A DNA stretch of 64,000 bases from Acutalibacteraceae bacterium (lineage in GTDB: Bacteria; Bacillota; Clostridia; Oscillospirales; Acutalibacteraceae). The stretch is taken from NCBI GenBank assembly GCA_045652105.1, contig JAZRTP010000031.1, positions 23,011-87,010 of the forward strand, in the 5' to 3' direction. Positions 1 through 64,000 of this stretch are shown in pieces (within the stretch, counting starts at the first letter, position 1; each line of letters starts with the position of its first letter). A program made the translations under genes and the position numbers. A model generated the notes under the pieces. The model did no database searches. It saw nothing but the letters and a program-made list of their open reading frames with translations, and had not been told where the DNA came from.

Positions 1-1143
1 TGATGCACAGCCGAGAAGACCCTTTGTTTTGCCGGTGATGATTGTGCCGTCGTGAAGCTCGATTGCGGCGGCGGGAGCACCTGTGCGCTGATAAACCTCA
101 TTTGCGCAGATGGCAACTTTTCTGTATTCGGGGGTGATGCCTGCCTTGTTCATCAGAAGAGAAAGCTTTTCTCTTTCCTTTGAGGTGTCTGAGCCGTGAC
201 GGGCATCGTTGAGAGCGGAATAATATCTTCTGATTATTTCCTGCTTTGAGGCATCTCTTACCGCTTCGTCATCGGTGATACAGTGTCCGACCATATTAAC
301 GCCCATATCTGTGGGGGATTTATAGGGGCAGGAGCCGTAAATCTTTGTAAAAATTGCTTCAAGCACGGGGAAAATTTCAACATCACGGTTATAATTGACT
401 GTCGGGACTCCGTAAGCTTCCAGATGGAAGGGGTCAATCATATTCATATCGTTAAGATCAGCCGTTGCAGCCTCATAAGCAAGGTTGACGGGGTGATTCA
501 GGGGAAGATTCCATACGGGGAAGGTTTCAAACTTGGCATAGCCTGATTCGATTCCTCTCAGGTGGTCGTGATAAAGCTGAGAAAGGCAGACTGCCATTTT
601 TCCGCTTCCGGGACCGGGTGCGGTAACAACAACAATTTTTCTTTCTGTTTCCACATATTCGTTTTTGCCGTAGCCCTCGGGAGAAACAATAAGGGGTACA
701 TTTGAGGGGTAGCCCTCAATTGTGTAATGAACAAAAACATTAATGCCGAGATTCATCAGTGAAGCCCTGAAAATATCGGCAGAGCTTTGTCCGTTATACT
801 GTGTGATGACAACACTGCCCACATAAAGACCGACGCTTCTGAAAAGGTCAATAAGGCGCAGCACCTCTTTGTCATAGGAAATGTTAAGATCGCGTCTGAG
901 CTTTTTTGCCTCAATTGCCTTTGCGCTTACTGCGATGACAACCTCTGCCTCTTCCTTAAGCTCAAGGAGCATCTGCAGCTTGCTGTCAGGCTTGAAGCCG
1001 GGAAGCACTCTTGCGGCGTGGTTATCGTCAAAAAGCTTTCCGCCGAATTCAAGATAAAGCTTTCCGCCGAATTCGGAGAGTCTTTTTCTGATGTGCTCGG
1101 ATTGAGTTTTGATGTATTTGTCGTTGTCATATCCTGTCTTCAT
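1..1143 (-). CDS. DUF1846/UPF0371 family protein (N-terminal ~381 aa; 3' end lies beyond the left window edge)
   Basis: Reverse-strand translation from the ATG at 1143..1141 stays open to position 1: [55 protein letters not shown]...[11 protein letters not shown]...[39 protein letters not shown]. This is colinear with the UPF0371 family as I remember it. It is missing from the ORF track because it has no stop codon in the window. Confidence 0.85.
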
Positions 1144-1345
1144 GTCTCAAATCTCCCATGTAAATAATCACAAACACTAATATATCACAAAATTCTCTTT
1201 TTTTCAACCGACAAAGTATATAATTTTTTTGGTGGTTTTTTTCTAAAAATATCCCTTTTCCCTATTGCAAGGAGCGATTTTTTCTGATATTATAATGGAG
1301 GTATATTAAAACCATAATTATTTTCCGAAAGGAGTCAGAAACATC

Positions 1346-2038
1346 ATGAATTATTCACATGAAGTTCAACAAATGTGTACGGTCAAAAAAGGACCGAACC
1401 ACGGACCCGCTCCCATTCCCGAAGAAGGCAAATGGGTAAAGGCTTATGAAATCAAAGACATTTCCGCTTTCACACACGGTGTGGGCTGGTGTGCACCTCA
1501 GCAGGGCGCTTGCAAGCTTTCACTCAACGTTAAGAACGGTATCATCGAAGAAGCTCTTGTTGAAACCATCGGTTGCTCCGGTATGACTCACTCAGCTGCA
1601 ATGGCAAGTGAGATTCTTCCCGGCAAGACAATCCTTGAAGCTCTCAACACAGACCTTGTTTGTGACGCTATCAACACAGCAATGCGTGAGCTCTTCCTGC
1701 AGATCGTATACGGCAGAAGCCAGTCCGCTTTCTCAGAGGACGGTCTTTCAGTCGGTGCAGGTCTTGAAGACCTTGGTAAGGGCCTTCGTTCACAGGTCGG
1801 CACAATGTACGGCACAAACCTCAAGGGTGTTCGTTATCTTGAAATGGCAGAAGGCTATGTTACAAGAATGGCTCTTGATGCAGACGATCAGGTTATCGGT
1901 TACGAATTTGTTGCTCTGGGCAAGATGACAGACTTCATCAAGAAGGGCGACGATCCCAACACAGCTTGGGAAAAGGCAAAGGGCACTTACGGAAGATTTG
2001 CCGATGCTGCCAAGTATATCGATCCCCGTAAGGAATAA
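1346..2038 (+). CDS. NifU/IscU-like Fe-S scaffold-domain protein (usual partner of GGGtGRT genes)
   Basis: AGGAG lies 10 nt upstream of the ATG. The core WCAPQQGACKLSLNVKNGIIEEALVETIGCSGMTHSAAMASEILPGKTILEA follows the IscU/NifU-N pattern (Cys...GC...A.S...GKT..EA). There is a 14-nt gap to the next gene. Confidence 0.55.
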   Translation: MNYSHEVQQMCTVKKGPNHGPAPIPEEGKWVKAYEIKDISAFTHGVGWCAPQQGACKLSLNVKNGIIEEALVETIGCSGMTHSAAMASEILPGKTILEALNTDLVCDAINTAMRELFLQIVYGRSQSAFSEDGLSVGAGLEDLGKGLRSQVGTMYGTNLKGVRYLEMAEGYVTRMALDADDQVIGYEFVALGKMTDFIKKGDDPNTAWEKAKGTYGRFADAAKYIDPRKE

Positions 2039-2052
2039 GGAGGTAGACGGAC

Positions 2053-3051
2053 ATGGCATTATTTGAAAACTATGAAAGAAGAATTGACAAAATTCTTGCT
2101 TGCTTAAACGCATACGGCATTTCCTCAGTTGAAGAATGTAAGGAAATCTGTGCTGCAAAGGGTATTGATCCCTATAAAATTGTTGAAGAAACACAGCCCA
2201 TCGCTTTTGAAAATGCAAAGTGGGCATATGTTGTAGGTTGTGCAATCGCAATCAAAAAGGGCTGCACAAAGGCAGCTGATGCTGCAGCAGCAATCGGTGA
2301 AGGTCTTCAGTCCTTCTGTATCCCCGGTTCAGTTGCTGACAACCGTCAGGTTGGTCTCGGCCACGGTAACCTTGGCAAGATGCTCCTTTCAGAAGAAACT
2401 GAGTGCTTCTGCTTCCTTGCAGGTCACGAAAGCTTCGCAGCAGCTGAAGGCGCAATCAAAATTGCTCTTAACGCTAACAAGGTAAGAACTCAGCCTCTTC
2501 GCGTTATCCTTAACGGTCTCGGAAAGGACGCAGCAATGATTATCTCAAGAATCAACGGCTTCACATATGTTCAGACTGAATTTGATCCCTATTCAGAAAC
2601 AGTCAAGGTTGTCAGCGAAACTCCCTTCTCAAACGGTGACAGAGCTAAGGTTAAGTGCTACGGCTCAGACAACGTTCCCGAAGGCGTTGCAATCATGAAG
2701 CTTGAAAACGTTGGTGTTTCCATCACAGGTAACTCAACCAACCCCACTCGCTTCCAGCATCCCGTTGCAGGCACATACAAGAAATGGTGTGTTGAAAACG
2801 GCGTAAATTACTTCTCAGTTGCATCAGGCGGCGGTACAGGCCGTACTCTTCATCCCGACAACATGGCAGCAGGTCCTGCTTCCTACGGTATGACAGACAC
2901 AATGGGCAGAATGCACTCAGACGCTCAGTTTGCAGGTTCCTCATCAGTTCCCGCTCACGTTGAAATGATGGGCCTCATCGGCGCTGGTAACAACCCCATG
3001 GTTGGTATGACTGTTGCATGTGCAGTTGCTATTGAAGAAGCTTCAAAGTAA
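2053..3051 (+). CDS. GGGtGRT family protein
   Basis: Contains the family-defining string VASGGGTGRTLHPDN and has an AGGAGG RBS. 332 aa. Confidence 0.8.
   Translation: MALFENYERRIDKILACLNAYGISSVEECKEICAAKGIDPYKIVEETQPIAFENAKWAYVVGCAIAIKKGCTKAADAAAAIGEGLQSFCIPGSVADNRQVGLGHGNLGKMLLSEETECFCFLAGHESFAAAEGAIKIALNANKVRTQPLRVILNGLGKDAAMIISRINGFTYVQTEFDPYSETVKVVSETPFSNGDRAKVKCYGSDNVPEGVAIMKLENVGVSITGNSTNPTRFQHPVAGTYKKWCVENGVNYFSVASGGGTGRTLHPDNMAAGPASYGMTDTMGRMHSDAQFAGSSSVPAHVEMMGLIGAGNNPMVGMTVACAVAIEEASK
2958..3051 (+). repeat. Master copy of a 94-nt segment (3' end of the GGGtGRT gene) that recurs at 4531..4624 and, as the last 55 nt, at 5817..5871
   Basis: By-eye alignment gives 8 mismatches in 94 nt against 4531..4624 and 5 mismatches in 55 nt against 5817..5871. 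Confidence 0.9.
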
Positions 3052-3073
3052 TATTTGTAATAGTATAAATTTT

Positions 3074-3095
3074 CAGCACTCCTTTGGGGGTGCTG
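3074..3095 (+). terminator. Hairpin after the GGGtGRT gene (CAGCACTCC-TTTG-GGGGTGCTG) with a weak T tract
   Basis: Stem-loop read directly from the sequence. A near-identical hairpin recurs at 5666..5687. Confidence 0.5.
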
Positions 3096-3197
3096 ATATT
3101 TATATGTTTAAAGAAAAAAATCGAGTGTTGCCCTGCTTGTTGCTTTTTATGAAGAAAAATGATAGTATATAAGCAAATAAGTTTTAGGGAGAAGAGT

Positions 3198-4271
3198 ATG
3201 AAAGAATCATTCAGAAAAATATTATGTGTTCTGCTTCTTGCGGTGATGTTCATGGGAGTTCTGTCAATAAATATACTGATTGCTGATGGTGCAGAGTCAG
3301 ATTGGAGTGGAGCTTCTGCTGTGTTTGTAGGAGATAGTATCACATACGGATCAAGAACAGAAAAGGTGTATCATACTTACATCGACGAATTCGGAGTTTT
3401 TGATTCTGTGCACTCGATGGGAGTAAGTGGCTCTTGTATCAGCTCTCAGTCGGATTATGGCTATGGCTGTTCACCGCTTGCTGACCGTTATTCTTCCATT
3501 CCTGATGCTAATTTAATTGTGATATTTATGGGTACAAATGACTATAGTCACGAGACACCTCTTGGCTGTCCGTCTGATATGACAGATGTTTCTTTTTATG
3601 GTGCGTTGAACGTGATTATATCCGGAATTAAGGCTTTGCACAATGACAGTCAACTTGTTTTTGTAACACCGCTTCACCGTTTTGGTTTCGGTACCAGTAA
3701 AATTTTGGGTACACAGTTTACTTATGATTATATAGCCAATGGAAGAGGTCATACGTTGGCGGACTATGTGAATGCAATTAAAGATGTTTGTAAAAAACAC
3801 CGTGTTCCGGTCATCGATCTGTATAATCAATATCCCATCGATCCAACCAATGAAGCTGAAAGAATAGCTTATATGCCTGACGGATTACATCCTGATTCAA
3901 ACGGCCATAAAATAATTGCTGATTTGATTGTTCTTAACCTTAAAATGATTGCAGAAAAAGACAATGCACTTATTCCGTGTGACCATAGGCATTCATATAC
4001 TGTAACTCGTTTTGCGTCGAATTGTAAAACAAAAGGATATGAAGTTTACATTTGTAATTGCGGAGACAGTTATTACAGCGGCAAGGAATCGGTGGCAGAG
4101 CACAGGTATGATGGAGACAGTTGTTCCGTTTGTGGTGAAAGTAAAATTGACAACTGCTCCTGTAATTGTCACAAGTCAGGCATCAAGGGTATTATTTGGA
4201 AGATTCTCAGATTCTTCTATAAGCTCTTCAGAATCAATCCTGTTTGCGCTTGCGGAGTAAATCACTATTAA
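3198..4271 (+). CDS. Secreted SGNH/GDSL-family hydrolase with a Cys-rich C-terminal region and an amphipathic tail
   Basis: I prefer the ATG at 3198 (MKESFRKILCVLLLAVMFMGVL, signal/TM-like, AGGGAGA RBS) over the track start at 3159. SGNH blocks are present: VFVGDSITYGS, MGTNDY, DGLHPD. The C-terminus reads CDHRHS...CNCGDS...CSVCGES...CSCNCHKSGIKGIIWKILRFFYKLF. Confidence 0.75.
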   Translation: MKESFRKILCVLLLAVMFMGVLSINILIADGAESDWSGASAVFVGDSITYGSRTEKVYHTYIDEFGVFDSVHSMGVSGSCISSQSDYGYGCSPLADRYSSIPDANLIVIFMGTNDYSHETPLGCPSDMTDVSFYGALNVIISGIKALHNDSQLVFVTPLHRFGFGTSKILGTQFTYDYIANGRGHTLADYVNAIKDVCKKHRVPVIDLYNQYPIDPTNEAERIAYMPDGLHPDSNGHKIIADLIVLNLKMIAEKDNALIPCDHRHSYTVTRFASNCKTKGYEVYICNCGDSYYSGKESVAEHRYDGDSCSVCGESKIDNCSCNCHKSGIKGIIWKILRFFYKLFRINPVCACGVNHY

Positions 4272-4280
4272 AAGTAAAAA

Positions 4281-4306
4281 AGCTATCGGTTTTCCGGTAG
4301 CTTTTT
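4281..4306 (+). terminator. Rho-independent terminator of the GDSL gene
   Basis: AGCTATCGG-TTTT-CCGGTAGCT followed by TTTTGATTTTT. Confidence 0.75.
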
Positions 4307-4530
4307 GATTTTTCTGCATTAAGGTAACATTTGCAAAATAAGAAAATTAAATTCTATGCAAATAAGGGTACTTACAAATAAGAATAAATGCGTTATAATG
4401 TGTTCAAGAAAACTAAAAACGATGTGTTCAGATTAGATGCTTTCACAATACCAACGTGTGACAAAGCTAGTGTTTGTAAGCCTTTCTGACCGAACTTCTT
4501 TATGTTGTTTCATCAATAACGAGATCAGGC

Positions 4531-4624
4531 GTTGAAATTATGGGCCTCATCGGCGCAGGTAACAACCCCATGGTTGGTATGACCGTTGCATGTGCAGTTG
4601 CTGTTGAAGAAGCAAGCAAGTAAG
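4531..4624 (+). pseudogene. Orphan copy of the last 94 nt of the GGGtGRT gene (would encode MGLIGAGNNPMVGMTVACAVAVEEASK*)
   Basis: About 91% identical to 2958..3051 by eye and ends at the equivalent TAA. No upstream gene body is present. Confidence 0.85.
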
Positions 4625-4644
4625 CCACATTCAAGATTTTTTTA

Positions 4645-4680
4645 TCACCTTTCCGTTCAGGCGGAGAGGTGATTTTTTAT
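4645..4680 (+). terminator. Rho-independent terminator after gene-fragment copy 2
   Basis: ATCACCTTTCCG-TTCAGG-CGGAGAGGTGAT followed by TTTTTTAT. Confidence 0.75.
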
Positions 4681-4704
4681 ATGATGAAAAAACTTAATAT
4701 ATGA

Positions 4705-4733
4705 TTTACAATTATAAAATAATATGATATAAT
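4705..4733 (+). promoter_or_regulatory. Sigma-A-like promoter (TTTACA-17-TATAAT) for the metallophosphoesterase gene
   Basis: Hexamers and the 17-nt spacer counted directly. It lies 32 nt upstream of the ATG. Confidence 0.5.
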
Positions 4734-4764
4734 CTGAGTAAATTCAAAGAAAGAAGGAAAAAAT

Positions 4765-5652
4765 ATGGATTTTACAACAGTAATAGTTTATCTTAAAGGC
4801 TTAATACCGACAATTCTGACACTTCTTATGATGATCTCTCCAGCCTTCGGTTCAGCAGAGGTTACATACACTGCCGAAAAACCGGATGATGTTATTATGA
4901 GCTTCTCTGCAGTTTCAGATATCCATGTTGAATCAAACAATCCTAAACCGTACAACGTGTTCTATGATGTGCTCAAGGGATTGAAATCAGGCGGAGATAA
5001 TGACGCAGTAGTATTTCTTGGCGACAACACTATGAACGGCCAGACCATCGAAAATTTATTATTCTTTTCGGCTGTCAGAGCTATGAATCCTGCTGAAAGA
5101 AACTTTGTCGTTATGGGTAACCACGACATCGGAAATGGTGAGGGTGATTATAAGAAGTTCTGCAACGAATTTATTCTGAGCAACAGATTCGTTCTCGGTA
5201 ATGATATCAGACAGAAGCCTTATTATTATGAGGTAGTGAACGGATGTTATATGATTTTCCTTGCCAGTGAGGATTTGACAGTAAATGATTGCTTTATGAC
5301 TGAAGAACAGCTTGTATGGCTTGAAAGTATTCTCGATGAGGCTGAATCAAATGGCAGTAAAATTTTTGTCTTTAACCATCATCCCCTTTATCAGCTTACG
5401 GGTGTAGAAGGAGATGCACTTGCAGAGCTTCTTAATGACTATGAAAATCTTTTATATCTTTACGGACATACTCATAAAGAACTTGACGCAGATAGCTTTG
5501 GTGTGCAGGGCGGAGTAAACACCGTCAATGTTCCCCGTGCAACTGCTGAGGGCAACGGTGTCGTAGTGGAGGTTTATGAGGATGAAGTTGTGGTAAGAGG
5601 AAGAGATTTCGCCGCAAACGAATGGCTTGAAGGTCTCAGATATACATACTGA
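4765..5652 (+). CDS. Secreted/membrane-anchored calcineurin-like metallophosphoesterase
   Basis: N-terminal hydrophobic segment VIVYLKGLIPTILTLLMMISPAFG. Metallophosphoesterase blocks SDIHVE, LGDNTMNG, GNHD, FNHHP and GHTH occur in order. Confidence 0.75.
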   Translation: MDFTTVIVYLKGLIPTILTLLMMISPAFGSAEVTYTAEKPDDVIMSFSAVSDIHVESNNPKPYNVFYDVLKGLKSGGDNDAVVFLGDNTMNGQTIENLLFFSAVRAMNPAERNFVVMGNHDIGNGEGDYKKFCNEFILSNRFVLGNDIRQKPYYYEVVNGCYMIFLASEDLTVNDCFMTEEQLVWLESILDEAESNGSKIFVFNHHPLYQLTGVEGDALAELLNDYENLLYLYGHTHKELDADSFGVQGGVNTVNVPRATAEGNGVVVEVYEDEVVVRGRDFAANEWLEGLRYTY

Positions 5653-5665
5653 CGATAAAATTATT

Positions 5666-5694
5666 CAGCACTCTTTCGGGGGTGCTGTTTTTTT
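5666..5694 (+). terminator. Rho-independent terminator; sequence-related to the hairpin at 3074..3095
   Basis: CAGCACTCTTTCGGGGGTGCTG followed by TTTTTTT. Confidence 0.8.
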
Positions 5695-5816
5695 GTTGAC
5701 AAAGCTAAGTTTTATCAGCTTTTGCGGTTACACTTTATTATGTTATCTCATCCAAGTAAGATAAGTAGGCGCTGAAAAAATATGCTCATCGGTATGGATG
5801 ATAACACATGGTTGGT

Positions 5817-5871
5817 ATGACTGTCCTCTGTGCAGTTGCTATTGAAGAAGCTTCAAAATAAATCTTTAAAA
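5817..5871 (+). pseudogene. Second orphan copy of the GGGtGRT gene 3' end (last 55 nt; weaker similarity back to about 5790)
   Basis: CATGGTTGGTATGACTGTCCTCTGTGCAGTTGCTATTGAAGAAGCTTCAAAATAA has 5 mismatches against 2997..3051. Confidence 0.8.
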
Positions 5872-5887
5872 TAAAAAATTCTCCTGT

Positions 5888-5922
5888 CTCAGTTAAGGCA
5901 GGAGAATTTTTTATCACATATA
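5888..5922 (+). terminator. Rho-independent terminator after gene-fragment copy 3
   Basis: AATTCTCCTG-loop-CAGGAGAATT followed by TTTTT. Confidence 0.8.
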
Positions 5923-6001
5923 CTTTTTGTGACTTTAAAAACACGGGGAATGTACCGATTCGAATTAAGGAATTCGTAAGATGCTTTTTAGTGCTTTTAT
6001 G

Positions 6002-6030
6002 TTGACAGTAGTTTATTTTAAGAGTATAAT
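6002..6030 (+). promoter_or_regulatory. Sigma-A-like promoter (TTGACA-17-TATAAT) for the large surface-protein gene
   Basis: Both hexamers are perfect consensus with a 17-nt spacer. It lies 47 nt upstream of the ATG. Confidence 0.65.
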
Positions 6031-6076
6031 TCTATTTCGGAAAACGTTATCTTTTCATGTTCAGGAGGCATAAAAA

Positions 6077-9000
6077 ATGAAAATGACAACTAAAAAAATT
6101 ATTTCAATGTTTCTTGCAATTGTTATGATTCTGGGTATGGCTCCCGTATCAGTTTTTGCAACGGAAACAAACCCCACTGTTGAAATTATCAGCTTTATGA
6201 GAGGAGGACAGAATGACCTTCGTTCAAGTGAACTCTTAGAGGCTCGTGTTGAGGGTTATGACGGTAATGTCCGTGAGCTTACCTATAAGTGGTCAACCAC
6301 CCTCGGCACATACCTTTATGTTTACAACTCACATAATATGTACCACATCAGAAATACTCCGGGTGAAGTTGAGGTTTACAACAGCAAAAAGCTTCTGCCG
6401 ACTCCCGATATGGTAGGAAGATATTACGCCAATGAATTTGAAGGCACAGGCTTCGCATGGGCAGCGGTTCATAGCAACAGCATCTATGACAAGAGCCAGC
6501 TTGTTGGTACTGTTACTGTTGAGGTTTATGACAAAGACAATAATCTTCTCTGCTCTGATATTCACGAGGGTAAGCTTGTAGACGGAGTGAATACAGGCTT
6601 TCTTAATTACGATCTCAAAGAGGATCTTGATGATGTAGTTATCGGTTTATTTGAAGGTGACAAAAGAAATGTCAAAGACCTTCTCGGCGAAAGTGCTGTT
6701 GTTCATATCGTATGTATCGCAAGTACTGTTATGGCCGGTGCAATCAGAAACGGTGATGAATATATCGATCTTACCAAAGAAGCAGACGGTGACTATTATA
6801 TCACCGCTGACAAAGCCGGAACAAGCACGGGCTCAGATGGTGATGCACTGGTTGATCTGACTGTTCAGAAGACCAGCTGTAAGTTCCACCGCGGTAGTTA
6901 TGAAAGTGCAACAACCACAGTGTTTGTGTTTAAAAAGCCTACCACCTCAACCACAACAACCACTCTCACTCTCGATAATTTAGACGATCGTTGTGATTAC
7001 TTCATTAACGGTGTGCAGGGCACAGAAATAGATGAGAACGGAGACGGAAAAAGAGACAAGGTTGTCTTCGAAAATCTTACACCCAACACAGATTACATGG
7101 TTGAAGTACGTGGTGAATATGAGGTAAGTGACGAAGTTACAAGATATGCATATGCTTTTGTTTACGATACCACAAAGCCCGTTTACAAAGCTACGGTTAA
7201 AACATATCTCGACGGCTCACTTACAGATATCACAGATATCCACGGTGATGATATAACTCTTTATCTCCACGAAAAAGACGGCAAAACAGAAAATGTGGAG
7301 CTTATCAAAAGTGAAACAGGTATATACTCTGCCGCTGTTGAAAACGGTATTTACTATCCCTGGCATGTTGAAGCAGGGAATCATGAGCATATGGCAAGAG
7401 AGTATAAGCTCATTATTGAAAATGCCAACGGTGAACTCAGCCTTCATCACTACAGTGTAAAATATGACACAAACGGCGGTGACTTCAAAGCGGGAGAAGA
7501 GGTTGCAACAGAAGTATATTCAAGTATGGATGACGTTAATGTAACTGAAAATGTTCCCGTCAGAGAAGGATTCATCTTTGCAGGATGGGAATATAACGGT
7601 AAAACATTTGCTCCCGGTACAGAAGTTACTGCTGCTATTTCCGCCCCCATCACACTTAAGGCAAAATGGGAAAAGGCTGTCAATGTAACAATCAATGTAA
7701 CTATTGACCATCAGGCTGACGGTGGCTATGACCACAATGAAGCAAGAGAGGAGCTTACAGTTGAATTCCTTGAAAAGACAGTGGATTCTCCCGCTTTCGT
7801 GGAAACGGGTGACAAGCTTAACTTTTCTGAAGACAGTGTTACCGATGAAAACGGTAATGCAAAGCCTTATGAATATTCATTGGTAGAGGAACATCTCTCC
7901 AAATATACTGCAACAGATTATACCTATACAGGTCTCATTGAAAGCTCAACCTTCGGTGTGGCTGTAAGCAAGTCCGGTTACGATGTAGGTTCAATCGAGA
8001 AGTATCAGGATAAGAGCGGCAATTGGATTATCAATATTCCTCTTACATACAACCCCGACGACTTTGACCTTGAATTCAGTGTAGAAATGGACAAGTCAGT
8101 TCCCACAGATCTCTATCCCGATGCTGTAATTGTAAAGATTGCTTGCTGGGATGCAGAAAAAAACGAATGGAACATTATTTCACAGCAGAGAACAACAGAA
8201 ACCACTGTAAAACCCGGTGTACGTGTTGATATCGACAAAACTACAGGCGAAGGCTACGGCACATATCCTGTATGGAAGCACGATGCAGATGGCAATTCCT
8301 ATGGTTACAGAGCAGTAGTAACAGGCTTTATTTATAATAATTCAACTGTTATCGTACCTACAGAAAAAGATCATACCAAAGAAGACGGTCTTGTTATTGT
8401 AACTTATACTGACGGTAACTACACAGCCACTATGGGCGATATTACCGACGGTAAAAAGTACAGCACATCACTTAACGGTGCATATTATAACGATACAGAA
8501 AATAAACAGCAGGGTACTCTTGACGGTGTAATCACTGTTGAAAAGTATAACGTTACCTTTGATGCTCAGGGAGGTATGGTTAACAGTAAGGATGCCGATG
8601 TTGCTGAAAAACAGTATTTTGTACCCGACTTCGATGCTTATGTGCCCACAATGGAAAACCACAGCTTCCTCGGATGGTATCTTGATGAAAAATGCACCGT
8701 TCCTGCAACAGAGGGCGAGCTTCTCACAGAAGATATAACTCTCTATGCAAAATGGGATAAATTACTTACAGGTACAGTTATTGTTGACGGTTACTATGAC
8801 AGTACTCATGTGGTAGACGATGCCGACCGTGCAACTCACGCTCTTGTTGAGCTTGAAGAAATTACTCCCGACGGTACATATAACGTGGCAGGTCAGACAG
8901 TTGAAATTCAGTGGAATGAAGAAAATCATTTCAGTGAACCCGTTTCCTATGAATTCAAGGGTCTTGATACTGATAAGACATACCGTGTAGATGTTTATCT

Positions 9001-10441
9001 TATCAACTACAAAGCGGATTATCAGAATTCAACTACAGTTATAAACGGTAACGGAGATCTTCACGACGACTATAACGAAAACGATTACACAGCAGTTTAT
9101 CCCGCAGACAGCAAGCTCGAAACATTTGTAAATATATTCCTTCACTTTGAACCCGAAGAATATATCCAGAATGTAGAAATTGATGCCACAAGACTCGGTG
9201 AACTCTTCAGACCCTCAAGTGCTCTTGTCAAGTATTACTGTCAGGAAATCGGTGCAGAAAATGACTACGAGCTCATCGTTCAGCATAAGGGTGAAAACGA
9301 CGGTGTACAGGTTGGAATGAATACTGCAACCGGCACAAATGATGATACATACGGTGAAAAAGTATGGAAAGAGAATTTCAACGGTAACCTCTATAACTAT
9401 CAGGCTGACCTTACTGAGCTTAACGGTAATGAAGTTGAAGATTGGCCTATTAGTGTAGTTTACGGTGATCCTGCCCGTTGGAGTCCTTATAATCAGGCTT
9501 CAACAGGTCCGCTTAAGGTTACACTTGTTCCCAGAAGATACACGATAACTTACAACTGGAATGACGGAAGAGATTATAAAGAAGTTGATTCCCATGCCCA
9601 TACATGGAGCCATGATACAGAAATTACTTATGAACCTGCCCGTGACGGATATACTTTTGAGGGTTGGTTTGATGCAAACGGCAACAAGATAACAAAGATT
9701 GATGCTTCAGTTCATGCTGATACAGAGCTTTATGCCAAGTGGACTCCAAACGCCTACGCTTACACAGTAAACTATCTTGAAGAAGGCACAAACAATGTTC
9801 TTGCTTCAGCTAAATCAGCATCAGCAGACTTCGGTACAACAATTACAGAAACTGCAATCGGAATCGAAGGCTACACAGTATCAGGTGAAAGCAGTAAGGC
9901 AATCACAATTGCAACAGAAGGTAATGTAATTAACTTCTACTATACTGCTGTTGTTGATCCTGATGTACCCGCTGAGCCGGATACACCTGTTGACCCTGAC
10001 ACTCCTGCAGATCCGGAAACTCCTGATACCCCTGACGTTCCTGAAACTCCCGAAGGTGACGGAACAGGTAGCGGCAGCGATACCAAAAACCATATTCTCT
10101 TCGGTAAGACTGACGGTATAGGTTGGTACAGTGTTTCAAAAGACGGAGGAAAGACTTACGATATCGTATTCGGCAACTCAACATATGAGGTTGAAAAAGG
10201 CACACAGATTATCGTTAAGGTCGGCGACCTTATGGGCGATGCATTTACCTTCTATGTGAACGGAAAGGCTGTTGAGCCTGACGAAAACGGAAATCTTGTT
10301 ATTACCGTTGATGGATATATGCTTATTGGTGCTCTCGGTTACAAGGTTGATGTTCCCGATATTGAAGAATCACTTAACTGGTTCCAGAAGATTATCAAAG
10401 CAATCAAAGATTTCTTTGCATGGCTTTTCGGTAAGAAATAA
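6077..10441 (+). CDS. 1454-aa secreted surface protein with Listeria-Bacteroides (Flg_new) repeats, a MucBP-like segment, a Pro-rich linker and a C-terminal amphipathic tail
   Basis: - Signal peptide: KKIISMFLAIVMILGMAPVSVFA.
- Three repeats of the type Y.V.YD.NGG....(F/Y).GW.......L.AKW at about 7450..7675, 8545..8760 and 9535..9750.
- MucBP-like segment YTVNYLEEGTNNVLA...INFYY.
- (D/E)(T/V)P linker at about 9955..10060.
- Tail WFQKIIKAIKDFFAWLFGKK. Confidence 0.8.
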   Translation: MKMTTKKIISMFLAIVMILGMAPVSVFATETNPTVEIISFMRGGQNDLRSSELLEARVEGYDGNVRELTYKWSTTLGTYLYVYNSHNMYHIRNTPGEVEVYNSKKLLPTPDMVGRYYANEFEGTGFAWAAVHSNSIYDKSQLVGTVTVEVYDKDNNLLCSDIHEGKLVDGVNTGFLNYDLKEDLDDVVIGLFEGDKRNVKDLLGESAVVHIVCIASTVMAGAIRNGDEYIDLTKEADGDYYITADKAGTSTGSDGDALVDLTVQKTSCKFHRGSYESATTTVFVFKKPTTSTTTTTLTLDNLDDRCDYFINGVQGTEIDENGDGKRDKVVFENLTPNTDYMVEVRGEYEVSDEVTRYAYAFVYDTTKPVYKATVKTYLDGSLTDITDIHGDDITLYLHEKDGKTENVELIKSETGIYSAAVENGIYYPWHVEAGNHEHMAREYKLIIENANGELSLHHYSVKYDTNGGDFKAGEEVATEVYSSMDDVNVTENVPVREGFIFAGWEYNGKTFAPGTEVTAAISAPITLKAKWEKAVNVTINVTIDHQADGGYDHNEAREELTVEFLEKTVDSPAFVETGDKLNFSEDSVTDENGNAKPYEYSLVEEHLSKYTATDYTYTGLIESSTFGVAVSKSGYDVGSIEKYQDKSGNWIINIPLTYNPDDFDLEFSVEMDKSVPTDLYPDAVIVKIACWDAEKNEWNIISQQRTTETTVKPGVRVDIDKTTGEGYGTYPVWKHDADGNSYGYRAVVTGFIYNNSTVIVPTEKDHTKEDGLVIVTYTDGNYTATMGDITDGKKYSTSLNGAYYNDTENKQQGTLDGVITVEKYNVTFDAQGGMVNSKDADVAEKQYFVPDFDAYVPTMENHSFLGWYLDEKCTVPATEGELLTEDITLYAKWDKLLTGTVIVDGYYDSTHVVDDADRATHALVELEEITPDGTYNVAGQTVEIQWNEENHFSEPVSYEFKGLDTDKTYRVDVYLINYKADYQNSTTVINGNGDLHDDYNENDYTAVYPADSKLETFVNIFLHFEPEEYIQNVEIDATRLGELFRPSSALVKYYCQEIGAENDYELIVQHKGENDGVQVGMNTATGTNDDTYGEKVWKENFNGNLYNYQADLTELNGNEVEDWPISVVYGDPARWSPYNQASTGPLKVTLVPRRYTITYNWNDGRDYKEVDSHAHTWSHDTEITYEPARDGYTFEGWFDANGNKITKIDASVHADTELYAKWTPNAYAYTVNYLEEGTNNVLASAKSASADFGTTITETAIGIEGYTVSGESSKAITIATEGNVINFYYTAVVDPDVPAEPDTPVDPDTPADPETPDTPDVPETPEGDGTGSGSDTKNHILFGKTDGIGWYSVSKDGGKTYDIVFGNSTYEVEKGTQIIVKVGDLMGDAFTFYVNGKAVEPDENGNLVITVDGYMLIGALGYKVDVPDIEESLNWFQKIIKAIKDFFAWLFGKK

Positions 10442-10457
10442 ACTGTATAAACAATTT

Positions 10458-10491
10458 AACCCTCCTTGTGTTTAAAGGCATAAGGAGGGTT
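10458..10491 (+). terminator. Terminator hairpin of the surface-protein gene
   Basis: AACCCTCCTT-loop-AAGGAGGGTT followed by TTA. The U tract is short. Confidence 0.6.
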
Positions 10492-10584
10492 TTAAGCTGC
10501 TGAAAACACAGGGGTTTACACAGAAGTTTTACAATTCAACCAACCCCCGAAACTTTACAACAAATTAACTCATAAAAAAATCAA

Positions 10585-10619
10585 AGCCTCAGACCACCCG
10601 TTCTGAGTGGTCTGAGGCT
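10585..10619 (-). terminator. Rho-independent terminator of the radical SAM gene
   Basis: 13-bp perfect stem AGCCTCAGACCAC/GTGGTCTGAGGCT. On the minus strand it is followed by TTGATTTTTTT. Confidence 0.75.
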
Positions 10620-10738
10620 GATATGAGCCTATTAATCTCTGCCTTTACTTCACAATATAAACCTTTACACCGTGGGCTTCGGGTGCCGCAATGAAACAAA
10701 GAGGTTATGAGATTGAAGAGGATTGTCTTTGCTTTTTT

Positions 10739-11566
10739 TCAGTTGAACCGCTGAGCATAGCCGCACCGACGGCATAAGGGCTGAACCGCCCTTCTTTTTT
10801 CAAAGCCCTCACGCATACTCACCGCTTGGGGAGAGCGGAGAATTTCATCAATTTCCTCATTGAAAATGTTGCCCAGAGTAAGAGTGCCCTCGCTGTCAAA
10901 ACAGCAGGGGACAACACTGCCGTCACAGAGAATTCCGAAATGGTCGCGAAGACCGTAGCAGAAGACCTCCTCACCCTGAAGAGAGGCATTACTGTCGGGC
11001 CACTCAAATCTGTCACCCCATTCAATGTGAAGCTTGTCTCTTATGCGGACACCTCTTGTGTTCGGAGTCCATTCACCCTCAAGACAGCCGCGGAGAAAGT
11101 CAAGGGTTATGTTGTTTCTGCCTTCGTCAAAGCCCTTGTTCCAAAGCCTGAGCACCACAATTATGCCTGCCTTGGATGCGGCATCGGAAAAGCTGACAAC
11201 CTCCTTCAGATAAGAAAGCTGAGAAGCGGGGTCATCCTTTTCAAAGCTGTGCAGAGATATGCTGACCTTGTGAACACCTGAGTCAATGAGTGCCTGACCC
11301 TTTTTCTTGAGAAGAGTGCCGTTGGTAGTGATTACGGAGCGAAAGCCCTTTTCTTCGGCAATTTTCAGAAAATCAGACAGCTCGGGATGAAGCAGCGGCT
11401 CACCCATAAGGTGATAATAAATATATTTTGTCTGTCCCTCAAGCTTTTGAAGAATCTGCCTGAACTCATCGGCGGTCATAAATCTTTTCTGACGGCTGTG
11501 ACCGTGACAGAAGGAGCAACTCATATTGCAGACATTTGTAATTTCAATATATACCCTTGAATACAT
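10739..11566 (-). CDS. Radical SAM protein with a SPASM/twitch-like C-terminal Cys cluster (275 aa)
   Basis: CNMSCSFCHG (Cx3Cx2C) at residues 13-20. C-terminal cysteines: CYGLRDHFGILCDGSVVPCCFD...CRRCGY. RBS is GGAGAGG. Confidence 0.8.
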   Translation of the reverse strand: MYSRVYIEITNVCNMSCSFCHGHSRQKRFMTADEFRQILQKLEGQTKYIYYHLMGEPLLHPELSDFLKIAEEKGFRSVITTNGTLLKKKGQALIDSGVHKVSISLHSFEKDDPASQLSYLKEVVSFSDAASKAGIIVVLRLWNKGFDEGRNNITLDFLRGCLEGEWTPNTRGVRIRDKLHIEWGDRFEWPDSNASLQGEEVFCYGLRDHFGILCDGSVVPCCFDSEGTLTLGNIFNEEIDEILRSPQAVSMREGFEKRRAVQPLCRRCGYAQRFN

Positions 11567-11605
11567 AAAACCTCTCCGTAAAATTCTGTTATACTGTTCT
11601 TACCG

Positions 11606-11634
11606 ATTATACAATATTCTGCCTTTTTAATCAA
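11606..11634 (-). promoter_or_regulatory. Sigma-A-like promoter (TTGATT-17-TATAAT) for the radical SAM gene
   Basis: Read on the minus strand with a 17-nt spacer. About 40 nt upstream of the ATG. Confidence 0.55.
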
Positions 11635-11860
11635 GGAAGCAAAATATGCTTCTGAGTTTTTGAACTGCTCTGCTTTGTTGCAGGATGAAGAGACGGACAG
11701 CGATCCTTTGAATTTCACGGAGTTTTTTTGAATAATTCTGTCATAAAAAATACAGTAAACAGTAATATTTTTTAATAAGACGGGTCAATTGACAAAGATG
11801 CTCTTTTGTGATAAAGTTGTTGATGTTAATTTTTGTTTAATTTTGTCGGAGGACTTTTTT

Positions 11861-13384
11861 ATGAAAAGCTTTAAAAGATATATCAGTCTGTTTCTTGCAG
11901 TGGTTATGCTCAGCCTGAGCCTTGTCAGCTCCGCCGCAGCAACGCAGGAGTATGACCATTATCCCAAAATTTACGTCAACGGTGTTGGCTCAAGAGCCGT
12001 TTATATGGCTGACGACCCTGAAAAGAATCCCGTTTTCTTCCCCGTCAACGGAGAAGCCATGATAGAAAATCTGAAAAATTTCGGTGAATATATCAGTGAC
12101 GGCGTGAAAAACGGTGAGTACAATCTTATTTACAATGTTGCTTATAATCTGATGTGGGAAACCTGCGGAGGTTCCGCTCTTGACAAGGACGGTATAACAC
12201 CCTTGTTCAATTCAACAATCGACCCCTGTGAGCTTGATTACAGCGGAGACGGAGTATATAACTTTAACTATGACAGCCGTCTTGATCCCGTTGACCTTGC
12301 ACATCAGCTTTTTGATTACATTGCTCTCGTGCGTGAGGATTCGGGCTGTGAGAAGTATGAGCTTGTAGCTTCCAGCTACGGCACAGCTGTGCTTGCCGCC
12401 TGTATCAAGGAGCATCCCGATATCCTTGATTATGCCGACTCCGTTGTTTTCTGTGTGCCCACAATCAGCGGTATGGAATTTGTGGGAGAGCTGTTCAGCG
12501 GAAACATCAGCACAGACTCTGTTCTTCTTGAGGATTATCTTTCAAATATGCTTGGCAGTGAGGAGATGAGCCTCTTCCTTTCAATTCTTCAGCAGAGCGG
12601 TATTTTCAACCTTCTTGTTGAATATGCTGCCGAGCCTCTTGCAAAGGCAGCTCTTCTCAGAGCAGCAAAGGACATTGTCCGTGACATTTTTGCAACCTTC
12701 CCTTCAATGTGGTCCTTTGTCACAGATGATTATTTCTATGAAACACTCGAATATCTTTACGGTGAAGATTATGCTGATCCCGACCACGAATATGCAGGTC
12801 TCATCAGCAAGGTTACATATTATCACGAAGAAGTGATGATGAAAATGGATGAGGTTTTCTCAATGCTTAATGAAAGAGAAATCCACACCGCACTTCTTGT
12901 CAAATATGACAAGCCCATCATTCCTCTCACCGCAAAAAGCAACGTTATGAGTGACGGTCTTGTGACCCTTGAGGGTGCTTCCTTCGGCGGCTTCAGCAGC
13001 AGATACGGAGAAAGACTTGAGGAGGGCTATGAGCAGAAGCTTCACACAGAATATGATATGCTTTCACCTGACGGCTGTATCGACGCTTCAACGGGCGCTT
13101 ACCCCTTCACAACCTGGTACATCAAAAACCTTGACCACGGCACAAGAACCGATTCTTATTATAAGCTGATGAACACCGTGGCTTATGAAAATCTTGATGT
13201 TTATACCGACGAAAGCTATCCGCAGTTCCTTGTGATGGCAGAGGACGGGGAAACAATCATTCCCCTTGAAAAGACAGAGCCCGAGCAGGAGCTCTCCTTC
13301 CTCGGAAAATGCGGAGCACTTATCAAGCTTATCTTTGAAAACATTGTCAATAAAATCAAAGGTATTTTTGACGGCAATGACTGA
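11861..13384 (+). CDS. Secreted alpha/beta-hydrolase-like (lipase/esterase-like) protein
   Basis: I prefer the ATG at 11861 (GGAGGA RBS; MKSFKRYISLFLAVVMLSLSLVSSAAA signal peptide) over the track start at 11789. The candidate nucleophile elbow is LVASSYGTA (AxSxG). No closer family was recognised. Confidence 0.5.
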   Translation: MKSFKRYISLFLAVVMLSLSLVSSAAATQEYDHYPKIYVNGVGSRAVYMADDPEKNPVFFPVNGEAMIENLKNFGEYISDGVKNGEYNLIYNVAYNLMWETCGGSALDKDGITPLFNSTIDPCELDYSGDGVYNFNYDSRLDPVDLAHQLFDYIALVREDSGCEKYELVASSYGTAVLAACIKEHPDILDYADSVVFCVPTISGMEFVGELFSGNISTDSVLLEDYLSNMLGSEEMSLFLSILQQSGIFNLLVEYAAEPLAKAALLRAAKDIVRDIFATFPSMWSFVTDDYFYETLEYLYGEDYADPDHEYAGLISKVTYYHEEVMMKMDEVFSMLNEREIHTALLVKYDKPIIPLTAKSNVMSDGLVTLEGASFGGFSSRYGERLEEGYEQKLHTEYDMLSPDGCIDASTGAYPFTTWYIKNLDHGTRTDSYYKLMNTVAYENLDVYTDESYPQFLVMAEDGETIIPLEKTEPEQELSFLGKCGALIKLIFENIVNKIKGIFDGND

Positions 13385-13452
13385 ATTTGATAACAGAAAA
13401 AAACAGGCTCTTACGGGTTTTATCCTTTAGGTCAGTTTTTCAAAAATGAATT

Positions 13453-13489
13453 ATACCCGTGGTTTTTTCAGAATCACGGGTATTTTTTT
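13453..13489 (+). terminator. Rho-independent terminator
   Basis: ATACCCGTG-loop-CACGGGTAT followed by TTTTTT. Confidence 0.8.
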
Positions 13490-13617
13490 GACAAAAAGCA
13501 CAAAAACGGTTTTTAAATTTTATTGAAGTTGTGTTACGGGTTGTTAACATCATATTAATCAACTCCTTTGATTTTTAGTTTATAATTATTATAAAGAAAT
13601 ATAAAGGAGGTGCTTAT

Positions 13618-15114
13618 ATGAAAAAAACAGTTTTTCTCACCGGTGGCTCGGGAAATATGGGATTTGCGGGCTTTAAGGAGCTTTATAAAAGAAAGCATAT
13701 GTATAATATTGTTCTTCTTCATCTTGATTCACCGGCCACACGTAAAAAATTTGATCCTTATATGTCTGACCCGTCGGTAAAGATTATCTGGGGTGATCTG
13801 ACACATTATGAGGATGTCCTTGAATGTGTCAACGGTGCGGATTATGTTCTTCACGTAGGAGGTCTTGTTTCACCTGCGGCGGACTATTATCCGAAAAAGA
13901 CCCTTTTTACCAATGTAACGGCTATGGAAAACATTGTCAGAGCTGTAAAGGCTCAGCCTGATCCCGACAAAATCAAGGTTGTTTATATAGGCACCGTTGC
14001 TCAGACGGGAGACAGAAACTATCCTACCCATTGGGGAAGAACGGGAGACCCTATACAGATAAGCATTTATGACCATTATGCTCTGAGTAAAACCAAGGCG
14101 GAGCAGATACTTGCTGATTCGGGGCTGAGATACTGGGTTTCTCTCAGACAGACAGGTATTCTTTATCCCGATATACTGAAAAATATGGATCCGATTATGT
14201 TCCACGTACCCATTAACGGTGTTCTGGAATGGGCCACCCTCGAGGACAGCGGAAGACTGTGCGCAAAGGTATGTAACCAGAGAGTTCCCGAGGAGTTCTG
14301 GCGCAGATTTTATAACATCAGCTCAGGACCTGAGTACAGACTCACCAACTACGAATTCGAGGAGCTTTTACTGCGCACCCTCGGTATGCGGGGGGAGGAA
14401 ATCCCAAAGAAGCTTTTTGAGCCTCACTGGTTCATTCTTCAGAATTTCCATGGACAATGGTACACCGATGCAGATGAGCTGGAGAAATATCTGAGCTTCA
14501 GATACAATGTTCCCATTTCCGAATATTTCAAAAGGCTTTCCGCAAAGGTTCCCTTTGCTTACAAATTTTCCGCCGTTGCACCCTACGGTATTCTCAAAAG
14601 AACTATGATGCACAATATAGTCAACACTCCTCTTCACGGCACAAAGGCTTGGATTGACAACGGCATCAAGGACAGAATAACGGCATATTACGGCTCTTAT
14701 GAAAAATACAAATCTATCGGCTCGTGGAAGGATTTTGAGGTTGTCATTCCCGACAAAAACGAGATGAGCTATCTCGACCACGGCTATGACGAAACCAAGG
14801 ATTTTCACTCCCTTAAAATAAAGGATATGAAAAAAGCCGCTGAATTCAGAGGCGGCAGATGTATTTCAAAAAAGCTCGGTGCCGATATGTACACGCCGAT
14901 AAAATGGGAATGTGCCTTCGGCCATCAGTTTGAAATGAGCCCCAATCTTGTGCTTAAGGGCGGTCACTGGTGTCCCGAATGTATGCCGATTCCATGGCAG
15001 TACGACAAAATTGCAAAGGTGAATCCTTTCTTTGCTCAGGTATGGTATTCACACCACTCTCCCGATGAGGATAATGTCTACGATGACAGCATTTATTACG
15101 GTTTTGCAAGATAA
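13618..15114 (+). CDS. Extended-SDR (NAD-dependent epimerase/dehydratase family) protein with a ~190-aa C-terminal extension ending in a zinc-ribbon-like motif
   Basis: Rossmann motif VFLTGGSGNMGFAG and catalytic YALSK (YxxxK). The C-terminal motif is CAFGHQF...GGHWCPEC. RBS is AAGGAGG. Confidence 0.7.
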   Translation: MKKTVFLTGGSGNMGFAGFKELYKRKHMYNIVLLHLDSPATRKKFDPYMSDPSVKIIWGDLTHYEDVLECVNGADYVLHVGGLVSPAADYYPKKTLFTNVTAMENIVRAVKAQPDPDKIKVVYIGTVAQTGDRNYPTHWGRTGDPIQISIYDHYALSKTKAEQILADSGLRYWVSLRQTGILYPDILKNMDPIMFHVPINGVLEWATLEDSGRLCAKVCNQRVPEEFWRRFYNISSGPEYRLTNYEFEELLLRTLGMRGEEIPKKLFEPHWFILQNFHGQWYTDADELEKYLSFRYNVPISEYFKRLSAKVPFAYKFSAVAPYGILKRTMMHNIVNTPLHGTKAWIDNGIKDRITAYYGSYEKYKSIGSWKDFEVVIPDKNEMSYLDHGYDETKDFHSLKIKDMKKAAEFRGGRCISKKLGADMYTPIKWECAFGHQFEMSPNLVLKGGHWCPECMPIPWQYDKIAKVNPFFAQVWYSHHSPDEDNVYDDSIYYGFAR

Positions 15115-15128
15115 GATATATATACGAT

Positions 15129-15165
15129 AACCGCCGCACTTCATAACGGAGTGCGGCGGTTCGGT
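15129..15165 (+). terminator. Rho-independent terminator of the SDR gene
   Basis: AACCGCCGCACT-loop-AGTGCGGCGGTT followed by CGGTTTT. Confidence 0.7.
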
Positions 15166-15171
15166 TTTAAA

Positions 15172-15205
15172 TAAAAAAAAGAAAATGAGCCCCGAAGGAC
15201 TCATT
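15172..15205 (-). terminator. Rho-independent terminator ending the fhs/EIIC-like transcript
   Basis: On the minus strand: AATGAGTCC-TTCG-GGGCTCATT followed by TTCTTTTTTTT. Confidence 0.75.
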
Positions 15206-15360
15206 CTCTTTGTATTTGAAAGGAGAGGGGAGTGCGGTGGGAAGGAGGGTAGAAAAAATGAAAAATCGGAAAAAAACATTTCTTCTGTTCCCATCGCACA
15301 ATGTAAGTATAAGCTTTTAACTTAAAAGGTAGTTAAAACAAAAATTAAGATAAATTATTC

Positions 15361-16791
15361 TTATTTTTTCAGCTGTTCAAGAAGCTGTTTGCCGTGATTT
15401 CTGATTTCAATGACAAGGTCACTGCTGCGGTTTAAGTAGCAGCGTCTTTTTGAAAGGAAACGGTATTCTCCCTGCTTGAGAGCCATAACCACAAGACCGC
15501 CCACAAAGGCACAGCCGAGAATGATGAAAAACAGAGGAAGACGGCAGGTCAGAAAATCACCTGAACGCAGAGGAAGAGTGAAGCTCATATAAATTTCACC
15601 CTGCTCAAAAAGGTCAGCATAGGTGTAATCCACTGCACCGAAGGTGTAATTTCCCGTTGTATAACGGGGCAGTGAGCCGTCGGTATAGGCTGTGTTGACA
15701 ATGCCGAAAAGGGCTGTCAGAACACCGCCGAGAGCGGAGCCGACCATAAAGCCGGGAATCATTGTGAAGGGGCTTCTCATTGCAAGAGGCATTGAGGGAG
15801 CAACGGTGAGCTTGATGTTTTCAAAGAATGCATTGATGGGACCCGTTGTTGCAAAGTTGAAGTCATCAGTGTCAACACAGCCGCCCTTTTTGAAAAGCTT
15901 GCAGTTGAGCATGCCGAAGAATGCTGTCCAGCCAACTGAAATGAAGCATACGGAATAAATTGTGATAAGCTGAGCATTGCCTGTTGAAAGGTAAGCCGCA
16001 GTTGCAACGGAAAAGGCTGAAAGTGAAACGGGCCCGATGAGGTCAAAGCCCACCATAAGACCCATCACAAGAGCTGTGAGAATCACATTTGAATTTGAAA
16101 GCTCCGCCAGAAAGCTGCCGAGAGCTTTAGAAATTGCTTCAAAGGGAACCTCAATGCCGTATTTCACAAGCAGGAAGGTCATTGCAGCTGAAGCAACGGG
16201 AAGAATGAGAACAAGAACAATAAGATCAACACCGTCAGCAATATCAATACCCTTGATTGTGTCAGGGATTGCCTTGATTTTCTTTCTCAGCTTTGTAACA
16301 AGAGAGTCAATGCCTGAGCCGATTGAGACCTTAAGCCTTGTCCAGCCGGCATAAAGCAGCTTGATCATAAGGCCGAGGAATACCGCCATAATCAGATAAC
16401 CCATATAACCGATTGCAGTAGCATCGGCATAGTTTGAGGGGGTTGCAAAAAAGCAGCGGTAAATTTCTGTTGCATCAGCCGAGGGTGCTGTGAAATGTGC
16501 AAAGTAAACCGAAAGCGCAAGAGCGGGAGCAATTGCGGGGATGCCTGCAATCAGATAAGCAAGAACAACGGCAAGTGCAACAAAGAAGAAATCAGTTGCC
16601 CAGAAAAGAATAAACCAGAGAGTTGGCTCATTTTCCGCACCTGTCCAGCCAAAGATGTGATAAGACTGAAAAATGTTCTGGACAACGAAGAAGAAACCTG
16701 CACCGAGGGCTCCGAAGAGCTGAACAATGAACATAATGGAGGTTGCTCTGTAAATTTTTTCCTTGGTGTCAAGATAAAGATTTTTGATCAT
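15361..16791 (-). CDS. Polytopic membrane protein, divergent PTS fructose-family EIIC-like permease (no EIIA/EIIB partner in the window)
   Basis: There are about 10-12 hydrophobic helices. GLMVGFDLIGPVSLSAF and APSMPLAMRSPFTMIPGFMVGSALGG resemble the EIIC-Fru motifs (MAFDMGGPVNKAAY; EGAIPFA..DP.RVIP), but with substitutions. The gene starts 23 nt after the fhs stop. Confidence 0.45.
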   Translation of the reverse strand: MIKNLYLDTKEKIYRATSIMFIVQLFGALGAGFFFVVQNIFQSYHIFGWTGAENEPTLWFILFWATDFFFVALAVVLAYLIAGIPAIAPALALSVYFAHFTAPSADATEIYRCFFATPSNYADATAIGYMGYLIMAVFLGLMIKLLYAGWTRLKVSIGSGIDSLVTKLRKKIKAIPDTIKGIDIADGVDLIVLVLILPVASAAMTFLLVKYGIEVPFEAISKALGSFLAELSNSNVILTALVMGLMVGFDLIGPVSLSAFSVATAAYLSTGNAQLITIYSVCFISVGWTAFFGMLNCKLFKKGGCVDTDDFNFATTGPINAFFENIKLTVAPSMPLAMRSPFTMIPGFMVGSALGGVLTALFGIVNTAYTDGSLPRYTTGNYTFGAVDYTYADLFEQGEIYMSFTLPLRSGDFLTCRLPLFFIILGCAFVGGLVVMALKQGEYRFLSKRRCYLNRSSDLVIEIRNHGKQLLEQLKK

Positions 16792-16814
16792 AATATTTCC
16801 CCTTTTTGATTTTA

Positions 16815-18497
16815 TCAGAACAAACCGATGATTTTTCCCTTTTCGTCAACGTCGATTTTTTCTGCAGCGGGCACCTTGGGGAGACCGGGCATTGTCATAA
16901 TGTCACCTGTGAGAACAACAATGAAGCCTGCACCTGCTGAAATCTTGACGTTTCTGACTGTTACGGTGAAGCCTTCGGGAGCTCCGAGCTTTGAGGGATC
17001 GTCAGAGAAGCTGTACTGAGTTTTTGCAACGCAGACGGGAAGCTTGTCAAGACCCATTTCCTCAAGAGTCTTAATCTGCTTCATTGCTGAAGGCAGAATT
17101 GCAACATCATCACCGCCGTAAATCTTCTGAACAATTGCCTTGATCTTTTCGGGGATGGAAGCCTTTTCGTCATAGGAGAAGGTGAAATCAGCATTGCTTT
17201 CCTCTTCACAAAGACGGACAACCTCTTTTGCAAGCTCTTCACCGCCCTTGCCGCCTTCTGCCCAGACATTTGAAAGGCAGACGTTGACGCCGAGCTCTCT
17301 GCATTTTTCGATAACAAATTCAATTTCCCTGTCTGTGTCGGTGGGGAAGCGGTTAACTGCAACAACGCAGGGAAGCTTATAAACATTCTTGATGTTTGAA
17401 ACGTGTCTGAGAAGGTTGGGAATACCCTTTTCGAGAGCCTCAAGGTTTTCCTCTGCAAGCTCAGTTTTTGCAAGACCGCCGTGCATCTTGAGTGCACGGA
17501 TTGTTGCAACCATAACAACGGCTGAGGGGGTAAGGCCTGCCATTCTGCACTTGATGTCAAGGAACTTCTCAGCACCAAGGTCAGCACCGAAGCCTGCTTC
17601 AGTGATTGCATAATCACCCATTTTGAGAGCGGTTTTTGTGGCAATAACAGAGTTACAGCCGTGAGCAATGTTGGCAAAGGGACCGCCGTGAACAAAGGCG
17701 GGTGTGCCCTCGAGGGTCTGAACAAGGTTAGGCTTGAGAGCGTCCTTGAGAAGTGCGGTCATTGCACCTGCAGCCTTGAGCTGTCCGCAGGTTACGGGCT
17801 TGTTGTCATATGTATAGCCGACGATGATTCTTGAAAGTCTTTCCTTAAGGTCGCTGACGCTGTCTGCAAGGCAGAAAACAGCCATAACCTCACTTGCAAC
17901 GGAAATGTCAAAGCCGTCCTCACGGGGAGTGCCGTTGATTCTTCCGCCAAGACCGTCGGTGATGAAACGAAGCTGTCTGTCATTCATATCAATGCAGCGC
18001 TTCCAGGTGATTCTGCGCACGTCAATGCCAAGGCTGTTTCCCTGCTGAATATGGTTGTCAAGCATTGCGGCAAGAAGATTGTTTGCGCTTGTGATTGCAT
18101 GGAAGTCACCTGTGAAATGAAGGTTGATGTCTTCCATGGGAACAACCTGAGCATAACCGCCGCCTGCGGCACCGCCCTTGACACCGAAAACGGGTCCGAG
18201 TGAGGGCTCACGCAGAGCCACGGTTACCTTTTTGCCGATGCGGCTCATACCGTCTGCAAGACCGATTGTTGTGGTTGTTTTTCCTTCGCCTGCAGGTGTG
18301 GGTGTGATTGCGGTAACAAGGATAAGCTTTCCGTCCTTTTTATCCTTTGAATCATCGATAAGTGAAAGGTCAATTTTTGCCTTGTAATTGCCGTATTGCT
18401 CAATATATTTTTCGTCCACCTGAGCCTTGCGGGCAATTTCTGTGATGTGTTTCATTTCACACTGCTGGGCAATTTCAATATCGCTTAAATATGCCAT
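16815..18497 (-). CDS. fhs: Formate--tetrahydrofolate ligase
   Basis: 560 aa. It has the characteristic [23 protein letters not shown] segment and is colinear with the family over its full length. Confidence 0.95.
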
Positions 18498-18548
18498 TTG
18501 TTTTTTCCTCCCTTTTATTCGGCTCTGAGCCGATACTTTTACTGATAA

Positions 18549-18587
18549 ATTATAGCTTATTTTCCCGTTATAGTCAACAAAACTTTA
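18549..18587 (-). promoter_or_regulatory. Sigma-A-like promoter (TTGACT-17-TATAAT) for fhs
   Basis: Read on the minus strand. The leader is about 50 nt and contains a small hairpin, TCGGCTCAGAGCCGA. Confidence 0.6.
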
Positions 18588-18620
18588 TTTTAATATAAAT
18601 CAAGTTTGTTAATTTTTTTC

Positions 18621-18649
18621 TTGAGCAGAAAAAGTTTTTTTGTTATAAT
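18621..18649 (+). promoter_or_regulatory. Sigma-A-like promoter (TTGAGC-17-TATAAT) for the 18690 membrane-protein gene
   Basis: Hexamers and spacer counted directly. It is divergent from the fhs promoter. Confidence 0.55.
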
Positions 18650-18689
18650 ACAAACAGATTTAATAATGTTAAAAAAAGGAGATGCTAAT

Positions 18690-19274
18690 ATGTCTAAAAA
18701 GTTTGACCGCCGTCAGATTGAAGTTCTTGCAACAGGTGCTCTTTTAACTGCTCTTGTAATCATTCTTCAGTCCGTGGGCGCTGTTATCCGTTTCGGACCC
18801 TTTTCGGTTTCACTTGTGCTTATTCCCATTGTTATCGGTGCAGCGGTTTGTAATTCAAAAATTGCTGCTTGGCTGGGGTTTGTTTTCGGTGTAGTGGTGT
18901 TGATGAATGACGCAGCTGCCTTTCTTGCAATCAGTGTGCCCGGCACAGTGGTGACCGTTCTTCTCAAGGGAACGCTCTGCGGCCTTGGTGCAGGTGTCAC
19001 TTACAAGCTTCTCAGCCGTAACAAAAACAAATATCTTGCTGTCAGCGCTGCTGCAGTTGTTTGTCCTTTGATCAACACGGGAATCTTTCTTCTCGGCTGT
19101 TATCTGTTTTTCTTTGAGACAATCAGGGAATGGGGACTTGCCGCAGGCTTTGAGAATGCAACAGAGTATTTGATTTTCGGCATGGTGGGTGTGAATTTTC
19201 TTGTGGAAATACTTACAAACATTATTCTCTGCCCCGTTGTTGTGAGAATACTCAATGCAGTTAAGAAGAGATAA
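18690..19274 (+). CDS. Small 5-6 TM membrane protein, ECF-transporter S-component-like (substrate unknown; folate is only a guess from the fhs neighbourhood)
   Basis: I prefer the ATG at 18690 (AAAGGAG RBS; MSKKFDRRQIEVLATGALLTAL...). The protein is about 194 aa and hydrophobic throughout. Confidence 0.4.
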   Translation: MSKKFDRRQIEVLATGALLTALVIILQSVGAVIRFGPFSVSLVLIPIVIGAAVCNSKIAAWLGFVFGVVVLMNDAAAFLAISVPGTVVTVLLKGTLCGLGAGVTYKLLSRNKNKYLAVSAAAVVCPLINTGIFLLGCYLFFFETIREWGLAAGFENATEYLIFGMVGVNFLVEILTNIILCPVVVRILNAVKKR

Positions 19275-19293
19275 ACAACAGTATATGCGAAGA

Positions 19294-19316
19294 GCGCCAA
19301 TGTGCTTGACATTGGC
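19294..19316 (+). terminator. Hairpin terminator between convergent genes
   Basis: CGCCAATGT-GCTTG-ACATTGGCG followed by GTCTTCTTTATTT. Confidence 0.55.
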
Positions 19317-19341
19317 GGTCTTCTTTATTTCAAAGGGAGGG

Positions 19342-20796
19342 TCAGATAGCAACCTCATTGATGTGAGCAATGACTGATCTTGCAAGGTCAACAAGATTTC
19401 TGCCGTAGTAGTCACTGGGAGCGTTGAAGCGGTCAACGCAGATAGCATAGTTGCGTCCGTTATAGCTGTAGCCGATGAGGATGTAACAATGATTATACTT
19501 TTTTTGGTTGTCGGTTTGTGCTGTGCCCGTTTTCCCAATAACATAGCCGTAGTTCTTGCCTTCCTCATCGAAACCGTAGCCTCCGCCGCCTTCCTTGCCG
19601 CCGTCTGTTGCGGTGTTGTGAAGGAGCTTCTTAAGCTTGCTTGCTTCAATGGGACCGAGAGCGTTCTTGGTCAGATACTCTGTTTTGCCTTTATGTACTG
19701 ACTTACCTTCATTTGTGATTTCCTTGATAAGATAGGGCTTTACCATATCTCTGCCTTCACTGATGACGGCTGACATTATTGCGGTCAGATGCAGAGGTGA
19801 GATCTGTGTTTTGCCCTGACCGTAACATGAGCTAGCGAGCTCAAACACAGGGTCTTCACCTTTGAATGAGTAGCCTGAATTAAGGGTTGTAAAGTCAAGC
19901 TCAATACTCTTTCCGATATGGAAGGACTCGAAGAGCTCACTGACTCTTTCGGCTCCAATCAGAAGACCTCTTGTTGCAAAGTAGGTGTTGATACTCTGGT
20001 TGAGAGAGCGCTGAAGATTGACAACTGTTTTTCCGTCGGGCGCTGTTCTGTTGGCTGAGTCAGCGGTAAAGTTATAAATAGGCTTGCCTGCTGGCGTGAT
20101 ATAGGGGTCTTCAAGAACATACTCCTGTTCAATGTCATATCTGATGATACCAAGGGCAATCAGAATCTTGATAACCGAGCCTGCGGTATGACTGCTTGAA
20201 ACGGCTGAATTGAGCATACTGCCGGGGTAGGAGATATAGGTTGAGTAGTTCTCCTTCAGCTTATTGGCGTCAAAGCTGACTTTCTGATGACCGCGTGCAG
20301 CCATACAGAGAATTTCACCTGTGTCACTATCAATTACAGTGATATTGCCGGCAAAGCCCTTGTCCTCAAGAAGACTGTAGGCAAAGGACTGAAGATTGAT
20401 GTCCAGGGTCAGCTGAACATCTGCACCCACGCCGTCAAGGCCCGAATCCATGTCAAAGAGCTCGTGGCTGAGCTTCTTTCTGAGTCCTGAAAGATCTGAG
20501 CCGTTTCTTATGCCGATGATGTTGCTGAGCTCATGGGTGTAAAGAATGGTTGAAGCCTTGCCCGCTGTGTCGTTGCTGCTCGTAAGAGGCACATTGTTGC
20601 GGTCATAGAAGGTGCCTTCAATGTTGTTGTTGAGGTAATAGTCCTTCATCAGTTCATTACGCTTGGCATCAGCCTGGGGGTTGATGTTCGGAATGATACC
20701 TGTCTGATAAACAGTTATGAAGGAAAGGGAAAGCACAAGGACAGTGACGATGGTTGCAATGAGAGAAAGGCGCTTTTTGCTGTTTTCTGTGTTCAT
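19342..20796 (-). CDS. Class B penicillin-binding protein (PBP2/FtsI-type transpeptidase)
   Basis: N-terminal TM anchor LSLIATIVTVLVLSLSFITVY. SxxK (SVIK), SxN (SIN) and KTGT occur in canonical order. The start lies 3 nt after the stop of the SEDS gene. Confidence 0.85.
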   Translation of the reverse strand: MNTENSKKRLSLIATIVTVLVLSLSFITVYQTGIIPNINPQADAKRNELMKDYYLNNNIEGTFYDRNNVPLTSSNDTAGKASTILYTHELSNIIGIRNGSDLSGLRKKLSHELFDMDSGLDGVGADVQLTLDINLQSFAYSLLEDKGFAGNITVIDSDTGEILCMAARGHQKVSFDANKLKENYSTYISYPGSMLNSAVSSSHTAGSVIKILIALGIIRYDIEQEYVLEDPYITPAGKPIYNFTADSANRTAPDGKTVVNLQRSLNQSINTYFATRGLLIGAERVSELFESFHIGKSIELDFTTLNSGYSFKGEDPVFELASSCYGQGKTQISPLHLTAIMSAVISEGRDMVKPYLIKEITNEGKSVHKGKTEYLTKNALGPIEASKLKKLLHNTATDGGKEGGGGYGFDEEGKNYGYVIGKTGTAQTDNQKKYNHCYILIGYSYNGRNYAICVDRFNAPSDYYGRNLVDLARSVIAHINEVAI

Positions 20797-20799
20797 ATT

Positions 20800-22842
20800 T
20801 TAAGCCTCCTTAATTTCGGCTGCGGTGGGTTCTTCCTTGTGAGTCGTCTGAGTTTTCTGAGGGGGGACAACCTCCTTACGCATTGCATAAAGAATGATGA
20901 TTGTCATACAGATGTTAGCGGTAAAGGATGTAATGCCCTGTGACAGAAAGGCTGTTGTCATACCCATTATCGGAAGAATGCCCACACTCATTCCAAGCTG
21001 TATGAGTGATTGTAAAGATATGCAAACACCGAAGCCCATTGATGAAAGGGAGAGAGCCTCGTCCTTTTGTGAATAAGAATTGACCAGAACAAGAAGGAAC
21101 TGAAGGGTATAAATGAAGAGTAAGATCAGCACCATGCCTAAGCCGAGCTGAAGCAGGGCGTAACTGAAAATGGAATCGTTATGCTTGTTGGGAATTTGCT
21201 CAAGAAGATTTTCGTTTGTTTCTGTTCCGAGCCACTTGGTCATTCTCAGAGCATTGACAATCTTTGTTGAATGATACTGACTTCCTGCAAGGTCGAGTCT
21301 TTCGAGAATCTTGTAATAGAGCTTGCTGATCATCAGTGATCCGCTGTTCAGATCTTCGATGTTTTTGAGACAAACGAGAGTGAATTCAAAGGAATAATAT
21401 CCGTTTTCAAGCTTGGTTATATCTGAGAAATGCTCAAGGGAAACGTTTTCGTCAAGGTCAATACCGCTTTTCAGTGCGGCACGAAGAGCATTGGCGGTTG
21501 CTTTTGAATTCTTGTCCTTGCAGACAATTGTGATAAGGTGTCTTGCGTTGAGGATTTTGCCGAGCTCTTCATTGTTTTCCTGCTTTGCCTGAACGATATA
21601 GCGGGAATAGGAGATATACTCCTTTTTGCCCGGGGCAACCTCTGCATCCTCTTCCTTGAGAACGGAGGTATAAGCCTCTGAATTAAGATAATCGGCTGTT
21701 GCACTTTTGTCACCTGAGAGAGCCTTCCAGGCTTCAAGCTCAATGCTCTGCATTGCTGTTGAGGTCTGAACTGAGATGTCGTAATCATTTTCATAGCAGC
21801 TCTTTGCAACTGAAAGACCGATGATGACAGCAACTATACCCCACAAAGCAAGGGTAAGAAACTTTTTGATTTCTTTGGTGCTGATGAAGGTAATGATGAT
21901 GAAAGAGAACAGAAGAATCATGATTGTGCCGAGCTCGAAGGCGAGAGCAAACACTCCTGAAAGAGCAACCAGATAAGCTGTGGCAAGAGTCAGACGCTTC
22001 TTTTCGGAATATTCTCTGAAGGAGTAGATGTTGCCGAAGACGAACACCGCAGCAACCTTCACAAGCTCTGAAATCTGGATGGATGTGTCTCCGATTTTAA
22101 ACCAGTTGGCAGCTCCGTTTGTTCTTTTGCCCATAACAACCAGAGCACCGATTGCAAGCACTGTGCCCACTGCAATAATCAGTGTGAAGAGCTTTCTTTT
22201 GGGTGAACGCAGAATACAGATGATTCCGCCTGCACCCACACAACCGCCGATGACGCCGATGCCCATAGTTATAATGAGCTTTGTCAGACCCGTGTAGGCA
22301 AGCATTGTCTGAAGAAGCACACCCGTTGTGATAAGCACACAGGTCAGGAAAGTATATAAGACAGCGGTTGAGCTGTAAGGGTTAAGGAAGGCGGCAAGAA
22401 ACAGCAGCAGACCGTTCATTGCAAGGATAACGAAGAAGGTCTTCATATATTCACTTGCAGAGCCGTTTTTTGTTGCAATGCCTCCGCAAAGAAGACTGTA
22501 AATGGTAATTGCGCCGATTGAGAGGAGGAATTTGCTTCTGAAGGCTGATGTTCTGAGATCTGGGAGTCTCACGGCAATGTTAGCAGTCTCAGCCTCAAGG
22601 AGTTTTACTGTTGCTTTTTTGATTTTGATGATACCCTTAAAGAGACGGTTGAAGAGCGTTACAACGAAGAAAATGAGCTTTCTGAAGACCTTGCCGATTT
22701 TGCTGACAAGGTCCTTGAGCTTACCGGATGAGACACGGTCTTCAACACAGCAGCCGTTGTCATAGCAGCTGTCATATTCGTTATATTCTACGGTTACGAT
22801 ATCCTTTTCCGCTGCTGCGGGAAGATTCTTTTCCTTTGACAT
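20800..22842 (-). CDS. SEDS-family (FtsW/RodA/SpoVE) peptidoglycan polymerase with a ~95-aa N-terminal extension and an enlarged extracytoplasmic loop
   Basis: GAANWFKIGDTSIQISELVKVAAVFVFG matches the SEDS block (..iQPSE..K). The C-terminal blocks are PNKHNDSIFSY (canonical HTDFIF) and GILPIMGMTTAFLSQG (canonical lP.tG..lPf.SyGG). At 680 aa it is much longer than the usual ~370-420 aa. Confidence 0.85.
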   Translation of the reverse strand: MSKEKNLPAAAEKDIVTVEYNEYDSCYDNGCCVEDRVSSGKLKDLVSKIGKVFRKLIFFVVTLFNRLFKGIIKIKKATVKLLEAETANIAVRLPDLRTSAFRSKFLLSIGAITIYSLLCGGIATKNGSASEYMKTFFVILAMNGLLLFLAAFLNPYSSTAVLYTFLTCVLITTGVLLQTMLAYTGLTKLIITMGIGVIGGCVGAGGIICILRSPKRKLFTLIIAVGTVLAIGALVVMGKRTNGAANWFKIGDTSIQISELVKVAAVFVFGNIYSFREYSEKKRLTLATAYLVALSGVFALAFELGTIMILLFSFIIITFISTKEIKKFLTLALWGIVAVIIGLSVAKSCYENDYDISVQTSTAMQSIELEAWKALSGDKSATADYLNSEAYTSVLKEEDAEVAPGKKEYISYSRYIVQAKQENNEELGKILNARHLITIVCKDKNSKATANALRAALKSGIDLDENVSLEHFSDITKLENGYYSFEFTLVCLKNIEDLNSGSLMISKLYYKILERLDLAGSQYHSTKIVNALRMTKWLGTETNENLLEQIPNKHNDSIFSYALLQLGLGMVLILLFIYTLQFLLVLVNSYSQKDEALSLSSMGFGVCISLQSLIQLGMSVGILPIMGMTTAFLSQGITSFTANICMTIIILYAMRKEVVPPQKTQTTHKEEPTAAEIKEA

Positions 22843-22868
22843 TTCAATATCGTCCTTTCCGTTTGAAT

Positions 22869-23444
22869 TTAATATTTGCGGGGAGCTGAGGGTGGGATGA
22901 AGACCCTTTCTTCTTCAGCTTTTTCGGCCTTTGCTGAAGACTCTTCCCTTGCGGGAGGAGTCTTCACGGGAGCTTTGAGCTTTGACTGAGCCTTTTGTGA
23001 AACGGGTGCCGAAGGCGGTACGAAGGAAGTCTCGACAGTGTTGTTTGCTTCTTCCTGCTCGGGAACGTTGACATTAACGCAGGTATTGTCAGGCTCAGCG
23101 GAAGCTTTCTGCTTACCATTAAGCTTTCTGCGGTTTAAGGCGGGCGGTGTCGGAGGAGTAAAGCTTTTATCGGGGTCCGATATGGGTACCGCCTTGACGG
23201 GCTTGTCTTCCTTGACAGAATTTTCCTTTGTCTCGGGAGACTTATTATGCGGAGTAATCTTCTCGGAAGATTCATTGCCGACGTGGCCGCGTTTCTCTCT
23301 TGCAGGGCGTGACTGCTTTTCGGTCTTTTGAGGATTGTCCTGAAGATCGAAGATTTTATAGAAGATTTTATAGATAGTCCAGCTTATGATGCCAACACCT
23401 GCGATGGCGGAAAGGAAGAATATCTGAGTCCAGAAGCTTGCCAT
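22869..23444 (-). CDS. Single-pass membrane protein with a Pro/Lys/Glu-rich cytoplasmic tail carrying three F-x-P-P-(S/T)-(A/P)-P motifs
   Basis: N-terminal TM segment WTQIFFLSAIAGVGIISWTIY. The rest is low complexity and includes SFTPPTPPA, SFVPPSAPV and VFIPPSAPR. It sits in an operon with the SEDS gene. Confidence 0.6.
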   Translation of the reverse strand: MASFWTQIFFLSAIAGVGIISWTIYKIFYKIFDLQDNPQKTEKQSRPAREKRGHVGNESSEKITPHNKSPETKENSVKEDKPVKAVPISDPDKSFTPPTPPALNRRKLNGKQKASAEPDNTCVNVNVPEQEEANNTVETSFVPPSAPVSQKAQSKLKAPVKTPPAREESSAKAEKAEEERVFIPPSAPRKY

Positions 23445-23487
23445 TGAATAATCATCTCCTTTTGATGTTTTCCGTCAACACAAGAAA

Positions 23488-24354
23488 TCAGAACTTGTTT
23501 ACGTTGTCATCCTTTTTGAATCTGATGGTATTATTTGATCTGACGAAGGCGGCCTTGCCGGGAGTGAAGACCTTTGCGTCAGGAGTGAAGACCTTTGTGC
23601 CGGAAGTGTTTTCAATCACGGGAGGCTCAAAGGCTTCCTCTGATGAGAAATCATCTTCGATGGAATCGAAAATAAAGGGGTCAATATCGGGATTCTGAGG
23701 CTCAACAAATCTGAACCACTGTCTGCCGAGGCAGAAAAGGGTTCCGTCGAAAAGCTCCATTGTTGAGTAATCCTTGGGGAATTCCTTTGCTTTGCCTTCA
23801 TTGAAGTCATAGTAGAAGATGGGATTGATTGTTCTGTCTCCGTCCTTCAGACGGTCAGGGAGTCTGACGATATCCTTTCTGTAAGAAAGAGCAGGAGCAC
23901 CTGAAGGTGAGGTATAGATATAGTATGCATTTGAAGAAAATGCTCTTGTGTAGGGTGATTCTTCAACTGTAATCTGGTTGTAAAGTCTTTTGACTCCCTT
24001 ACGGTTAATGTTGATGCAAATCGGATCATCTGAGTAATCAATGTTGTAAGAATGAAGCACATTGCCGTTGCTTGAATCAAGCTGCTGAATAATGCCTCTG
24101 CCAAACAGCTCAGTTTTGCCGGAGCTTGATGATTCGTTTTCTTTAAGGCCGTTGATGATTTTTTTGAGTTCGGGGAAGGACTCCTTGTGTCTGGGCTGAG
24201 GAGCCGTCTCGGGTAAGCAGTCTGAGATGTCGTTGTCGTCTTTATTTTTCTTTGAGGGAAGAAAACTGAGGAGCTTGTCCTTGTTCTGCTTGACGATGAG
24301 ACCTGCAATGATAAGTACAAGTGCGATGATGATGAAAATTGAAAGTTTGTCCAT
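23488..24354 (-). CDS. Single-pass membrane protein with a cytoplasmic globular domain (weakly FHA-like end motif)
   Basis: The TM segment LSIFIIIALVLIIAGLIV is followed by a Lys-rich stretch, which predicts a cytoplasmic C-terminus. ELFDGTLFCLGRQWFRFVEP resembles the terminal L.DGD.i.lG...f.F strand of FHA domains, but the upstream GR/SxxH motifs are not clear. RBS is AAGGAG. Confidence 0.6.
   Translation of the reverse strand: MDKLSIFIIIALVLIIAGLIVKQNKDKLLSFLPSKKNKDDNDISDCLPETAPQPRHKESFPELKKIINGLKENESSSSGKTELFGRGIIQQLDSSNGNVLHSYNIDYSDDPICININRKGVKRLYNQITVEESPYTRAFSSNAYYIYTSPSGAPALSYRKDIVRLPDRLKDGDRTINPIFYYDFNEGKAKEFPKDYSTMELFDGTLFCLGRQWFRFVEPQNPDIDPFIFDSIEDDFSSEEAFEPPVIENTSGTKVFTPDAKVFTPGKAAFVRSNNTIRFKKDDNVNKF
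23561..23597 (-). repeat. 21-nt in-frame tandem duplication (GGAGTGAAGACCTTTG x2 on the plus strand) encoding (A/T)KVFTP x2
   Basis: Copies at 23561..23576 and 23582..23597 are identical. The protein reads GTKVFTPDAKVFTPGKAAF. Confidence 0.85.
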
Positions 24355-24418
24355 GGTTATTTCTCCTTTGAAATAAAAAAATTTTTTTCGGACTTATGTT
24401 TCGTCCGATTTCGCTGCT

Positions 24419-24447
24419 ATGATAACACAGAAAAAATACTTCGTCAA
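24419..24447 (-). promoter_or_regulatory. Sigma-A-like promoter (TTGACG-17-TATCAT, with a TG extension) for the membrane-protein/SEDS/PBP operon
   Basis: Read on the minus strand. The leader contains the hairpin TCGGACGAAACATAAGTCCGA. Confidence 0.5.
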
Positions 24448-24592
24448 TGCAAAAATTCATAGTAAGTTCATTTTTCCGTCATAAATAGTGAAACTGAAAA
24501 AACAAGAAAAAAGCGATGTCAGAGCTGTAAAAAAAGCCCTTTAAAAAACCGCCAAAAATAGAGAAATCCTTAATATCACTGGAAAAAAGGAC

Positions 24593-24621
24593 TTGAAAAA
24601 CAGCTTGAAAGCATTTATAAT
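24593..24621 (+). promoter_or_regulatory. Sigma-A-like promoter (TTGAAA-17-TATAAT) for the six-gene signalling operon
   Basis: Hexamers and the 17-nt spacer counted directly. It lies 72 nt upstream of the ATG at 24693 and about 145 bp from the divergent promoter. Confidence 0.6.
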
Positions 24622-24692
24622 ACCTATATAGATTTGTAAGAAATCACCTTTTGATTTTTGAACAAATTATTAACAAAAAAGGAGAGACTGAT

Positions 24693-25979
24693 ATGAAGGA
24701 AAAAAAGGTAAAGGACAAGGCAGCGGAACCCAGAACAAATTTTAATGTTGCTGTGAGAAAAAAGGACACCTATGATCTGCTTACAGACATCATTGATATT
24801 TCTGTGATCAAGGATACTGATGTTGAAAAGTTTGCTGAAGGACTTGCGACGGTAAGAAATGATGTAGGCACCGCATGGGAAAATTTTTTCCCCGGATTCA
24901 GAGAGCAGTTTAAAGATATGCGTCCCCGTATTAAAAATAAGGATATTGAAGAGGGACTCGGTGTTGAAGAAAGTACAGTCACAAGATTCAAGCACTCCGT
25001 TCCTGCCAAGCGCAGCCAGCTTATCGGTCTTTGCATTATGTACAAGCAGGATTTAGCCAACACAAGAGAAATTATCACCAGATTTGAATACCGTGATTTC
25101 AGTACCACTGATCTGGATGATTGCATTTATACATATATTCTGAGCAACAACACAGAGCATCGTACTCCGAAGGCAACCTTTGAAAGAATAAAAAATATTC
25201 TTGACTTTAAGATTGCCGAGGCTGAAAGCGCTCAGCAGCTTATTGAAAAGGATGAGTATATTTTGCCGGATGGCAAGATTGTCTACAGAAACAGAGCTCT
25301 TACGCTGTCAGCAAATAAGATGGCAGATTTTGAAAAGGAGCTTACTGAGTCTCTGACCGGCTTTGACAGCTTCTGTGATTTCGTTGTCAGAAACAGAGCT
25401 TATCTCGGAAAAGAAGATGACAGAATTATCAGAAGAATTAAAAAGATGGTTTCAAAGGCTGAAAATCCCGACACCGAAGCTTCTCAGAGCTTTGCAAATT
25501 CTCTTTTCAAAAACAAGAGCTTCCGCGAAAAGTTTTACAGAGTAATCGAAGGCCGAGTTCCCATTACCCGTGACTTTCTTATTCTTCTTTGCCTTCATCT
25601 TAAAAAAGGCAGAGCAGATATTGACGAAATGCTTACAAAGGCTGGCTACAGCATTCTTTTCCGCAAGGATCTTCTTGACTTGATGCTTATTTATATCTGT
25701 GAATGGCTTTATGTAAAAGCTCCTGCTGTTTTCACCAACGATCTTACCGAATATATGGAAACTGTTCTGACGGAGCCTGAAACCCCCGAGGAGACGTTGA
25801 AAAGAGAAATGGAAGCAAAAATTCTCTTTGATGAAGTTATGAATAAGGGCTATACAAATTATCTTGATAAAAAAATGGGTGAGATTCTTTCGATGGAGTC
25901 TGTTGTGGATGCTTACGGAAACAATGATGTTATGAAAGGAATCGAAGCCTTCAGAAGTCTTCTTGTAACGGAGGATTAA
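24693..25979 (+). CDS. 428-aa cytosolic protein with two Xre-like helix-turn-helix segments (operon gene 1)
   Basis: I prefer the ATG at 24693 (AAGGAGAG RBS). The HTH-like stretches are KDIEEGLGVEESTVTRFKHSVPAKRSQLIGLCIMYKQDL and GRVPITRDFLILLCLHLKKGRADIDEMLTKAGY. There is no TM segment. Confidence 0.55.
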   Translation: MKEKKVKDKAAEPRTNFNVAVRKKDTYDLLTDIIDISVIKDTDVEKFAEGLATVRNDVGTAWENFFPGFREQFKDMRPRIKNKDIEEGLGVEESTVTRFKHSVPAKRSQLIGLCIMYKQDLANTREIITRFEYRDFSTTDLDDCIYTYILSNNTEHRTPKATFERIKNILDFKIAEAESAQQLIEKDEYILPDGKIVYRNRALTLSANKMADFEKELTESLTGFDSFCDFVVRNRAYLGKEDDRIIRRIKKMVSKAENPDTEASQSFANSLFKNKSFREKFYRVIEGRVPITRDFLILLCLHLKKGRADIDEMLTKAGYSILFRKDLLDLMLIYICEWLYVKAPAVFTNDLTEYMETVLTEPETPEETLKREMEAKILFDEVMNKGYTNYLDKKMGEILSMESVVDAYGNNDVMKGIEAFRSLLVTED

Positions 25980-25980
25980 T

Positions 25981-27525
25981 ATGCTTTCAATTTACAGCTC
26001 TTTGCTTAACCGCATCTATGCACACGGCGGAAAAATGAAGACTCACGTTGTTCTTCATTCCAGCTGTGTGCTGGACGGAGAAATGGATAAACTGTTTTCA
26101 GACAGTCTCATATCAAATTTTTATACATTTTATATGTTTGAAGACAGCCGATATGAAGCCCTTCTTCTCAGAAAAAGCAAAATCGGCAGTATTTCACGGA
26201 ATGCTCATCTGCTTACAGCCAACACAGAAGTGTTTGAGGGCATCAACCTTCGTGACTGCTACGGAAAAAAAAGAACAGTCTATAAAATTATTGATATGTT
26301 CAGTCCCTCTGCTGAGAACCGTACTGTTTTTGCATTCTGCGATCCCTCGGCGGCAGAAGAGTTCGTCACAAATGTTGTGCCCGGTGTAAGAGAAAAGTTT
26401 GAGGCGGTTAATAATAATATTGATTATTCGGGTTATGAGCATCTGAGTATTCTGTGCTTCAATTACTTTGGCGGTGCTCTTGACATCGGCAGCTCTTATA
26501 CCTCACCGCTTAAGCTGAAATATTTTTCGGCAGGTAACTTTGATCTCTGGCATATGAGAGAAAAGCCGCAGATTATCAATACTGTTGATACAAACGGCTT
26601 CAGCACAGAAATGTCACAGTTTTTTTATATAAACGGTAACAAGATTGCCTGTGTCAGCAGAAAGAGTCTTAAGCGCATTTATCAGGGCAGCTTTGCCGAA
26701 ATTTATGAAATAGACGGTGTTGATGAGTTGAAGGGAAAGCTTATCAAGATTCTTAAAAATCCTCCTTCAGATGAAAACTTTGCAAGATATATATCGGGAC
26801 TTTCAAGATTCAGAAGAATCTTTGGTGACCGCATTGCTTTTCCCGAGGCTGCGGTTTATGATGAAAAAAGCAGATTCTGCGGCTTTATGATGAGTAAGGC
26901 TGACTGTTTTCAGTTGAATGATCTGCCCGATTATGTCGGTTTTCGTGACTTTGACTCGGACCGTATTGAAAGCCATCTGCTTGAATGCGGCCGCTACGCT
27001 TCAGAGATAGCTTTGCTTTTGCTTGAAATGAGGCTCTTCGGTCTTTCAATGACAGATATTTCCGGCAGAAATATCTGCTTCAGAAAAAAGGATAACAGTG
27101 TATTTTTGGTTGATGCAGACAGCATTGAGTTTCAGGGCTTTATTTTCGGAGAGTGGTTCTGCACTCCCGGATATTCATGTGAAAACATTTCCCGCTGCGG
27201 CAAAAGGGAATATTATTTCCTTGCTAATTTTATGGAATTTTCACTGTCGGTGCTTCTTTTCCGTCTTTATTTCCGTTCAAATCCCCTTGTGAACAACGGA
27301 GCTGATTTTGATACAGATTATGAGGACTGGAAGCAGGCTTTACAGTCTCCCTTTAAAATCAACAAAATCTCCTCAGACAGTGCCTATCTTGCCCGTCTTC
27401 CTGAAAAAGTCTGGTGTAAAAGCTTCAGCGATGAGCAAAGAAGGGCATTCATCAAGTCCTTTAATGATGAAAAGATTTATACCATAGGTCAGTGGATAAA
27501 AATATTGGATTTAATTTCGGAGTAA
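25981..27525 (+). CDS. 514-aa protein: unknown N-terminal domain + divergent protein-kinase-like C-terminal domain (operon gene 2)
   Basis: The start is 1 nt after the previous stop. Motifs occur in kinase order: QGSFAEIYEI, KLIKILK, MTDISGRNICF (D-x4-N), FLVDADSIEF, TPGYSCEN. Confidence 0.5.
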   Translation: MLSIYSSLLNRIYAHGGKMKTHVVLHSSCVLDGEMDKLFSDSLISNFYTFYMFEDSRYEALLLRKSKIGSISRNAHLLTANTEVFEGINLRDCYGKKRTVYKIIDMFSPSAENRTVFAFCDPSAAEEFVTNVVPGVREKFEAVNNNIDYSGYEHLSILCFNYFGGALDIGSSYTSPLKLKYFSAGNFDLWHMREKPQIINTVDTNGFSTEMSQFFYINGNKIACVSRKSLKRIYQGSFAEIYEIDGVDELKGKLIKILKNPPSDENFARYISGLSRFRRIFGDRIAFPEAAVYDEKSRFCGFMMSKADCFQLNDLPDYVGFRDFDSDRIESHLLECGRYASEIALLLLEMRLFGLSMTDISGRNICFRKKDNSVFLVDADSIEFQGFIFGEWFCTPGYSCENISRCGKREYYFLANFMEFSLSVLLFRLYFRSNPLVNNGADFDTDYEDWKQALQSPFKINKISSDSAYLARLPEKVWCKSFSDEQRRAFIKSFNDEKIYTIGQWIKILDLISE

Positions 27526-27528
27526 AAT

Positions 27529-28164
27529 ATGAAAAGAGATATATTTATTGTTGTTGACAAAACGGCAGTTCCGAAGGAAACAGATTCTTACAGACTCAGA
27601 AAAAACTTCGAGGATATAATCAGAGCTATACCTCACGGCTTCAGCTTTCTGAATACGGAGGTGGACTATTCAGTCAGTCTTCTGAGCTTTTCTGATAAGT
27701 TTTCACCTGATGTGAATATTCATGACAGATTTCTGTCTGTTTCAAATGAGCCGGATATTGCAGCCGTTGCCAATGCGGAAAAAGCTGATATGCTCGTGCC
27801 CTGGGGACCGATAAGAGCCTGCATTGATATGGGTCTTTCAGAATACCGCAGATGCCTGTTGAAGAAAATCAGCATCAAGCCGCCCGTTATCATTTTAATC
27901 AGCGGCGGAGATTTCTGTAAAAGCTCCCGTACAGAATATTTTTCTGAAAGATGGGGCAGTCTCACTGATGAGCTGAGGTTTTACGAAAAAACGGGTATGC
28001 TCGAAATCAAGGCTGTTGCAATTTCATCAAAAGATGGTTTCTTTAACGACAAATATATTTCAGCCTTATCTCTAAAGGCTGAAAATGTTATTTCCGTTAA
28101 TCTTGATTCAGACCGAAAGGTTATAATTGAAACAATGAAAAGAATATACAGACAGGAGATATGA
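27529..28164 (+). CDS. 211-aa vWA-like protein with a degenerate MIDAS (operon gene 3)
   Basis: The beta1 position reads IFIVVDKTAVP (DKTAV in place of DxSxS). The later position reads PPVIILISGGDF where L(T/S)DG is expected. Its size and beta-alpha periodicity parallel the next gene. Confidence 0.45.
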   Translation: MKRDIFIVVDKTAVPKETDSYRLRKNFEDIIRAIPHGFSFLNTEVDYSVSLLSFSDKFSPDVNIHDRFLSVSNEPDIAAVANAEKADMLVPWGPIRACIDMGLSEYRRCLLKKISIKPPVIILISGGDFCKSSRTEYFSERWGSLTDELRFYEKTGMLEIKAVAISSKDGFFNDKYISALSLKAENVISVNLDSDRKVIIETMKRIYRQEI

Positions 28165-28168
28165 AAAA

Positions 28169-28927
28169 ATGAGATATATGGATCTTATTGTTGTGGCTGA
28201 CCGATCAACATCCCTTGATCAGCATATTGTTAAAGTCAATACTATTCTCAGCTATATCAGAAATTTAATCAAATTCAATCCTCTTTTTGCCGGTGTATAT
28301 CTTTCTGTTTTGCAGTTCCCTGTCAGGCCCGGTGAGGATCCCTTTTACATCAAGGGTCTGTTTGCCGGAAATGACCAGTCAGACGGCCCAATCAAACTGA
28401 CCGCCTGGGGTAACACAAATCCCGCAGCTGTACTTAACAAGGCGGCAGAATATGCCCTGGAGCGTTACGATGCTCTTAAGAGTGATGAAAATTTAAGAGG
28501 TGCGGAAATTGCCCACCCTCTGATTATTTTCTTAAACGACGGAAGACTCAGCGCCGGAACCGACACCGAAGGCGGTACCGTTGACCCTGAAGAGCAGCTG
28601 ATTGTTGAAAAAGCATATGATTTGGTCTGTGAAAAAATCAGACGCCTTGAAGCACAGAGAAAGTTTCAGGTAAGAGCCTTCGGTATGGGAAGCGCTGATA
28701 TAGCCTCTTTGAAAAAACTCACAGGCAAAGAGGAATATACCTATGACTTTACAGATGGCAGCTTAGAAAATTATGACCTTACCAATATGCTCGCTCAGTT
28801 GTGTGCCAAGGTCTTTGAGGCAACCAGCAAATATATCGGAGCAGGTGATATGGCCGCAAAACAGGTTGTTGAGCTGACCCCCGAGCTGAGAGAGACCATC
28901 GGCGGCATTCTGGCTAACTTAATTTAA
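28169..28927 (+). CDS. 252-aa vWA (TerY-like) protein with an intact MIDAS (operon gene 4)
   Basis: LIVVADRSTSLD gives DxSxS at 28199..28213. GNTNPAA supplies the MIDAS Thr region and LIIFLNDGRLS the Asp position. Confidence 0.65.
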   Translation: MRYMDLIVVADRSTSLDQHIVKVNTILSYIRNLIKFNPLFAGVYLSVLQFPVRPGEDPFYIKGLFAGNDQSDGPIKLTAWGNTNPAAVLNKAAEYALERYDALKSDENLRGAEIAHPLIIFLNDGRLSAGTDTEGGTVDPEEQLIVEKAYDLVCEKIRRLEAQRKFQVRAFGMGSADIASLKKLTGKEEYTYDFTDGSLENYDLTNMLAQLCAKVFEATSKYIGAGDMAAKQVVELTPELRETIGGILANLI

Positions 28928-28942
28928 GCAGAGGTTGATAGT

Positions 28943-30742
28943 ATGCGAATACTTAATTTTTTAGGACAAGGACGTTATCATACGGAAAAAGAAATTCCTT
29001 GTCAGGACAGCCTTCTTTACCGTCAGACAAAAAACGGCAGATGGGTGTTTGCAGTTTCCGACGGCTGCAGCTCAAGTAAATTTTCTCACTTCGGTTCAAA
29101 AGCTGTTGTGAAGGCTGTTGCAGATTTCTTTGAAAATTACGAAGGAGAGCTTTCGGACAGTAATCTTAAGCAGGAGCTTCTTGATTATATGGTTGAAAGA
29201 CTTAAAGCGAAGGGCAGACAGCTGAGGACTTATGACCTGAGCGACCTTTATGCAACAGTTGTTTTTCTCGTTTCGGAAAAAGGTAAATTTCTTGCGGGAC
29301 ACATTGGTGATGGTGCATTGGTATGCTTCGGTGAAGCGGAAAGACTGTTCATTTCCGACCCTGAAAATGCGGGAGCTGCAAACGTAACCTATTTTGTGGG
29401 CAGTGAGTCCGCCGGAAATCATTTTCACCTTTCCCTTATTGATGCCGAGGGTGAAAATCAGCTGAGAAACCTTATTCTCTTTTCCGACGGTCCGCAAAAA
29501 ATGTTTGCGGAAAAGGGAAGAGGTGATATTACAAAGGGTGTCACTGAAATCATTTCAAAGGTCAGGGCGGAAGAAATTAATTCCTACAAGTCTCTGAAGG
29601 AATATCTTTTCGGTCAGGCTGTCACATCAATTTATGACATTGACGACGACTGGTCGCTGATTGTTGTTGATACTGAGCTTGACGAAGCAGAAAAAGAAGC
29701 TGATTTCAAGGCTGATCATATGACCTTGTCCTTTTATGAAAAATATCTTGAGCAGAATCCCGACGCGGCAGCTTATGTTATTCCGAAAATCAATAAATTC
29801 AGGGCAGAGCTGAATCTGGAGCCTCTTGCCGCACCCAAAAATAAGGAGTTGTCCTTTGAGGCTCTTTTTGAAAAGCTTCAATCAGAGTATGACTCTGCGG
29901 GTAAGAAAAATTCCCTTGAATCAAAGGATGTATCCTTTGAAAATGTAAATGCACCTCAGAAATATGTGCCCTCTGAAAAAGGGAAGACATCCGTTAAGGC
30001 TGATGAGGCTCAGCATAAGGAAACTGAAATTTCCGGTCAGGACATAGAAGATGATGTCTTTGAAAAATTATGGAAGCAGGCTTGGAGTGTTCAGACGGCT
30101 GTTGAAGAAGCGGGACATTTTGAACCTGTCACGTCGGAGAAAGAGGATGAGAAGACGGATGATGAAATCAGCGGCTTTTTGGAGGATTTTATTCAGGCTC
30201 TGAACACAGCTTCCGAAATGAAGCCGTCTCAGTCTGTCAGTCCGGCAGAAGCTGAAGAGCCTTGCGGGAAGTCGGAAACGGAAAATGTCTCCTTTGAAGA
30301 AAGACTCGAAAAAATCCGTGCAAATGCTCATGTAGCTGAGGCAGAGGATTCTGAAATAAAGACAGCTCAGTCTCAGGTGAAGCCGAAAACTGAAAAACAG
30401 TCAGTACCCGATGAAAAACAGAGTGTCGGGGCTGATGCTCCCTCACAAGAGGCTGAAGCCAAGGTTAAAGCTGCTGATGTGAAAAGACAGGGATTTGAAA
30501 AAATTTCCGTTGCGCCGGAAAGTATAGCAAACTTTCTTGCTCCCGACGAAAGCAATAATTATGACAGTGATGCCTTTTTCGGTCAGCGGGAGAATGAGAA
30601 AAAGGCGGGGAGATTAAAAAGCTTCTTTAAAGAACGTTTCAGAAGAGTTACCTCTGAAATTTATGATGAGGATGAAGACGAAGAAGAGGACGAGGATTTT
30701 TACGAAATCTTTGACGATGATTTTGAAGAACAGGAGGAATGA
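28943..30742 (+). CDS. PP2C-family (PP2C_2-like) Ser/Thr phosphatase fused to a ~350-aa acidic low-complexity tail (operon gene 5)
   Basis: Phosphatase motifs EIPCQDS, FAVSDGCSSS, GHIGDGALV and LILFSDGP are present. The tail is rich in E/D/K/S and ends DEDEDEEEDEDFYEIFDDDFEEQEE. Confidence 0.75.
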   Translation: MRILNFLGQGRYHTEKEIPCQDSLLYRQTKNGRWVFAVSDGCSSSKFSHFGSKAVVKAVADFFENYEGELSDSNLKQELLDYMVERLKAKGRQLRTYDLSDLYATVVFLVSEKGKFLAGHIGDGALVCFGEAERLFISDPENAGAANVTYFVGSESAGNHFHLSLIDAEGENQLRNLILFSDGPQKMFAEKGRGDITKGVTEIISKVRAEEINSYKSLKEYLFGQAVTSIYDIDDDWSLIVVDTELDEAEKEADFKADHMTLSFYEKYLEQNPDAAAYVIPKINKFRAELNLEPLAAPKNKELSFEALFEKLQSEYDSAGKKNSLESKDVSFENVNAPQKYVPSEKGKTSVKADEAQHKETEISGQDIEDDVFEKLWKQAWSVQTAVEEAGHFEPVTSEKEDEKTDDEISGFLEDFIQALNTASEMKPSQSVSPAEAEEPCGKSETENVSFEERLEKIRANAHVAEAEDSEIKTAQSQVKPKTEKQSVPDEKQSVGADAPSQEAEAKVKAADVKRQGFEKISVAPESIANFLAPDESNNYDSDAFFGQRENEKKAGRLKSFFKERFRRVTSEIYDEDEDEEEDEDFYEIFDDDFEEQEE

Positions 30743-30745
30743 TAA

Positions 30746-32542
30746 ATGGATTTAAGTACAAAAAAAAGCGGAAGTGTTATTGTAACTAAGGATGAGATAA
30801 AGGATATTTTCAACAATCATTATATGCAATTCAAAAAGAAAACCGGAGGTGATCACTCCTGGAGAGTTGATAAAAGAACCGATTTCGGCGGCGGTTTTTC
30901 TGATATTTACAAAATTAAAAACAGTGTGGGAGAGAAAGGCATCCTCAAGGTTCTTTCGGCAAAAAGAACTGTAAACAACGGTGAAAATATAGAGGCGTCA
31001 AAAATCTTTTCGATTGCTTATAATGAAATTTTCACAATGAGGCTTTTCACCTTGCTTGAAGATGAATCCGAAGCAAACGCCAGTACTCTCAACGGTTATT
31101 ATGAATACCGCACAACCTATAAAAAGGAAGACGGAACAGAAGCAGATGATTGGATTTTCTTTATCATTATGCCTGAATATGAAACCCTCGGAAATTGCCG
31201 TTTAAGCAGTGAAAAGGATATTTATGATATTGCTTTATCCATTCTTAAAACCCTCAGAGTTCTTAACGAGCGAGTTAATTACATTGACCTTTATGACTGC
31301 TTCAAAAGAGAAGGGATACTTTCCTTTAATCCGGATTTTTTAAGTGAAAAAGATCTGGAAAATTATAAAAATTTCCGCAGAGTGCTTCATAATGATATAA
31401 AGCCCGATAATATTCTCAAAAAGATTATGGGTAATGATTATGTTACTGTTCTTGCCGATTTCGGTGCAGTGTGCTTTATGGACGATGACGGCAAGGCAAT
31501 TGTCCGCTATGGCTCCAAGCCGTACTTTGATCCTCAGCTTATAAGGAATCGAGGCGTAATAAAAAACGGTGCCACTAACAGTGATATATATTCTCTTGGA
31601 ATCACTCTTCTGAGCCTTTTCTATATTATCGGAAATCTGCCCTTTACAAAAATTTCAAGATATACAAGTAAATTTGCAGATTATGGAGATAAGTTTAAAG
31701 AAGAGGCAGAAAAGGATAAAAACAGTCTGAATCCCGACGTTCTTCAGAAGCCTGAATTTATTTCAGATTTATTCTGGAAGATCATTATGAAAATGATCAG
31801 CAAATTTGAATGGGACAGATTTTCTGATGTCAATCAGGCAATCTCAGCTCTTACAGACCGTGTGGTTGTTTCGAGAATTTCAGAAGAGAACTTTCCTCCT
31901 GAGATTATCGCAAAGACATCTCTCTGGAATCTTCTTCACGAAAACAAAATTTCAGAGTTAAACAAAGTTATTGTTGACGAATACGAAAGACAGAAAGAAG
32001 AAGAAACTGAAAATTATCTTTTTACTGTTCTTTTTGCCTTTGTTTATGCATGTGGTATAAAAGAAGACGACAATGCAGAAGCTAATATTAAAAATGTCAA
32101 GTCTCTTCTTGATCCTTATATGGACGATGGACGCGACGGTGCCTGGTTTGTATATGATATAATTGTTATGCTTGCCAAAAAAAAGGGAATTTTTTCCGGA
32201 AATTCGGAGACTGTCATTGATGCAAGAAAAAATCTCAAGCATCTGTGTAACGTTGGCTTCCTTCCTGCTGTGTATTTTTATATGTCACTGACCGTTCAGG
32301 GCGAACCGGAATATGACGAGAGCTCGGAATATATCCTTAAAAAGCTTGACAATCTGCTCGAATATCCTTACATACCCGGTGTCAGACTTTACCGTGATGT
32401 ACTTAAACGCAATCCTTGTCTTCTGAACCTTGATGATGAAACCAAGGAAAAAAAGCTTGATATAATCAGAATGGAGTTCAAGGATGACATTTCCGATTAT
32501 CTTGCAATTGTCAAATATCTCCTCGAGAACGACAGCAAATAA
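30746..32542 (+). CDS. Soluble Hanks-type Ser/Thr protein kinase with a ~230-aa alpha-helical-repeat C-terminal domain (operon gene 6)
   Basis: Kinase motifs: GGGFSDIYKI (Gly loop), ILKVLS (Lys), HNDIKPDNIL, LADFGAV, SKPYFDPQ, SDIYSLGITLLSL. There is no TM or PASTA domain. Confidence 0.85.
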   Translation: MDLSTKKSGSVIVTKDEIKDIFNNHYMQFKKKTGGDHSWRVDKRTDFGGGFSDIYKIKNSVGEKGILKVLSAKRTVNNGENIEASKIFSIAYNEIFTMRLFTLLEDESEANASTLNGYYEYRTTYKKEDGTEADDWIFFIIMPEYETLGNCRLSSEKDIYDIALSILKTLRVLNERVNYIDLYDCFKREGILSFNPDFLSEKDLENYKNFRRVLHNDIKPDNILKKIMGNDYVTVLADFGAVCFMDDDGKAIVRYGSKPYFDPQLIRNRGVIKNGATNSDIYSLGITLLSLFYIIGNLPFTKISRYTSKFADYGDKFKEEAEKDKNSLNPDVLQKPEFISDLFWKIIMKMISKFEWDRFSDVNQAISALTDRVVVSRISEENFPPEIIAKTSLWNLLHENKISELNKVIVDEYERQKEEETENYLFTVLFAFVYACGIKEDDNAEANIKNVKSLLDPYMDDGRDGAWFVYDIIVMLAKKKGIFSGNSETVIDARKNLKHLCNVGFLPAVYFYMSLTVQGEPEYDESSEYILKKLDNLLEYPYIPGVRLYRDVLKRNPCLLNLDDETKEKKLDIIRMEFKDDISDYLAIVKYLLENDSK

Positions 32543-32546
32543 AAAT

Positions 32547-32582
32547 AAAAACAGATGTAACCGTTAGTTACATCTGTTTTTT
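32547..32582. terminator. Bidirectional rho-independent terminator between the kinase operon and the rluA-family gene
   Basis: AAAACAGATGTAAC-CGTT-AGTTACATCTGTTTT, with A and T runs on either side. Confidence 0.85.
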
Positions 32583-32587
32583 CTTGT

Positions 32588-33469
32588 TCAGTTTTCATTC
32601 TCAAGGCTTTTCAGCAGTTCTGCCATATCCTCAGGCAGCGGAGCCTCAACGGTTATTTCTTCATTTTTTATGGGATGAAGGAAGGTGACCCTGTGGCAGT
32701 GAAGGGCCTGTCTTGAAATTCTTTCGTCAGCCTCACCGTACATGGTGTCACCGTAAAGGGGAGTGCCGAGATAAGCAAAGTGTACTCTTATCTGATGTGT
32801 TCTTCCCGTTTCCAGCTTCACTGCAACAAGAGTGTGTCTGTCGGAAAAGGAAAGGGGAGTGTAATGGGTGACCGCTCTGTCTCCTCTGTCATCTGCCGTG
32901 CGGTAGGTCTTCATCGGGTCGGGTCGGTAAACGGGCTTGTCGATTGTTCCCCTTTCGGTGTATCTGCCCGTCGGTATTGCAAGATATTCCTTTTCGATTT
33001 TGCCCGACAGTCTTGCTGCAATGTGACTGTTGAGGGCGCAGATAACAATACCCGATGTTCCCTTGTCAAGTCTGCCGACGGCACGGAAGGTACGGCTCAT
33101 GCCCTTACGGTGAAAATATCCCGCAACAGCATTTGCCAGTGTATCACCCTGATGGTTATGAGATTCGTGCATGGGAAGACCGGCAGGCTTGTTGATTATG
33201 AGAATATCCTCATCCTCATAAAGAATGTCAAGGGGATAATCAGAGGGCTCTGATGCATTGACATCCTCGGGAAAATTGAGTGTTACCCTGTCACCGAGAT
33301 GTATTATATCAACGGTACGGGCGTGTTCTCCGTTGACAAGAATGCCGTTTTCCACTCTTTTGAGTGACCTGAGAAGACCGACGGATATTTTTACTTGTCC
33401 TCTGAGAAAGCTGATAAGCTTCTTGCCGTGAAAATAGTCGTTGTCAACTGTATATTCAATGGATCTCAT
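32588..33469 (-). CDS. RluA-family (RluD-like) 23S rRNA pseudouridine synthase
   Basis: S4-like N-terminus, the catalytic motif VGRLDKGTSGIVI, and GRTHQIRVH. The start overlaps the pncB stop (TAATG). Confidence 0.85.
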   Translation of the reverse strand: MRSIEYTVDNDYFHGKKLISFLRGQVKISVGLLRSLKRVENGILVNGEHARTVDIIHLGDRVTLNFPEDVNASEPSDYPLDILYEDEDILIINKPAGLPMHESHNHQGDTLANAVAGYFHRKGMSRTFRAVGRLDKGTSGIVICALNSHIAARLSGKIEKEYLAIPTGRYTERGTIDKPVYRPDPMKTYRTADDRGDRAVTHYTPLSFSDRHTLVAVKLETGRTHQIRVHFAYLGTPLYGDTMYGEADERISRQALHCHRVTFLHPIKNEEITVEAPLPEDMAELLKSLENEN

Positions 33470-34926
33470 TATTTGTTCTTTTCAGCGTAATCGTCAAGCA
33501 GACGCTTCTTTTCATCCCACAGCTTCTGTGAAAGGTCCACATAATAGGTGTGAGGATTTTCAAAACGCTTGACCTCCTCCCAGAGAGTGTTAACCTGTTC
33601 GTTGCAGAAAGCCTTGATGTCCTTTATGTCGGGGCTGTTGTAACAGCATTTGCCGCCCTCAAAGATCTTGACAAGCAGAGGCTTTGCATAAAAGTTTCTG
33701 ACAAGCTTTCTTTTCCAGGTGTAGTCCGGATCGAAAAGCTCATATTCCTTGCTGTCATCAATTTCCTCGTCAATGAGAGTGATTACGTCGGCAATGGCCT
33801 TGCCTGAGTCTCTGTCGAAAAGGCGGTAAACCTTCTTTGCGCAGGGAGTTGTGATTTTCTGCACATTTTCACTGAGCTTGATTCTGGGCACGGGTACACC
33901 GTTTTCTTCAACGGCAACAATTTTGTAAACACCGCCGAAAACAGGTGTTGAAGCAGCGGTGATGAGTCTTTCACCCACGCCGAAGGAGTCAACCTTTGCA
34001 CCCTGAATGAGCATATCTCTGATGATGTTTTCGTCAAGAGAGTTGCTTGCAACAATTTTGCAGTCAGGGAAGCCCGCTTCGTCAAGCATCTTTCTTGCTT
34101 TGATTGAAAGGTATGTGATGTCACCGCTGTCAATTCGGATTCCCTTGGGTCTGAAGCCGCGAGGAATAATCTCCTCGTTGAAGGCCTTGATTGCATTGGG
34201 AATGCCTGACTTGAGCACGTTGTAGGTATCAACAAGGAGGGTGCAGTTGTCGGGATACTGTCTAGCATAAGCGCGGAAGGCTTCAAGCTCGTCACCGAAA
34301 AGCTGAATCCAGGAATGAGCCATTGTGCCCACTGCGGGAACGCCGTAATCTCTTTCGTCAATTGTGCATGCCGTTGCATCGCATCCGCCGATGTAAGCGG
34401 CTCTTGCACCGTAGATTGCACCGTCATATCCCTGAGCGCGTCTTGAGCCGAATTCCATAATAATCTTGTCACCGGCAGCTCTTTTGATTCTGTTTGCCTT
34501 GGTGGCAATGAGGCTCTGGTGGTTGATTGTCAGCAGCACCATTGTTTCAATCAGCTGAGCTTCAATAACGGGGCCCTTGACTGTAATAATAGGTTCACCG
34601 GGGAAAATGGGAGTGCCTTCGGGAATTGCCCACACATCACAGCTGAAGTTGAAGTGCTTGAGATATTCAATAAAGTCCTCATTGAAGCCTTTTCTTCTGA
34701 AAAGCTCAAGGTCCTTTTGTGTAAATTTAAGGTTTTTAAGGTAATCGATAAGCTGCCTGAGACCTGCCATAATTGCAAAGCCGCCGTTGTCGGGCACCTT
34801 GCGGAAGAACATATCAAAATAAGCAACGGTATCCTTTTTGCCGTTGTTGAAATAACCGTTTGCCATTGAAAGCTCATAAAAATCCATAAGCATTGTCAGG
34901 TTTCTTGATTCAAGAGTATTACCCAT
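33469..34926 (-). CDS. pncB: Nicotinate phosphoribosyltransferase
   Basis: I prefer the ATG at 34926 (AAGAAAGAGG RBS). LTMLMDFYELSMANGYF, GSRRAQG and GTMAHSWIQ are colinear with NAPRTase. Confidence 0.85.
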   Translation of the reverse strand: MGNTLESRNLTMLMDFYELSMANGYFNNGKKDTVAYFDMFFRKVPDNGGFAIMAGLRQLIDYLKNLKFTQKDLELFRRKGFNEDFIEYLKHFNFSCDVWAIPEGTPIFPGEPIITVKGPVIEAQLIETMVLLTINHQSLIATKANRIKRAAGDKIIMEFGSRRAQGYDGAIYGARAAYIGGCDATACTIDERDYGVPAVGTMAHSWIQLFGDELEAFRAYARQYPDNCTLLVDTYNVLKSGIPNAIKAFNEEIIPRGFRPKGIRIDSGDITYLSIKARKMLDEAGFPDCKIVASNSLDENIIRDMLIQGAKVDSFGVGERLITAASTPVFGGVYKIVAVEENGVPVPRIKLSENVQKITTPCAKKVYRLFDRDSGKAIADVITLIDEEIDDSKEYELFDPDYTWKRKLVRNFYAKPLLVKIFEGGKCCYNSPDIKDIKAFCNEQVNTLWEEVKRFENPHTYYVDLSQKLWDEKKRLLDDYAEKNK

Positions 34927-35130
34927 TTTTTGACCTCTTTCTTTTGTCTGCAGATATGACAAATTTTTCTTGCAATCATTGTAGCACTTATTCGCTGAAA
35001 ATGAAAGTCTTTTTTTATTTTTTGGTTTTATAATGCTGATATGTAAATATAGTGCTTAAAACGACAAAAAGTGACCTATTATAATTATTAAAAAGCAATA
35101 TAATTTTATAACTCTATCCTGTGTATTCAG

Positions 35131-35159
35131 TTGACAAAAGAGAAATAGTATGCTAAAAT
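35131..35159 (+). promoter_or_regulatory. Sigma-A-like promoter (TTGACA-17-TAAAAT with a TGn extension) for the XRE regulator
   Basis: Hexamers and spacer counted directly. Confidence 0.6.
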
Positions 35160-35201
35160 TTAACAGTGTTAAATTATTTTTAATCTGGGAGTGTTTATAA
35201 T

Positions 35202-35450
35202 ATGAGAATCCGCAAAAAGCCTATCGGTGACAGAAACATTGTCGGCGAAAGAATCGAGAAAAAAAGAAAAGAACTCGGCATCAAGCAGATTGATCTTCTG
35301 ACTCAGCTTCAGATCAAGGGTGTTGAACTGACTGCATCAGGTCTTTCAAAGCTTGAAGGTCAGCTCAGAGGCGTTTATGATTATGAGCTTGTTGCAATTG
35401 CAGAGGTTCTCGGTGTGTCATTGGATTGGCTCGTCGGCAGAGAAGACTAA
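35202..35450 (+). CDS. XRE-family HTH transcriptional regulator (82 aa)
   Basis: VGERIEKKRKELGIKQIDLLTQL... is a typical Cro/C1-type HTH. Confidence 0.8.
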   Translation: MRIRKKPIGDRNIVGERIEKKRKELGIKQIDLLTQLQIKGVELTASGLSKLEGQLRGVYDYELVAIAEVLGVSLDWLVGRED

Positions 35451-35500
35451 CCTTCAGGCTTCCGATAAGAACTCAGGAACAACAAAAAATCAGAATTCAG

Positions 35501-35528
35501 ACCGAGTACAGTTTGTGCTCGGTTTTTT
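35501..35528 (+). terminator. Rho-independent terminator
   Basis: ACCGAGTAC-AGTTT-GTGCTCGGT followed by TTTTTGTTTT. Confidence 0.8.
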
Positions 35529-35644
35529 GTTTTACATTTTTGTCCATTACTTTAACCGTATATATTGTATTTTGTGAAAGATATGATATACTTGTTTTCA
35601 GAGTGATATTTTCACTGTGATAAAAAAATAACAGAGGTGTGTTT

Positions 35645-36955
35645 ATGAGTAACAAACCCGTAACTGCAATTATTGTCGGAGCAGGACACAGAGCTTTTGT
35701 TTACAGTGAGCTTGCAAAGGTACGCCCCGACCTTCTTGAAATTGTCGGCGTTGCCGATCCTAATCCCGTGCGCAGAAAAAAGGCAATGGAATATTTCGGC
35801 TTCTCTGAGGATATGTGCTTTGAGACAGCTCAGCAGCTTGCTGAAAAGGGCAAGCTTGCCGATGCAATCATCAACGGAACAATGGACGAGCAGCACATTG
35901 AAACTGCAGTTCCTCTTCTCAGGGCAGGCTATGATATGCTCCTTGAAAAGCCCTTTGCTGTCAATGAGCAGGAGATGAGACATCTGGTTGATGTTGCAAA
36001 GGAGAACGGCTCAAAGGTTATGATCTGTCACGTTCTGCGTTATACTCCCTTCTATTACGGCATCAAGGAGAGAATTGTCCGCGGTGAAATCGGAGACATC
36101 ATAAACATTCAGACCTCTGAGCACGTTTCTTATCATCACCTTTCAACCTCTTATGTCAGAGGAAAGTGGGCAAACAGCAAAAAGTGCCACACAACAATGC
36201 TTCTTGCAAAATGCTGCCATGACCTTGACATTATGATGTGGATGATGGCGGAGACAAAGCCCTCTCAGATAAGCTCCTTCGGCGGAAAATATCAGTTCCG
36301 TGAAGAAAATGCTCCTGAGGGTGCAGGTACGGTCTGTATGAAGGATTGTCCCCTTGTTGACGAATGCGTTTATTCAACCAAGAGACTTTATATTGATCAT
36401 CCTGACCGCTGGAGCTTTTATGTCTGGGATGCTCTTGAGCATCTTGAAAATCCGACCCTCGAGGACAAAATCAATCTGATGAAGGGTGATTCACCCTATG
36501 CAAGATGCATTTACAAATGTGACAATGATGTTGTTGACCATCAGAGTGTGCTTGTTAATTTCGAAAGCGGTGCAACGGGCACACACAACATGGTCGGAGG
36601 TTCAGCTGAGCCTCGCCGTCAGATTCACATTGTGGGCACAAAGGGTGAAATCTTCGGCAATTTTGAGGAATCAAAGTTCACTGTGCTCAAAATCAATCCC
36701 TCTCCCGATGCTCATCACGAGGAATGTGATGTTGAGGTTGTTGACCTGAAGGTCAGCGGGGATATGGTCGGTGCCTACGGCGGTCACGGAGGCGGAGACG
36801 AAAGACTTTCAGAGGATTTTGTGAAATTTATCCGCGGTGAAGAGCCCTCCCTTGCCTGCACATCAATTTTTGATTCCGTTGCAGGTCATCTGAGTGTTTA
36901 TCTTGCAGATAAGTCAAGGGAAAGCCTCGGTGAGCCTCAGAATGTGAAGCTTTGA
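35645..36955 (+). CDS. Gfo/Idh/MocA-family oxidoreductase
   Basis: N-terminal Rossmann motif AIIVGAGHRA and the EKP motif (MLLEKPFA). The ATG at 35645 is preferred over the in-frame GTG at 35639. Confidence 0.8.
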   Translation: MSNKPVTAIIVGAGHRAFVYSELAKVRPDLLEIVGVADPNPVRRKKAMEYFGFSEDMCFETAQQLAEKGKLADAIINGTMDEQHIETAVPLLRAGYDMLLEKPFAVNEQEMRHLVDVAKENGSKVMICHVLRYTPFYYGIKERIVRGEIGDIINIQTSEHVSYHHLSTSYVRGKWANSKKCHTTMLLAKCCHDLDIMMWMMAETKPSQISSFGGKYQFREENAPEGAGTVCMKDCPLVDECVYSTKRLYIDHPDRWSFYVWDALEHLENPTLEDKINLMKGDSPYARCIYKCDNDVVDHQSVLVNFESGATGTHNMVGGSAEPRRQIHIVGTKGEIFGNFEESKFTVLKINPSPDAHHEECDVEVVDLKVSGDMVGAYGGHGGGDERLSEDFVKFIRGEEPSLACTSIFDSVAGHLSVYLADKSRESLGEPQNVKL

Positions 36956-36960
36956 TTTTT

Positions 36961-36989
36961 AAAATGAGGCTGTCAAAAGCCTCATTTTT
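36961..36989 (+). terminator. Rho-independent terminator
   Basis: AAAATGAGGC-loop-GCCTCATTTT. Confidence 0.8.
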
Positions 36990-37067
36990 AGGGTGACGAG
37001 TATAATTCGAATCCGCCCGTAAAAAACGGGTTCGATTACTGTCACCCTACCTTGAAAGGAGAATATT

Positions 37068-38183
37068 ATGGACTTTAATCTTAACCTTCCCGTAAGAGTT
37101 ATAAGCGGCGAAAACTGTGTGACTGAAAATGCTTCTGTTTTCGCTTCCTTCGGCAAAAAATGCCTGATTGTAACAGGCGGAAAGAGTGCGCTTTTGTCAG
37201 GTGCTCTTAATGATTGCGAAAATGCCCTCAGAAGCGTCGGAGTGGATTTTAAGGTATATTCACAGATTGGACCCAATCCGCGCTTAGACGCCTGTTTTGA
37301 GGCTTCTGTGGCAGCTCGTGAAAATAACTGTGATTTTATCGTCGGAATCGGCGGCGGATCAGCTCTTGATGCTGCAAAAGCTGTGGCGGTTTATGCCGCA
37401 AACGAGTCCTTTGAACCGGATGATATTTACAGCTCTGCACAGCGTAAAAGAGCTCTGCCCATTCTTCTTATCGGCACCACCTCAGGCACCGGCAGTGAGA
37501 TAAGCCGAGTCAGCGTTCTGACCCATCCCGAAACGGGCAGAAAGAAGAGCATTTCACCCGAGGACTGTTATGCAGCCGTATCCTTTGCTGACAGCAGATA
37601 CACTCATTCAATGCCTTATTCCGTAACGGTGTCAACAGCTCTTGATGCAATGGCTCACGCAATTGAAGGCTATATGTCAGACAAATGCGGCTCAATTCCC
37701 ACTCTTTTCGGGGATATGGCAGTTTCTCTTATCTGGAAGGGGCTTGAGTCTCTTGCACGCACAAAGGCTCTTCCCGATGACCTTGGCAGAAAGGAGCTTT
37801 ATTACGGCTCACTTTATGCGGGTGTGGTCCTTGCTTACTGCGGCACCGCGTTCCCTCATCCTATGGGTTACATTCTGACGGAAAATTATGATGTGCCTCA
37901 CGGTATGGCCTGTGCCGCCTTTATGGACACCTTCATTGAAAGAAGTGAGAAATACAAAAGGGAAAGATTCGAACAGATGCTCAAGGCAATGGGTACAGAC
38001 AAGGACAGCTTTGTCAGAGTTATCAGAGAGCTGACGGATGTGGGGGACGTCATAATGACTCAGGCTGAGGCGGAAAAGTTCTGTGAACGCTTTGAGACAG
38101 CTCCTGCAAACTTCAAGTTTTCTCCCGGCGGCTTCACAAAAGAGGATGCCCTTGAGGATCTTGTAAAAAAATTTGTGAAATAA
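37068..38183 (+). CDS. Iron-containing (group III) alcohol dehydrogenase family protein
   Basis: GIGGGSALDAAK glycine motif and His-containing blocks (AMAHAIEG, FPHPMG). 371 aa. Confidence 0.8.
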   Translation: MDFNLNLPVRVISGENCVTENASVFASFGKKCLIVTGGKSALLSGALNDCENALRSVGVDFKVYSQIGPNPRLDACFEASVAARENNCDFIVGIGGGSALDAAKAVAVYAANESFEPDDIYSSAQRKRALPILLIGTTSGTGSEISRVSVLTHPETGRKKSISPEDCYAAVSFADSRYTHSMPYSVTVSTALDAMAHAIEGYMSDKCGSIPTLFGDMAVSLIWKGLESLARTKALPDDLGRKELYYGSLYAGVVLAYCGTAFPHPMGYILTENYDVPHGMACAAFMDTFIERSEKYKRERFEQMLKAMGTDKDSFVRVIRELTDVGDVIMTQAEAEKFCERFETAPANFKFSPGGFTKEDALEDLVKKFVK

Positions 38184-38227
38184 GATTATATTGTTAAGCT
38201 GAAGGATAAATCAGAATAATGAAATTG

Positions 38228-38262
38228 AAATCCGACGAAAAATTAAATTCGTCGGATTTTTT
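38228..38262 (+). terminator. Rho-independent terminator
   Basis: AAATCCGACGAA-loop-TTCGTCGGATTT followed by TTT. Confidence 0.85.
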
Positions 38263-38295
38263 ATCTGTCATTTTTTTTGTAAGTCCCGGGCAAAG

Positions 38296-38333
38296 AAAAA
38301 AGAGCTGTAAAAAACCTTCGTTTTTTACAGCTC
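38296..38333 (-). terminator. Rho-independent terminator of the lysozyme-like gene
   Basis: GAGCTGTAAAAAA-loop-TTTTTTACAGCTC, followed on the minus strand by TTTTTT. Confidence 0.8.
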
Positions 38334-38477
38334 AATTCAACAAATGCGTATGCTGTTATATTAAGCACAGTCTCAATTCGTAAAGCCGCTTCGGTTTAAC
38401 CGAATTATATGAGTAAGATTTTTCTTACTTGTTGCCATATATAGATTTTAGTCGTCTGTTCTGTGCATTATCCGGAC

Positions 38478-39758
38478 TTATTTGTCCGTTTTAAGTGTTA
38501 AGGTTTCAGTGGTCTTTGTCATATAGACTTCACCGTCTGTTTTGATGAATGCTTTGACACGGAATTTGTAGGTTGTGTTGCTGCTGAGATTTTTGATTGT
38601 GCAGCTTGTTTTGTCAAAGGATTTGACCGTCTTGACCTTTTTCCAGGTTTTGCCTTTTTTAACGTAAACACAATAACCCTCAGCCCATGAATACTGGCCC
38701 CATGAAAGCTTTGCGGAATTGCTTGTTACGGTGACTGCCTCAAGCTCGGTAACGCTTCTTTTTGTGAAGGACTTGATGCTGAAGGGATTCATTACCTGCT
38801 CTTTGACATAGCCGCATCTCTCGCAGGTGAAAACCTTAAGACCCTTTTTGGTGAGAGTGGGCTGTACTGTGATTTCTGATTTGAAAGCGTGAGCAGCGCA
38901 AACAACGTCAAAGACGGAAGCGTTACTCTGCTTTGTGGTGTTTGTAGCCTTATGTGTTGCCTTGACATAAACACCGTATCTGCCCTTTGAGAAGGAGCCT
39001 GCGGGGAAGCTTTTGCTGAGAGTTGAGGCTGAGAGTGTGTAGGTCTTGGCCTTGGCCCAGTCGTACTTGTTCTCGTTGTCCTTCTTCTTGGCAATGATGA
39101 GTGTGTAGTAATCAACATCCTTACCGCCGTTTGTCCAGGAAAGAGTAACAGCGCCCTTGATGTCGATCTGATTATTTTTGCTTGAGTTTTTCAGAACAGG
39201 AGCCTTGATGTCAACCTCACCGTAAGTTGACCAGTAGGTTGTCATAGCTGAGTTGCCTCTCTGAATTGACTTTTTGCTTCTCTGGGCAGGTACTTCGAAG
39301 TAGTAGCACCAGTAGTAAGCGGCGTCGTAAGCACCCTGAGCTGAGTTTGATACACCCTTAAGATAGTCAAAAATGTATTTGTAGCCTGAGCTCTTGAGCT
39401 CGGTTGCAAGATACTTAAGCTGACCGGTAATTGAAAGGTAATCATAACCGTTCTTTGAGCAGAAGGAACGAAGCTTGGAAAATCTTCCGCCGTTCCACTG
39501 GCAGATGCCGCCGCTGAGAAGTCCGTTTGTGTCTCTGATGACGCAACGGGGATTGAAATCAGATTCAGCGTCGATGTTTGCCATAATGCCGCAGGCAGCT
39601 GCAGAGTTAAGGCTTAACTCCTGAGTGAGAAACGTGTATATCTGAGTTTTGTTGTTGTTTTTGTTGCTGCTGGTTGCATTTGCTGAGAGTGGTATAATCG
39701 CGGCGAGAATAACAATAGTCACTGCAAAGAGCACTGTCTTTGTTAAAGCCTTTTTCAT
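38478..39758 (-). CDS. Secreted cell-wall hydrolase-like protein (phage-tail-lysozyme-type domain + Cys motif + FN3-like C-terminus)
   Basis: I prefer the ATG at 39758 (AGAGGTGA RBS; MKKALTKTVLFAVTIVILAAIIPLSANA signal peptide). LNSAAACGIMANIDAESDFNP matches the phage tail lysozyme motif (..a.GI.GN...ES.FNP). The Cys motif is CAAHAF...CERCGY, and the FN3-like stretch is LSWGQYSWAEGYCVYVKKG...YKFRVKAF. Confidence 0.6.
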   Translation of the reverse strand: MKKALTKTVLFAVTIVILAAIIPLSANATSSNKNNNKTQIYTFLTQELSLNSAAACGIMANIDAESDFNPRCVIRDTNGLLSGGICQWNGGRFSKLRSFCSKNGYDYLSITGQLKYLATELKSSGYKYIFDYLKGVSNSAQGAYDAAYYWCYYFEVPAQRSKKSIQRGNSAMTTYWSTYGEVDIKAPVLKNSSKNNQIDIKGAVTLSWTNGGKDVDYYTLIIAKKKDNENKYDWAKAKTYTLSASTLSKSFPAGSFSKGRYGVYVKATHKATNTTKQSNASVFDVVCAAHAFKSEITVQPTLTKKGLKVFTCERCGYVKEQVMNPFSIKSFTKRSVTELEAVTVTSNSAKLSWGQYSWAEGYCVYVKKGKTWKKVKTVKSFDKTSCTIKNLSSNTTYKFRVKAFIKTDGEVYMTKTTETLTLKTDK

Positions 39759-40134
39759 TTTATCACCTCTAATAAATTTTTGCACAACAACCGTTTCAGC
39801 AATATTAAATACGGTTGCATGCAGCAGGTTGACTGTCAGAATATCATACTCTCCATTTTTCAGAAACCTGTGCTTTGAATTTGCATAGACCGTGACGAAA
39901 CACAAAAGATCACTTTCTTATAATTTTTTGTTGTTTAGGTTAATAGGGTATTTGCGGTGTTTCGTCCGTGTCTCTGACCTTGCAGACACAAGTTATAACA
40001 GTCGATTGCCTGCTCAGGTAACACAAGGGGGAACAAATAACCGTTAATTCCGGACGGCTGTCTGCTTCTCCTTTTGTCACCTTATGGCCGTTTTCACAGC
40101 CATTTTTTTGAATTCCATATCGGCAACGTCGGCT

Positions 40135-40163
40135 ATTATATCCATTTTTGACTTCTTTGTCAA
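40135..40163 (-). promoter_or_regulatory. Sigma-A-like promoter (TTGACA-17-TATAAT) about 370 nt upstream of the lysozyme-like gene
   Basis: Both hexamers are perfect with a 17-nt spacer, read on the minus strand. Confidence 0.6.
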
Positions 40164-40290
40164 GTTTTAAACACCCGAAAAGCATTTTTTTGATTTTTGG
40201 GTACGAATAAACGGACTGTGCATATTGGGGGTTTTGTTGCACTTTGCACAAAATGAAAGCGCTTCATTTATGAAATTAGTATATCTAAAC

Positions 40291-40338
40291 AAAAAAACGG
40301 TATTTTCAGGATTTTTTCAAAAAATCTGAAAATACCGT
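40291..40338 (-). terminator. Rho-independent terminator of proS
   Basis: 12-bp outer stem ACGGTATTTTCA/TGAAAATACCGT, followed on the minus strand by TTTTTTT. Confidence 0.85.
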
Positions 40339-40389
40339 AGTTTTTTGCCTCAAAAGTGGCTTGAAATCTGGGCTTTCGGGCTTTTTGGA

Positions 40390-41841
40390 TTAATAAGCCT
40401 TGCCCCAATATACCATATGTTCTGCTTTTTTGCCGCAGCAGACACAAGTGTCAGAAATTGCCTGCTGATCAAGGGGGATACAGCGTGAGCCTACACCGGT
40501 AACTTCCTTGACTTTATCCTCACAGGCTTCGTCACCGCACCACATGGCTCTGATGAAGCCGTCACCGTTTTTCTCAATAGCAGCGGTGATTTCATCCATT
40601 GTCTTACAGCTGTAAGTTTTGTTTTCTCTGTTTTCAAGAGCCTTGTTGAAGATGCCCTCGTGAACCTGAGTGAGCTTTTCCTTGATTGTATCTGCAAGTC
40701 CTTCAAGGGGAAGGAATGACTTTTCTCTGTTGTGACGGGTAACGGCAACACACTGACCGTTTTCAATGTCACGGGGACCGAGCTCAAGTCTTACGGGAAC
40801 ACCCTTCATTTCATATTCGGCATACTTCCAGCCTGCTGACTGATTTGAATCATCAACCTTGACTCTGATGCCTGCCTTTTCAAGCTCAGCCTTAACCTCT
40901 GCAGCCTTTTCAAGTACGCCGGGCTTGTGCTGTGCAACGGGAATAATAACAACCTGAACGGGAGCAACAGCGGGAGGAAGAACAAGTCCGTTATCATCAC
41001 CGTGAGTCATAATGATTGCGCCGATGAGTCTTGTTGTAACACCCCAGGATGTCTGATGGGGATAAGCGGGCTTGTTTTCCTTGCTCTGATACTGAATGCC
41101 GAAGGCCTTTGCAAAGCCGTCACCAAAATAATGTGATGTACCTGCCTGAAGAGCCTTACCGTCGTGCATAAGAGCTTCAATTGCATAAGTTGAAACAGCG
41201 CCTGCAAACTTGTCGCTTTCGGTTTTCTTACCCTTGATTACGGGGATTGCAAGGCTCTTTTCACAGAATTCAGCATAAACGTTGAGCATCTTTTCTGTTT
41301 CAATAACAGCCTCTTCTGCAGTTGCGTGAATTGTGTGGCCTTCCTGCCAGAGAAATTCTCTTGAGCGCAGGAAGGGTCTTGTTGTCTTTTCCCAGCGGAC
41401 AACGCTTACCCACTGGTTATAAAGCTTGGGAAGGTCTCTGTGAGAGTGGATGATGTTTGCATAATGCTCACAGAAAAGAGTTTCTGAGGTGGGACGGACA
41501 CAAAGTCTTTCTTCAAGCTTTTCACTTCCGCCGTGAGTTACCCAGGCAACCTCGGGAGCAAAGCCTGCAACGTGATCCTTTTCCTTTTCAAGAAGTGATT
41601 CGGGGATGAACATGGGCATGCAGACGTTTTCGTGACCTGTTGCCTTGAACATACCGTCAAGGATTCTCTGAATGTTTTCCCAGATTGCATAGCCGTAAGG
41701 GCGGATGACCATACAGCCCTTGATGCTTGTGTATTCGACAAGCTCAGCTTTTTTGCAAATGTCTGTGTACCATTTGGCAAAATCTTCTTCCATTGAGGTA
41801 ATATCCTCAACCATTTTTTTATCGTTAGCCATAGTTTTCAA
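40390..41841 (-). CDS. proS: Proline--tRNA ligase (archaeal/eukaryote-like type with a C-terminal Zn-binding tail)
   Basis: 483 aa, class II core. The C-terminus ...[30 protein letters not shown] is typical of this ProRS type. Confidence 0.9.
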
Positions 41842-41856
41842 CCTTTCTGAAAATAC

Positions 41857-41924
41857 ATATATATAATAGTATAGGAAAAATGGGGTAAAATGCAGAATTT
41901 TCCCGATATATATATAATAGTATA
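41857..41924 (-). repeat. Two identical 17-nt direct repeats (ATATATATAATAGTATA on the plus strand) at 41857..41873 and 41908..41924, upstream of proS
   Basis: Read directly, with a 51-nt period. On the minus strand each contains -10-like TATACT/TATTAT hexamers. Confidence 0.8.
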
Positions 41925-41933
41925 TGATTTATT

Positions 41934-41960
41934 CAACCCACAGAGTAAAACTGTGGGTTG
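41934..41960 (-). terminator. Hairpin after ileS (CAACCCACAG-loop-CTGTGGGTTG), weak U tract
   Basis: 10-bp perfect stem, but the downstream sequence is AATAAATC, so it may only attenuate read-through into proS. Confidence 0.5.
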
Positions 41961-41986
41961 ACAAGGATTAATTTTTAAGTAAGGTC

Positions 41987-44900
41987 TTATGCCTTCTTGA
42001 CTGAAACAGTAACCTGAGCGTCACCGATTGCAACTGTCTTTGTCAGGTCAGCCTCAATTGAGCCTGAAACAACAACCTCATCTGCAAGAAGCTCGGAAGC
42101 CATATGCTCCTTGCTTTCGGTAACAGCGGAAAGGACGAATTCATTGTCACTTGAAATTGCAACAACAACTCTCTGTTCAACCTCGTAGCCTGCTTCCTTT
42201 CTGATGAGCTGGCACTGACGTACGATGTCGCGGACTGTACCCTCTCTGACAAGAGCGTCAGTGAGAACAACATCAAGAGCAATAACTGTTGAGTCTGCAC
42301 ATTCACCTGAAACAATGCCCTGCTTTGTTTTTGACATAACAGTGAAGATTCCGCCGTCGTAAGCTTCTTCAAAGCCGGCAACAAGAACCTGTTCACCTGC
42401 CTTGACCTTAGCTGTGTAAGCTGCCATTTCTTCAGCAGTTGCATTTTCAAGAGCCTGCTTCATCTTGTTGACATTCTGCTTGAGAACAGCACCTGCAACC
42501 TTGAAGTTGACAGTAAGATAATTATCTTCAAGAACACTGCTGTCTGAGATGAATTCCATTGACTTGATGTTAAGCTCATCAAGAATGTTCTTTTCGTAAA
42601 TTCTGATTTTTTCAGCCTTGTCAGCGTCACAGCAGACAAAGAGCTTTGAAAGGGGCTGACGAACCTTGATCTGATGCTCGTTACGAAGTCTCATTGCAGT
42701 TGCAATGATTTCACGTGCAGCAGCTGTGTCAGCAATGATGCCGTCATCCTCGAAGCCTTCAATAACTGTGGGCCAGTCTGAAAGGTGAACTGAAAGCTCA
42801 CTTGAGGGCATTACACGGCGTGTAAGATTCTGCCAGATGCTTTCTGTCATGAAGGGGATGATGGGAGCCATAACCTTCACGCAGGTGTTAAGTGCGGTGA
42901 AGAGGGTCCAGTAAGCAATCATCTTATCCTTTTCGTCACCTGTTTTCCAGAAGCGGCGGCGGTTTGTTCTGATATACCAGTTGGAAATATCATCAACAAA
43001 GATTTCAAATTCCTTGATCAGATTGTATGCCTTGTAATCATCCATCTGAGCGGTTGCCTTGGCAATGAAATCGTTTGTTCTGATGAGAAGCCACTTGTCT
43101 GTGACGGACATTGCACTCTTGTCGGGTGTGTAGCCTTCAAAGTTGGGCTTGTCAATCTTGGCATAGGTTTCAAAGAAGGTGTAAATGTTCCAGAAGGAGA
43201 GAAGCTTTCTTCTTGCCTCATCACCGAGACCGAAGCCGAAGCGGACATCGTTTGCTACGGGGCCGCCTGCATAAAGGTAACGTACGGTATCGGCGCCGAT
43301 TTTTTCAGCTGCCTCGTCAAAGCGGATCATATAGCCTGTTTTTGAGAATTTTTCACCGTTTTCCTGAATAACACTTGAGTGGCAGAGAACTCTTTCATAG
43401 GGAGCCTTGTCCTCAAGAACAGTACTCATAAACAGAAGTGAGTAGAACCAGAGACGAACCTGCTCACGCATTTCAACAACCCACTCAGCGGGGAAATTCT
43501 TTCTCCATTCCTCTTTATCGGTAAAGTAGCCTGTTGTTGAGAAGGGAACAATACCTGCATCAAGCCAGACGTCACCAACATCGGTGATACGCTTAACAGC
43601 GTTCTGACATTTGGGACACTTGATTTCGATTTCGTCAATCCAGGGTCTGTGAAGCTCGGGGAGAGCGTCAACCTTTGCAGGATCAACTGCAAGGCTCTTA
43701 AGCTCTTCAACTGAGCCCACAACGTGAACATTGCCGCATTCCTCACAAACATAGAAGGGAAGGGGCATACCGTAGTAACGCTTACGGGAAATGTTCCAGT
43801 TACCCATATTGTTGAGCCAGTCAAGCATTCTCTTGCCGTTTGATTCAGGCTCCCACTTAACGCTCATTGCGTTTCTGATAAGTCGGGGCTTTAATTCCTC
43901 AGTGGCAATAAACCATGAGGGAACAAGACGGTAGATAAGCTCCTCCTTACATCTCCAGCAAACAGGGTAGCTGTGCTCGTGGGGCTTGATGAGATAAAGC
44001 TTGTCTCTGTTTTTAAGCTCTTCAAAGACCTCGTCAGCAATTGTCTTGCTGTTTTTGCCTGAGAAGAAGCCGAAGCCCTTGAGGAAAATACCCATATCGT
44101 CAACGGGCATAATTTCGGGAAGACCGAGTCTCTTGCCAAGCTCGTTATCCTCTGCACCGCAGCCGGGTGCAATGTGAACAACGCCTGTACCTTCTTCGGC
44201 GTCAACATCTTCCCATGCAACAATGTTGTGCTCAAAGCCCTGCTGAGCCTCAAGCTCGGGGAAGCAGGTTTCGTATTTCTTGCCGACAAGCTCTTCACCC
44301 TTGAACATACGAAGAACCTCAAGCTTGTCCTCACCGAGATACTTGATTGCGTTCTTTGCAAGGATGAGAGTCTTTTCATCACTCTTTACCTTAACCTCAA
44401 CGTAATCGATTTCGGGATTGACTGCAAGGGCAACGTTTGATGAAAGAGTCCAGGGAGTTGTTGTCCAGACAATGATTTTGCTGTTTGTGCCTTCAATGGG
44501 AAGCTTGAAGAAAACAGAATTATGTGTAATTGTTTTGTATGAGCCTGTCATTTCATGCTCTGAAAGTGATGTACCGCAGCGGGGACACCAGGGCATGGGC
44601 TTGTATTCGCGCTTGATCCAGCCGTTATTGTCACAGGTCTTGAGGAAGTGCCAGATTGATGTGATGTTGAGGTCTGTGTTGGTGTAATAGGAATTGTCCC
44701 ACTGCATCCACTGACCGAGTCTCTTTGACTGCTCGGTGATAACACCTGAATACTGCTTTACACGGTCAACGCAGTTCTTTGTGAACTTGTCGATGCCGTA
44801 ATCCTCAATATCCTTTTTGCTTTCAAAGCCGAGTTCCTTTTCAACACCGACTTCAACCCAAAGACCCTGGCTGTCAAAGCCGTTCTGACAGCGGCAGTCA

Positions 44901-45127
44901 TAGCCCTGCATGGATTTGTATCTGATGAAGGTATCCTTGAGGGTACGTCCCCAGGCATGATGGATACCCATAGGGTTGTTTGCGGTAATGGGGCCGTCAA
45001 TGAAACGGAAACGTTCCTTGCCCTTGTTTTTTTCACAGCGCTTGTTGAAGCAATCGTTATCTTCCCAGAACTTCATTACGTCGTGTTCCATGGGGATAAA
45101 GCTGTTGCTTTTTTCAATTTCTGCCAT
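41987..45127 (-). CDS. ileS: Isoleucine--tRNA ligase, type 2 (eukaryote-like) architecture
   Basis: HIGH-type motif PMGIHHAWGR and KMSKS-type motif EKFSKTG. 1046 aa. Confidence 0.9.
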   Translation of the reverse strand: MAEIEKSNSFIPMEHDVMKFWEDNDCFNKRCEKNKGKERFRFIDGPITANNPMGIHHAWGRTLKDTFIRYKSMQGYDCRCQNGFDSQGLWVEVGVEKELGFESKKDIEDYGIDKFTKNCVDRVKQYSGVITEQSKRLGQWMQWDNSYYTNTDLNITSIWHFLKTCDNNGWIKREYKPMPWCPRCGTSLSEHEMTGSYKTITHNSVFFKLPIEGTNSKIIVWTTTPWTLSSNVALAVNPEIDYVEVKVKSDEKTLILAKNAIKYLGEDKLEVLRMFKGEELVGKKYETCFPELEAQQGFEHNIVAWEDVDAEEGTGVVHIAPGCGAEDNELGKRLGLPEIMPVDDMGIFLKGFGFFSGKNSKTIADEVFEELKNRDKLYLIKPHEHSYPVCWRCKEELIYRLVPSWFIATEELKPRLIRNAMSVKWEPESNGKRMLDWLNNMGNWNISRKRYYGMPLPFYVCEECGNVHVVGSVEELKSLAVDPAKVDALPELHRPWIDEIEIKCPKCQNAVKRITDVGDVWLDAGIVPFSTTGYFTDKEEWRKNFPAEWVVEMREQVRLWFYSLLFMSTVLEDKAPYERVLCHSSVIQENGEKFSKTGYMIRFDEAAEKIGADTVRYLYAGGPVANDVRFGFGLGDEARRKLLSFWNIYTFFETYAKIDKPNFEGYTPDKSAMSVTDKWLLIRTNDFIAKATAQMDDYKAYNLIKEFEIFVDDISNWYIRTNRRRFWKTGDEKDKMIAYWTLFTALNTCVKVMAPIIPFMTESIWQNLTRRVMPSSELSVHLSDWPTVIEGFEDDGIIADTAAAREIIATAMRLRNEHQIKVRQPLSKLFVCCDADKAEKIRIYEKNILDELNIKSMEFISDSSVLEDNYLTVNFKVAGAVLKQNVNKMKQALENATAEEMAAYTAKVKAGEQVLVAGFEEAYDGGIFTVMSKTKQGIVSGECADSTVIALDVVLTDALVREGTVRDIVRQCQLIRKEAGYEVEQRVVVAISSDNEFVLSAVTESKEHMASELLADEVVVSGSIEADLTKTVAIGDAQVTVSVKKA

Positions 45128-45192
45128 AATAGTTCCTCCGTTATTTTTGAGTCAGAATATATGCATAATGACTCTATTATATATACTTAGAA

Positions 45193-45221
45193 ATTATACA
45201 ATAGCCGCATATTTTTTGCAA
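45193..45221 (-). promoter_or_regulatory. Sigma-A-like promoter (TTGCAA-17-TATAAT) for ileS
   Basis: Read on the minus strand. The leader to the ATG is only about 65 nt. Confidence 0.55.
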
Positions 45222-45278
45222 GGAGTTTGCCGAAGATTTTATGCATTTTTTTAAAATAAATAACTGTTTATGAAATTC

Positions 45279-45307
45279 TTGACCGTAAAATTTTAATGTG
45301 TTATACT
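45279..45307 (+). promoter_or_regulatory. Sigma-A-like promoter (TTGACC-17-TATACT, TG-extended) for the ceramidase-like gene
   Basis: Hexamers and spacer counted directly. It is followed by a ~145-nt leader. Confidence 0.55.
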
Positions 45308-45455
45308 GAAAGCAGGTCAGAAACCCCTTTTGCACGGTTTGAACGGCTGTACAAGGCCTTGAAAAACGGGGAATACTGACAGAAAAAGCGTGTTTCCGGC
45401 TGTCAGCGGAAGCTGAAAAAGGCCGCAGAAAACGCCTGAAAAGGAGAGAAATTTT

Positions 45456-47177
45456 ATGAAAAAGAAGCTTCTTGCAGTTATTCTCAGCGTTGTTATGCTC
45501 CTTGGTATGAGTGTAACCCCAGTCAGCGCACTTGAAATTTCAGAAAACTTCACATCATTTGCAGAAAAATACCTTCCTCCCGTCATTGAGCTTTTTGTTG
45601 AAAAGGCTGTTGGCGGTCTGACCTCGATTATGAGAGAAAACAAATATTTTCTTTCAGAGGATGAATATACCTATGACAATTTTTATGATGGCACAGAGAG
45701 CTTCATAACCGATGCCGCAGAGGGTGCAAGCTGGTCACTCGGTCAGGCGGATGCAAGCCTTGTTCCTGAAAACTGGCAGGATTATGAGCTTTATCTTGGC
45801 GGTTATATCAGCACAGACAACGGTCTGAGCAATGATGTCAGAGAAATTCTTGACGATATGAAAGTCAGAGTAATTGCTCTCAATGACGGCTCGGGCAGAG
45901 GTACTGCTGTTTTTGCCACAATTGATGCAATCGGCATCACCAACACCGACATAAGACAAATCAGACAGATGCTTTCCGCACTTGCAGAGGAATATAACAT
46001 CAATTCAATCAACATCTATTCCACCCACGCTCATTCAGCAATTGACACTCAGGGTCTGTGGACAAATATTCTCGGCAAATGGCCCGGAAACATCATCGGT
46101 GCAATTGCAGGTCTTGATGTGCTTCAGCAGGGCACTGACAAGGAATATATGGATTTCCTTTTCGGCAAGGTGACGGAAGCTGTCACCGATGCTGTGACAA
46201 ATATGAATGAAGGCACAATGACCTATGCGGTAAAGGATGTGGGCTCAAAGTATTTCTCAAACAGAAACCGACCCACAGCTTCAGCTCTTGACACGGAAAT
46301 CCGCCGCTTCACCTTCACTCCCGACGATGAAGCAATCCGTCCCACAATGATTGTCAACATGAGCGCTCACCCCGATTCAGCGGGTCTTCCCACAGGCTCA
46401 GGTGTCAACGGACACGGACTTTCAGGTGACTATGTTTATTATCTCGGTGAGGTAATAAACGGAGCAGGATATGATTTTATGTTCTTCAACGGTGCAATCT
46501 GCGGAATTTATTCCGAAAGAATCAATGTAAACCATGATGAAAGAATTGAGCTTGCAGCCGATTACGGCAAGGAAATCGGACAGATTGTTCTTTCAATGAC
46601 AAAGAGCTATGATGAGGTTGTTGCCGACGAATATATTATGGGTCTCAACTTCTCTGCTGAGAAAACCGAAGGCACGGGCTATACTCCCTGGTACACAGGC
46701 TGGACAGCTGCTGAGGAGACTGAGCTTGATCCCATCCTCAACATCAGACTTGCAACGGTTGAAATTCACGTTACAAACCCCATCATCAAGCTTGCTGCAA
46801 AGTCAGGTCTTGTGAATTATTCCGTCAAGGTCAAGGGTAAAAATTATTATGTTACAACAGAAATCGGTTATATGGAATGGGGCAAGGATGTCAGAATTGC
46901 AATGGTACCCGGTGAATTCTGCTCAGACCTTGCATTCGGAGGCTCATCTCTGACAGCTGAGGGCAGTTACAGTCACACAGCCTTCAACGGCAGAACACTT
47001 GCAGAAATTTTCGGTGAGGACATCATTGTCTTCGGTCTTGCAAATGATGCTGTCGGTTACATCGTACCCGACAACGATTACAGCATGAGTCTCATCGGCG
47101 GTCATTATCAGGAATCAATTTCCCTGGGTAAAGAAACAGCATCAACCATTATGGCAGCCTTTGAACAGCTTAAATAA
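45456..47177 (+). CDS. Secreted hydrolase, neutral/alkaline-ceramidase-like N-terminal domain family (tentative)
   Basis: Signal peptide MKKKLLAVILSVVMLLGMSVTPVSA. VRVIALNDGSGRGTAVFATIDAIGITNTDIRQIRQ...INIYSTHAHSAIDTQG resembles the ceramidase block (..RA.v...g....v.vs.D........V......isaTHTHsgP). Confidence 0.4.
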   Translation: MKKKLLAVILSVVMLLGMSVTPVSALEISENFTSFAEKYLPPVIELFVEKAVGGLTSIMRENKYFLSEDEYTYDNFYDGTESFITDAAEGASWSLGQADASLVPENWQDYELYLGGYISTDNGLSNDVREILDDMKVRVIALNDGSGRGTAVFATIDAIGITNTDIRQIRQMLSALAEEYNINSINIYSTHAHSAIDTQGLWTNILGKWPGNIIGAIAGLDVLQQGTDKEYMDFLFGKVTEAVTDAVTNMNEGTMTYAVKDVGSKYFSNRNRPTASALDTEIRRFTFTPDDEAIRPTMIVNMSAHPDSAGLPTGSGVNGHGLSGDYVYYLGEVINGAGYDFMFFNGAICGIYSERINVNHDERIELAADYGKEIGQIVLSMTKSYDEVVADEYIMGLNFSAEKTEGTGYTPWYTGWTAAEETELDPILNIRLATVEIHVTNPIIKLAAKSGLVNYSVKVKGKNYYVTTEIGYMEWGKDVRIAMVPGEFCSDLAFGGSSLTAEGSYSHTAFNGRTLAEIFGEDIIVFGLANDAVGYIVPDNDYSMSLIGGHYQESISLGKETASTIMAAFEQLK

Positions 47178-47215
47178 CATAAATTTTTGCCGAGGGTTAA
47201 CGCTTTCGGCAAAAT

Positions 47216-48793
47216 TTGCTTGAAAGGATTAAGGTGAACAGTTTGGACAACAGCAAAATCAAAGTCAGAATCAAATCAAAGCAGGAGACTCCCTCTGTTA
47301 AAAAAGAGGTTATTATACCCGAAAACACCGAGCCTGAAATCATTCAGGAGGGGAAAAATGAATCGGGTGTGGTGCGTCAGGTGGTTTATCCCGAAAAGCC
47401 CGCTGAGGAAAGGGAAGAGCCTGTTATCAGTGAAAATGAAATCTTTTCTCAGACCGGGGATGAAACTCAGAGGGCTGAGGAAATAAAGTCTGACAGACCG
47501 AAGAACATCATTTTTTATTTCACCGACCAGCAAAGATATGATACCTTCAATGAGGAGGTTATGCCCAATCTTTGTGAAATTTCAAGAGAGGGTATCAGCT
47601 TTGAAAACTGCTTCACCTGTCAGCCTGTCTGCGGTCCGGCACGAGCCTGTCTTCAGTCGGGAGTTTATGCAACTCAGTCCGGCTGTTACCGCAACGGAAT
47701 TTCTCTTCCGAGGGATATGAGCACTCTTGCGGATTTCTTCAATGAGGCGGGTTATGATACCGCTTACATCGGCAAATGGCACCTTGCCTCAGACAAGGAT
47801 TACAAGGGAGAAAAGGAGCCTGTCCCCGAGGAAAGAAGGGGCGGCTACCGCTTCTGGAGGGCAAGTGATGTTCTTGAATTTACCTCTCACGGTTATGACG
47901 GTTATGTTTTTGATGAGAACGGGGAAAGGATTGATTTCAGCGGTTACAGAGCCGACTGCATTAACGATTTTGCCCTTGAATATCTTGATTCAAGAGATAA
48001 AAGCAAGCCCTTTTTTATGTTTGTGTCACAGCTTGAGCCGCATCATCAGAATGACCGCCGCAGATTTGAGGGCTTCAGAGAGACGGTGGACTCTTTCAAA
48101 GATTACCCTGTGCCCGAGGACCTTACATTCCTCAGAGGTAATTATGACAAGCATTATCCCGATTATCTTTCTGCAATTCACAGAGTCGACCATAACCTGG
48201 GCAGACTTGTTGCAAAGCTTAAGGATGAGGGCATTTATGATGACACGGTGATTATTTTCACAAGTGACCACGGATGCCATTTTAAAACAAGAAATGCGGA
48301 ATATAAGCGTTCCTGCCACGACAGCAGCATTCACGTGCCCCTTGTCATCAGAGGCGGCGCTTACACCGGCGGCTTTTCCGATGAGAAGCTTGTCAGTCTC
48401 ATTGACCTCCCCGCAACAATTCTTTCAATTGCAGAAATTGAGGTTCCCGATTATTTTATGGGCAGAGATATTCTCAGAGACAGAGAAAGGGAAGCGGTTT
48501 ATATACAGATAAGTGAGAGTCAGTGTGCAAGAGCGGTCAGAACTCACGAATATACATACTGTGTTGCCCTTTCCGGCTACGGTGTCGGCTTTGCCGTTGC
48601 TGATTCTCCCGTTTATACAGAGGAGTATCTTTATGACAATGTCAGTGACCCTCTGCAGATGAACAATCTTATCAGAGAAAAGGATTATAAAATTGTACGC
48701 TCGGCAATGAGAAAGCTTCTTCTTAAGCAAATGGAGGAGGCTGAGGGCAAAAAGGCATTGATTCTGCCTAATGTTATAACTAAGAAAAAATAA
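47216..48793 (+). CDS. Cys-type sulfatase (arylsulfatase family), apparently cytoplasmic, with an acidic ~95-aa N-terminal extension (start uncertain: TTG 47216 or GTG 47234)
   Basis: FYFTDQQRYD, the signature C-x-P-x-R in CQPVCGPARACLQSG, and TSDHG. No signal peptide is present. No in-frame ATG precedes the catalytic domain. Confidence 0.8.
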   Translation: MLERIKVNSLDNSKIKVRIKSKQETPSVKKEVIIPENTEPEIIQEGKNESGVVRQVVYPEKPAEEREEPVISENEIFSQTGDETQRAEEIKSDRPKNIIFYFTDQQRYDTFNEEVMPNLCEISREGISFENCFTCQPVCGPARACLQSGVYATQSGCYRNGISLPRDMSTLADFFNEAGYDTAYIGKWHLASDKDYKGEKEPVPEERRGGYRFWRASDVLEFTSHGYDGYVFDENGERIDFSGYRADCINDFALEYLDSRDKSKPFFMFVSQLEPHHQNDRRRFEGFRETVDSFKDYPVPEDLTFLRGNYDKHYPDYLSAIHRVDHNLGRLVAKLKDEGIYDDTVIIFTSDHGCHFKTRNAEYKRSCHDSSIHVPLVIRGGAYTGGFSDEKLVSLIDLPATILSIAEIEVPDYFMGRDILRDREREAVYIQISESQCARAVRTHEYTYCVALSGYGVGFAVADSPVYTEEYLYDNVSDPLQMNNLIREKDYKIVRSAMRKLLLKQMEEAEGKKALILPNVITKKK

Positions 48794-48838
48794 AAAAAGA
48801 GCTGTTGCATTTTACTGCAGCGGCCCTTCAAGTGATAG

Positions 48839-48870
48839 AAAAAGCTCCCGAATTTACGGGAGCTTTTTTT
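48839..48870. terminator. Bidirectional rho-independent terminator between the sulfatase gene and purL
   Basis: AAAAAGCTCCCG-AATTTA-CGGGAGCTTTTT. Confidence 0.85.
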
Positions 48871-48874
48871 GTTT

Positions 48875-51800
48875 TTATTTGTTGAAATATTCAACTGCGC
48901 TTCTGAACATCTGAATGTCATATTCACCGGGTACGTTCTTGTAAAGTCCGTCACCGATACGTTCACTGTGTCCCATCTTACCGAATACACGGCCGTCGGG
49001 AGAGGTGATACCCTCAATTGCACAAAGTGAGCCGTTGGGGTTGAAGTCGATGTCTGAGGTTGCATTGCCCTCAAGGTCAACATACTGAGTTGCAATCTGA
49101 CCGTTGGCTGCAAGCTCTTTAATCAGCTCTTCACTTGCAAGGAACTTACCTTCACCGTGAGAAATGGGCACGTTGACAATGTCACCAACATTCATTCTGC
49201 TGAGCCAGGGAGACTTTGTTGAAGCAATTCTTGTGTGCACAATTCTGCTCTGGTGGCGGTTGATGTTGTTGAAGGTGAGAGTGGGGCAGTTTTCATCTGT
49301 GTCAATAATCTTGCCGTAAGGCACAAGACCGAGCTTGATAAGAGCCTGGAAGCCGTTACAGATACCGCACATAAGACCGTCACGGTTGTCAAGAAGGTCA
49401 GTGACAGCTTCCTTGACTGCGGGGTTACGGAAGAATGCGGTGATAAACTTTGCTGAGCCGTCGGGCTCGTCACCGCCTGAGAAGCCACCGGGGATGAAGA
49501 TCATCTGAGCTTCCTTCACCTTTGCGGAGAAGCCTTCAACACTGCGGGCAACATCCTCTGCAGTGAGGTTTCTGATGACAAAGATTTCAGCCTCTGCACC
49601 GGCCTTTTCAACTGCACGTGCTGAATCGTATTCACAGTTTGTGCCGGGGAATACGGGGATGAGCACCTTGGGTCTTACGGTCTTGTTTGCGGGCTTGAGT
49701 TCACATTTGCCGTCAAAGGAATAAGTGGGGATTTCACCCTTGTCTTCTTTTGCCTTTGTGGGATATACGTTTTCAAGGGTTTCTGTATGTAACTTGTAAA
49801 GCTCAGAAATTTCTGCGCTGTCATCTTCAAGAACAATTACGGGCTCGGCTGTTGTTTCACCGATTTTCATCACGCCGGGAAGAGAAACCTCTTCTGTAAG
49901 CTCAGCAACAATGAAGCCCCACAGACCGAGATGCCAGTTTTCCTTAAGCTGTGCACTTGATTTGAAGCCGATGTTGTTGCCGAAGGACATCTTCATAACA
50001 GCTTCACCGATGCCTCTTTCAACTGCCCAGGATGCCTTTACCTTACCTTCCTTGCAAAGAGCGTGGAAGGCTTCCCAGGTCTTCTTAAGGCTGTCTGCAG
50101 TTTCATCAGTGCCGCCGAAAAGGTAAACGGGATTGCCTGCCTGCTTGAATTCGGGGCTGATAACATCCTGCTTGCTGATGGGAGCAATTGCAAAGGAAAT
50201 GAGTGTGGGAGGAACATCCTTGTCAAGGAAGCTGCCTGACATTGAGTCCTTACCGCCGATTGCAGCTGCACCAAGCTCCAGCTGAGCATCAAGAGCACCG
50301 AGAAGAGCAGCAAAGGGCTTGCCCCAGCGCTCAGGCTCTGTCTTGAGCTTTTCAAAGAACTCCTGAAGGGTAAGATATGCCTTCTTATAATCACAGCCTG
50401 CGGCAACAAGCTTTGCAACGGAGTTATAAATTGCTGCGTGAGCACCTGTATAGGGATCAACTGAAAGGTGATCGGGATCACAGCCCCAGCTGAATACACT
50501 TGCCTGATCTGTTTCCTGACCGGGAAGCACGGGGAATACGGCAGCCATTGACTGAGCGGGAGTCAGCTGACGCTTACCGCCATAGGGCATAATAACGCTG
50601 CCTGCACCGATTGTTGAGTCAAAGCGCTCAACAAGGCCTCTCTGGCTTGCGGTGCGAAGGTCGGATGCCATTTCACGCAATGAGGCAAACATTGCCTTTT
50701 TGAGAACTGAAAGGTCCTTTTCTGTGACTGAAACCTCTGTGTGCTTCACTGCACCGTTTGTGTCAAGGAATTCACGGCTGAGGTCGGCAATGATGTTGCC
50801 CTTCCATTTCATAACCATGCGCTCCTGCTCGGTTACAACGGCAACACGGTAAGCCTCAAGGTTCTCCTGCTGAGCAAAGGCAATGAACTTGTCTGCATCC
50901 TCGGGAGCAACAACAACTGCCATACGCTCCTGAGATTCGGAGATTGCAATTTCTGTTCCGTCAAGACCTTCATATTTCTTACGTACTGCATCAAGGTCAA
51001 TCTGAAGACCGGGTGCAAGCTCACCGATTGCAACGGACACACCGCCTGCACCGAAGTCGTTACAGCGCTTGATGAGACGTGTTACTTCAGCATTGCGGAA
51101 AAGTCTCTGAATCTTTCTTTCCTCGGGAGCATTACCCTTCTGAACCTCAGATGCCATTGTTGCAAGGGATTTCATGTTGTGGCTCTTTGATGAGCCTGTG
51201 GCACCGCCGATGCCGTCACGGCCTGTTCGTCCGCCGAGAAGAACAATGATGTCTCCGGGTGCGGGACGCTCACGGCGTACATTATAAGCGGGAGCGGCAG
51301 CAACAACTGCACCGCATTCAAGGCGCTTTGCAACGAAGCCCTCGTGATACATTTCTGCAACATGACCTGTTGCAAGACCGATCTGGTTACCGTATGAGGA
51401 ATAACCTGCAGCGGCAGTCTGACAGATTTTGCGCTGAGGAAGCTTACCTGCCATTGTTTCGGCAAAGCTCTTTCTCGGGTCGCCTGCACCTGTGACGCGC
51501 ATTGCCTGATGAACGTATGCACGGCCTGAAAGGGGATCTCGGATGCATCCGCCGATACAGGTTGCAGCGCCGCCGAAGGGCTCAATTTCTGTGGGATGGT
51601 TGTGGGTTTCGTTCTTGAACATAAGAAGCCAGTCCTGATCCTCACCGTTCACTGTTGCAGTAACGTGAATTGAGCAGGCGTTGATTTCTTCACTTTCGTC
51701 AAGCTCGGGAAGCATACCTCTCTTTTTGAGAGTCTTGGTGCCGATGGTTGCAATGTCCATAAGTGTCTGAGGACGTGCTGCAGCCTTTTCTTCACCGTAA

Positions 51801-52567
51801 ACCTCAACTCTTGCAGCAAGATAACGGTCATAAGCCTGCTGAACAGCGGGATCACTGATTCGTACGTTATCAATGTGAGTTGAGAAGGTTGTGTGACGGC
51901 AGTGGTCAGACCAATAGGTGTCAACAACACGGATTTCTGTGATGGTGGGATCTCTGTGTTCTGTATCTCTGAAATAAGCCTGAAGGAACTTCAGGTCGTC
52001 AAGATCCATTGCAAGTCCCTTTTCGTTGAGAAGCTCGTTGAGAGCTGTCTCGTCCATACCGATGAAGCCGGTAACTGTGTCAACGGTTTCGGGAGCAGCA
52101 TAAACTGCGGCAAGGGTTTCGGGCTTTTCAAGAGATGATTCACGGCTTTCAACGGCGTTGATTACGTGATGCTTGAAGGCGTCAATGTCATCCTGAGAAA
52201 GCTCGCCGTAAAGGGCATAAACCTTTGCAGTGCGGATAAGAGGACGCTCACCCTGAGAGATAATCTGAATACACTGAGCGGCTGAGTCAGCTCTCTGATC
52301 AAACTGACCGGGGAGTGCTTCAACTGCAAAAACATAAGCCTCGGGAATTTCTACTTTTTCGGAAACGTTATCAAGCTGAGGCTCAGAGAAAACAGTTTTC
52401 ACTGCATAATCAAACAGCTCCTGAGTGATGTTTTCTGCATCGTAGCGGTTGAAAATACGGATATCCTTCAGATTTTCAATGCCGAGCAGATTTTTTGCTT
52501 CACTGAGAAGCCCTTTTGCTTCATTTTCAAGTCCTTTTTTCTTTTCAACGTAAATGCGATATACCAT
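48875..52567 (-). CDS. purL: Phosphoribosylformylglycinamidine synthase, single-chain large form (synthetase + glutaminase)
   Basis: 1230 aa. The AIR-synthase-like repeats are followed by a GATase domain (GICNGFQAL ... SHGEG). Confidence 0.9.
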   Translation of the reverse strand: MVYRIYVEKKKGLENEAKGLLSEAKNLLGIENLKDIRIFNRYDAENITQELFDYAVKTVFSEPQLDNVSEKVEIPEAYVFAVEALPGQFDQRADSAAQCIQIISQGERPLIRTAKVYALYGELSQDDIDAFKHHVINAVESRESSLEKPETLAAVYAAPETVDTVTGFIGMDETALNELLNEKGLAMDLDDLKFLQAYFRDTEHRDPTITEIRVVDTYWSDHCRHTTFSTHIDNVRISDPAVQQAYDRYLAARVEVYGEEKAAARPQTLMDIATIGTKTLKKRGMLPELDESEEINACSIHVTATVNGEDQDWLLMFKNETHNHPTEIEPFGGAATCIGGCIRDPLSGRAYVHQAMRVTGAGDPRKSFAETMAGKLPQRKICQTAAAGYSSYGNQIGLATGHVAEMYHEGFVAKRLECGAVVAAAPAYNVRRERPAPGDIIVLLGGRTGRDGIGGATGSSKSHNMKSLATMASEVQKGNAPEERKIQRLFRNAEVTRLIKRCNDFGAGGVSVAIGELAPGLQIDLDAVRKKYEGLDGTEIAISESQERMAVVVAPEDADKFIAFAQQENLEAYRVAVVTEQERMVMKWKGNIIADLSREFLDTNGAVKHTEVSVTEKDLSVLKKAMFASLREMASDLRTASQRGLVERFDSTIGAGSVIMPYGGKRQLTPAQSMAAVFPVLPGQETDQASVFSWGCDPDHLSVDPYTGAHAAIYNSVAKLVAAGCDYKKAYLTLQEFFEKLKTEPERWGKPFAALLGALDAQLELGAAAIGGKDSMSGSFLDKDVPPTLISFAIAPISKQDVISPEFKQAGNPVYLFGGTDETADSLKKTWEAFHALCKEGKVKASWAVERGIGEAVMKMSFGNNIGFKSSAQLKENWHLGLWGFIVAELTEEVSLPGVMKIGETTAEPVIVLEDDSAEISELYKLHTETLENVYPTKAKEDKGEIPTYSFDGKCELKPANKTVRPKVLIPVFPGTNCEYDSARAVEKAGAEAEIFVIRNLTAEDVARSVEGFSAKVKEAQMIFIPGGFSGGDEPDGSAKFITAFFRNPAVKEAVTDLLDNRDGLMCGICNGFQALIKLGLVPYGKIIDTDENCPTLTFNNINRHQSRIVHTRIASTKSPWLSRMNVGDIVNVPISHGEGKFLASEELIKELAANGQIATQYVDLEGNATSDIDFNPNGSLCAIEGITSPDGRVFGKMGHSERIGDGLYKNVPGEYDIQMFRSAVEYFNK

Positions 52568-53829
52568 TATTTTGCCTCCTTGGCTTTTTTTCCTATATCG
52601 TGTCTGTAAAATGCATTTTCAAAACTAACCTTTGATACCTTGGCGTAAGCGGCATCGATTGCAGCTTCAAGGCTTTCACCGATTGCGGTCACACCGAGTA
52701 CTCGTCCGCCTGCGCTGAGAAGAGCACTGCCCTCAAGCTGTGCACCGGCAACATAAACGCTGTCAGCAACATCCTCGGGGATTGTGATTTCAAAGCCGCT
52801 GTCATATTTCTGAGGATAACCCTTTGAAGCCATAATAACACAGCAAGCGTTTTCATTTTTGAATTTGACCTCTGTTTTGTCAAGAGTGCCGTGAGTTGTG
52901 GCTTTCATAACAGTGAGAAGGTCGCTTTCAAGCAGGGGAAGAACAACCTGGGTTTCGGGGTCACCGAAACGGCAGTTATATTCGATAACCTTGGGACCCT
53001 TTTCTGTGAGCATAAGTCCGAAATAAAGGCAGCCCTTGAAGGTTCTTCCTTCACTGTTCATTGCATTGATTGTGGGAAGGAAGATTTTTTCCATACATTC
53101 AGCTGCAATTTTCTCAGTGTAATAGGGGTTGGGAGCAACTGTACCCATACCGCCTGTGTTGAGACCCTCGTCATTGTCAAGGGCACGCTTATGGTCCATT
53201 GAGGAAATCATGGGAACAACGGTTTTACCGTCGGTGAAGGAGAGCACGGAAACCTCGGGACCTGTGAGGAATTCTTCAATGACAACATTGCTGCCGCTTT
53301 CACCGAAGATTTTGTCCTCCATCATTGAGCGTACGGCATCCTTTGCCTCCTGTCTTGTCATTGCAATGATAACGCCCTTGCCAAGAGCAAGACCGTCAGC
53401 CTTGATAACTGTGGGAATGGGAGCAGTTTCAAGGTATTCGAGAGCTTTTTCAAGGTCAGAGAAAACCTCATATTCCGCAGTGGGAATGTTATATTTCTTC
53501 ATCAGATTTTTTGAGAAGACCTTGCTGCCCTCAATGATTGCTGCAGCCTTTGAAGGTCCGAAGCATTCAATTCCGATTTTGTTCAGCTCGTCAACACAGC
53601 CCAGAACAAGAGGATCATCGGGTGCAACAACTGCATAATCGATGCCTTCATTCTTTGCAAAATCGCAGATTGCAGGAATGTCCTTTGCTCCGATGCCGAT
53701 GCAGGTTGCATCAGCTGCGATGCCGCCGTTGCCGGGGAGAGCAAAGATTTCGGTTATTTCTTTATTTTCTTTGAGTTTTTTGATGATGGCGTGTTCACGT
53801 CCGCCGCCACCGACAACCATTATTTTCAT
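52567..53829 (-). CDS. purD: Phosphoribosylamine--glycine ligase
   Basis: MKIMVVGGGGREHAI...; ATP-grasp, 420 aa. The stop overlaps the purL start. Confidence 0.9.
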   Translation of the reverse strand: MKIMVVGGGGREHAIIKKLKENKEITEIFALPGNGGIAADATCIGIGAKDIPAICDFAKNEGIDYAVVAPDDPLVLGCVDELNKIGIECFGPSKAAAIIEGSKVFSKNLMKKYNIPTAEYEVFSDLEKALEYLETAPIPTVIKADGLALGKGVIIAMTRQEAKDAVRSMMEDKIFGESGSNVVIEEFLTGPEVSVLSFTDGKTVVPMISSMDHKRALDNDEGLNTGGMGTVAPNPYYTEKIAAECMEKIFLPTINAMNSEGRTFKGCLYFGLMLTEKGPKVIEYNCRFGDPETQVVLPLLESDLLTVMKATTHGTLDKTEVKFKNENACCVIMASKGYPQKYDSGFEITIPEDVADSVYVAGAQLEGSALLSAGGRVLGVTAIGESLEAAIDAAYAKVSKVSFENAFYRHDIGKKAKEAK

Positions 53830-53913
53830 AAGCGAAGCTCCTTTTGGTTAATTGCTTTCGTGGGCGGAGAGGTGGAGAAAAATGGCTTTTGCACCTCATC
53901 CGACGGGCTTTTT

Positions 53914-55155
53914 TTATTTATAGATGGGATATTTTTCACAAAGTGCAATAACTTCAGCTCTGATCTGATCCTTTGAATTTTCAAAGTCACAGATTGCAGC
54001 CTTGATCCACTTTGCAATAAGAAGCATTTCCTCTTCCTTGAAGCCTCTTGATGTGATTGCGGCAGTACCGATTCTCAGACCGCTTGTGACAAAGGGGCTT
54101 TTGGGGTCGTTGGGGATTGTGTTTTTGTTTGCTGTGATGTGAACCTCATCAAGTCTGTTTTCAAGCTCCTTGCCTGAAAGGTCAAACTTTGTCAGGTTCA
54201 GAAGCATAAGGTGGTTGTCTGTTCCCTTGGAAACAATTTCAATACCCTCATCTGTGAGAGCCTTGCAGAGAACTGCACAGTTTTTGACAAGCTGAGTCTG
54301 ATAAGCCTTGAATTCATCAGTGAGAGCCTCACCGAAGGCAACAGCCTTGGCTGCAATGACGTGCATGAGAGGGCCGCCCTGAGTGCCGGGGAAAACAGCC
54401 TTGTCAATTTTCTGAGCAAGGTCAGCTGTGCAAAGGATAAGACCGCCTCTGGGGCCTCTGAGAGTTTTGTGGGTTGTTGTTGTGACAACGTGAGCGTGAG
54501 GCACGGGTGAGGGATGAACACCTGCAGCAACAAGACCTGCAATGTGAGCCATGTCAACCATAAGGTAAGCACCGACCTCATCTGCAATTTCACGGCAGCG
54601 CTTGAAGTCAATGATTCTTGAATAAGCACTTGCGCCCACAACGATGAGCTTGGGCTTGCATTCAAGAGCAATTTCTCTCATCTTGTCATAATCGAGCATT
54701 TCTGTTTCGTCGTCAACACCGTAAGGCACAATGTTCCAATATTTACCTGAAATGTTGACGGGTGAGCCGTGTGAAAGGTGTCCGCCCTGGGAAAGATTCA
54801 TGCCCATGACTGTTTCACCGGGTTCAACAAGAGCAAAGAATGCGGCAAGGTTTGCATTTGCGCCTGAGTGGGGCTGAACGTTTGCGTGCTCAGCACCGAA
54901 GAGCTTTTTTGCTCTTTCTCTTGCAATGTTTTCAACCTCGTCAACACAGTGGCATCCGCCGTAATAACGTTTGCTGGGATAGCCCTCTGCATATTTGTTT
55001 GTAAGAACGCTGCTCGCAGCAAGAAGAACACTCTTGGAAACAATGTTTTCTGAAGCAATGAGCTCAATGAAGGTCTGCTGTCTGTCAAGTTCCTTTTCAC
55101 AGGCAGCGAAAACCTCTGAGTCAAGTTTGTTAAGTTCGTTAAAATATGAAAGCAT
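53914..55155 (-). CDS. glyA: Serine hydroxymethyltransferase
   Basis: [22 protein letters not shown] and [14 protein letters not shown] (the PLP-Lys block). Confidence 0.95.
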
Positions 55156-55177
55156 ATCTGTGTCTCCTGTAAAATAA

Positions 55178-56362
55178 TTAATGGTGGAAAAGTCTCATCT
55201 TTGTGAAAGCCATTACCATACCGTATTTGTCGGCGCATTCAATAACTGCATCGTCTCTGATTGAGCCGCCGGGCTCTGCAATATAGCTTACACCGCTCTT
55301 GTGAGCTCTTTCAATGTTGTCTGAGAAGGGGAAGAAGGCATCTGAGCCAAGAGCAATTCCTGAGAAGGAAGCAAGGTGAGCCTCCATTTCCTCTTTTGTG
55401 AAGGGCTCGGGCTGCTCGGTGAAATATTTCTGCCAGATTCCGTCAGCACATACATCCTCTTCATTTTTGTTGATATAGCCGTCGATGACGTTGTCTCTGT
55501 CTGCTCTGCCGAGAGTGGGGAGGAAGGGAAGGTTAAGAACCTTGTCAGCCTGACGCAGAAGCCATGTATCTGCCTTTGTGCCTGCAAGGCGTGTGCAGTG
55601 AATTCTTGACTGCTGACCGGCACCAACACCGATTGCCTGACCGTCAACTGCATAGCAGACGGAGTTTGACTGTGTATATTTGAGAGTAATCAGTGCAACG
55701 ATAAGGTCTCTCTTTGCACTTTCGGGAAGCTCCTTGTTCATTGTTACGATGTCCTCAAGGAGAGCCTCGTTGATTTCAAAATTGTTTCTTCCCTGCTGGA
55801 AAGTGATGCCGTAAACCTGCTTTGTTTCGATTTCGGCAGGAACAAAGTCAGCATCGATTTTAACAACATTATAATTGCCGTTTCTCTTGAGCTTGAGAAT
55901 TTCAAGAGCCTCGTCTGTGTAGCCGGGAGCAATGACACCGTCGGAGATTTCTCTCTTGATGAGCTTTGCGGTTGTTGCATCGCAGATGTCTGAAAGAGCA
56001 ACCCAGTCACCGAAGGAGCACATTCTGTCTGTACCTCTTGCTCTTGCATAGGCACAGGCAAGGGGGCTTTCGTCAAGACCTTCAACATCGTCGACGAAGC
56101 AGGCCTTCTTCAGCTTTTCGGGAAGAAGGGTACCGCAGGCTGCTGAGGTAGGGCTTACGTGCTTGAAGGAGGCTGCACAGGGAAGACCTGTTGCTTCCTT
56201 GAGCTCTTTGACAAGCTGCCAGGAGTTAAAAGCATCAAGGAAATTGATGTAACCGGGCTTGCCTGAAAGAATTTCAATGGGAAGCTCGCTTCCGTCGTGC
56301 ATATAAATTTTTGAGGGCTTCTGATTGGGATTACAACCGTATTTGAGTTCTAATTCTTTCAT
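55178..56362 (-). CDS. purH: AICAR formyltransferase (stand-alone AICARFT domain, no MGS-like cyclohydrolase domain)
   Basis: [15 protein letters not shown]... and [10 protein letters not shown]; 394 aa. It corresponds to the C-terminal domain of bifunctional PurH. Confidence 0.85.
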
Positions 56363-56374
56363 CTGATTTTCTCC

Positions 56375-57091
56375 TTATTTGTTTTTGTTGACCACTCTTG
56401 TTTCAGCTTCACCGCTTTCGATGTCAATGTATCTGACAAAGAGGGAAACCTTGTTATCTTCGTTGAGATTTGACCAGATAAGGTCAGTCATTTCATCAAT
56501 GCTGATGTCGGGAAGCTCAAGTGTTTTGGGCTCACCCTCAAAGGAGGGAAGGGGATCTCCCTCAGCGTTATAGGTGTGGATGAACTTTGCTCTGCCGCAA
56601 AGAGGATCTGAATAAGCATAGGTGAATCTTTCACAGGAGCTGTCGTCACCCTCAGCGCTTTTGAGAATTGACATTGCGAAATTCATGCCGTCCTTTTCAA
56701 GACGGATGATGCCTGAAATTCTGGGAGTGAAGTTAGGCTTGTCATCCTCGAATTCTCTTGTGCGAAGAGCCTGCTCAAAGGTCATCTGCTTGTCCATAAG
56801 GTCATAAATTGTGTCAGTCTGATCACCGTTTGTGACGATGGTCTTGTTGCCGAGAACTCTTACGGGATAATAGATGATAAGGTGGGGGTCTGTCATTTTT
56901 GATTCATCGAATGCCTTTGTTCTCATGTTTTCACCTTCAAGAACAAAAACACGGTTACGGCTGTTTACGCTTCTGCCCATAATGAAATAAGCTGTAATTG
57001 CCTTTTTGCCGTCGGCACTTTTGCCGATGATGATACCTCTGCCGTGATAGGCAAGGGAGTTGAGTTCTTCTTTGATTGTTGAAATCTTCAT
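56375..57091 (-). CDS. purO: PurO-type (archaeal-type) IMP cyclohydrolase
   Basis: YHGRGIIIGKSADGKKAITAYFIMGRSVNSRNRVF matches the IMP_cyclohyd family pattern (Y.GR..i.G....g.....Y...gRS..SrnR). Confidence 0.75.
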   Translation of the reverse strand: MKISTIKEELNSLAYHGRGIIIGKSADGKKAITAYFIMGRSVNSRNRVFVLEGENMRTKAFDESKMTDPHLIIYYPVRVLGNKTIVTNGDQTDTIYDLMDKQMTFEQALRTREFEDDKPNFTPRISGIIRLEKDGMNFAMSILKSAEGDDSSCERFTYAYSDPLCGRAKFIHTYNAEGDPLPSFEGEPKTLELPDISIDEMTDLIWSNLNEDNKVSLFVRYIDIESGEAETRVVNKNK

Positions 57092-57093
57092 TT

Positions 57094-57723
57094 TTATTCT
57101 CCTATATAAACTTTATTATCTTTAACGGTCAGTCTGCCGCTGCAGAAAAGCTCCACGGCCTCGGGAAGAATCTTCCATTCAGCCTGCTTCATAACTCTTT
57201 TCTGAAGGCTTTCGGCTGTGTCTTCGGGCTGAATTTCAACAGCCTTCTGAAGAATGATTGCACCGCCGTCGGGAATCTCGTTAACAAAGTGAACTGTTGC
57301 ACCTGTCACCTTCACACCGTAATCAAGGGCAGCCTCGTGAACTTTCAGTCCGTAAAAGCCTTTACCGCAGAAGGAGGGGATAAGTGAGGGGTGAACGTTG
57401 ATTATTTTGTTTGCATAAAGCTTGGTGAAATCCTCGGAAAGAATACTCATAAAGCCGGCAAGAACAATCAGGTCAATTTCCTTTTCTCTGAGAAGGGAAA
57501 TAATCTGACCCTCAAAATCCTGCTGTGAGGGGAAATCCTTTCTGAGCACCGTTGCGTGCTCAATGCCGTTTTCCTTTGCTCTTGTCAGAGCGTAGGCAAG
57601 CTTATTGTTCGAAATAACAAGCTTGATTTCACCGTTTTTTATGATGCCGCTGTTTTGAGCATCAATAAGGGCCTGAAGGTTTGTTCCGCCGCCGGAAACA
57701 AAAACTGCAATTGACTTTTTCAT
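57094..57723 (-). CDS. purN: Phosphoribosylglycinamide formyltransferase
   Basis: KKSIAVFVSGGGTNLQALID and NVHPSLIP. The ATG at 57723 overlaps the purM stop (TGATG). Confidence 0.9.
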   Translation of the reverse strand: MKKSIAVFVSGGGTNLQALIDAQNSGIIKNGEIKLVISNNKLAYALTRAKENGIEHATVLRKDFPSQQDFEGQIISLLREKEIDLIVLAGFMSILSEDFTKLYANKIINVHPSLIPSFCGKGFYGLKVHEAALDYGVKVTGATVHFVNEIPDGGAIILQKAVEIQPEDTAESLQKRVMKQAEWKILPEAVELFCSGRLTVKDNKVYIGE

Positions 57724-58775
57724 CACAGAATCACCTTTTCATCGCCTTCAATGATTTCACCGATAACATAAGCATCAATGCCGTTTTCCTTGAGAATTGA
57801 AAGTGAAAGCTCAACCTCGTCAGCGGGAACAACAATGCTCATGCCGACGCCCATGTTGTAGGTGTTATACATATCGCGCTCGGGAATGTTGCCCCATTTT
57901 GCAATCACATCAAAGATGGGAAGCACCTTGATTGCTGACTTGTCAATTTTTGCGCAGAGACCGTCGGGAATTGAACGGGGAATGTTTTCATAAAAGCCGC
58001 CGCCTGTGATGTGTGAAATACCCTTGACCTTAACCTTTTCAATGAGGGCAAGAACGGGCTTTACATAAATCTTGGTGGGAACAAGCAGAGCTTCTGCAAT
58101 GCTCTTTCCGCCAAGCTCCTCACGGGCAACATAAAGCTCCGGATTATTGTTATCAATATCAAAAACCTTACGGCAAAGGCTGAAGCCGTTGGAATGAATG
58201 CCTGTTGAGGGGAGAGCAATAACAACATCTCCGGCAGCCATTTTGCTGTTGTCAATCATCTTGGGCTTGTCAACAACACCAACTGCAAAGCCTGCAAGGT
58301 CATAATCCTCTTCAGGCATAAGACCGGGATGCTCTGCTGTTTCACCGCCGATGAGGGCAGCGCCTGACTGAACGCAGCCTTCTGCAACACCGCCGACAAT
58401 CTGAGCAATTTTTTCGGGATAGTTTTTGCCGCAGGCAATATAGTCAAGGAAGAAAAGAGGCTTTGCACCGACACAGATGATGTCGTTGACACACATTGCA
58501 ACTGCATCAATGCCGATTGTGTCGTGCTTATCCATAAGAATTGCAAGCTTGACTTTTGTGCCGCAGCCGTCTGTGCCTGAAACTGAAACGGGGTGCTCCA
58601 TGCCTGCAATGCTGCTCAGGTCAAAGCAGCCGCCGAAGCCGCCGACATCGTCAAGACAGCCTTCGTTACGGGTTCTTTTAATGTGCTTTTTCATCAGCTC
58701 CACCGATTTATATCCGGCGGTAATATCTACGCCCGCAGCAGCATAGCTTGCGGAAAAGGAATTTTTGTGATCCAT
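57723..58775 (-). CDS. purM: Phosphoribosylformylglycinamidine cyclo-ligase (AIR synthetase)
   Basis: SYAAAGVDITAG...GTDGCGTK...; 350 aa. Confidence 0.9.
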   Translation of the reverse strand: MDHKNSFSASYAAAGVDITAGYKSVELMKKHIKRTRNEGCLDDVGGFGGCFDLSSIAGMEHPVSVSGTDGCGTKVKLAILMDKHDTIGIDAVAMCVNDIICVGAKPLFFLDYIACGKNYPEKIAQIVGGVAEGCVQSGAALIGGETAEHPGLMPEEDYDLAGFAVGVVDKPKMIDNSKMAAGDVVIALPSTGIHSNGFSLCRKVFDIDNNNPELYVAREELGGKSIAEALLVPTKIYVKPVLALIEKVKVKGISHITGGGFYENIPRSIPDGLCAKIDKSAIKVLPIFDVIAKWGNIPERDMYNTYNMGVGMSIVVPADEVELSLSILKENGIDAYVIGEIIEGDEKVIL

Positions 58776-58799
58776 AGTAAACTCTCCTGTATTTTTTTA

Positions 58800-60224
58800 T
58801 TATTCTTTACCGGTCCAACAGTATGTGCATACCTTGTCAGCCGGGAGTCCTATTGCTTCAATGATTCCGTCAATTGACTGGAATTCAAGGGATGTGAAAT
58901 GCAACTTTTCGCAAATTGCTTTTCTCAGGCTCTGACCTCTCTGAGTTGAGGGGTCAATGTATTCGTCAATGTGAAGGTGAGCCTCGTCACCCTCAAGCTC
59001 TGCAATGGTGCTTCGTGCAATCAGCTCCATTTCCGAGGTTGCTCTTGAAAAATTGAGGTATTTGCAGCTGTACATAATCGGAGGACAGGCAGAACGGATG
59101 TGAACCTCTTTTGCTCCGTTTTCATAAAGGAATTCAACGGTTTCACGAAGCTGAGTGCCTCTGACGATACTGTCGTCAACAAAAAGAAGCTTTTTGTTCT
59201 GAATAAGGTCATGAACGGGAATCTGCTTCATTTTTGCAACGCGGTTTCGTTCCTTCTGGTTGGCAGGTGTGAAGCTGCGTGACCAGGTCGGTGTGTATTT
59301 GATGAAGGGCCGTGCAAACTGGATTCCGCTTGCATGAGCATAGCCGATGGCGTGGGGTGTGCCTGAATCGGGAACGCCGCTGACATAATCAATGTCCTGG
59401 GCGATTCCGTTTTTACGGTCTGCTTCAGCCATGATTTTGCCGTTTTTATATCTCATTACCTCAACGTTGACTCCCTCATAGCAGGAGGTTGAGTATCCGT
59501 AATAAGACCAGAGGAATGCACAGATTTTTGTTTTCTCCTCTGCTTTTTTAAGAACGGTGAGAGAATCTGCCGTTAATTCAATAACCTCACCGGGACCAAG
59601 CTCCTTGTAATCCTCATAACCCATTTTTTTGTAAGCAAAGTCCTCAAAGGAAACACACATGCCCTCGGAATTTTTACCGATGAGCACGGGGATTCTTCCG
59701 AGTCTGTCACGGGCTGCAATGATGTTACCCTTGTCTGTGAGAATGAGAATTGAAGCTGTGCCGTCAATAAGACTCTGAGCATAAGCAATGCCCTCTGCAA
59801 AGCTGTCCTGACGGTTGATGAGTGCGGCAACAAGCTCAGTTGAGTTGATACCCTCATTGGTTACGGCGCCGAAATGTCCGCCGTTTGAAAAAAGGAAATC
59901 CTCAACAAGCTTCTCGCGGTTGTTTATCAGACCGATGATGCAGATTGCATAAAGGCCAAGCTTTGAACGGACAAGCAGTGGCTGAGCATCTGAGTCACTG
60001 ATGCAGCCGATTGCAGCCGTGCCCTTCATTGAGTTTGAAATGTTTTCAAACTTTGTTCTGAAGGGAGAATTTTCAATTTTGTGAATTTTACGCTGTAAAC
60101 CCTTTGACTCGTCATAAGCGGCCATACCGCCGCGGCGGGTACCAAGGTGAGAGTGATAGTCAGTGCCGAAGAAAACGTCAAGGACGGTATCGTTCTTGCT
60201 GACTGCTCCAAAAAAACCACCCAT
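58800..60224 (-). CDS. purF: Amidophosphoribosyltransferase homologue lacking the N-terminal catalytic Cys
   Basis: The PRTase motif KKLLFVDDSIVRGTQ and the C-terminal Cys pair VCTYCWTG are present. The N-terminus reads MGGFFGAV instead of MCG(I/V). RBS AAGGAG lies 7 nt upstream, and an in-frame TAA lies directly before the ATG. Confidence 0.8.
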   Translation of the reverse strand: MGGFFGAVSKNDTVLDVFFGTDYHSHLGTRRGGMAAYDESKGLQRKIHKIENSPFRTKFENISNSMKGTAAIGCISDSDAQPLLVRSKLGLYAICIIGLINNREKLVEDFLFSNGGHFGAVTNEGINSTELVAALINRQDSFAEGIAYAQSLIDGTASILILTDKGNIIAARDRLGRIPVLIGKNSEGMCVSFEDFAYKKMGYEDYKELGPGEVIELTADSLTVLKKAEEKTKICAFLWSYYGYSTSCYEGVNVEVMRYKNGKIMAEADRKNGIAQDIDYVSGVPDSGTPHAIGYAHASGIQFARPFIKYTPTWSRSFTPANQKERNRVAKMKQIPVHDLIQNKKLLFVDDSIVRGTQLRETVEFLYENGAKEVHIRSACPPIMYSCKYLNFSRATSEMELIARSTIAELEGDEAHLHIDEYIDPSTQRGQSLRKAICEKLHFTSLEFQSIDGIIEAIGLPADKVCTYCWTGKE

Positions 60225-60425
60225 TTAATTGCTCCTTAGCCGGCAAAAGCAATCCGCAGCCGTTTTTACAAATGCGGAAATTTTTGCCTTTTGAGATGTG
60301 AAAAACTGAATTTGCGGACAGGAAAGTACCTTTTCAGACGTGTTGCAGAAAAAAGCACAGACCTCTTAATTAACACGAAAAGCCTTGAAGGAAATCCTTC
60401 AGGCTATTTCGTAGATGTTATTAAA

Positions 60426-61106
60426 TTATGCGAAGAAAAGCTCGGAAAGGGTCATGGGATCAATGTATTTGCCATCCTTGTAAACACGCATATTGCCTGA
60501 TGCAATTTCGTCGATGAGCATTACATTGCCTTCGGGATCATAGCCGAATTCGAACTTGATGTCATAAAGAACAAGGCCCTTTTCCTTAAGGTCATCAGCA
60601 ACAATCTGGGTGATCTTCTGAGTCATTACCTTGATGTCCTCATACTGCTTGTCTGTCATAACGCCGAGAGCAACAAGAGCATCCTTGATAACAAGAGGAT
60701 CGCCCTTTGCGTCATTCTTGAAGGTCATTTCAACATAAGCGGGAAGGTCTGCGCCTTCTTCGATATAATCACCGTAACGGCGGATGAAGCTGCCCACTGC
60801 TTTGTGGCGGCAGATAACCTCAAGGCCGTGACCGAACACCTTTGCGGGAAGAACTTCCATTGTTGTGTCTGCAAGGTTTGCATTTACATAATGGGTTTTG
60901 ATGCCTGCTGCATTAACCTTTTCAAAGAAGTAAATTGACATACGAAGGTTAACATCACCAACACCGTCAATTGTGAGACCTACTGCATTTTCACCGGGAT
61001 CAAAAACGCCGTCTTTGCCTGTGCAGTCGTCCTTGAATTTGAGAAGGCAGTTGCCGTTCTCAAGCTTGAATACGTCCTTTGTTTTGCCTGTGTAAATTTT
61101 TTCCAT
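60426..61106 (-). CDS. purC: Phosphoribosylaminoimidazole-succinocarboxamide synthase
   Basis: [13 protein letters not shown]... The ATG at 61106 (GGAGG 9 nt upstream) is preferred over the TTG at 61112. Confidence 0.9.
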
Positions 61107-61134
61107 TTTCAATAACCTCCGTTAAATAATTTTA

Positions 61135-61629
61135 TTAGTTATTCCACTGCTTTTCAACAGCGGCATTTTTTTCAAGAACTGTGTTTGTGTCAGCTTCTCT
61201 TTTTGCTCTGAGCTTTTCTGCAAGCTCAGCATCTGAAACTGCAAGAATTTCAACAGAAAGCAGAGCGGCGTTGACAGCTCCGTCAATTGCAACCGTTGCA
61301 ACGGGAATGCCTGAGGGCATCTGAACTGTTGAAAGAAGGGCATCAATACCGTCAAGGTATTTTGATTTCATGGGGATGCCGATTACGGGGAGAGTGGTGT
61401 TGGCGGCAATTGCTCCTGCAAGGTGAGCTGCCATACCTGCTGCGGCAATGATTACACCAAAACCGTTTTCTCTTGCTGAAACGGTGAAATCTCTTGCCTG
61501 CTCGGGAGTGCGGTGAGCTGAGAAGATGTGCATTTCATAAGGCACGCCGAACTGCTTAAGAGTGTCAGCTGCTTTTGAAACAACGGGCAAATCACTGTCG
61601 CTGCCCATAATGATTGCAACTTTTTTCAT
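61135..61629 (-). CDS. purE: PurE (N5-CAIR mutase / AIR carboxylase family; class not determinable here)
   Basis: MKKVAIIMGSDSDLPVV and SAHRTP; 164 aa. Confidence 0.9.
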   Translation of the reverse strand: MKKVAIIMGSDSDLPVVSKAADTLKQFGVPYEMHIFSAHRTPEQARDFTVSARENGFGVIIAAAGMAAHLAGAIAANTTLPVIGIPMKSKYLDGIDALLSTVQMPSGIPVATVAIDGAVNAALLSVEILAVSDAELAEKLRAKREADTNTVLEKNAAVEKQWNN

Positions 61630-61662
61630 GTTTGAAGCCTCCTGATTTTCAAGTTTTTAAAC

Positions 61663-61790
61663 AAAAAAGGGCACACTTACATAAGGGTACCTGAAAGTTC
61701 CCTGATATAAGCTGCCCAGACGGTCGACAAAGAGTTTTGCTGAGTCCTTTGATCCAGTGTGGTGCTCCACTTTTACCGTCAGTTTCAAAG
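61663..61790 (-). promoter_or_regulatory. ZTP (pfl-motif) riboswitch with an intrinsic-terminator expression platform, leader of the pur operon
   Basis: The minus strand reads CTTTGAaACTGACGGtaaaaGTGGagcaCCACacTGGaTCAAAG ...linker... CGACCGTCTGGGCAgc.
- P1 is CTTTGA/TCAAAG.
- The conserved ACUG.CGG and GUGG..CCAC elements are present.
- The 3' CCGUCUGGGCA pseudoknot partner is complementary to GACGG.
- The aptamer spans about 61713..61790.
- It is followed by the hairpin GGGCAGCTTAT...GTAAGTGTGCCC + TTTTTTG (61663..61717), which overlaps the pseudoknot strand. Confidence 0.8.
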
Positions 61791-61830
61791 AACTTTACAT
61801 ACATTATTTATGTGAACAAATCACTCGTAA

Positions 61831-61860
61831 AGTATAGCACAAAAACGTCGGCTTTGTCAA
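61831..61860 (-). promoter_or_regulatory. Sigma-A-like promoter (TTGACA-18-TATACT) for the pur operon
   Basis: Read on the minus strand, about 35 nt upstream of the riboswitch P1. Confidence 0.6.
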
Positions 61861-61986
61861 TTAACAAGTGCCACAAAAGTTATTTTTGACAATAAAGACA
61901 AATTCATTTATCTGATTGCCCGTGATATTGTGTTATTTTACATTCAGGCTGATGCAAATGAGGCTGAAAATGACTTAAAAAACGGC

Positions 61987-62016
61987 AAAAAAGCACAGCA
62001 GAATCTGCCGTGCTTT
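61987..62016 (-). terminator. Rho-independent terminator of the ABC exporter gene
   Basis: On the minus strand: AGCACGGCAG-ATT-CTGCTGTGCT followed by TTTTTT. Confidence 0.7.
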
Positions 62017-62024
62017 TGATAAGC

Positions 62025-64000
62025 TTATTCCATTTCAAAGGTACCGGTGTAAAGCTGATAGTATTTTCCGCCCTTTGAGATGAGAGAATCGTGATTGCCT
62101 TCCTCGATAATTTCACCCTTTTCAAGAACAACGATTTTTTCGGAGTTTCTGACGGTGGAAAGTCTGTGGGCAATAACAAATACGGTGCGGTCCTCCATAA
62201 TGGAGTCCATACCAACCTCAATCAGACGCTCTGTTCTTGTGTCAACAGATGAAGTGGCCTCGTCAAGAATGAGAAGGGGAGCACCGGCAATTGCAGCTCT
62301 TGCAATGTTGATAAGCTGAGCCTGTCCGACACTGATATTGACTCCGTCTGCCTTGATTTCTGTCTGATAACCGTCGGGAAGCTTTTCAATGAAGGAGTGG
62401 GCGTTTGCAATTTTTGCCGCCGCAATAACCTCCTCGTCGGTGGCATCAAGCTTGCCGTAACGGATGTTGTCGGCAATTGTGCCTGAGAAAAGCTTTGTGT
62501 CCTGAAGCACCATTGCCATTGAATGACGAAGGTCATCCTTTCTGATGTCCTTGATGTCAATTCCGTCATAGGTAATCTGACCTCTGTCAATTTCATAAAA
62601 GCGGTTGATAAGGTTTGTGATTGTTGTTTTACCTGCACCCGTTGAGCCGACAAATGCAACCTTTGTTCCGCTTTCGGCTTCAACAGAAACGTTTTTCAGA
62701 ACATCGGTGCCTTCAACATAAGCAAAGGTAATGTCTTTGACACAGATATTACCGCCGAGCTTTACATATTCACAGCCCTGCTCTGAGGGGATTTTCCAGC
62801 TCAGAACACCCTCTGTGCTGTCGGTTTCCTCAGGCTCACCGAGAGCGTTTCTGATGATTCTTACAAGTGTGACCTTGCCTTCGTCTGTTTCGGGAGCTGT
62901 GTCAAGAACCTCAAAAACTCTTTCTGCACCTGCAAGGGCAGAGATGAGGGAGCTGTAACAGCTTGCAATTGAAATGATGGGTGAAGCATAGCCCTGAGAC
63001 TGCTTGACATAATTGACAAGGGCGCTGACTGTCATTGAGCCTGAAAGGACAAGGGATGCACCGTAGAAAACAACAATTGCATAATTGAGTCTTGTGATAA
63101 GGCTCATAAGAGGTGACATAAAGCCGCCGATGATGTTTGCCTTAACACCTGTCTTGCGGTAATTTTCATTAAGGACATGGAAGGCTTCCTTTGTTTCCTG
63201 CTCGTGTGAAAAGAGCTTGACAATTTTGATGCCCTTAATGTACTCCTCGGTAAAGCCGTTCATTTCTGCAACGGCCTTCTGCTGCTTTTTGAAAAGCGGT
63301 GAGCACTTTGCGGTGACAATGAACACTGTTAAAAGCATAAAGGCAATTGCAACGGTGATTGTCAGAGTCAGCCTGAAGGAAATCATTACCATAATGGTGA
63401 TTGTCATAACCGCAGAAATTGAGGATGAAATGAGGGTGGGCAGATAGTTTGAAACAAGGTCGTTGATTCTGCCGACGTCATTTGTGAAATGGCTCATTAT
63501 TGCACCGGTTTTTCTCTTGTCAAAAAATTCAAGGGGAAGGGACTGAAGATGATTGAACAGATCTCTTCTCATGTTTGCAAGAGTTCTTGCGGAAACGGTG
63601 AGCATAATTCTCTGATAAGCAAGGTTGCACAGTGCTCCGAGAATATAGCCTGAGCCCATAAGAATGAGCCAGAAGCTGATTTTTCCGAAGGCATTTTCAA
63701 TTTCAACGCCCTTGAGCACATCGGTAAGAATGTTATAAACAGGGAACATTGTGATTGAAGAAAGGATTGTGACAACAGAGCCGAGAACAACAAGAAATGC
63801 AACAAGGATAAGACGGGACTTGAAGGGTCTCAGATAAGCGAAAAGTCTTTTTGTTGCCGCCTTGATGTCCTTGGGCTTTGCCTTCTTCTTTCTTTCTTCC
63901 TTTGCAAGGCGTTCTTTTTTCTGTTCCTCGGTTTCATTTTCGGGAATCTTTTTTGCTTTTGCAGAGGAAAGGGTTCTTTTTCTTTTCTTTTTCTTTGTGT
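62025..64000 (-). CDS. ABC exporter, fused permease + ATPase (MsbA/multidrug type); the 5' end lies beyond the right window edge
   Basis: Walker A GSTGAGKTT, signature ISVGQAQ, Walker B LLILDEATSSVD. The reading frame stays open upstream of the track's Met (63749) through ...KRLFAYLRPFKSRLILVAFLVVLGSVV and a Lys-rich stretch to position 64000. Confidence 0.85.
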   Translation of the reverse strand, partial: TKKKKRKRTLSSAKAKKIPENETEEQKKERLAKEERKKKAKPKDIKAATKRLFAYLRPFKSRLILVAFLVVLGSVVTILSSITMFPVYNILTDVLKGVEIENAFGKISFWLILMGSGYILGALCNLAYQRIMLTVSARTLANMRRDLFNHLQSLPLEFFDKRKTGAIMSHFTNDVGRINDLVSNYLPTLISSSISAVMTITIMVMISFRLTLTITVAIAFMLLTVFIVTAKCSPLFKKQQKAVAEMNGFTEEYIKGIKIVKLFSHEQETKEAFHVLNENYRKTGVKANIIGGFMSPLMSLITRLNYAIVVFYGASLVLSGSMTVSALVNYVKQSQGYASPIISIASCYSSLISALAGAERVFEVLDTAPETDEGKVTLVRIIRNALGEPEETDSTEGVLSWKIPSEQGCEYVKLGGNICVKDITFAYVEGTDVLKNVSVEAESGTKVAFVGSTGAGKTTITNLINRFYEIDRGQITYDGIDIKDIRKDDLRHSMAMVLQDTKLFSGTIADNIRYGKLDATDEEVIAAAKIANAHSFIEKLPDGYQTEIKADGVNISVGQAQLINIARAAIAGAPLLILDEATSSVDTRTERLIEVGMDSIMEDRTVFVIAHRLSTVRNSEKIVVLEKGEIIEEGNHDSLISKGGKYYQLYTGTFEME

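Follow-up and report, generated by a model that had tools for sequence, protein, structure and literature searches.

In the present study, we describe a ten-gene divergon from an Acutalibacteraceae bacterium, in which a four-gene operon for a divergent SEDS protein and a class B PBP (bPBP) lies back-to-back with a six-gene signalling operon. We infer that this divergon encodes a self-contained peptidoglycan synthase, which is probably controlled by phosphorylation. All ten genes are strictly co-inherited, and the identities of the catalytic domains follow from sequence and domain searches. The window, namely, the whole stretch of DNA that was analyzed, comprises 64,000 nucleotides of contig JAZRTP010000031.1.

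Gene organization and intergenic region

The minus-strand operon consists of four ORFs: A1 (23488..24354, 288 aa), A2 (22869..23444, 191 aa), the SEDS gene (20800..22842, 680 aa), and the bPBP gene (19342..20796, 484 aa). Their coordinates give gaps of 43, 26, and 3 nt, which confirms the operon described in an earlier note on this DNA, and each gene is preceded by a Shine-Dalgarno-like sequence. The operon probably ends at a hairpin (19295..19317; weak T-run on the minus strand) that separates the PBP gene from the convergent ECF-transporter gene. The genes flanking the divergon in the window are housekeeping genes, and GC is near the window average.

Two promoter-like sites, separated by 146 bp (ca. 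145 bp in the earlier note, which had placed back-to-back promoters here), are both located inside the only intergenic gap of the divergon. The site for the SEDS/bPBP operon (24419..24447, minus strand) reads TTGACG-17-TATCAT with an extended -10 TG (10/12 matches), and that for the signalling operon (24593..24621, plus strand) reads TTGAAA-17-TATAAT (11/12 matches). Such sites are frequent in the window (17 vs. 9.0 ± 2.9 in shuffles), and taken alone they are weak evidence for real promoters. L001, the closest orthologous locus, retains most of their hexamer sequence. When three orthologous intergenic regions were aligned, the longest stretch without any change was TCATAAATAGTGAAAC (24479..24494, plus strand), a candidate operator. 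Together with a second direct copy, CAAAAATAGAGAAA (24552..24566, plus strand; repeat family D2), which is kept in L001 and partly kept in L053, it forms a conserved direct repeat between the divergent promoter-like sites.

Predicted FHA fold in a small membrane protein

Near the N terminus, A1 and A2 each carry a single hydrophobic helix, after which comes a Lys-rich flank. In A1, the TM helix (aa 5–21, 24292..24342, minus strand), assigned by hydrophobicity and the positive-inside rule, is followed by KQNKDK, a linker, a β domain (aa 85–220, 23695..24102, minus strand), and a disordered tail with two VFTP motifs. The C-terminal part of A1 is predicted to be cytoplasmic because its Lys-rich flank conforms to the positive-inside rule; its relative P0009, in which the N terminus is Lys-rich and two TM helices are present, points to the same topology. 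The A1 family is restricted to approximately eight members among 1.84 billion representative proteins.

The β domain is predicted to adopt an FHA fold, based on an AlphaFold model of moderate confidence only (mean pLDDT 56; core blocks 55–84, and 74–84 from about residue 140). The best 50 PDB matches of this model in Foldseek were all FHA domains, including those of mycobacterial FhaA, GarA, EmbR, and Rv0020c, and the compact matches had target-normalised TM values of 0.6–0.75 with an rmsd of about 4 Å. An FHA fold in this first adaptor, which the earlier note considered to be at best weakly FHA-like, is thus predicted from the model and its Foldseek matches, whereas Pfam, the PDB profile, and hhalign gave no FHA signal by sequence. 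In 7 of the 8 family members, the positions expected for the binding Arg and Ser are taken by an Arg/Lys that follows strand 3 and by the Ser-Ser of SSNAYY. The candidate phosphothreonine-binding Arg varies within the family, and the canonical GR...SxxH...NG signature is unrecognisable in the family alignment; the canonical Arg, Ser, and Asn residues are candidate placements, without certainty.

Phospho-independent FHA-like domains are present in the cytoplasmic parts of YscD and PscD (T3SS) and EssC (T7SS), and, by analogy with YscD or EssC, the A1 domain could be a phospho-independent scaffold. In this alternative, which we consider possible but unlikely, A1 would keep the SEDS-bPBP complex assembled, the targets of the kinase, phosphatase, and vWA proteins would lie elsewhere, such as in the vWA proteins themselves or the HTH regulator, and the synthase would be controlled through transcription only. 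YscD, PscD, and a T3SS protein were among the Foldseek matches (ranks 25, 35, 41, and 46), and the unrecognisable signature, the varying Arg, and the negative profile searches point in the same direction, as do the HTH-like protein at the head of the signalling operon and the conserved repeat between the promoters. However, the top structural matches are mostly FHA domains that bind phosphothreonine, the Arg/Lys and Ser-Ser positions speak for binding, and an FHA-fold protein strictly linked to both a kinase and a phosphatase is what one finds in classical phospho-reader systems.

A2 has a TM helix (aa 6–26) and a disordered tail that is rich in Pro, Ser, Thr, and Lys and carries three [SV]F[TVI]PP[ST][PA]P motifs, as expected from the TM helix and Pro-rich tail noticed earlier. 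Conservation is confined to the TM region; the tail sequence varies, and the tails of the orthologues have their own tandem repeats. A2 is a putative adaptor, a label taken from the earlier note only.

Signalling genes

The first plus-strand gene (24693..25979) encodes a soluble protein of 428 aa that contains an XRE-like helix-turn-helix motif (LGVxxSTVTRF...PxKR). Its start codon is most probably ATG 24693, which we prefer because of an AGGAG RBS and the agreement with orthologue starts; TTG 24651 is less likely. The motif is kept in five orthologues, but only one of them matched the profile HTH_31, weakly (E 0.12), and the PDB search gave no match. The HTH protein of the earlier note is thus retained at the motif level, as a tentatively assigned regulator.

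The next gene (25981..27525, plus strand) encodes a 514-aa soluble protein with an N-terminal α/β domain of unknown kind and a C-terminal protein-kinase-like domain (invariant K256, D359, N364, and D378). Its best PDB profile match was the MSK1 catalytic loop (E 0.45), and hhalign gave no significant match to the Hanks kinase. The best 50 Foldseek matches of a low-confidence model were all protein kinases. Given these weak scores, we regard it as a putative atypical kinase-like protein, the second of its kind beside the Hanks kinase described below.

Two vWA paralogues follow on the plus strand, as had been proposed. One of them, a 211-aa vWA-like protein with a degenerate MIDAS motif (27529..28164), was linked to the vWA family by hhalign (98.4% probability, E 8e-15). 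The other, of 252 aa (28169..28927), gave a weak match along nearly all of the Pfam VWA profile (E 0.025) and carries the DxSxS...T...DG residues of an intact MIDAS (invariant D11, S13, T83, D124, and G125); its L002 orthologue has a weak VWA mark. The operon continues with a PP2C phosphatase (28943..30742, plus strand; PP2C_2, aa 10–211), which has a long acidic low-complexity tail and no TM helix, and a soluble Hanks-type Ser/Thr kinase (30746..32542, plus strand; Pfam Pkinase) with a helical C-terminal region of ca. 230 aa. The kinase motifs are complete (K68, E94, HND215-217, N222, and DFG238-240), and by its sequence the enzyme is non-RD. It has neither a TM helix nor PASTA, in agreement with the earlier description; no product of this operon contained a hydrophobic segment or a PASTA match in Pfam.

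TerY-P modules, as summarized in PMC11090510 (citing Anantharaman 2012 and Gao 2020), are defined by a vWA-PP2C-kinase gene triad; they are linked to a large number of effector systems, and some of them provide defence on their own. The last three signalling genes match this arrangement. It is improbable, in our estimation, that the plus-strand operon is a TerY-P-type switch for stress or conflict (anti-phage), with SEDS-bPBP as an effector by which the wall is built or remodelled on phage, envelope, or metal stress. Apart from the triad, this explanation draws on the similarity of the Hanks kinase core to PADLOC defence kinases (mad6, 5e-14; PD-T4-6, 1e-10), on the different genomic contexts of the ten-gene module (at least three: the window with L001 and L053, L002, and L056), and on a variable extra module that adjoins the divergon in three loci. 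However, the PADLOC matches of the kinase are limited to the generic catalytic core, the vWA proteins had no PADLOC match, and that of PP2C was marginal (E 0.007). Furthermore, a C-terminal zinc ribbon or OB fold is not visible in the kinase sequence, and nucleases and other effectors typical of conflict systems are absent from the divergon. The housekeeping flanks and unremarkable GC also argue against this explanation, and no relatives were found in plasmids, viral contigs, or JGI metagenomes.

Peptidoglycan synthesis genes and their relatives

The SEDS protein is a divergent peptidoglycan glycosyltransferase (PF01098), with 95 bits against Pfam FTSW_RODA_SPOVE (cut-off 26.4). D556, E259, and K262 align with D255, E108, and K111 of T. 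thermophilus RodA, and by this alignment the catalytic residues are intact. An N-terminal extension of ca. 100 aa (22543..22842, minus strand), predicted to be cytoplasmic, carries a conserved RLPxL[RK][TS] right before TM1. In addition, the large extracellular loop that connects TM7 with TM8 contains an insertion of ca. 200 aa (21208..21804, minus strand); this insertion is kept in all six orthologues and missing from the FHA-SEDS outgroup, and the PDB and Pfam contained no relatives of it. The bPBP comprises a TM anchor, a short N-terminal module, and a transpeptidase domain (114 bits against Pfam Transpeptidase, cut-off 22.1) with intact S207-V-I-K, S268-I-N, and K422-T-G motifs. Its PDB relatives include M. 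tuberculosis PbpA, and we regard it as a short PbpA-like transpeptidase.

Many Oscillospirales form spores, and a development-specific wall synthase (for sporulation or shape change), similar to SpoVE-SpoVD and timed by the signalling operon, was also considered. In its favour, the SEDS/PBP pair scores far short of the equivalog cut-offs for RodA, FtsW, and MrdA, which sets it apart from the canonical pairs used in growth or division. The SEDS protein is far under the NCBIfam RodA, FtsW, and SpoVE cut-offs. Although SpoVD and SpoVE were among its weaker matches, their scores (83 vs. a cut-off of 688 and 44 vs. 449, respectively), the sigma-70-like nature of both promoter-like sites, the lack of sporulation genes in the neighbourhood, and a module far too rare for a general sporulation function make this explanation still less probable than a conflict switch.

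The closest relatives of the SEDS protein are Ruminococcus TM-FHA-SEDS fusions, which are followed by a short bPBP (457–459 aa). The TM-FHA module of these relatives is in the same position as the N-terminal extension found here; FHA is fused to SEDS in Ruminococcus, whereas the FHA-fold A1 is encoded by a separate gene in the window. The earlier note had proposed a convergent or highly diverged circuit. Because these fusions with their short bPBP are the nearest SEDS relatives, high divergence is more likely, and convergence is not favoured. Actinobacteria and part of the Firmicutes share a conserved FHA-PP2C-RodA-PbpA-kinase cluster (PMC6554272). The divergon differs from the actinobacterial cluster in its soluble kinase without PASTA, two vWA paralogues, and extra atypical kinase-like protein, and these differences, noted earlier, hold.

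Conservation of the ten-gene unit

The order and orientation of the ten genes are kept in five other complete or near-complete loci, and a sixth, cut by a contig end, fits. All ten genes are present in L001 (=L003), L053, L002, and L056. L057/L058 contains the six signalling genes, A1, and an A2 gene that the contig end interrupts, and L054 contains the four-gene operon and the start of the divergent gene. Protein identities between the loci range from 27 to 90%. The carriers are a few uncultured gut-type Clostridia, all represented by MAGs or read assemblies, and the unit is rare. The linkage of the two operons, on which the earlier proposal depended, was found in every related locus with enough contig. 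It is very improbable that the operons are adjacent merely through chance or common ancestry and are not functionally coupled: the window, L001, and L053 share the same flanks and may be syntenic relatives only, but the unit is intact in L002 and L056 despite other flanks and only 27–50% identity to the window's proteins, separate searches with the kinase-like protein and with A1 reached one and the same 9.5-kb contig (L057/L058), and every family member on a sufficiently long contig was accompanied by the partner operon.

Proposed function

We speculate that, in a phosphorylation-controlled synthase, the soluble kinase, and perhaps also the kinase-like protein, would phosphorylate Ser/Thr in cytoplasmic disordered segments at the membrane, with the A2 tail, the A1 tail, and the SEDS N-terminal extension as candidate targets. 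The FHA-fold domain of A1 may read these marks or dock constitutively, and its docking would assemble, activate, or restrain the SEDS-bPBP pair. PP2C would reset the switch, and the vWA proteins may serve as scaffolds that bind peptides in a metal-dependent manner, a role suggested for those of TerY-P triads. The HTH protein may control the transcription of both operons via the conserved direct repeat. Judging from its closest relatives, the module most likely derives from the TM-FHA-SEDS and bPBP pair common in Oscillospirales; this pair may have been duplicated and diverged, after which the TM-FHA part would have become a separate gene. Phosphorylation-controlled cell-wall synthesis is a known theme, to which this divergon would add a divergent SEDS/bPBP pair, two small membrane proteins, and vWA signalling.

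Results

Four genes are located on the minus strand at exactly the coordinates claimed in the earlier note: A1, a transmembrane (TM) protein of 288 aa (24354–23488), A2, a TM protein of 191 aa (23444–22869), a SEDS protein of 680 aa (22842–20800), and a class B penicillin-binding protein (bPBP) of 484 aa (20796–19342). The gaps between them (43, 26, and 3 nt) were also as claimed, and a ribosome-binding site precedes each of the four. A consensus scan placed one promoter-like site with TG ahead of this operon (24447–24419, minus strand; 10 of 12 matches) and another ahead of the divergent signalling operon (24593–24621, plus strand; 11 of 12 matches). These sites are separated by 146 bp, in agreement with the ~145 bp proposed previously. 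Promoter-like matches in the window were only approximately 2-fold as frequent as in shuffled sequence; both sites fall in the sole intergenic gap, and the closest orthologous locus largely retains their hexamers. A hairpin (19295–19317) lies between the PBP gene and a convergent ECF-transporter gene. The mechanically assigned TTG start of the first plus-strand gene (24651) is probably wrong; an ATG at 24693 follows an AGGAG box and agrees with the N-termini of the orthologues.

The region between the two operons contains a conserved block, TCATAAAnAGTGAAA, at 24479–24494, with a second direct copy at 24552–24566. Three orthologous intergenic regions share this block of 15–16 nt (TCATAAATAGTGAAAC) without any change, and its direct copies are 73 nt apart. 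Since each of the two divergent −35 elements has one copy ~30 nt upstream, we regard the block as a candidate operator to which the HTH-like protein may bind.

Synteny was examined from two independent starting points, the relatives of A1 and a relative of the kinase-like protein. L001 (an Acutalibacteraceae MAG), L053, L002, and L056 have all ten genes with order and orientation unchanged. The truncated locus L054 retains the four-gene operon together with the beginning of the divergent gene, and the contig of L057/L058 ends inside A2. The co-occurrence of both operons, which the earlier note had proposed to check, was thus borne out by linkage in 6 further loci. Protein identity to the window ranged from 90% (PBP in L001) to 27–31%. 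The flanks are common to the window, L001, and L053, but differ in L002 and L056; therefore, the ten-gene unit has been kept through rearrangement. Word-index searches returned at least 4 proteins with the kinase-like query and at least 6 with the SEDS query. No relatives were detected in JGI metagenomes (queried with the kinase-like and SEDS proteins), IMG/VR viral contigs, or PLSDB plasmids (tblastn), and none of the papers searched described this gene combination. The divergon is extremely rare and confined to a handful of uncultured Oscillospirales genomes.

In the three most distant loci, a further conserved module flanks the divergon (L056, 15013–20556; L054, 6915–12152; L002, 1–2615). 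It consists of five co-directional genes without a Pfam match, encoding a lipoprotein-like protein of 446 aa, two membrane proteins, and two helical proteins, together with a divergently transcribed small PP2C phosphatase (254–256 aa). This module is absent from the window. Two other open reading frames of the window were noted. One of 1454 aa (6077–10441), with Listeria-Bacteroides repeats and an fn3-like segment, probably encodes a large surface protein. The other, of 476 aa (15361–16791), is without any Pfam match and adjoins the formate-tetrahydrofolate ligase gene, as it also does in L001 and L053.

The SEDS protein matched PF01098 at 95.3 bits (cut-off 26.4) in two stretches separated by an insertion. 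Its residues D556, E259, and K262 align with D255, E108, and K111 of Thermus thermophilus RodA and are invariant in the orthologues and the outgroup; therefore, judged from this alignment, it should be an active glycosyltransferase. Strict membership of RodA, FtsW, or SpoVE was rejected (NCBIfam scores of 98 vs 337, 90 vs 338, and 44 vs 449, respectively). The protein has an N-terminal extension of ~100 aa with a conserved RLPxL[RK][TS] motif directly ahead of TM1. Its large extracellular loop carries an insertion of ~200 aa, which is kept among the orthologues and missing from the nearest outgroup, and for which no relatives were found in the PDB or Pfam. No second SEDS gene was found in the window. 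The neighbouring PBP matched PF00905 at 114 bits, with the motifs S207VIK, S268IN, and K422TG and a TM helix at aa 11–29. Pfam gave no match to the pedestal/dimerisation domain PF03717, and the transpeptidase domain follows the anchor after only ~120 aa, a spacing shared with the short PbpA-type proteins 3un7 and 4jbf; Mycobacterium tuberculosis PbpA was among its relatives of solved structure (PDB). The motifs and domain layout identify the 484-aa protein as a short class B PBP, while strict SpoVD and MrdA membership (NCBIfam) was also rejected.

In A1 and A2 alike, Lys-rich sequence comes after a single hydrophobic helix at the N-terminus, and a cytoplasmic C-terminus is thereby predicted. 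A distant A1 relative with two TM helices and a Lys-rich N-terminus has the same topology. Profile searches with A1 against Pfam, NCBIfam, PADLOC, and the PDB yielded no match, and an exhaustive HMMER search of 1.84 billion representative proteins with the A1 profile yielded 10, of which 8 are true relatives; P0010 and P0011 were left out as short low-complexity matches. The FHA family PF00498 was not matched by any of the 8 members in Pfam, even at an E-value of 5, and hhalign comparisons of A1 with Ruminococcus FHA domains, both full length and as trimmed cores, gave probabilities of 0.1–0.2%. An AlphaFold model of A1 based on three sequences had a mean pLDDT of 56, with an all-beta core at residues 85–220 (block pLDDT 55–84). 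All 50 of its 50 best Foldseek matches in the PDB were FHA domains (probability 0.9–1.0; TM score of at most 0.75 on the target), including mycobacterial FhaA, GarA, EmbR, and Rv0020c. The model thus predicts an eleven-stranded beta-sandwich of the FHA fold in a protein that falls outside PF00498 by sequence. The earlier note had described the first adaptor as at best weakly FHA-like; no profile gave any FHA signal at the sequence level. An Arg or Lys follows strand 3 in 7 of the 8 family members, and a conserved SSNAYY is located in the strand 4–5 loop. These would be at the positions expected for the phosphothreonine-binding Arg and Ser, and we regard them as candidate residues.

In A2, conservation is confined to the TM helix. 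Its tail is disordered and Pro/Ser/Thr/Lys-rich, with lineage-specific tandem repeats. The tail in the window (22881–23165) contains three [SV]F[TVI]PP[ST][PA]P motifs, which are echoed by two VFTP motifs in the tail of A1 (23560–23592). The orthologous A2 tails have their own, quite different tandem repeats, such as four copies of GEHPFEIVRPTV in L054.

The first gene of the signalling operon encodes the HTH-like protein of 428 aa with a conserved LGVxxSTVxRF...PxKR motif. We tentatively assign it as an XRE-like helix-turn-helix regulator on the basis of this motif. An HTH protein had been proposed in the earlier note. Profile support came from HTH_31 in one orthologue only (E-value 0.12), and a PDB search returned no relative. 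The kinase-like protein (514 aa) has invariant K256, D359, N364, and D378 at kinase spacing in its C-terminal half. Its sole PDB profile match was the catalytic loop of MSK1 (E-value 0.45), and the 50 best Foldseek matches of its low-confidence model were all protein kinases (E-values from 2e-3). Comparison with the Hanks kinase of the operon by hhalign was not significant, although the catalytic loops were aligned. At its N-terminus (aa 1–130; 25981–26370), the kinase-like protein has an alpha/beta domain in which the motifs HSSCVLD and PSAAEEF are invariant. Model confidence is highest in this domain (pLDDT up to 90), which has no known match.

The remaining genes include consecutive vWA, PP2C, and kinase genes in a TerY-P-like triad (28169–28927, 28943–30742, and 30746–32542, plus strand). 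The vWA proteins anticipated in the earlier note are present as two paralogues (hhalign 98.4%), the second of which has a complete MIDAS motif. The phosphatase belongs to the PP2C_2 type and carries an acidic tail. The Hanks kinase has all catalytic motifs, with HND instead of HRD; its C-terminal 230 aa contain no CxxC pairs and no Pfam match and appear helical and repeat-like by sequence. No hydrophobic segment and no PASTA match (Pfam, NCBIfam) were found in the Hanks kinase, the kinase-like protein, or PP2C, in accordance with the previous view of the kinases as soluble and non-PASTA.

Among species-representative genomes, the nearest SEDS/PBP relatives are encoded side by side in Ruminococcus, Ruminococcoides, and Acutalibacteraceae. 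They are 31–36% identical to the window over the SEDS core and 25–30% identical in the PBP, with the same SEDS-then-PBP order, and a bPBP of 457–459 aa directly follows the SEDS gene. Their SEDS proteins begin with a TM helix and a cytoplasmic FHA domain, a layout like that of A1. However, the FHA domain of these fusions is canonical (Pfam E-value 5e-16) and joined to SEDS, whereas that of the window is a separate and extremely diverged FHA-fold domain; the SEDS protein of the window has a non-FHA extension in place of the FHA module, and the fusions are without its extracellular-loop insertion. Such pairs occur at L004–L052 (e.g., L026, 9218–12301; L030, 278–2210) in Ruminococcus, Ruminococcoides intestinale, R. 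bromii, and some Acutalibacteraceae, and those of L026 and L005 are flanked by housekeeping genes. Kinase, PP2C, and vWA genes were absent beside the pair in these two annotated loci, and tblastn of the window signalling proteins against all fusion loci revealed no relative.

Discussion

Extensive work in Actinobacteria and PASTA-kinase Firmicutes has addressed the control of SEDS-bPBP synthases by Ser/Thr phosphorylation; the sensor in these systems is an extracellular PASTA domain. To our knowledge, the cellular targets of TerY-P-type parts are largely unknown. In the present locus, a SEDS-bPBP pair and an FHA-fold partner appear to be coupled to wholly cytoplasmic signalling parts of the TerY-P type. 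A phospho-signalling cluster around a SEDS-bPBP pair is a known theme; in the window, it is assembled from TerY-P-type cytoplasmic parts, a cryptic FHA protein, and a SEDS protein whose loop domain is novel. The gene combination is new and, as far as sequences indicate, mechanistically suggestive.

Among the closest known arrangements is the actinobacterial fhaA-fhaB-pstP-rodA-pbpA-pknA-pknB cluster (M. tuberculosis Rv0014c–Rv0020c), which is also present in a subset of Firmicutes and is a precedent for the mechanism considered here (PMC6554272). In both, SEDS is directly followed by a short bPBP, two small FHA/adaptor-type genes are located ahead, one of them membrane-anchored, and PP2C and two kinase-type proteins are encoded in one locus; moreover, the FHA structures of FhaA and Rv0020c are among the A1 fold matches. 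However, the actinobacterial cluster has a membrane-bound PASTA kinase and a membrane-bound PP2C, whereas the kinases and PP2C of the window are soluble and without PASTA. The window also has two divergent operons instead of one, two vWA proteins and an HTH-like protein in addition, a PP2C_2-type phosphatase with an acidic tail, an FHA domain unrecognisable by sequence, a second "adaptor" that lacks FHA and consists of a disordered tail, and a large insertion in the extracellular loop of SEDS.

The signalling genes are similar to the TerY-P triad of a vWA TerY-like protein, PP2C, and Ser/Thr kinase, as described in the passage of PMC11090510 citing Anantharaman et al. 2012. The three genes are consecutive, all products are soluble, and the vWA MIDAS is intact. 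In contrast, the TerY-P kinase ends in a zinc ribbon (an OB fold in defence variants), while the window kinase has a helical C-terminal region; the vWA gene is duplicated, and kinase-like and HTH-like genes precede the triad. The linked "effector" of the window is a peptidoglycan synthase instead of tellurite-resistance, restriction, or DNA-processing genes.

The H1 type VI secretion system of Pseudomonas aeruginosa has a threonine-phosphorylation pathway comprising the PpkA kinase with a vWA domain, the PP2C PppA, and Fha1. A kinase, PP2C, vWA domain, and FHA reader also occur together in this system, in which they form a post-translational switch of membrane-machine assembly that may, by analogy, be a precedent for the window. 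However, its output machine is unrelated, and its membrane kinase carries the vWA domain as a periplasmic fusion. A further precedent, the complex of the MviN (MurJ) pseudokinase with FhaA in M. tuberculosis (PDB 3oun), is described in the part of PMC7286690 citing Gee et al. 2012. According to this part, kinase-like and FHA domains cooperate there at the membrane on a step of peptidoglycan synthesis, which may be analogous, and 3oun is the Foldseek match of A1 at rank 18. However, the MviN pseudokinase, as described there, is fused to a flippase, while the kinase-like protein of the window is soluble, keeps the catalytic Lys/Asp/Asn/Asp, and has a SEDS polymerase as its partner.

The identities of the catalytic domains, the catalytic residues, the predicted FHA fold, and the co-inheritance of the ten genes are shown in the present study, and we infer the following mechanism. 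One or both soluble kinases would phosphorylate the disordered cytoplasmic segments at the membrane, and the FHA-fold domain of A1 would read the phosphorylated segments and control the SEDS-bPBP pair in its assembly or activity. PP2C would reverse phosphorylation, the vWA proteins may be scaffolds, and the HTH-like protein would regulate both promoters, perhaps via the conserved intergenic block and its copy. The main rival explanation is that A1 is a phospho-independent FHA-like scaffold and that the signalling genes act mainly through transcription; the putative operator would suit this explanation, while the conservation of the candidate phosphothreonine-binding residues in A1 would be better suited to phospho-reading. 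A conflict or stress module whose effector remodels the wall is less likely. PADLOC defence models gave no match for the vWA proteins and a marginal match for PP2C (E-value 0.007). The window is ordinary chromosome (FTHFS, IleRS, FGAM synthase, pseudouridine synthase, and NAPRTase genes; 44% GC), and the module has no relatives among the IMG/VR viral contigs and PLSDB plasmids searched; a defence-island or mobile-element context was therefore rejected. A development-specific synthase is also less likely.

Of the two options in the earlier note, a convergent or a highly diverged circuit, the latter is now favoured, since the nearest SEDS relatives are TM-FHA-SEDS fusions. We propose that a fusion pair was duplicated, that its TM-FHA part split off and diverged rapidly, and that a TerY-P-like module was captured. 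This would be the simplest history; it is suggested by the shared TM-then-FHA layout, with no sequence similarity surviving between A1 and the fusion module.

The interpretation of the locus in the earlier note as a whole is supported as far as computation reaches. It is conceivable, although we consider it rather unlikely, that a TerY-P-type switch, enlarged with an atypical kinase and an HTH regulator, is hard-wired to its own SEDS-bPBP pair, with a cryptic FHA reader and a membrane-anchored, disordered substrate as the link. This would then be the first TerY-P triad with an identifiable enzyme complex as its physiological output. In addition, the loop through which a SEDS protein normally receives the activating signal of the bPBP would here contain a new extracellular domain, which would suggest that gating of the synthase occurs at both sides of the membrane. 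Provided that the coupling is real, the divergon would offer a compact ten-gene system in which a TerY-P-like switch could be traced to its substrate and its output. It would also be an example of an FHA domain drifting beyond sequence recognition while its genomic partners persist, and of a SEDS protein with a domain of ~200 aa inside the loop that mediates bPBP activation.

Follow-up and report, generated by a model that had tools for sequence, protein, structure and literature searches.

We examined a 64,000-nt stretch of the chromosome of an Acutalibacteraceae bacterium, a gut member of the Clostridia (GCA_045652105.1 JAZRTP010000031.1:23011-87010; hereafter the window), and found a cluster of six tightly packed plus-strand genes at 24651/24693-25979, 25981-27525, 27529-28164, 28169-28927, 28943-30742 and 30746-32542, separated by gaps of 1, 3, 4, 15 and 3 nt. 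Gene 1 most likely starts at ATG 24693, behind AAAGGAGAG. A promoter-like site at 24593-24621 on the plus strand (TTGAAA-17-TATAAT, 11 of 12 matches) lies upstream of gene 1 and is the best in the region, although the total count of promoter-like sites there equals the chance expectation (18 against 18.2). Among loci fetched from other genomes (designated L001 to L018), this site is kept in the closest relative, L001, but is not conserved in position in L002 and L003. A hairpin at 32547-32581 (15-16 pairs, T-runs on both strands) is the strongest terminator-like site and reads on both strands, between gene 6 and a convergent pseudouridine synthase gene. None of the six proteins has a transmembrane segment, the highest 19-residue Kyte-Doolittle mean being below 1.6 in each. 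The observation made in an earlier note, namely six closely spaced genes between one promoter and one terminator, therefore holds.

Upstream, a 338-nt divergent intergenic region (24355-24692) is shared with a minus-strand operon at 19342-24354. That operon encodes a 288-aa single-pass membrane protein (unk288, 23488-24354), a 191-aa membrane protein with a low-complexity tail (unk191, 22869-23444), a 680-aa SEDS (FtsW/RodA family) protein with a large insert (20800-22842) and a class B penicillin-binding protein (bPBP, 19342-20796). The intergenic region holds two copies of C(A/C)(A/T)AAATAG(T/A)GAAA, at 24480-24493 and 24553-24566, and TCATAAA(A/T)AGTGAAA is kept in the window, L001 and L003. 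We regard this motif as a candidate operator with weak support; the pattern was derived from these very copies, so its count is not independent.

Gene 1 (24693-25979) encodes a 428-aa protein with a duplicated Xre-type HTH-like unit at about residues 80-150 and 265-336. The internal duplication was recovered by hhalign (prob 93.5%, E 2.4e-7), but the HTH assignment, which the earlier note had read directly from the sequence, is only partly confirmed. The window protein itself has no Pfam, NCBIfam or PDB hit, and support comes from sub- or near-threshold hits of family members, which match HTH_60 at 9.8e-5 (just under the cut-off) and HTH_3 at 0.074 in the first unit. Homologues of gene 1 are present in L017 (5e-32), L011 (2e-10) and L006 (7e-8).

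Gene 2 was described in the earlier note as an atypical kinase-like protein with catalytic motifs in a very divergent background. We confirmed both the kinase fold and the motifs, and further found that the protein consists of two parts. The C-terminal part (26581-27525, residues about 230-514) is a Ser/Thr kinase domain homologous to E. coli YegI: aligning the family profile against YegI with hhalign gave a probability of 97.7% and an E value of 1.3e-12 over 254 columns. Foldseek top hits are protein kinases, and an exhaustive HMM search reaches canonical Pkinase proteins. K256, D359, N364, D378 and S381 are invariant across 11 relatives and D380 is conserved in at least 90%; these residues map onto those shown to be needed for YegI activity, with the DADS of gene 2 aligning with the DSDS loop that YegI carries in place of DFG (bioRxiv 10.1101/819920). 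The N-terminal part (25981-26580, residues 1 to about 200) is a predicted PIN-like domain, of three-layer alpha/beta/alpha fold, that the earlier note did not see. Its AlphaFold2 model (pLDDT 86, pTM 0.84) retrieved PIN domains as top Foldseek hits (3ix7 at 1.9e-3 with prob 0.98, then 1o4w, Nmd4, SMG6 and Utp24), and Pfam PIN_4 matched 2 of 20 family N-domains at 4e-4. Support for the fold is nonetheless moderate (TM about 0.3-0.48), and the four acidic residues of a canonical PIN active site are not all present. The site residues are H26 in place of the first catalytic Asp, E59, D121 and N161; across 20 members, position 1 is His in 17 and Asp in 1, E59 is invariant, position 121 is D or E in 14, and position 161 is N or D in 16. 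Nuclease activity is therefore doubtful.

Genes 3 and 4 encode small von Willebrand A (vWA)-like proteins that are related to each other (hhalign prob 95%, E 2.2e-8). Gene 4 (28169-28927) has a sub-threshold Pfam VWA match over the whole domain (0.025) and a PDB match to 3rag (0.025), but its profile matches E. coli YegL (hhalign prob 92.9%, E 3.8e-7), making it a YegL/TerY-like protein. Its MIDAS residues D11, S13, T83 and D124 are invariant; the motif reads DRSTS in the window, although the third Ser (S15) is Asn in two orthologues. Gene 3 (27529-28164) has a degenerate MIDAS (DKTAV, no GxT) but keeps D128, and its direct match to YegL is not significant. The positional equivalent in L018 hits Pfam VWA at 1.7e-4. 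The earlier note had counted a MIDAS-dead vWA paralogue among the additions to the triad, but we found the degenerate state to be peculiar to this clade and L017; the positional equivalents in L015 and L018 keep DxSxS.

Gene 5 (28943-30742) encodes a PphC-like PP2C phosphatase (residues 1-245; Pfam PP2C_2 at 1.3e-34; BLASTP against PphC at 3e-6) whose metal-binding Asp residues are invariant. It is followed by a 349-aa, poorly conserved acidic tail (pI 4.45, 25% D+E) ending in a D/E run. Gene 6 (30746-32542) encodes a complete Hanks-type Ser/Thr kinase (residues about 45-370; Pfam Pkinase at 2e-13). Its Gly-rich loop (GGGFS), VAIK Lys (K68), alphaC Glu (E94), HRD-type loop (HNDIKPDN), DFG, subdomain IX Asp (D280) and subdomain XI Arg (R358) are invariant in four orthologues, but the protein does not match YegI. 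Its C-terminal tail of about 225 aa may contain Sel1-like repeats, since relatives' kinases carry Sel1 hits, but the tail comparison is weak and the helical-repeat nature proposed in the earlier note is only weakly supported.

We next asked whether these genes travel together. The earlier note had set out conditions under which its reading would fail, and the reading withstood the sequence-based ones. Homologues of genes 1-3 do sit next to vWA/PP2C/kinase genes in other genomes: the whole six-gene block is in L001, L002 and L003, the five-gene core in L015 and L018, and the four-gene core in L005 and L009 and, as far as their contigs reach, in L006, L011 and L012. No search placed genes 1-3 in a housekeeping family. 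The PIN-YegI-kinase family comprises about 90 clusters among 1.84 billion representatives and has no Pfam, NCBIfam or PADLOC model. Every fetched locus with enough flanking DNA shows vWA and then PP2C after the PIN-kinase gene, followed by a Hanks kinase wherever the contig reaches, and gene-1-like proteins recur. Order and spacing are kept down to 26% identity.

In this Acutalibacteraceae clade, the six genes and the divergent SEDS/bPBP operon form a ten-gene block that is 40–75% identical between genomes whose flanks are 92–99% identical. Comparing the window with L001, all ten genes are under purifying selection (dN/dS 0.15-0.41; 0.2-0.3 in the six genes) but have a dS of 0.34-1.1 against 0.2-0.39 in the flanks, with nine of the ten at 0.56 or more and the PBP intermediate at 0.34. 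The boundaries are sharp, and the pattern fits a cassette with its own history. The divergent arrangement is conserved in four genomes plus L017, where an unk288 homologue lies divergent from the gene-1/gene-2 pair, and in L011 a bPBP lies directly upstream of the gene-2-like gene. In contrast, L005, L006, L009 and L018 show no PBP or SEDS gene in the DNA available, so the cell-wall link is not universal. Whereas the earlier note described vWA/PP2C/kinase neighbourhoods as mobile, we saw no sign of mobility here: the site is the same in three genomes, there is no nearby tRNA or integrase, and no plasmid, phage or viral-contig relatives were found.

Together, these results support the earlier note's interpretation of an expanded vWA/PP2C/kinase triad related to E. 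coli yegI/yegK/yegL, a link that held when tested directly for genes 2, 5 and 4, but they reassign its members. Gene 2 is not a spare kinase-like protein but the triad's own kinase, beside the YegL-like gene 4 and the PphC-like gene 5, and the Hanks kinase, gene 6, is the added one. The note's view that the role of such triads is essentially unknown is also dated, as TerY-P-like modules were reported as stand-alone antiphage systems (Gao et al. 2020, as cited in PMC11090510). We favour, with a probability of roughly 0.6, a cytosolic Ser/Thr phospho-signalling module of the YegI/PphC/YegL (TerY-P-like) class in an enlarged form. What our analysis establishes is the family composition, subject to the moderate support for the PIN-like fold and the weak HTH hits of gene 1, and the recurrence of PIN-kinase, vWA, PP2C and Hanks kinase as a unit across Clostridia. 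How the module works, including the write, erase and read-out logic proposed in the earlier note, is inferred from sequence and structure prediction alone, and substrates and phosphorylation order are pure inference. In this view, the Hanks kinase, through its repeat tail, and the PP2C would set the phosphorylation state of the YegI-type kinase and/or the vWA proteins; YegI needs autophosphorylation in its DSDS loop, and gene 2 keeps the same D-x-D-S. The vWA proteins would act as metal-dependent adaptors, possibly docking the acidic tail of the PP2C, and the PIN-like domain would be the output or nucleic-acid-contacting part, a role that zinc-ribbon or OB-fold domains fused to the C terminus of other TerY-P kinases are predicted to play. 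Gene 1 would couple the state of the switch to transcription, probably at the shared divergent promoter region, although it could instead carry a protein-binding HTH, as in RodZ. We surmise that the module is a stress- or infection-type switch which, in this lineage, is functionally tied to the neighbouring accessory SEDS/bPBP cell-wall synthase operon, with which it is inherited and diverges as one cassette.

Two narrower readings remain possible, though we hold each only tentatively. The locus could be an antiphage or abortive-infection system in which the triad senses infection and releases the PIN-like domain as an RNase effector, gated by phosphorylation or dimerization of the kinase domain as in Ire1 and RNase L, with the SEDS/bPBP genes as mere passengers in a variable locus. 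TerY-P-like modules are reported as antiphage and TerY-P triads accompany predicted RNA-targeting nucleases (PMC11090510). The predicted PIN fold and the deeply divergent alleles with raised dS at a conserved site are consistent with this, as are relatives with an Xre-HTH plus SprT-like metallopeptidase pair (L012) or an SprT-like gene (L006) directly upstream, and L006 carries two paralogous systems side by side. However, the first catalytic Asp is His in nearly all members, other defence genes, integrases and tRNAs are absent nearby, the site is fixed in three genomes, no plasmid, phage or viral-contig copies were found, and no TerY-P family appeared among the PADLOC hits for any of the six proteins at E up to 1 (for gene 6, among the best 25 of 28 hit families). 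Slightly more likely, but still doubtful, is a dedicated regulator of the adjacent peptidoglycan synthase, in which two kinases and a PP2C would control the SEDS/bPBP pair and its two membrane partners, in analogy to the actinobacterial fhaA-fhaB-pstP-rodA-pbpA-pknA-pknB cluster, while gene 1 sets transcription of the divergent operon. The conserved divergent arrangement, the co-divergence of the ten genes and the bPBP in L011 point this way, and the membrane proteins have cytoplasmic tails with repeated S/T-P motifs that are possible substrates. Yet several relatives lack PBP or SEDS neighbours in the DNA available, no FHA domain was detected in either membrane protein, none of the six proteins has a PASTA or other extracellular sensor or a transmembrane segment, and a PIN-like domain has no obvious role in wall synthesis.

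A chance cluster of unrelated genes or a decaying remnant could be entertained because genes 1-3 have no database family and evolution is fast, but this is very unlikely, being contradicted by the low dN/dS, the conserved order and spacing, and the invariant catalytic residues. A bolder possibility, which we consider unlikely but cannot exclude, is that the PIN-YegI-kinase fusion is a phosphorylation-gated nuclease or RNA-binding effector controlled by a vWA/PP2C/Hanks-kinase switch, a bacterial counterpart in logic to Ire1 and RNase L. In Acutalibacteraceae it would form, with the accessory SEDS/bPBP synthase, one hypervariable cassette linking envelope state or phage attack to RNA-level shutdown.

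The vWA/PP2C/kinase triad is widespread, but its output is still unknown, and the study of YegI states that its substrates and stimulus are open questions (bioRxiv 10.1101/819920). The locus described here offers concrete candidates for the missing parts: a predicted nuclease-fold domain fused to the triad kinase, an HTH-type partner, a second kinase and a genetically coupled peptidoglycan synthase operon. It also defines a protein family, PIN-like plus YegI-type kinase, without an existing model. The far deeper divergence of the ten-gene block than of its flanks makes it a useful natural experiment on co-evolving signalling and cell-wall proteins in uncultured gut Clostridia.

Compared with E. 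coli YegI/PphC (YegK)/YegL, all three families are present, detectably homologous and tightly linked. However, gene 2 is soluble, lacks part of YegI, has the N-terminal PIN-like domain and keeps the catalytic-loop Asn that YegI lacks; three extra genes are present (the HTH-type gene 1, the second vWA and the Hanks kinase with its repeat tail), and the PP2C carries its long acidic tail. The TerY-P triad (Anantharaman et al. 2012) and the TerY-P-like antiphage modules (Gao et al. 2020), as described in PMC11090510, likewise place a TerY-like vWA, a PP2C and a Ser/Thr kinase in one operon, with the kinase fused to a domain predicted to contact nucleic acid. Here the fused domain is N-terminal and PIN-like rather than a C-terminal zinc ribbon or OB fold, there is no tellurite-resistance or restriction context, no TerY-P model matches among the PADLOC hits described above, the locus is not visibly mobile, and a second kinase and a second vWA are present. 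The actinobacterial fhaA-fhaB-pstP-rodA-pbpA-pknA-pknB cluster similarly unites two Ser/Thr kinases, one PP2C, a SEDS protein and a class B PBP in one conserved neighbourhood with two small accessory proteins. We detected no FHA domain in either membrane protein: five unk288 orthologues had no FHA hit in Pfam, a PDB profile search gave none, and hhalign against approximate GarA/OdhI/FhaB sequences gave E 0.7. Our locus further lacks PASTA domains, has soluble kinases and vWA, PIN-like and HTH-type proteins, is arranged as two divergent operons rather than one, and evolves fast instead of being highly conserved. Finally, Ire1 and RNase L fuse a kinase or pseudokinase to an RNase, much as gene 2 joins a kinase-fold domain to a predicted nuclease-fold domain, but this is an analogy in possible logic only, as the nuclease fold differs (PIN-like versus KEN), the domain order is opposite, the PIN-like site is non-canonical and there is no homology beyond the kinase fold.

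Detailed inspection of the locus bore out the observation made in the earlier note: the six plus-strand ORFs are real and are spaced exactly as it had reported, with gaps of 1, 3, 4, 15 and 3 nt. Gene 1 most likely begins at ATG 24693, behind a strong ribosome-binding site, and not at the upstream TTG. A promoter-like site at 24593-24621 matches 11 of 12 consensus positions and is the best in the region, although the total number of such sites equals the chance expectation. This site is kept in the nearest relative. At the other end of the operon, the hairpin at 32547-32581 is the strongest terminator-like site and serves both convergent genes. A further terminator-like hairpin (10 pairs) at 28058-28084 lies inside the 3' end of gene 3, but since it reads on both strands and has a poor T-run, it is probably due to chance. 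None of the six proteins has a hydrophobic stretch of transmembrane strength.

We next assigned the six proteins to families. Gene 5 is a PP2C_2 phosphatase (Pfam, 1e-34) with a 349-residue acidic, poorly conserved tail. Gene 6 is a complete Hanks kinase (Pkinase, 2e-13) in which all signature residues are invariant. The C-terminal tail of gene 6 is about 225 residues long, and its Sel1-like repeat nature is supported only by weak collinear matches, though kinases in related loci carry Sel1 hits. In contrast, genes 1 to 3 have no hit in Pfam, NCBIfam or PADLOC, and PDB sequence searches with profiles of these three genes and of the gene 2 N-terminal domain returned nothing useful. Gene 4 is a vWA protein; its Pfam VWA match is sub-threshold but spans the whole domain, and its profile matches E. 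coli YegL (prob 92.9%, E 3.8e-7). Gene 3 is a paralogue of gene 4 (E 2.2e-8), whereas its direct match to YegL is not significant. The MIDAS of gene 3 is degenerate in this clade and in L017, a short contig carrying distant homologues, but is intact in the positional equivalents of two more distant loci, L015 and L018.

The key result concerns gene 2, which the earlier note had read as an additional kinase-like protein. An exhaustive profile search of 1.84 billion representatives found only 94 relatives, comprising five further full-length ones, a family of 455-490-residue proteins that share both halves, and then ordinary protein kinases. A model of the whole protein was of low confidence (pLDDT 54) and was used only for the fold class, yet it still retrieved only protein kinases. 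The family profile aligns with the kinase domain of E. coli YegI over 254 columns (prob 97.7%, E 1.3e-12). Within this alignment, K256, D359 and D378-A-D380-S381 correspond to YegI K39, D141 and D159-S-D161-S162. YegI is an active, Mn2+-preferring kinase whose 'DSD' loop and Ser162 are required for activity (bioRxiv 10.1101/819920). We also considered gene 6 as the YegI-type kinase and rejected this assignment, as gene 6 shows no such relation to YegI. A direct profile link of gene 2 to gene 6 is weak (E 0.032, prob 1.6%), although the motifs align in order. Gene 5 resembles PphC. The YegI/PphC/YegL trio is therefore present as genes 2, 5 and 4, and genes 1, 3 and 6 are the additions.

Modelling the N-terminal 200 residues of gene 2 with a 13-sequence alignment gave a confident prediction (pLDDT 86). 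The best PDB matches of this model are PIN domains, namely 3ix7, AF0591, Nmd4, SMG6 and Utp24, with a best E of 1.9e-3 and prob 0.98. In addition, two of 20 family N-domains hit Pfam PIN_4 at up to 4e-4. The motifs read like a PIN domain (LHTSxVL, YEL, FVFxD/EP..AxEF, L.FN/D), but the first catalytic Asp is His in 17 of 20 members and Asp in one. The fold assignment is thus moderately supported, while nuclease activity is doubtful. Gene 1, for its part, contains an internal duplication in which residues 100-150 align with residues 286-336 (E 2.4e-7). The first copy follows a sequence that looks like an Xre-type helix-turn-helix, and homologues in other loci give near-threshold HTH hits at the aligned place. 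The double HTH described in the earlier note is plausible but not established.

To determine whether the genes travel together, we searched for the operon in other genomes. Sensitive word-based searches of 5.8 billion proteins found gene 1 and gene 2 in only three or four contigs, every one of which carries the same six-gene block; the contig of the nearest relative is from an Acutalibacteraceae MAG. Metagenome scans first gave nothing and then one short locus. More distant relatives of gene 2, at 26-35% identity, keep gene 2, two small vWA proteins, PP2C and a kinase (L015 and L018), and L017 keeps the gene 1 and gene 2 pair. In the wider family, the gene-2-like gene is followed by vWA and PP2C_2, and by a Pkinase gene wherever the contig extends that far. 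This is the case in the loci L005 and L009, while L006 has a truncated ORF with a weak gene-6 match, and L011 and L012 end before this position. Gene-1-like proteins occur in some loci. The interpretation of the operon as an expanded vWA/PP2C/kinase triad is supported, having passed the tests that had been set in advance to refute it.

Some of these distant loci have additional features. On L006, a second, paralogous cluster at 1503-8435 (minus strand) lies back to back with the first and comprises a gene-1-like 366-aa protein, a 613-aa protein with a gene-2-like kinase half, a vWA, a PP2C_2 and a Hanks kinase with Sel1. Directly upstream of the PP2C / PIN-kinase / vWA genes lies either an Xre-type HTH (HTH_3, 5e-7) plus SprT-like metallopeptidase pair (L012, 380-1170) or the peptidase alone (L006, 8718-9146). 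This arrangement resembles repressor-protease pairs that regulate mobile elements and defence systems.

Within the window, the operon shares a 338-nt divergent region with a minus-strand operon encoding two membrane proteins of unknown family, a SEDS (FtsW/RodA family) protein and a class B PBP (bPBP). Phylogenetic footprinting of the shared intergenic region yielded only one short common motif, which is not independent evidence. The SEDS protein (20800-22842, minus strand) is 680 residues long and has an N-terminal extension of about 95 residues and a soluble insert of about 190 residues that splits the Pfam match, both of which are unusual for the family. Of the two membrane proteins (22869-23444 and 23488-24354, both minus strand), the 191-aa one has three copies of F[TVI]PP[ST][AP]P in a low-complexity tail, which are also present in the syntenic genome L001, whereas the orthologue in the syntenic genome L003 has three copies of KK(K)RI[DT][VA]SA instead. 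The 288-aa protein (unk288) has two KVFTP repeats near its C-terminus. These may be docking or phosphorylation motifs. Elsewhere in the window, a ZMP/ZTP riboswitch (Rfam RF01750, 61.9 bits) at 61707-61796 (minus strand) lies upstream of a minus-strand gene run and is the only Rfam match in the window.

Together, the two operons form a ten-gene block (19342-32542) that is far more divergent between syntenic genomes than its flanks. Flanking housekeeping proteins are 92-99% identical between the window and the two syntenic genomes (a pseudouridine synthase is 85-97%), whereas the ten genes are 59-90% identical to L001 and roughly 25-57% to L003. Synonymous divergence is raised as well, at 0.56-1.1 for nine of the ten genes and 0.34 for the PBP, against 0.2-0.39 in the flanks. 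With dN/dS of 0.15-0.41, the block is functional but has a deeper history than its surroundings. Its boundaries fall near the ECF-transporter/PBP junction and at the gene 6 terminator, suggesting an anciently diverged cassette kept at one chromosomal site. A look-up of the flanking pseudouridine synthase, aimed at the presence or absence of the block in close strains, returned no record. We found no sign of mobility: searches revealed no relatives on plasmids, phages or viral contigs, and the window has no tRNA. The link to cell-wall genes recurs in two other contexts, with an unk288 homologue in L017 and a bPBP directly upstream in L011, but is absent from several others within the DNA available.

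We take the module to be a YegI/PphC/YegL-class phospho-switch, enlarged by a second kinase, a second vWA protein and an HTH-type partner, with the PIN-like domain on the triad kinase as the likely output or nucleic-acid contact. We put the probability of this general mechanism at about 0.6. What our analysis shows directly is the presence of the trio with its additional genes and the recurrence of its core as a unit; the switching mechanism, the output through the PIN-like domain, the predicted kinase and phosphatase activities and any biological role are inferred from sequence and models. The evidence does not decide between a role in infection or stress sensing and control of the neighbouring peptidoglycan synthase. 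Both remain possible; we hold each of these specific readings only tentatively, the latter slightly more firmly than the former.

As far as the libraries and our literature search show, the PIN-like fusion, the constant pairing with a second Hanks kinase, the gene-1 family and the coupling to a SEDS/bPBP operon in a hyper-divergent cassette are not described. In contrast, the three core families and their association are known. FHA domains would have tied the module to the actinobacterial cell-wall cluster, but we rejected their presence in the two neighbouring membrane proteins: Pfam found none in five orthologues, a PDB profile search gave nothing, and hhalign against three FHA proteins gave E 0.7. 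The predicted PIN-like fusion, as the likely output or nucleic-acid contact of the triad kinase, parallels the zinc-ribbon and OB-fold fusions of other TerY-P kinases (PMC11090510).
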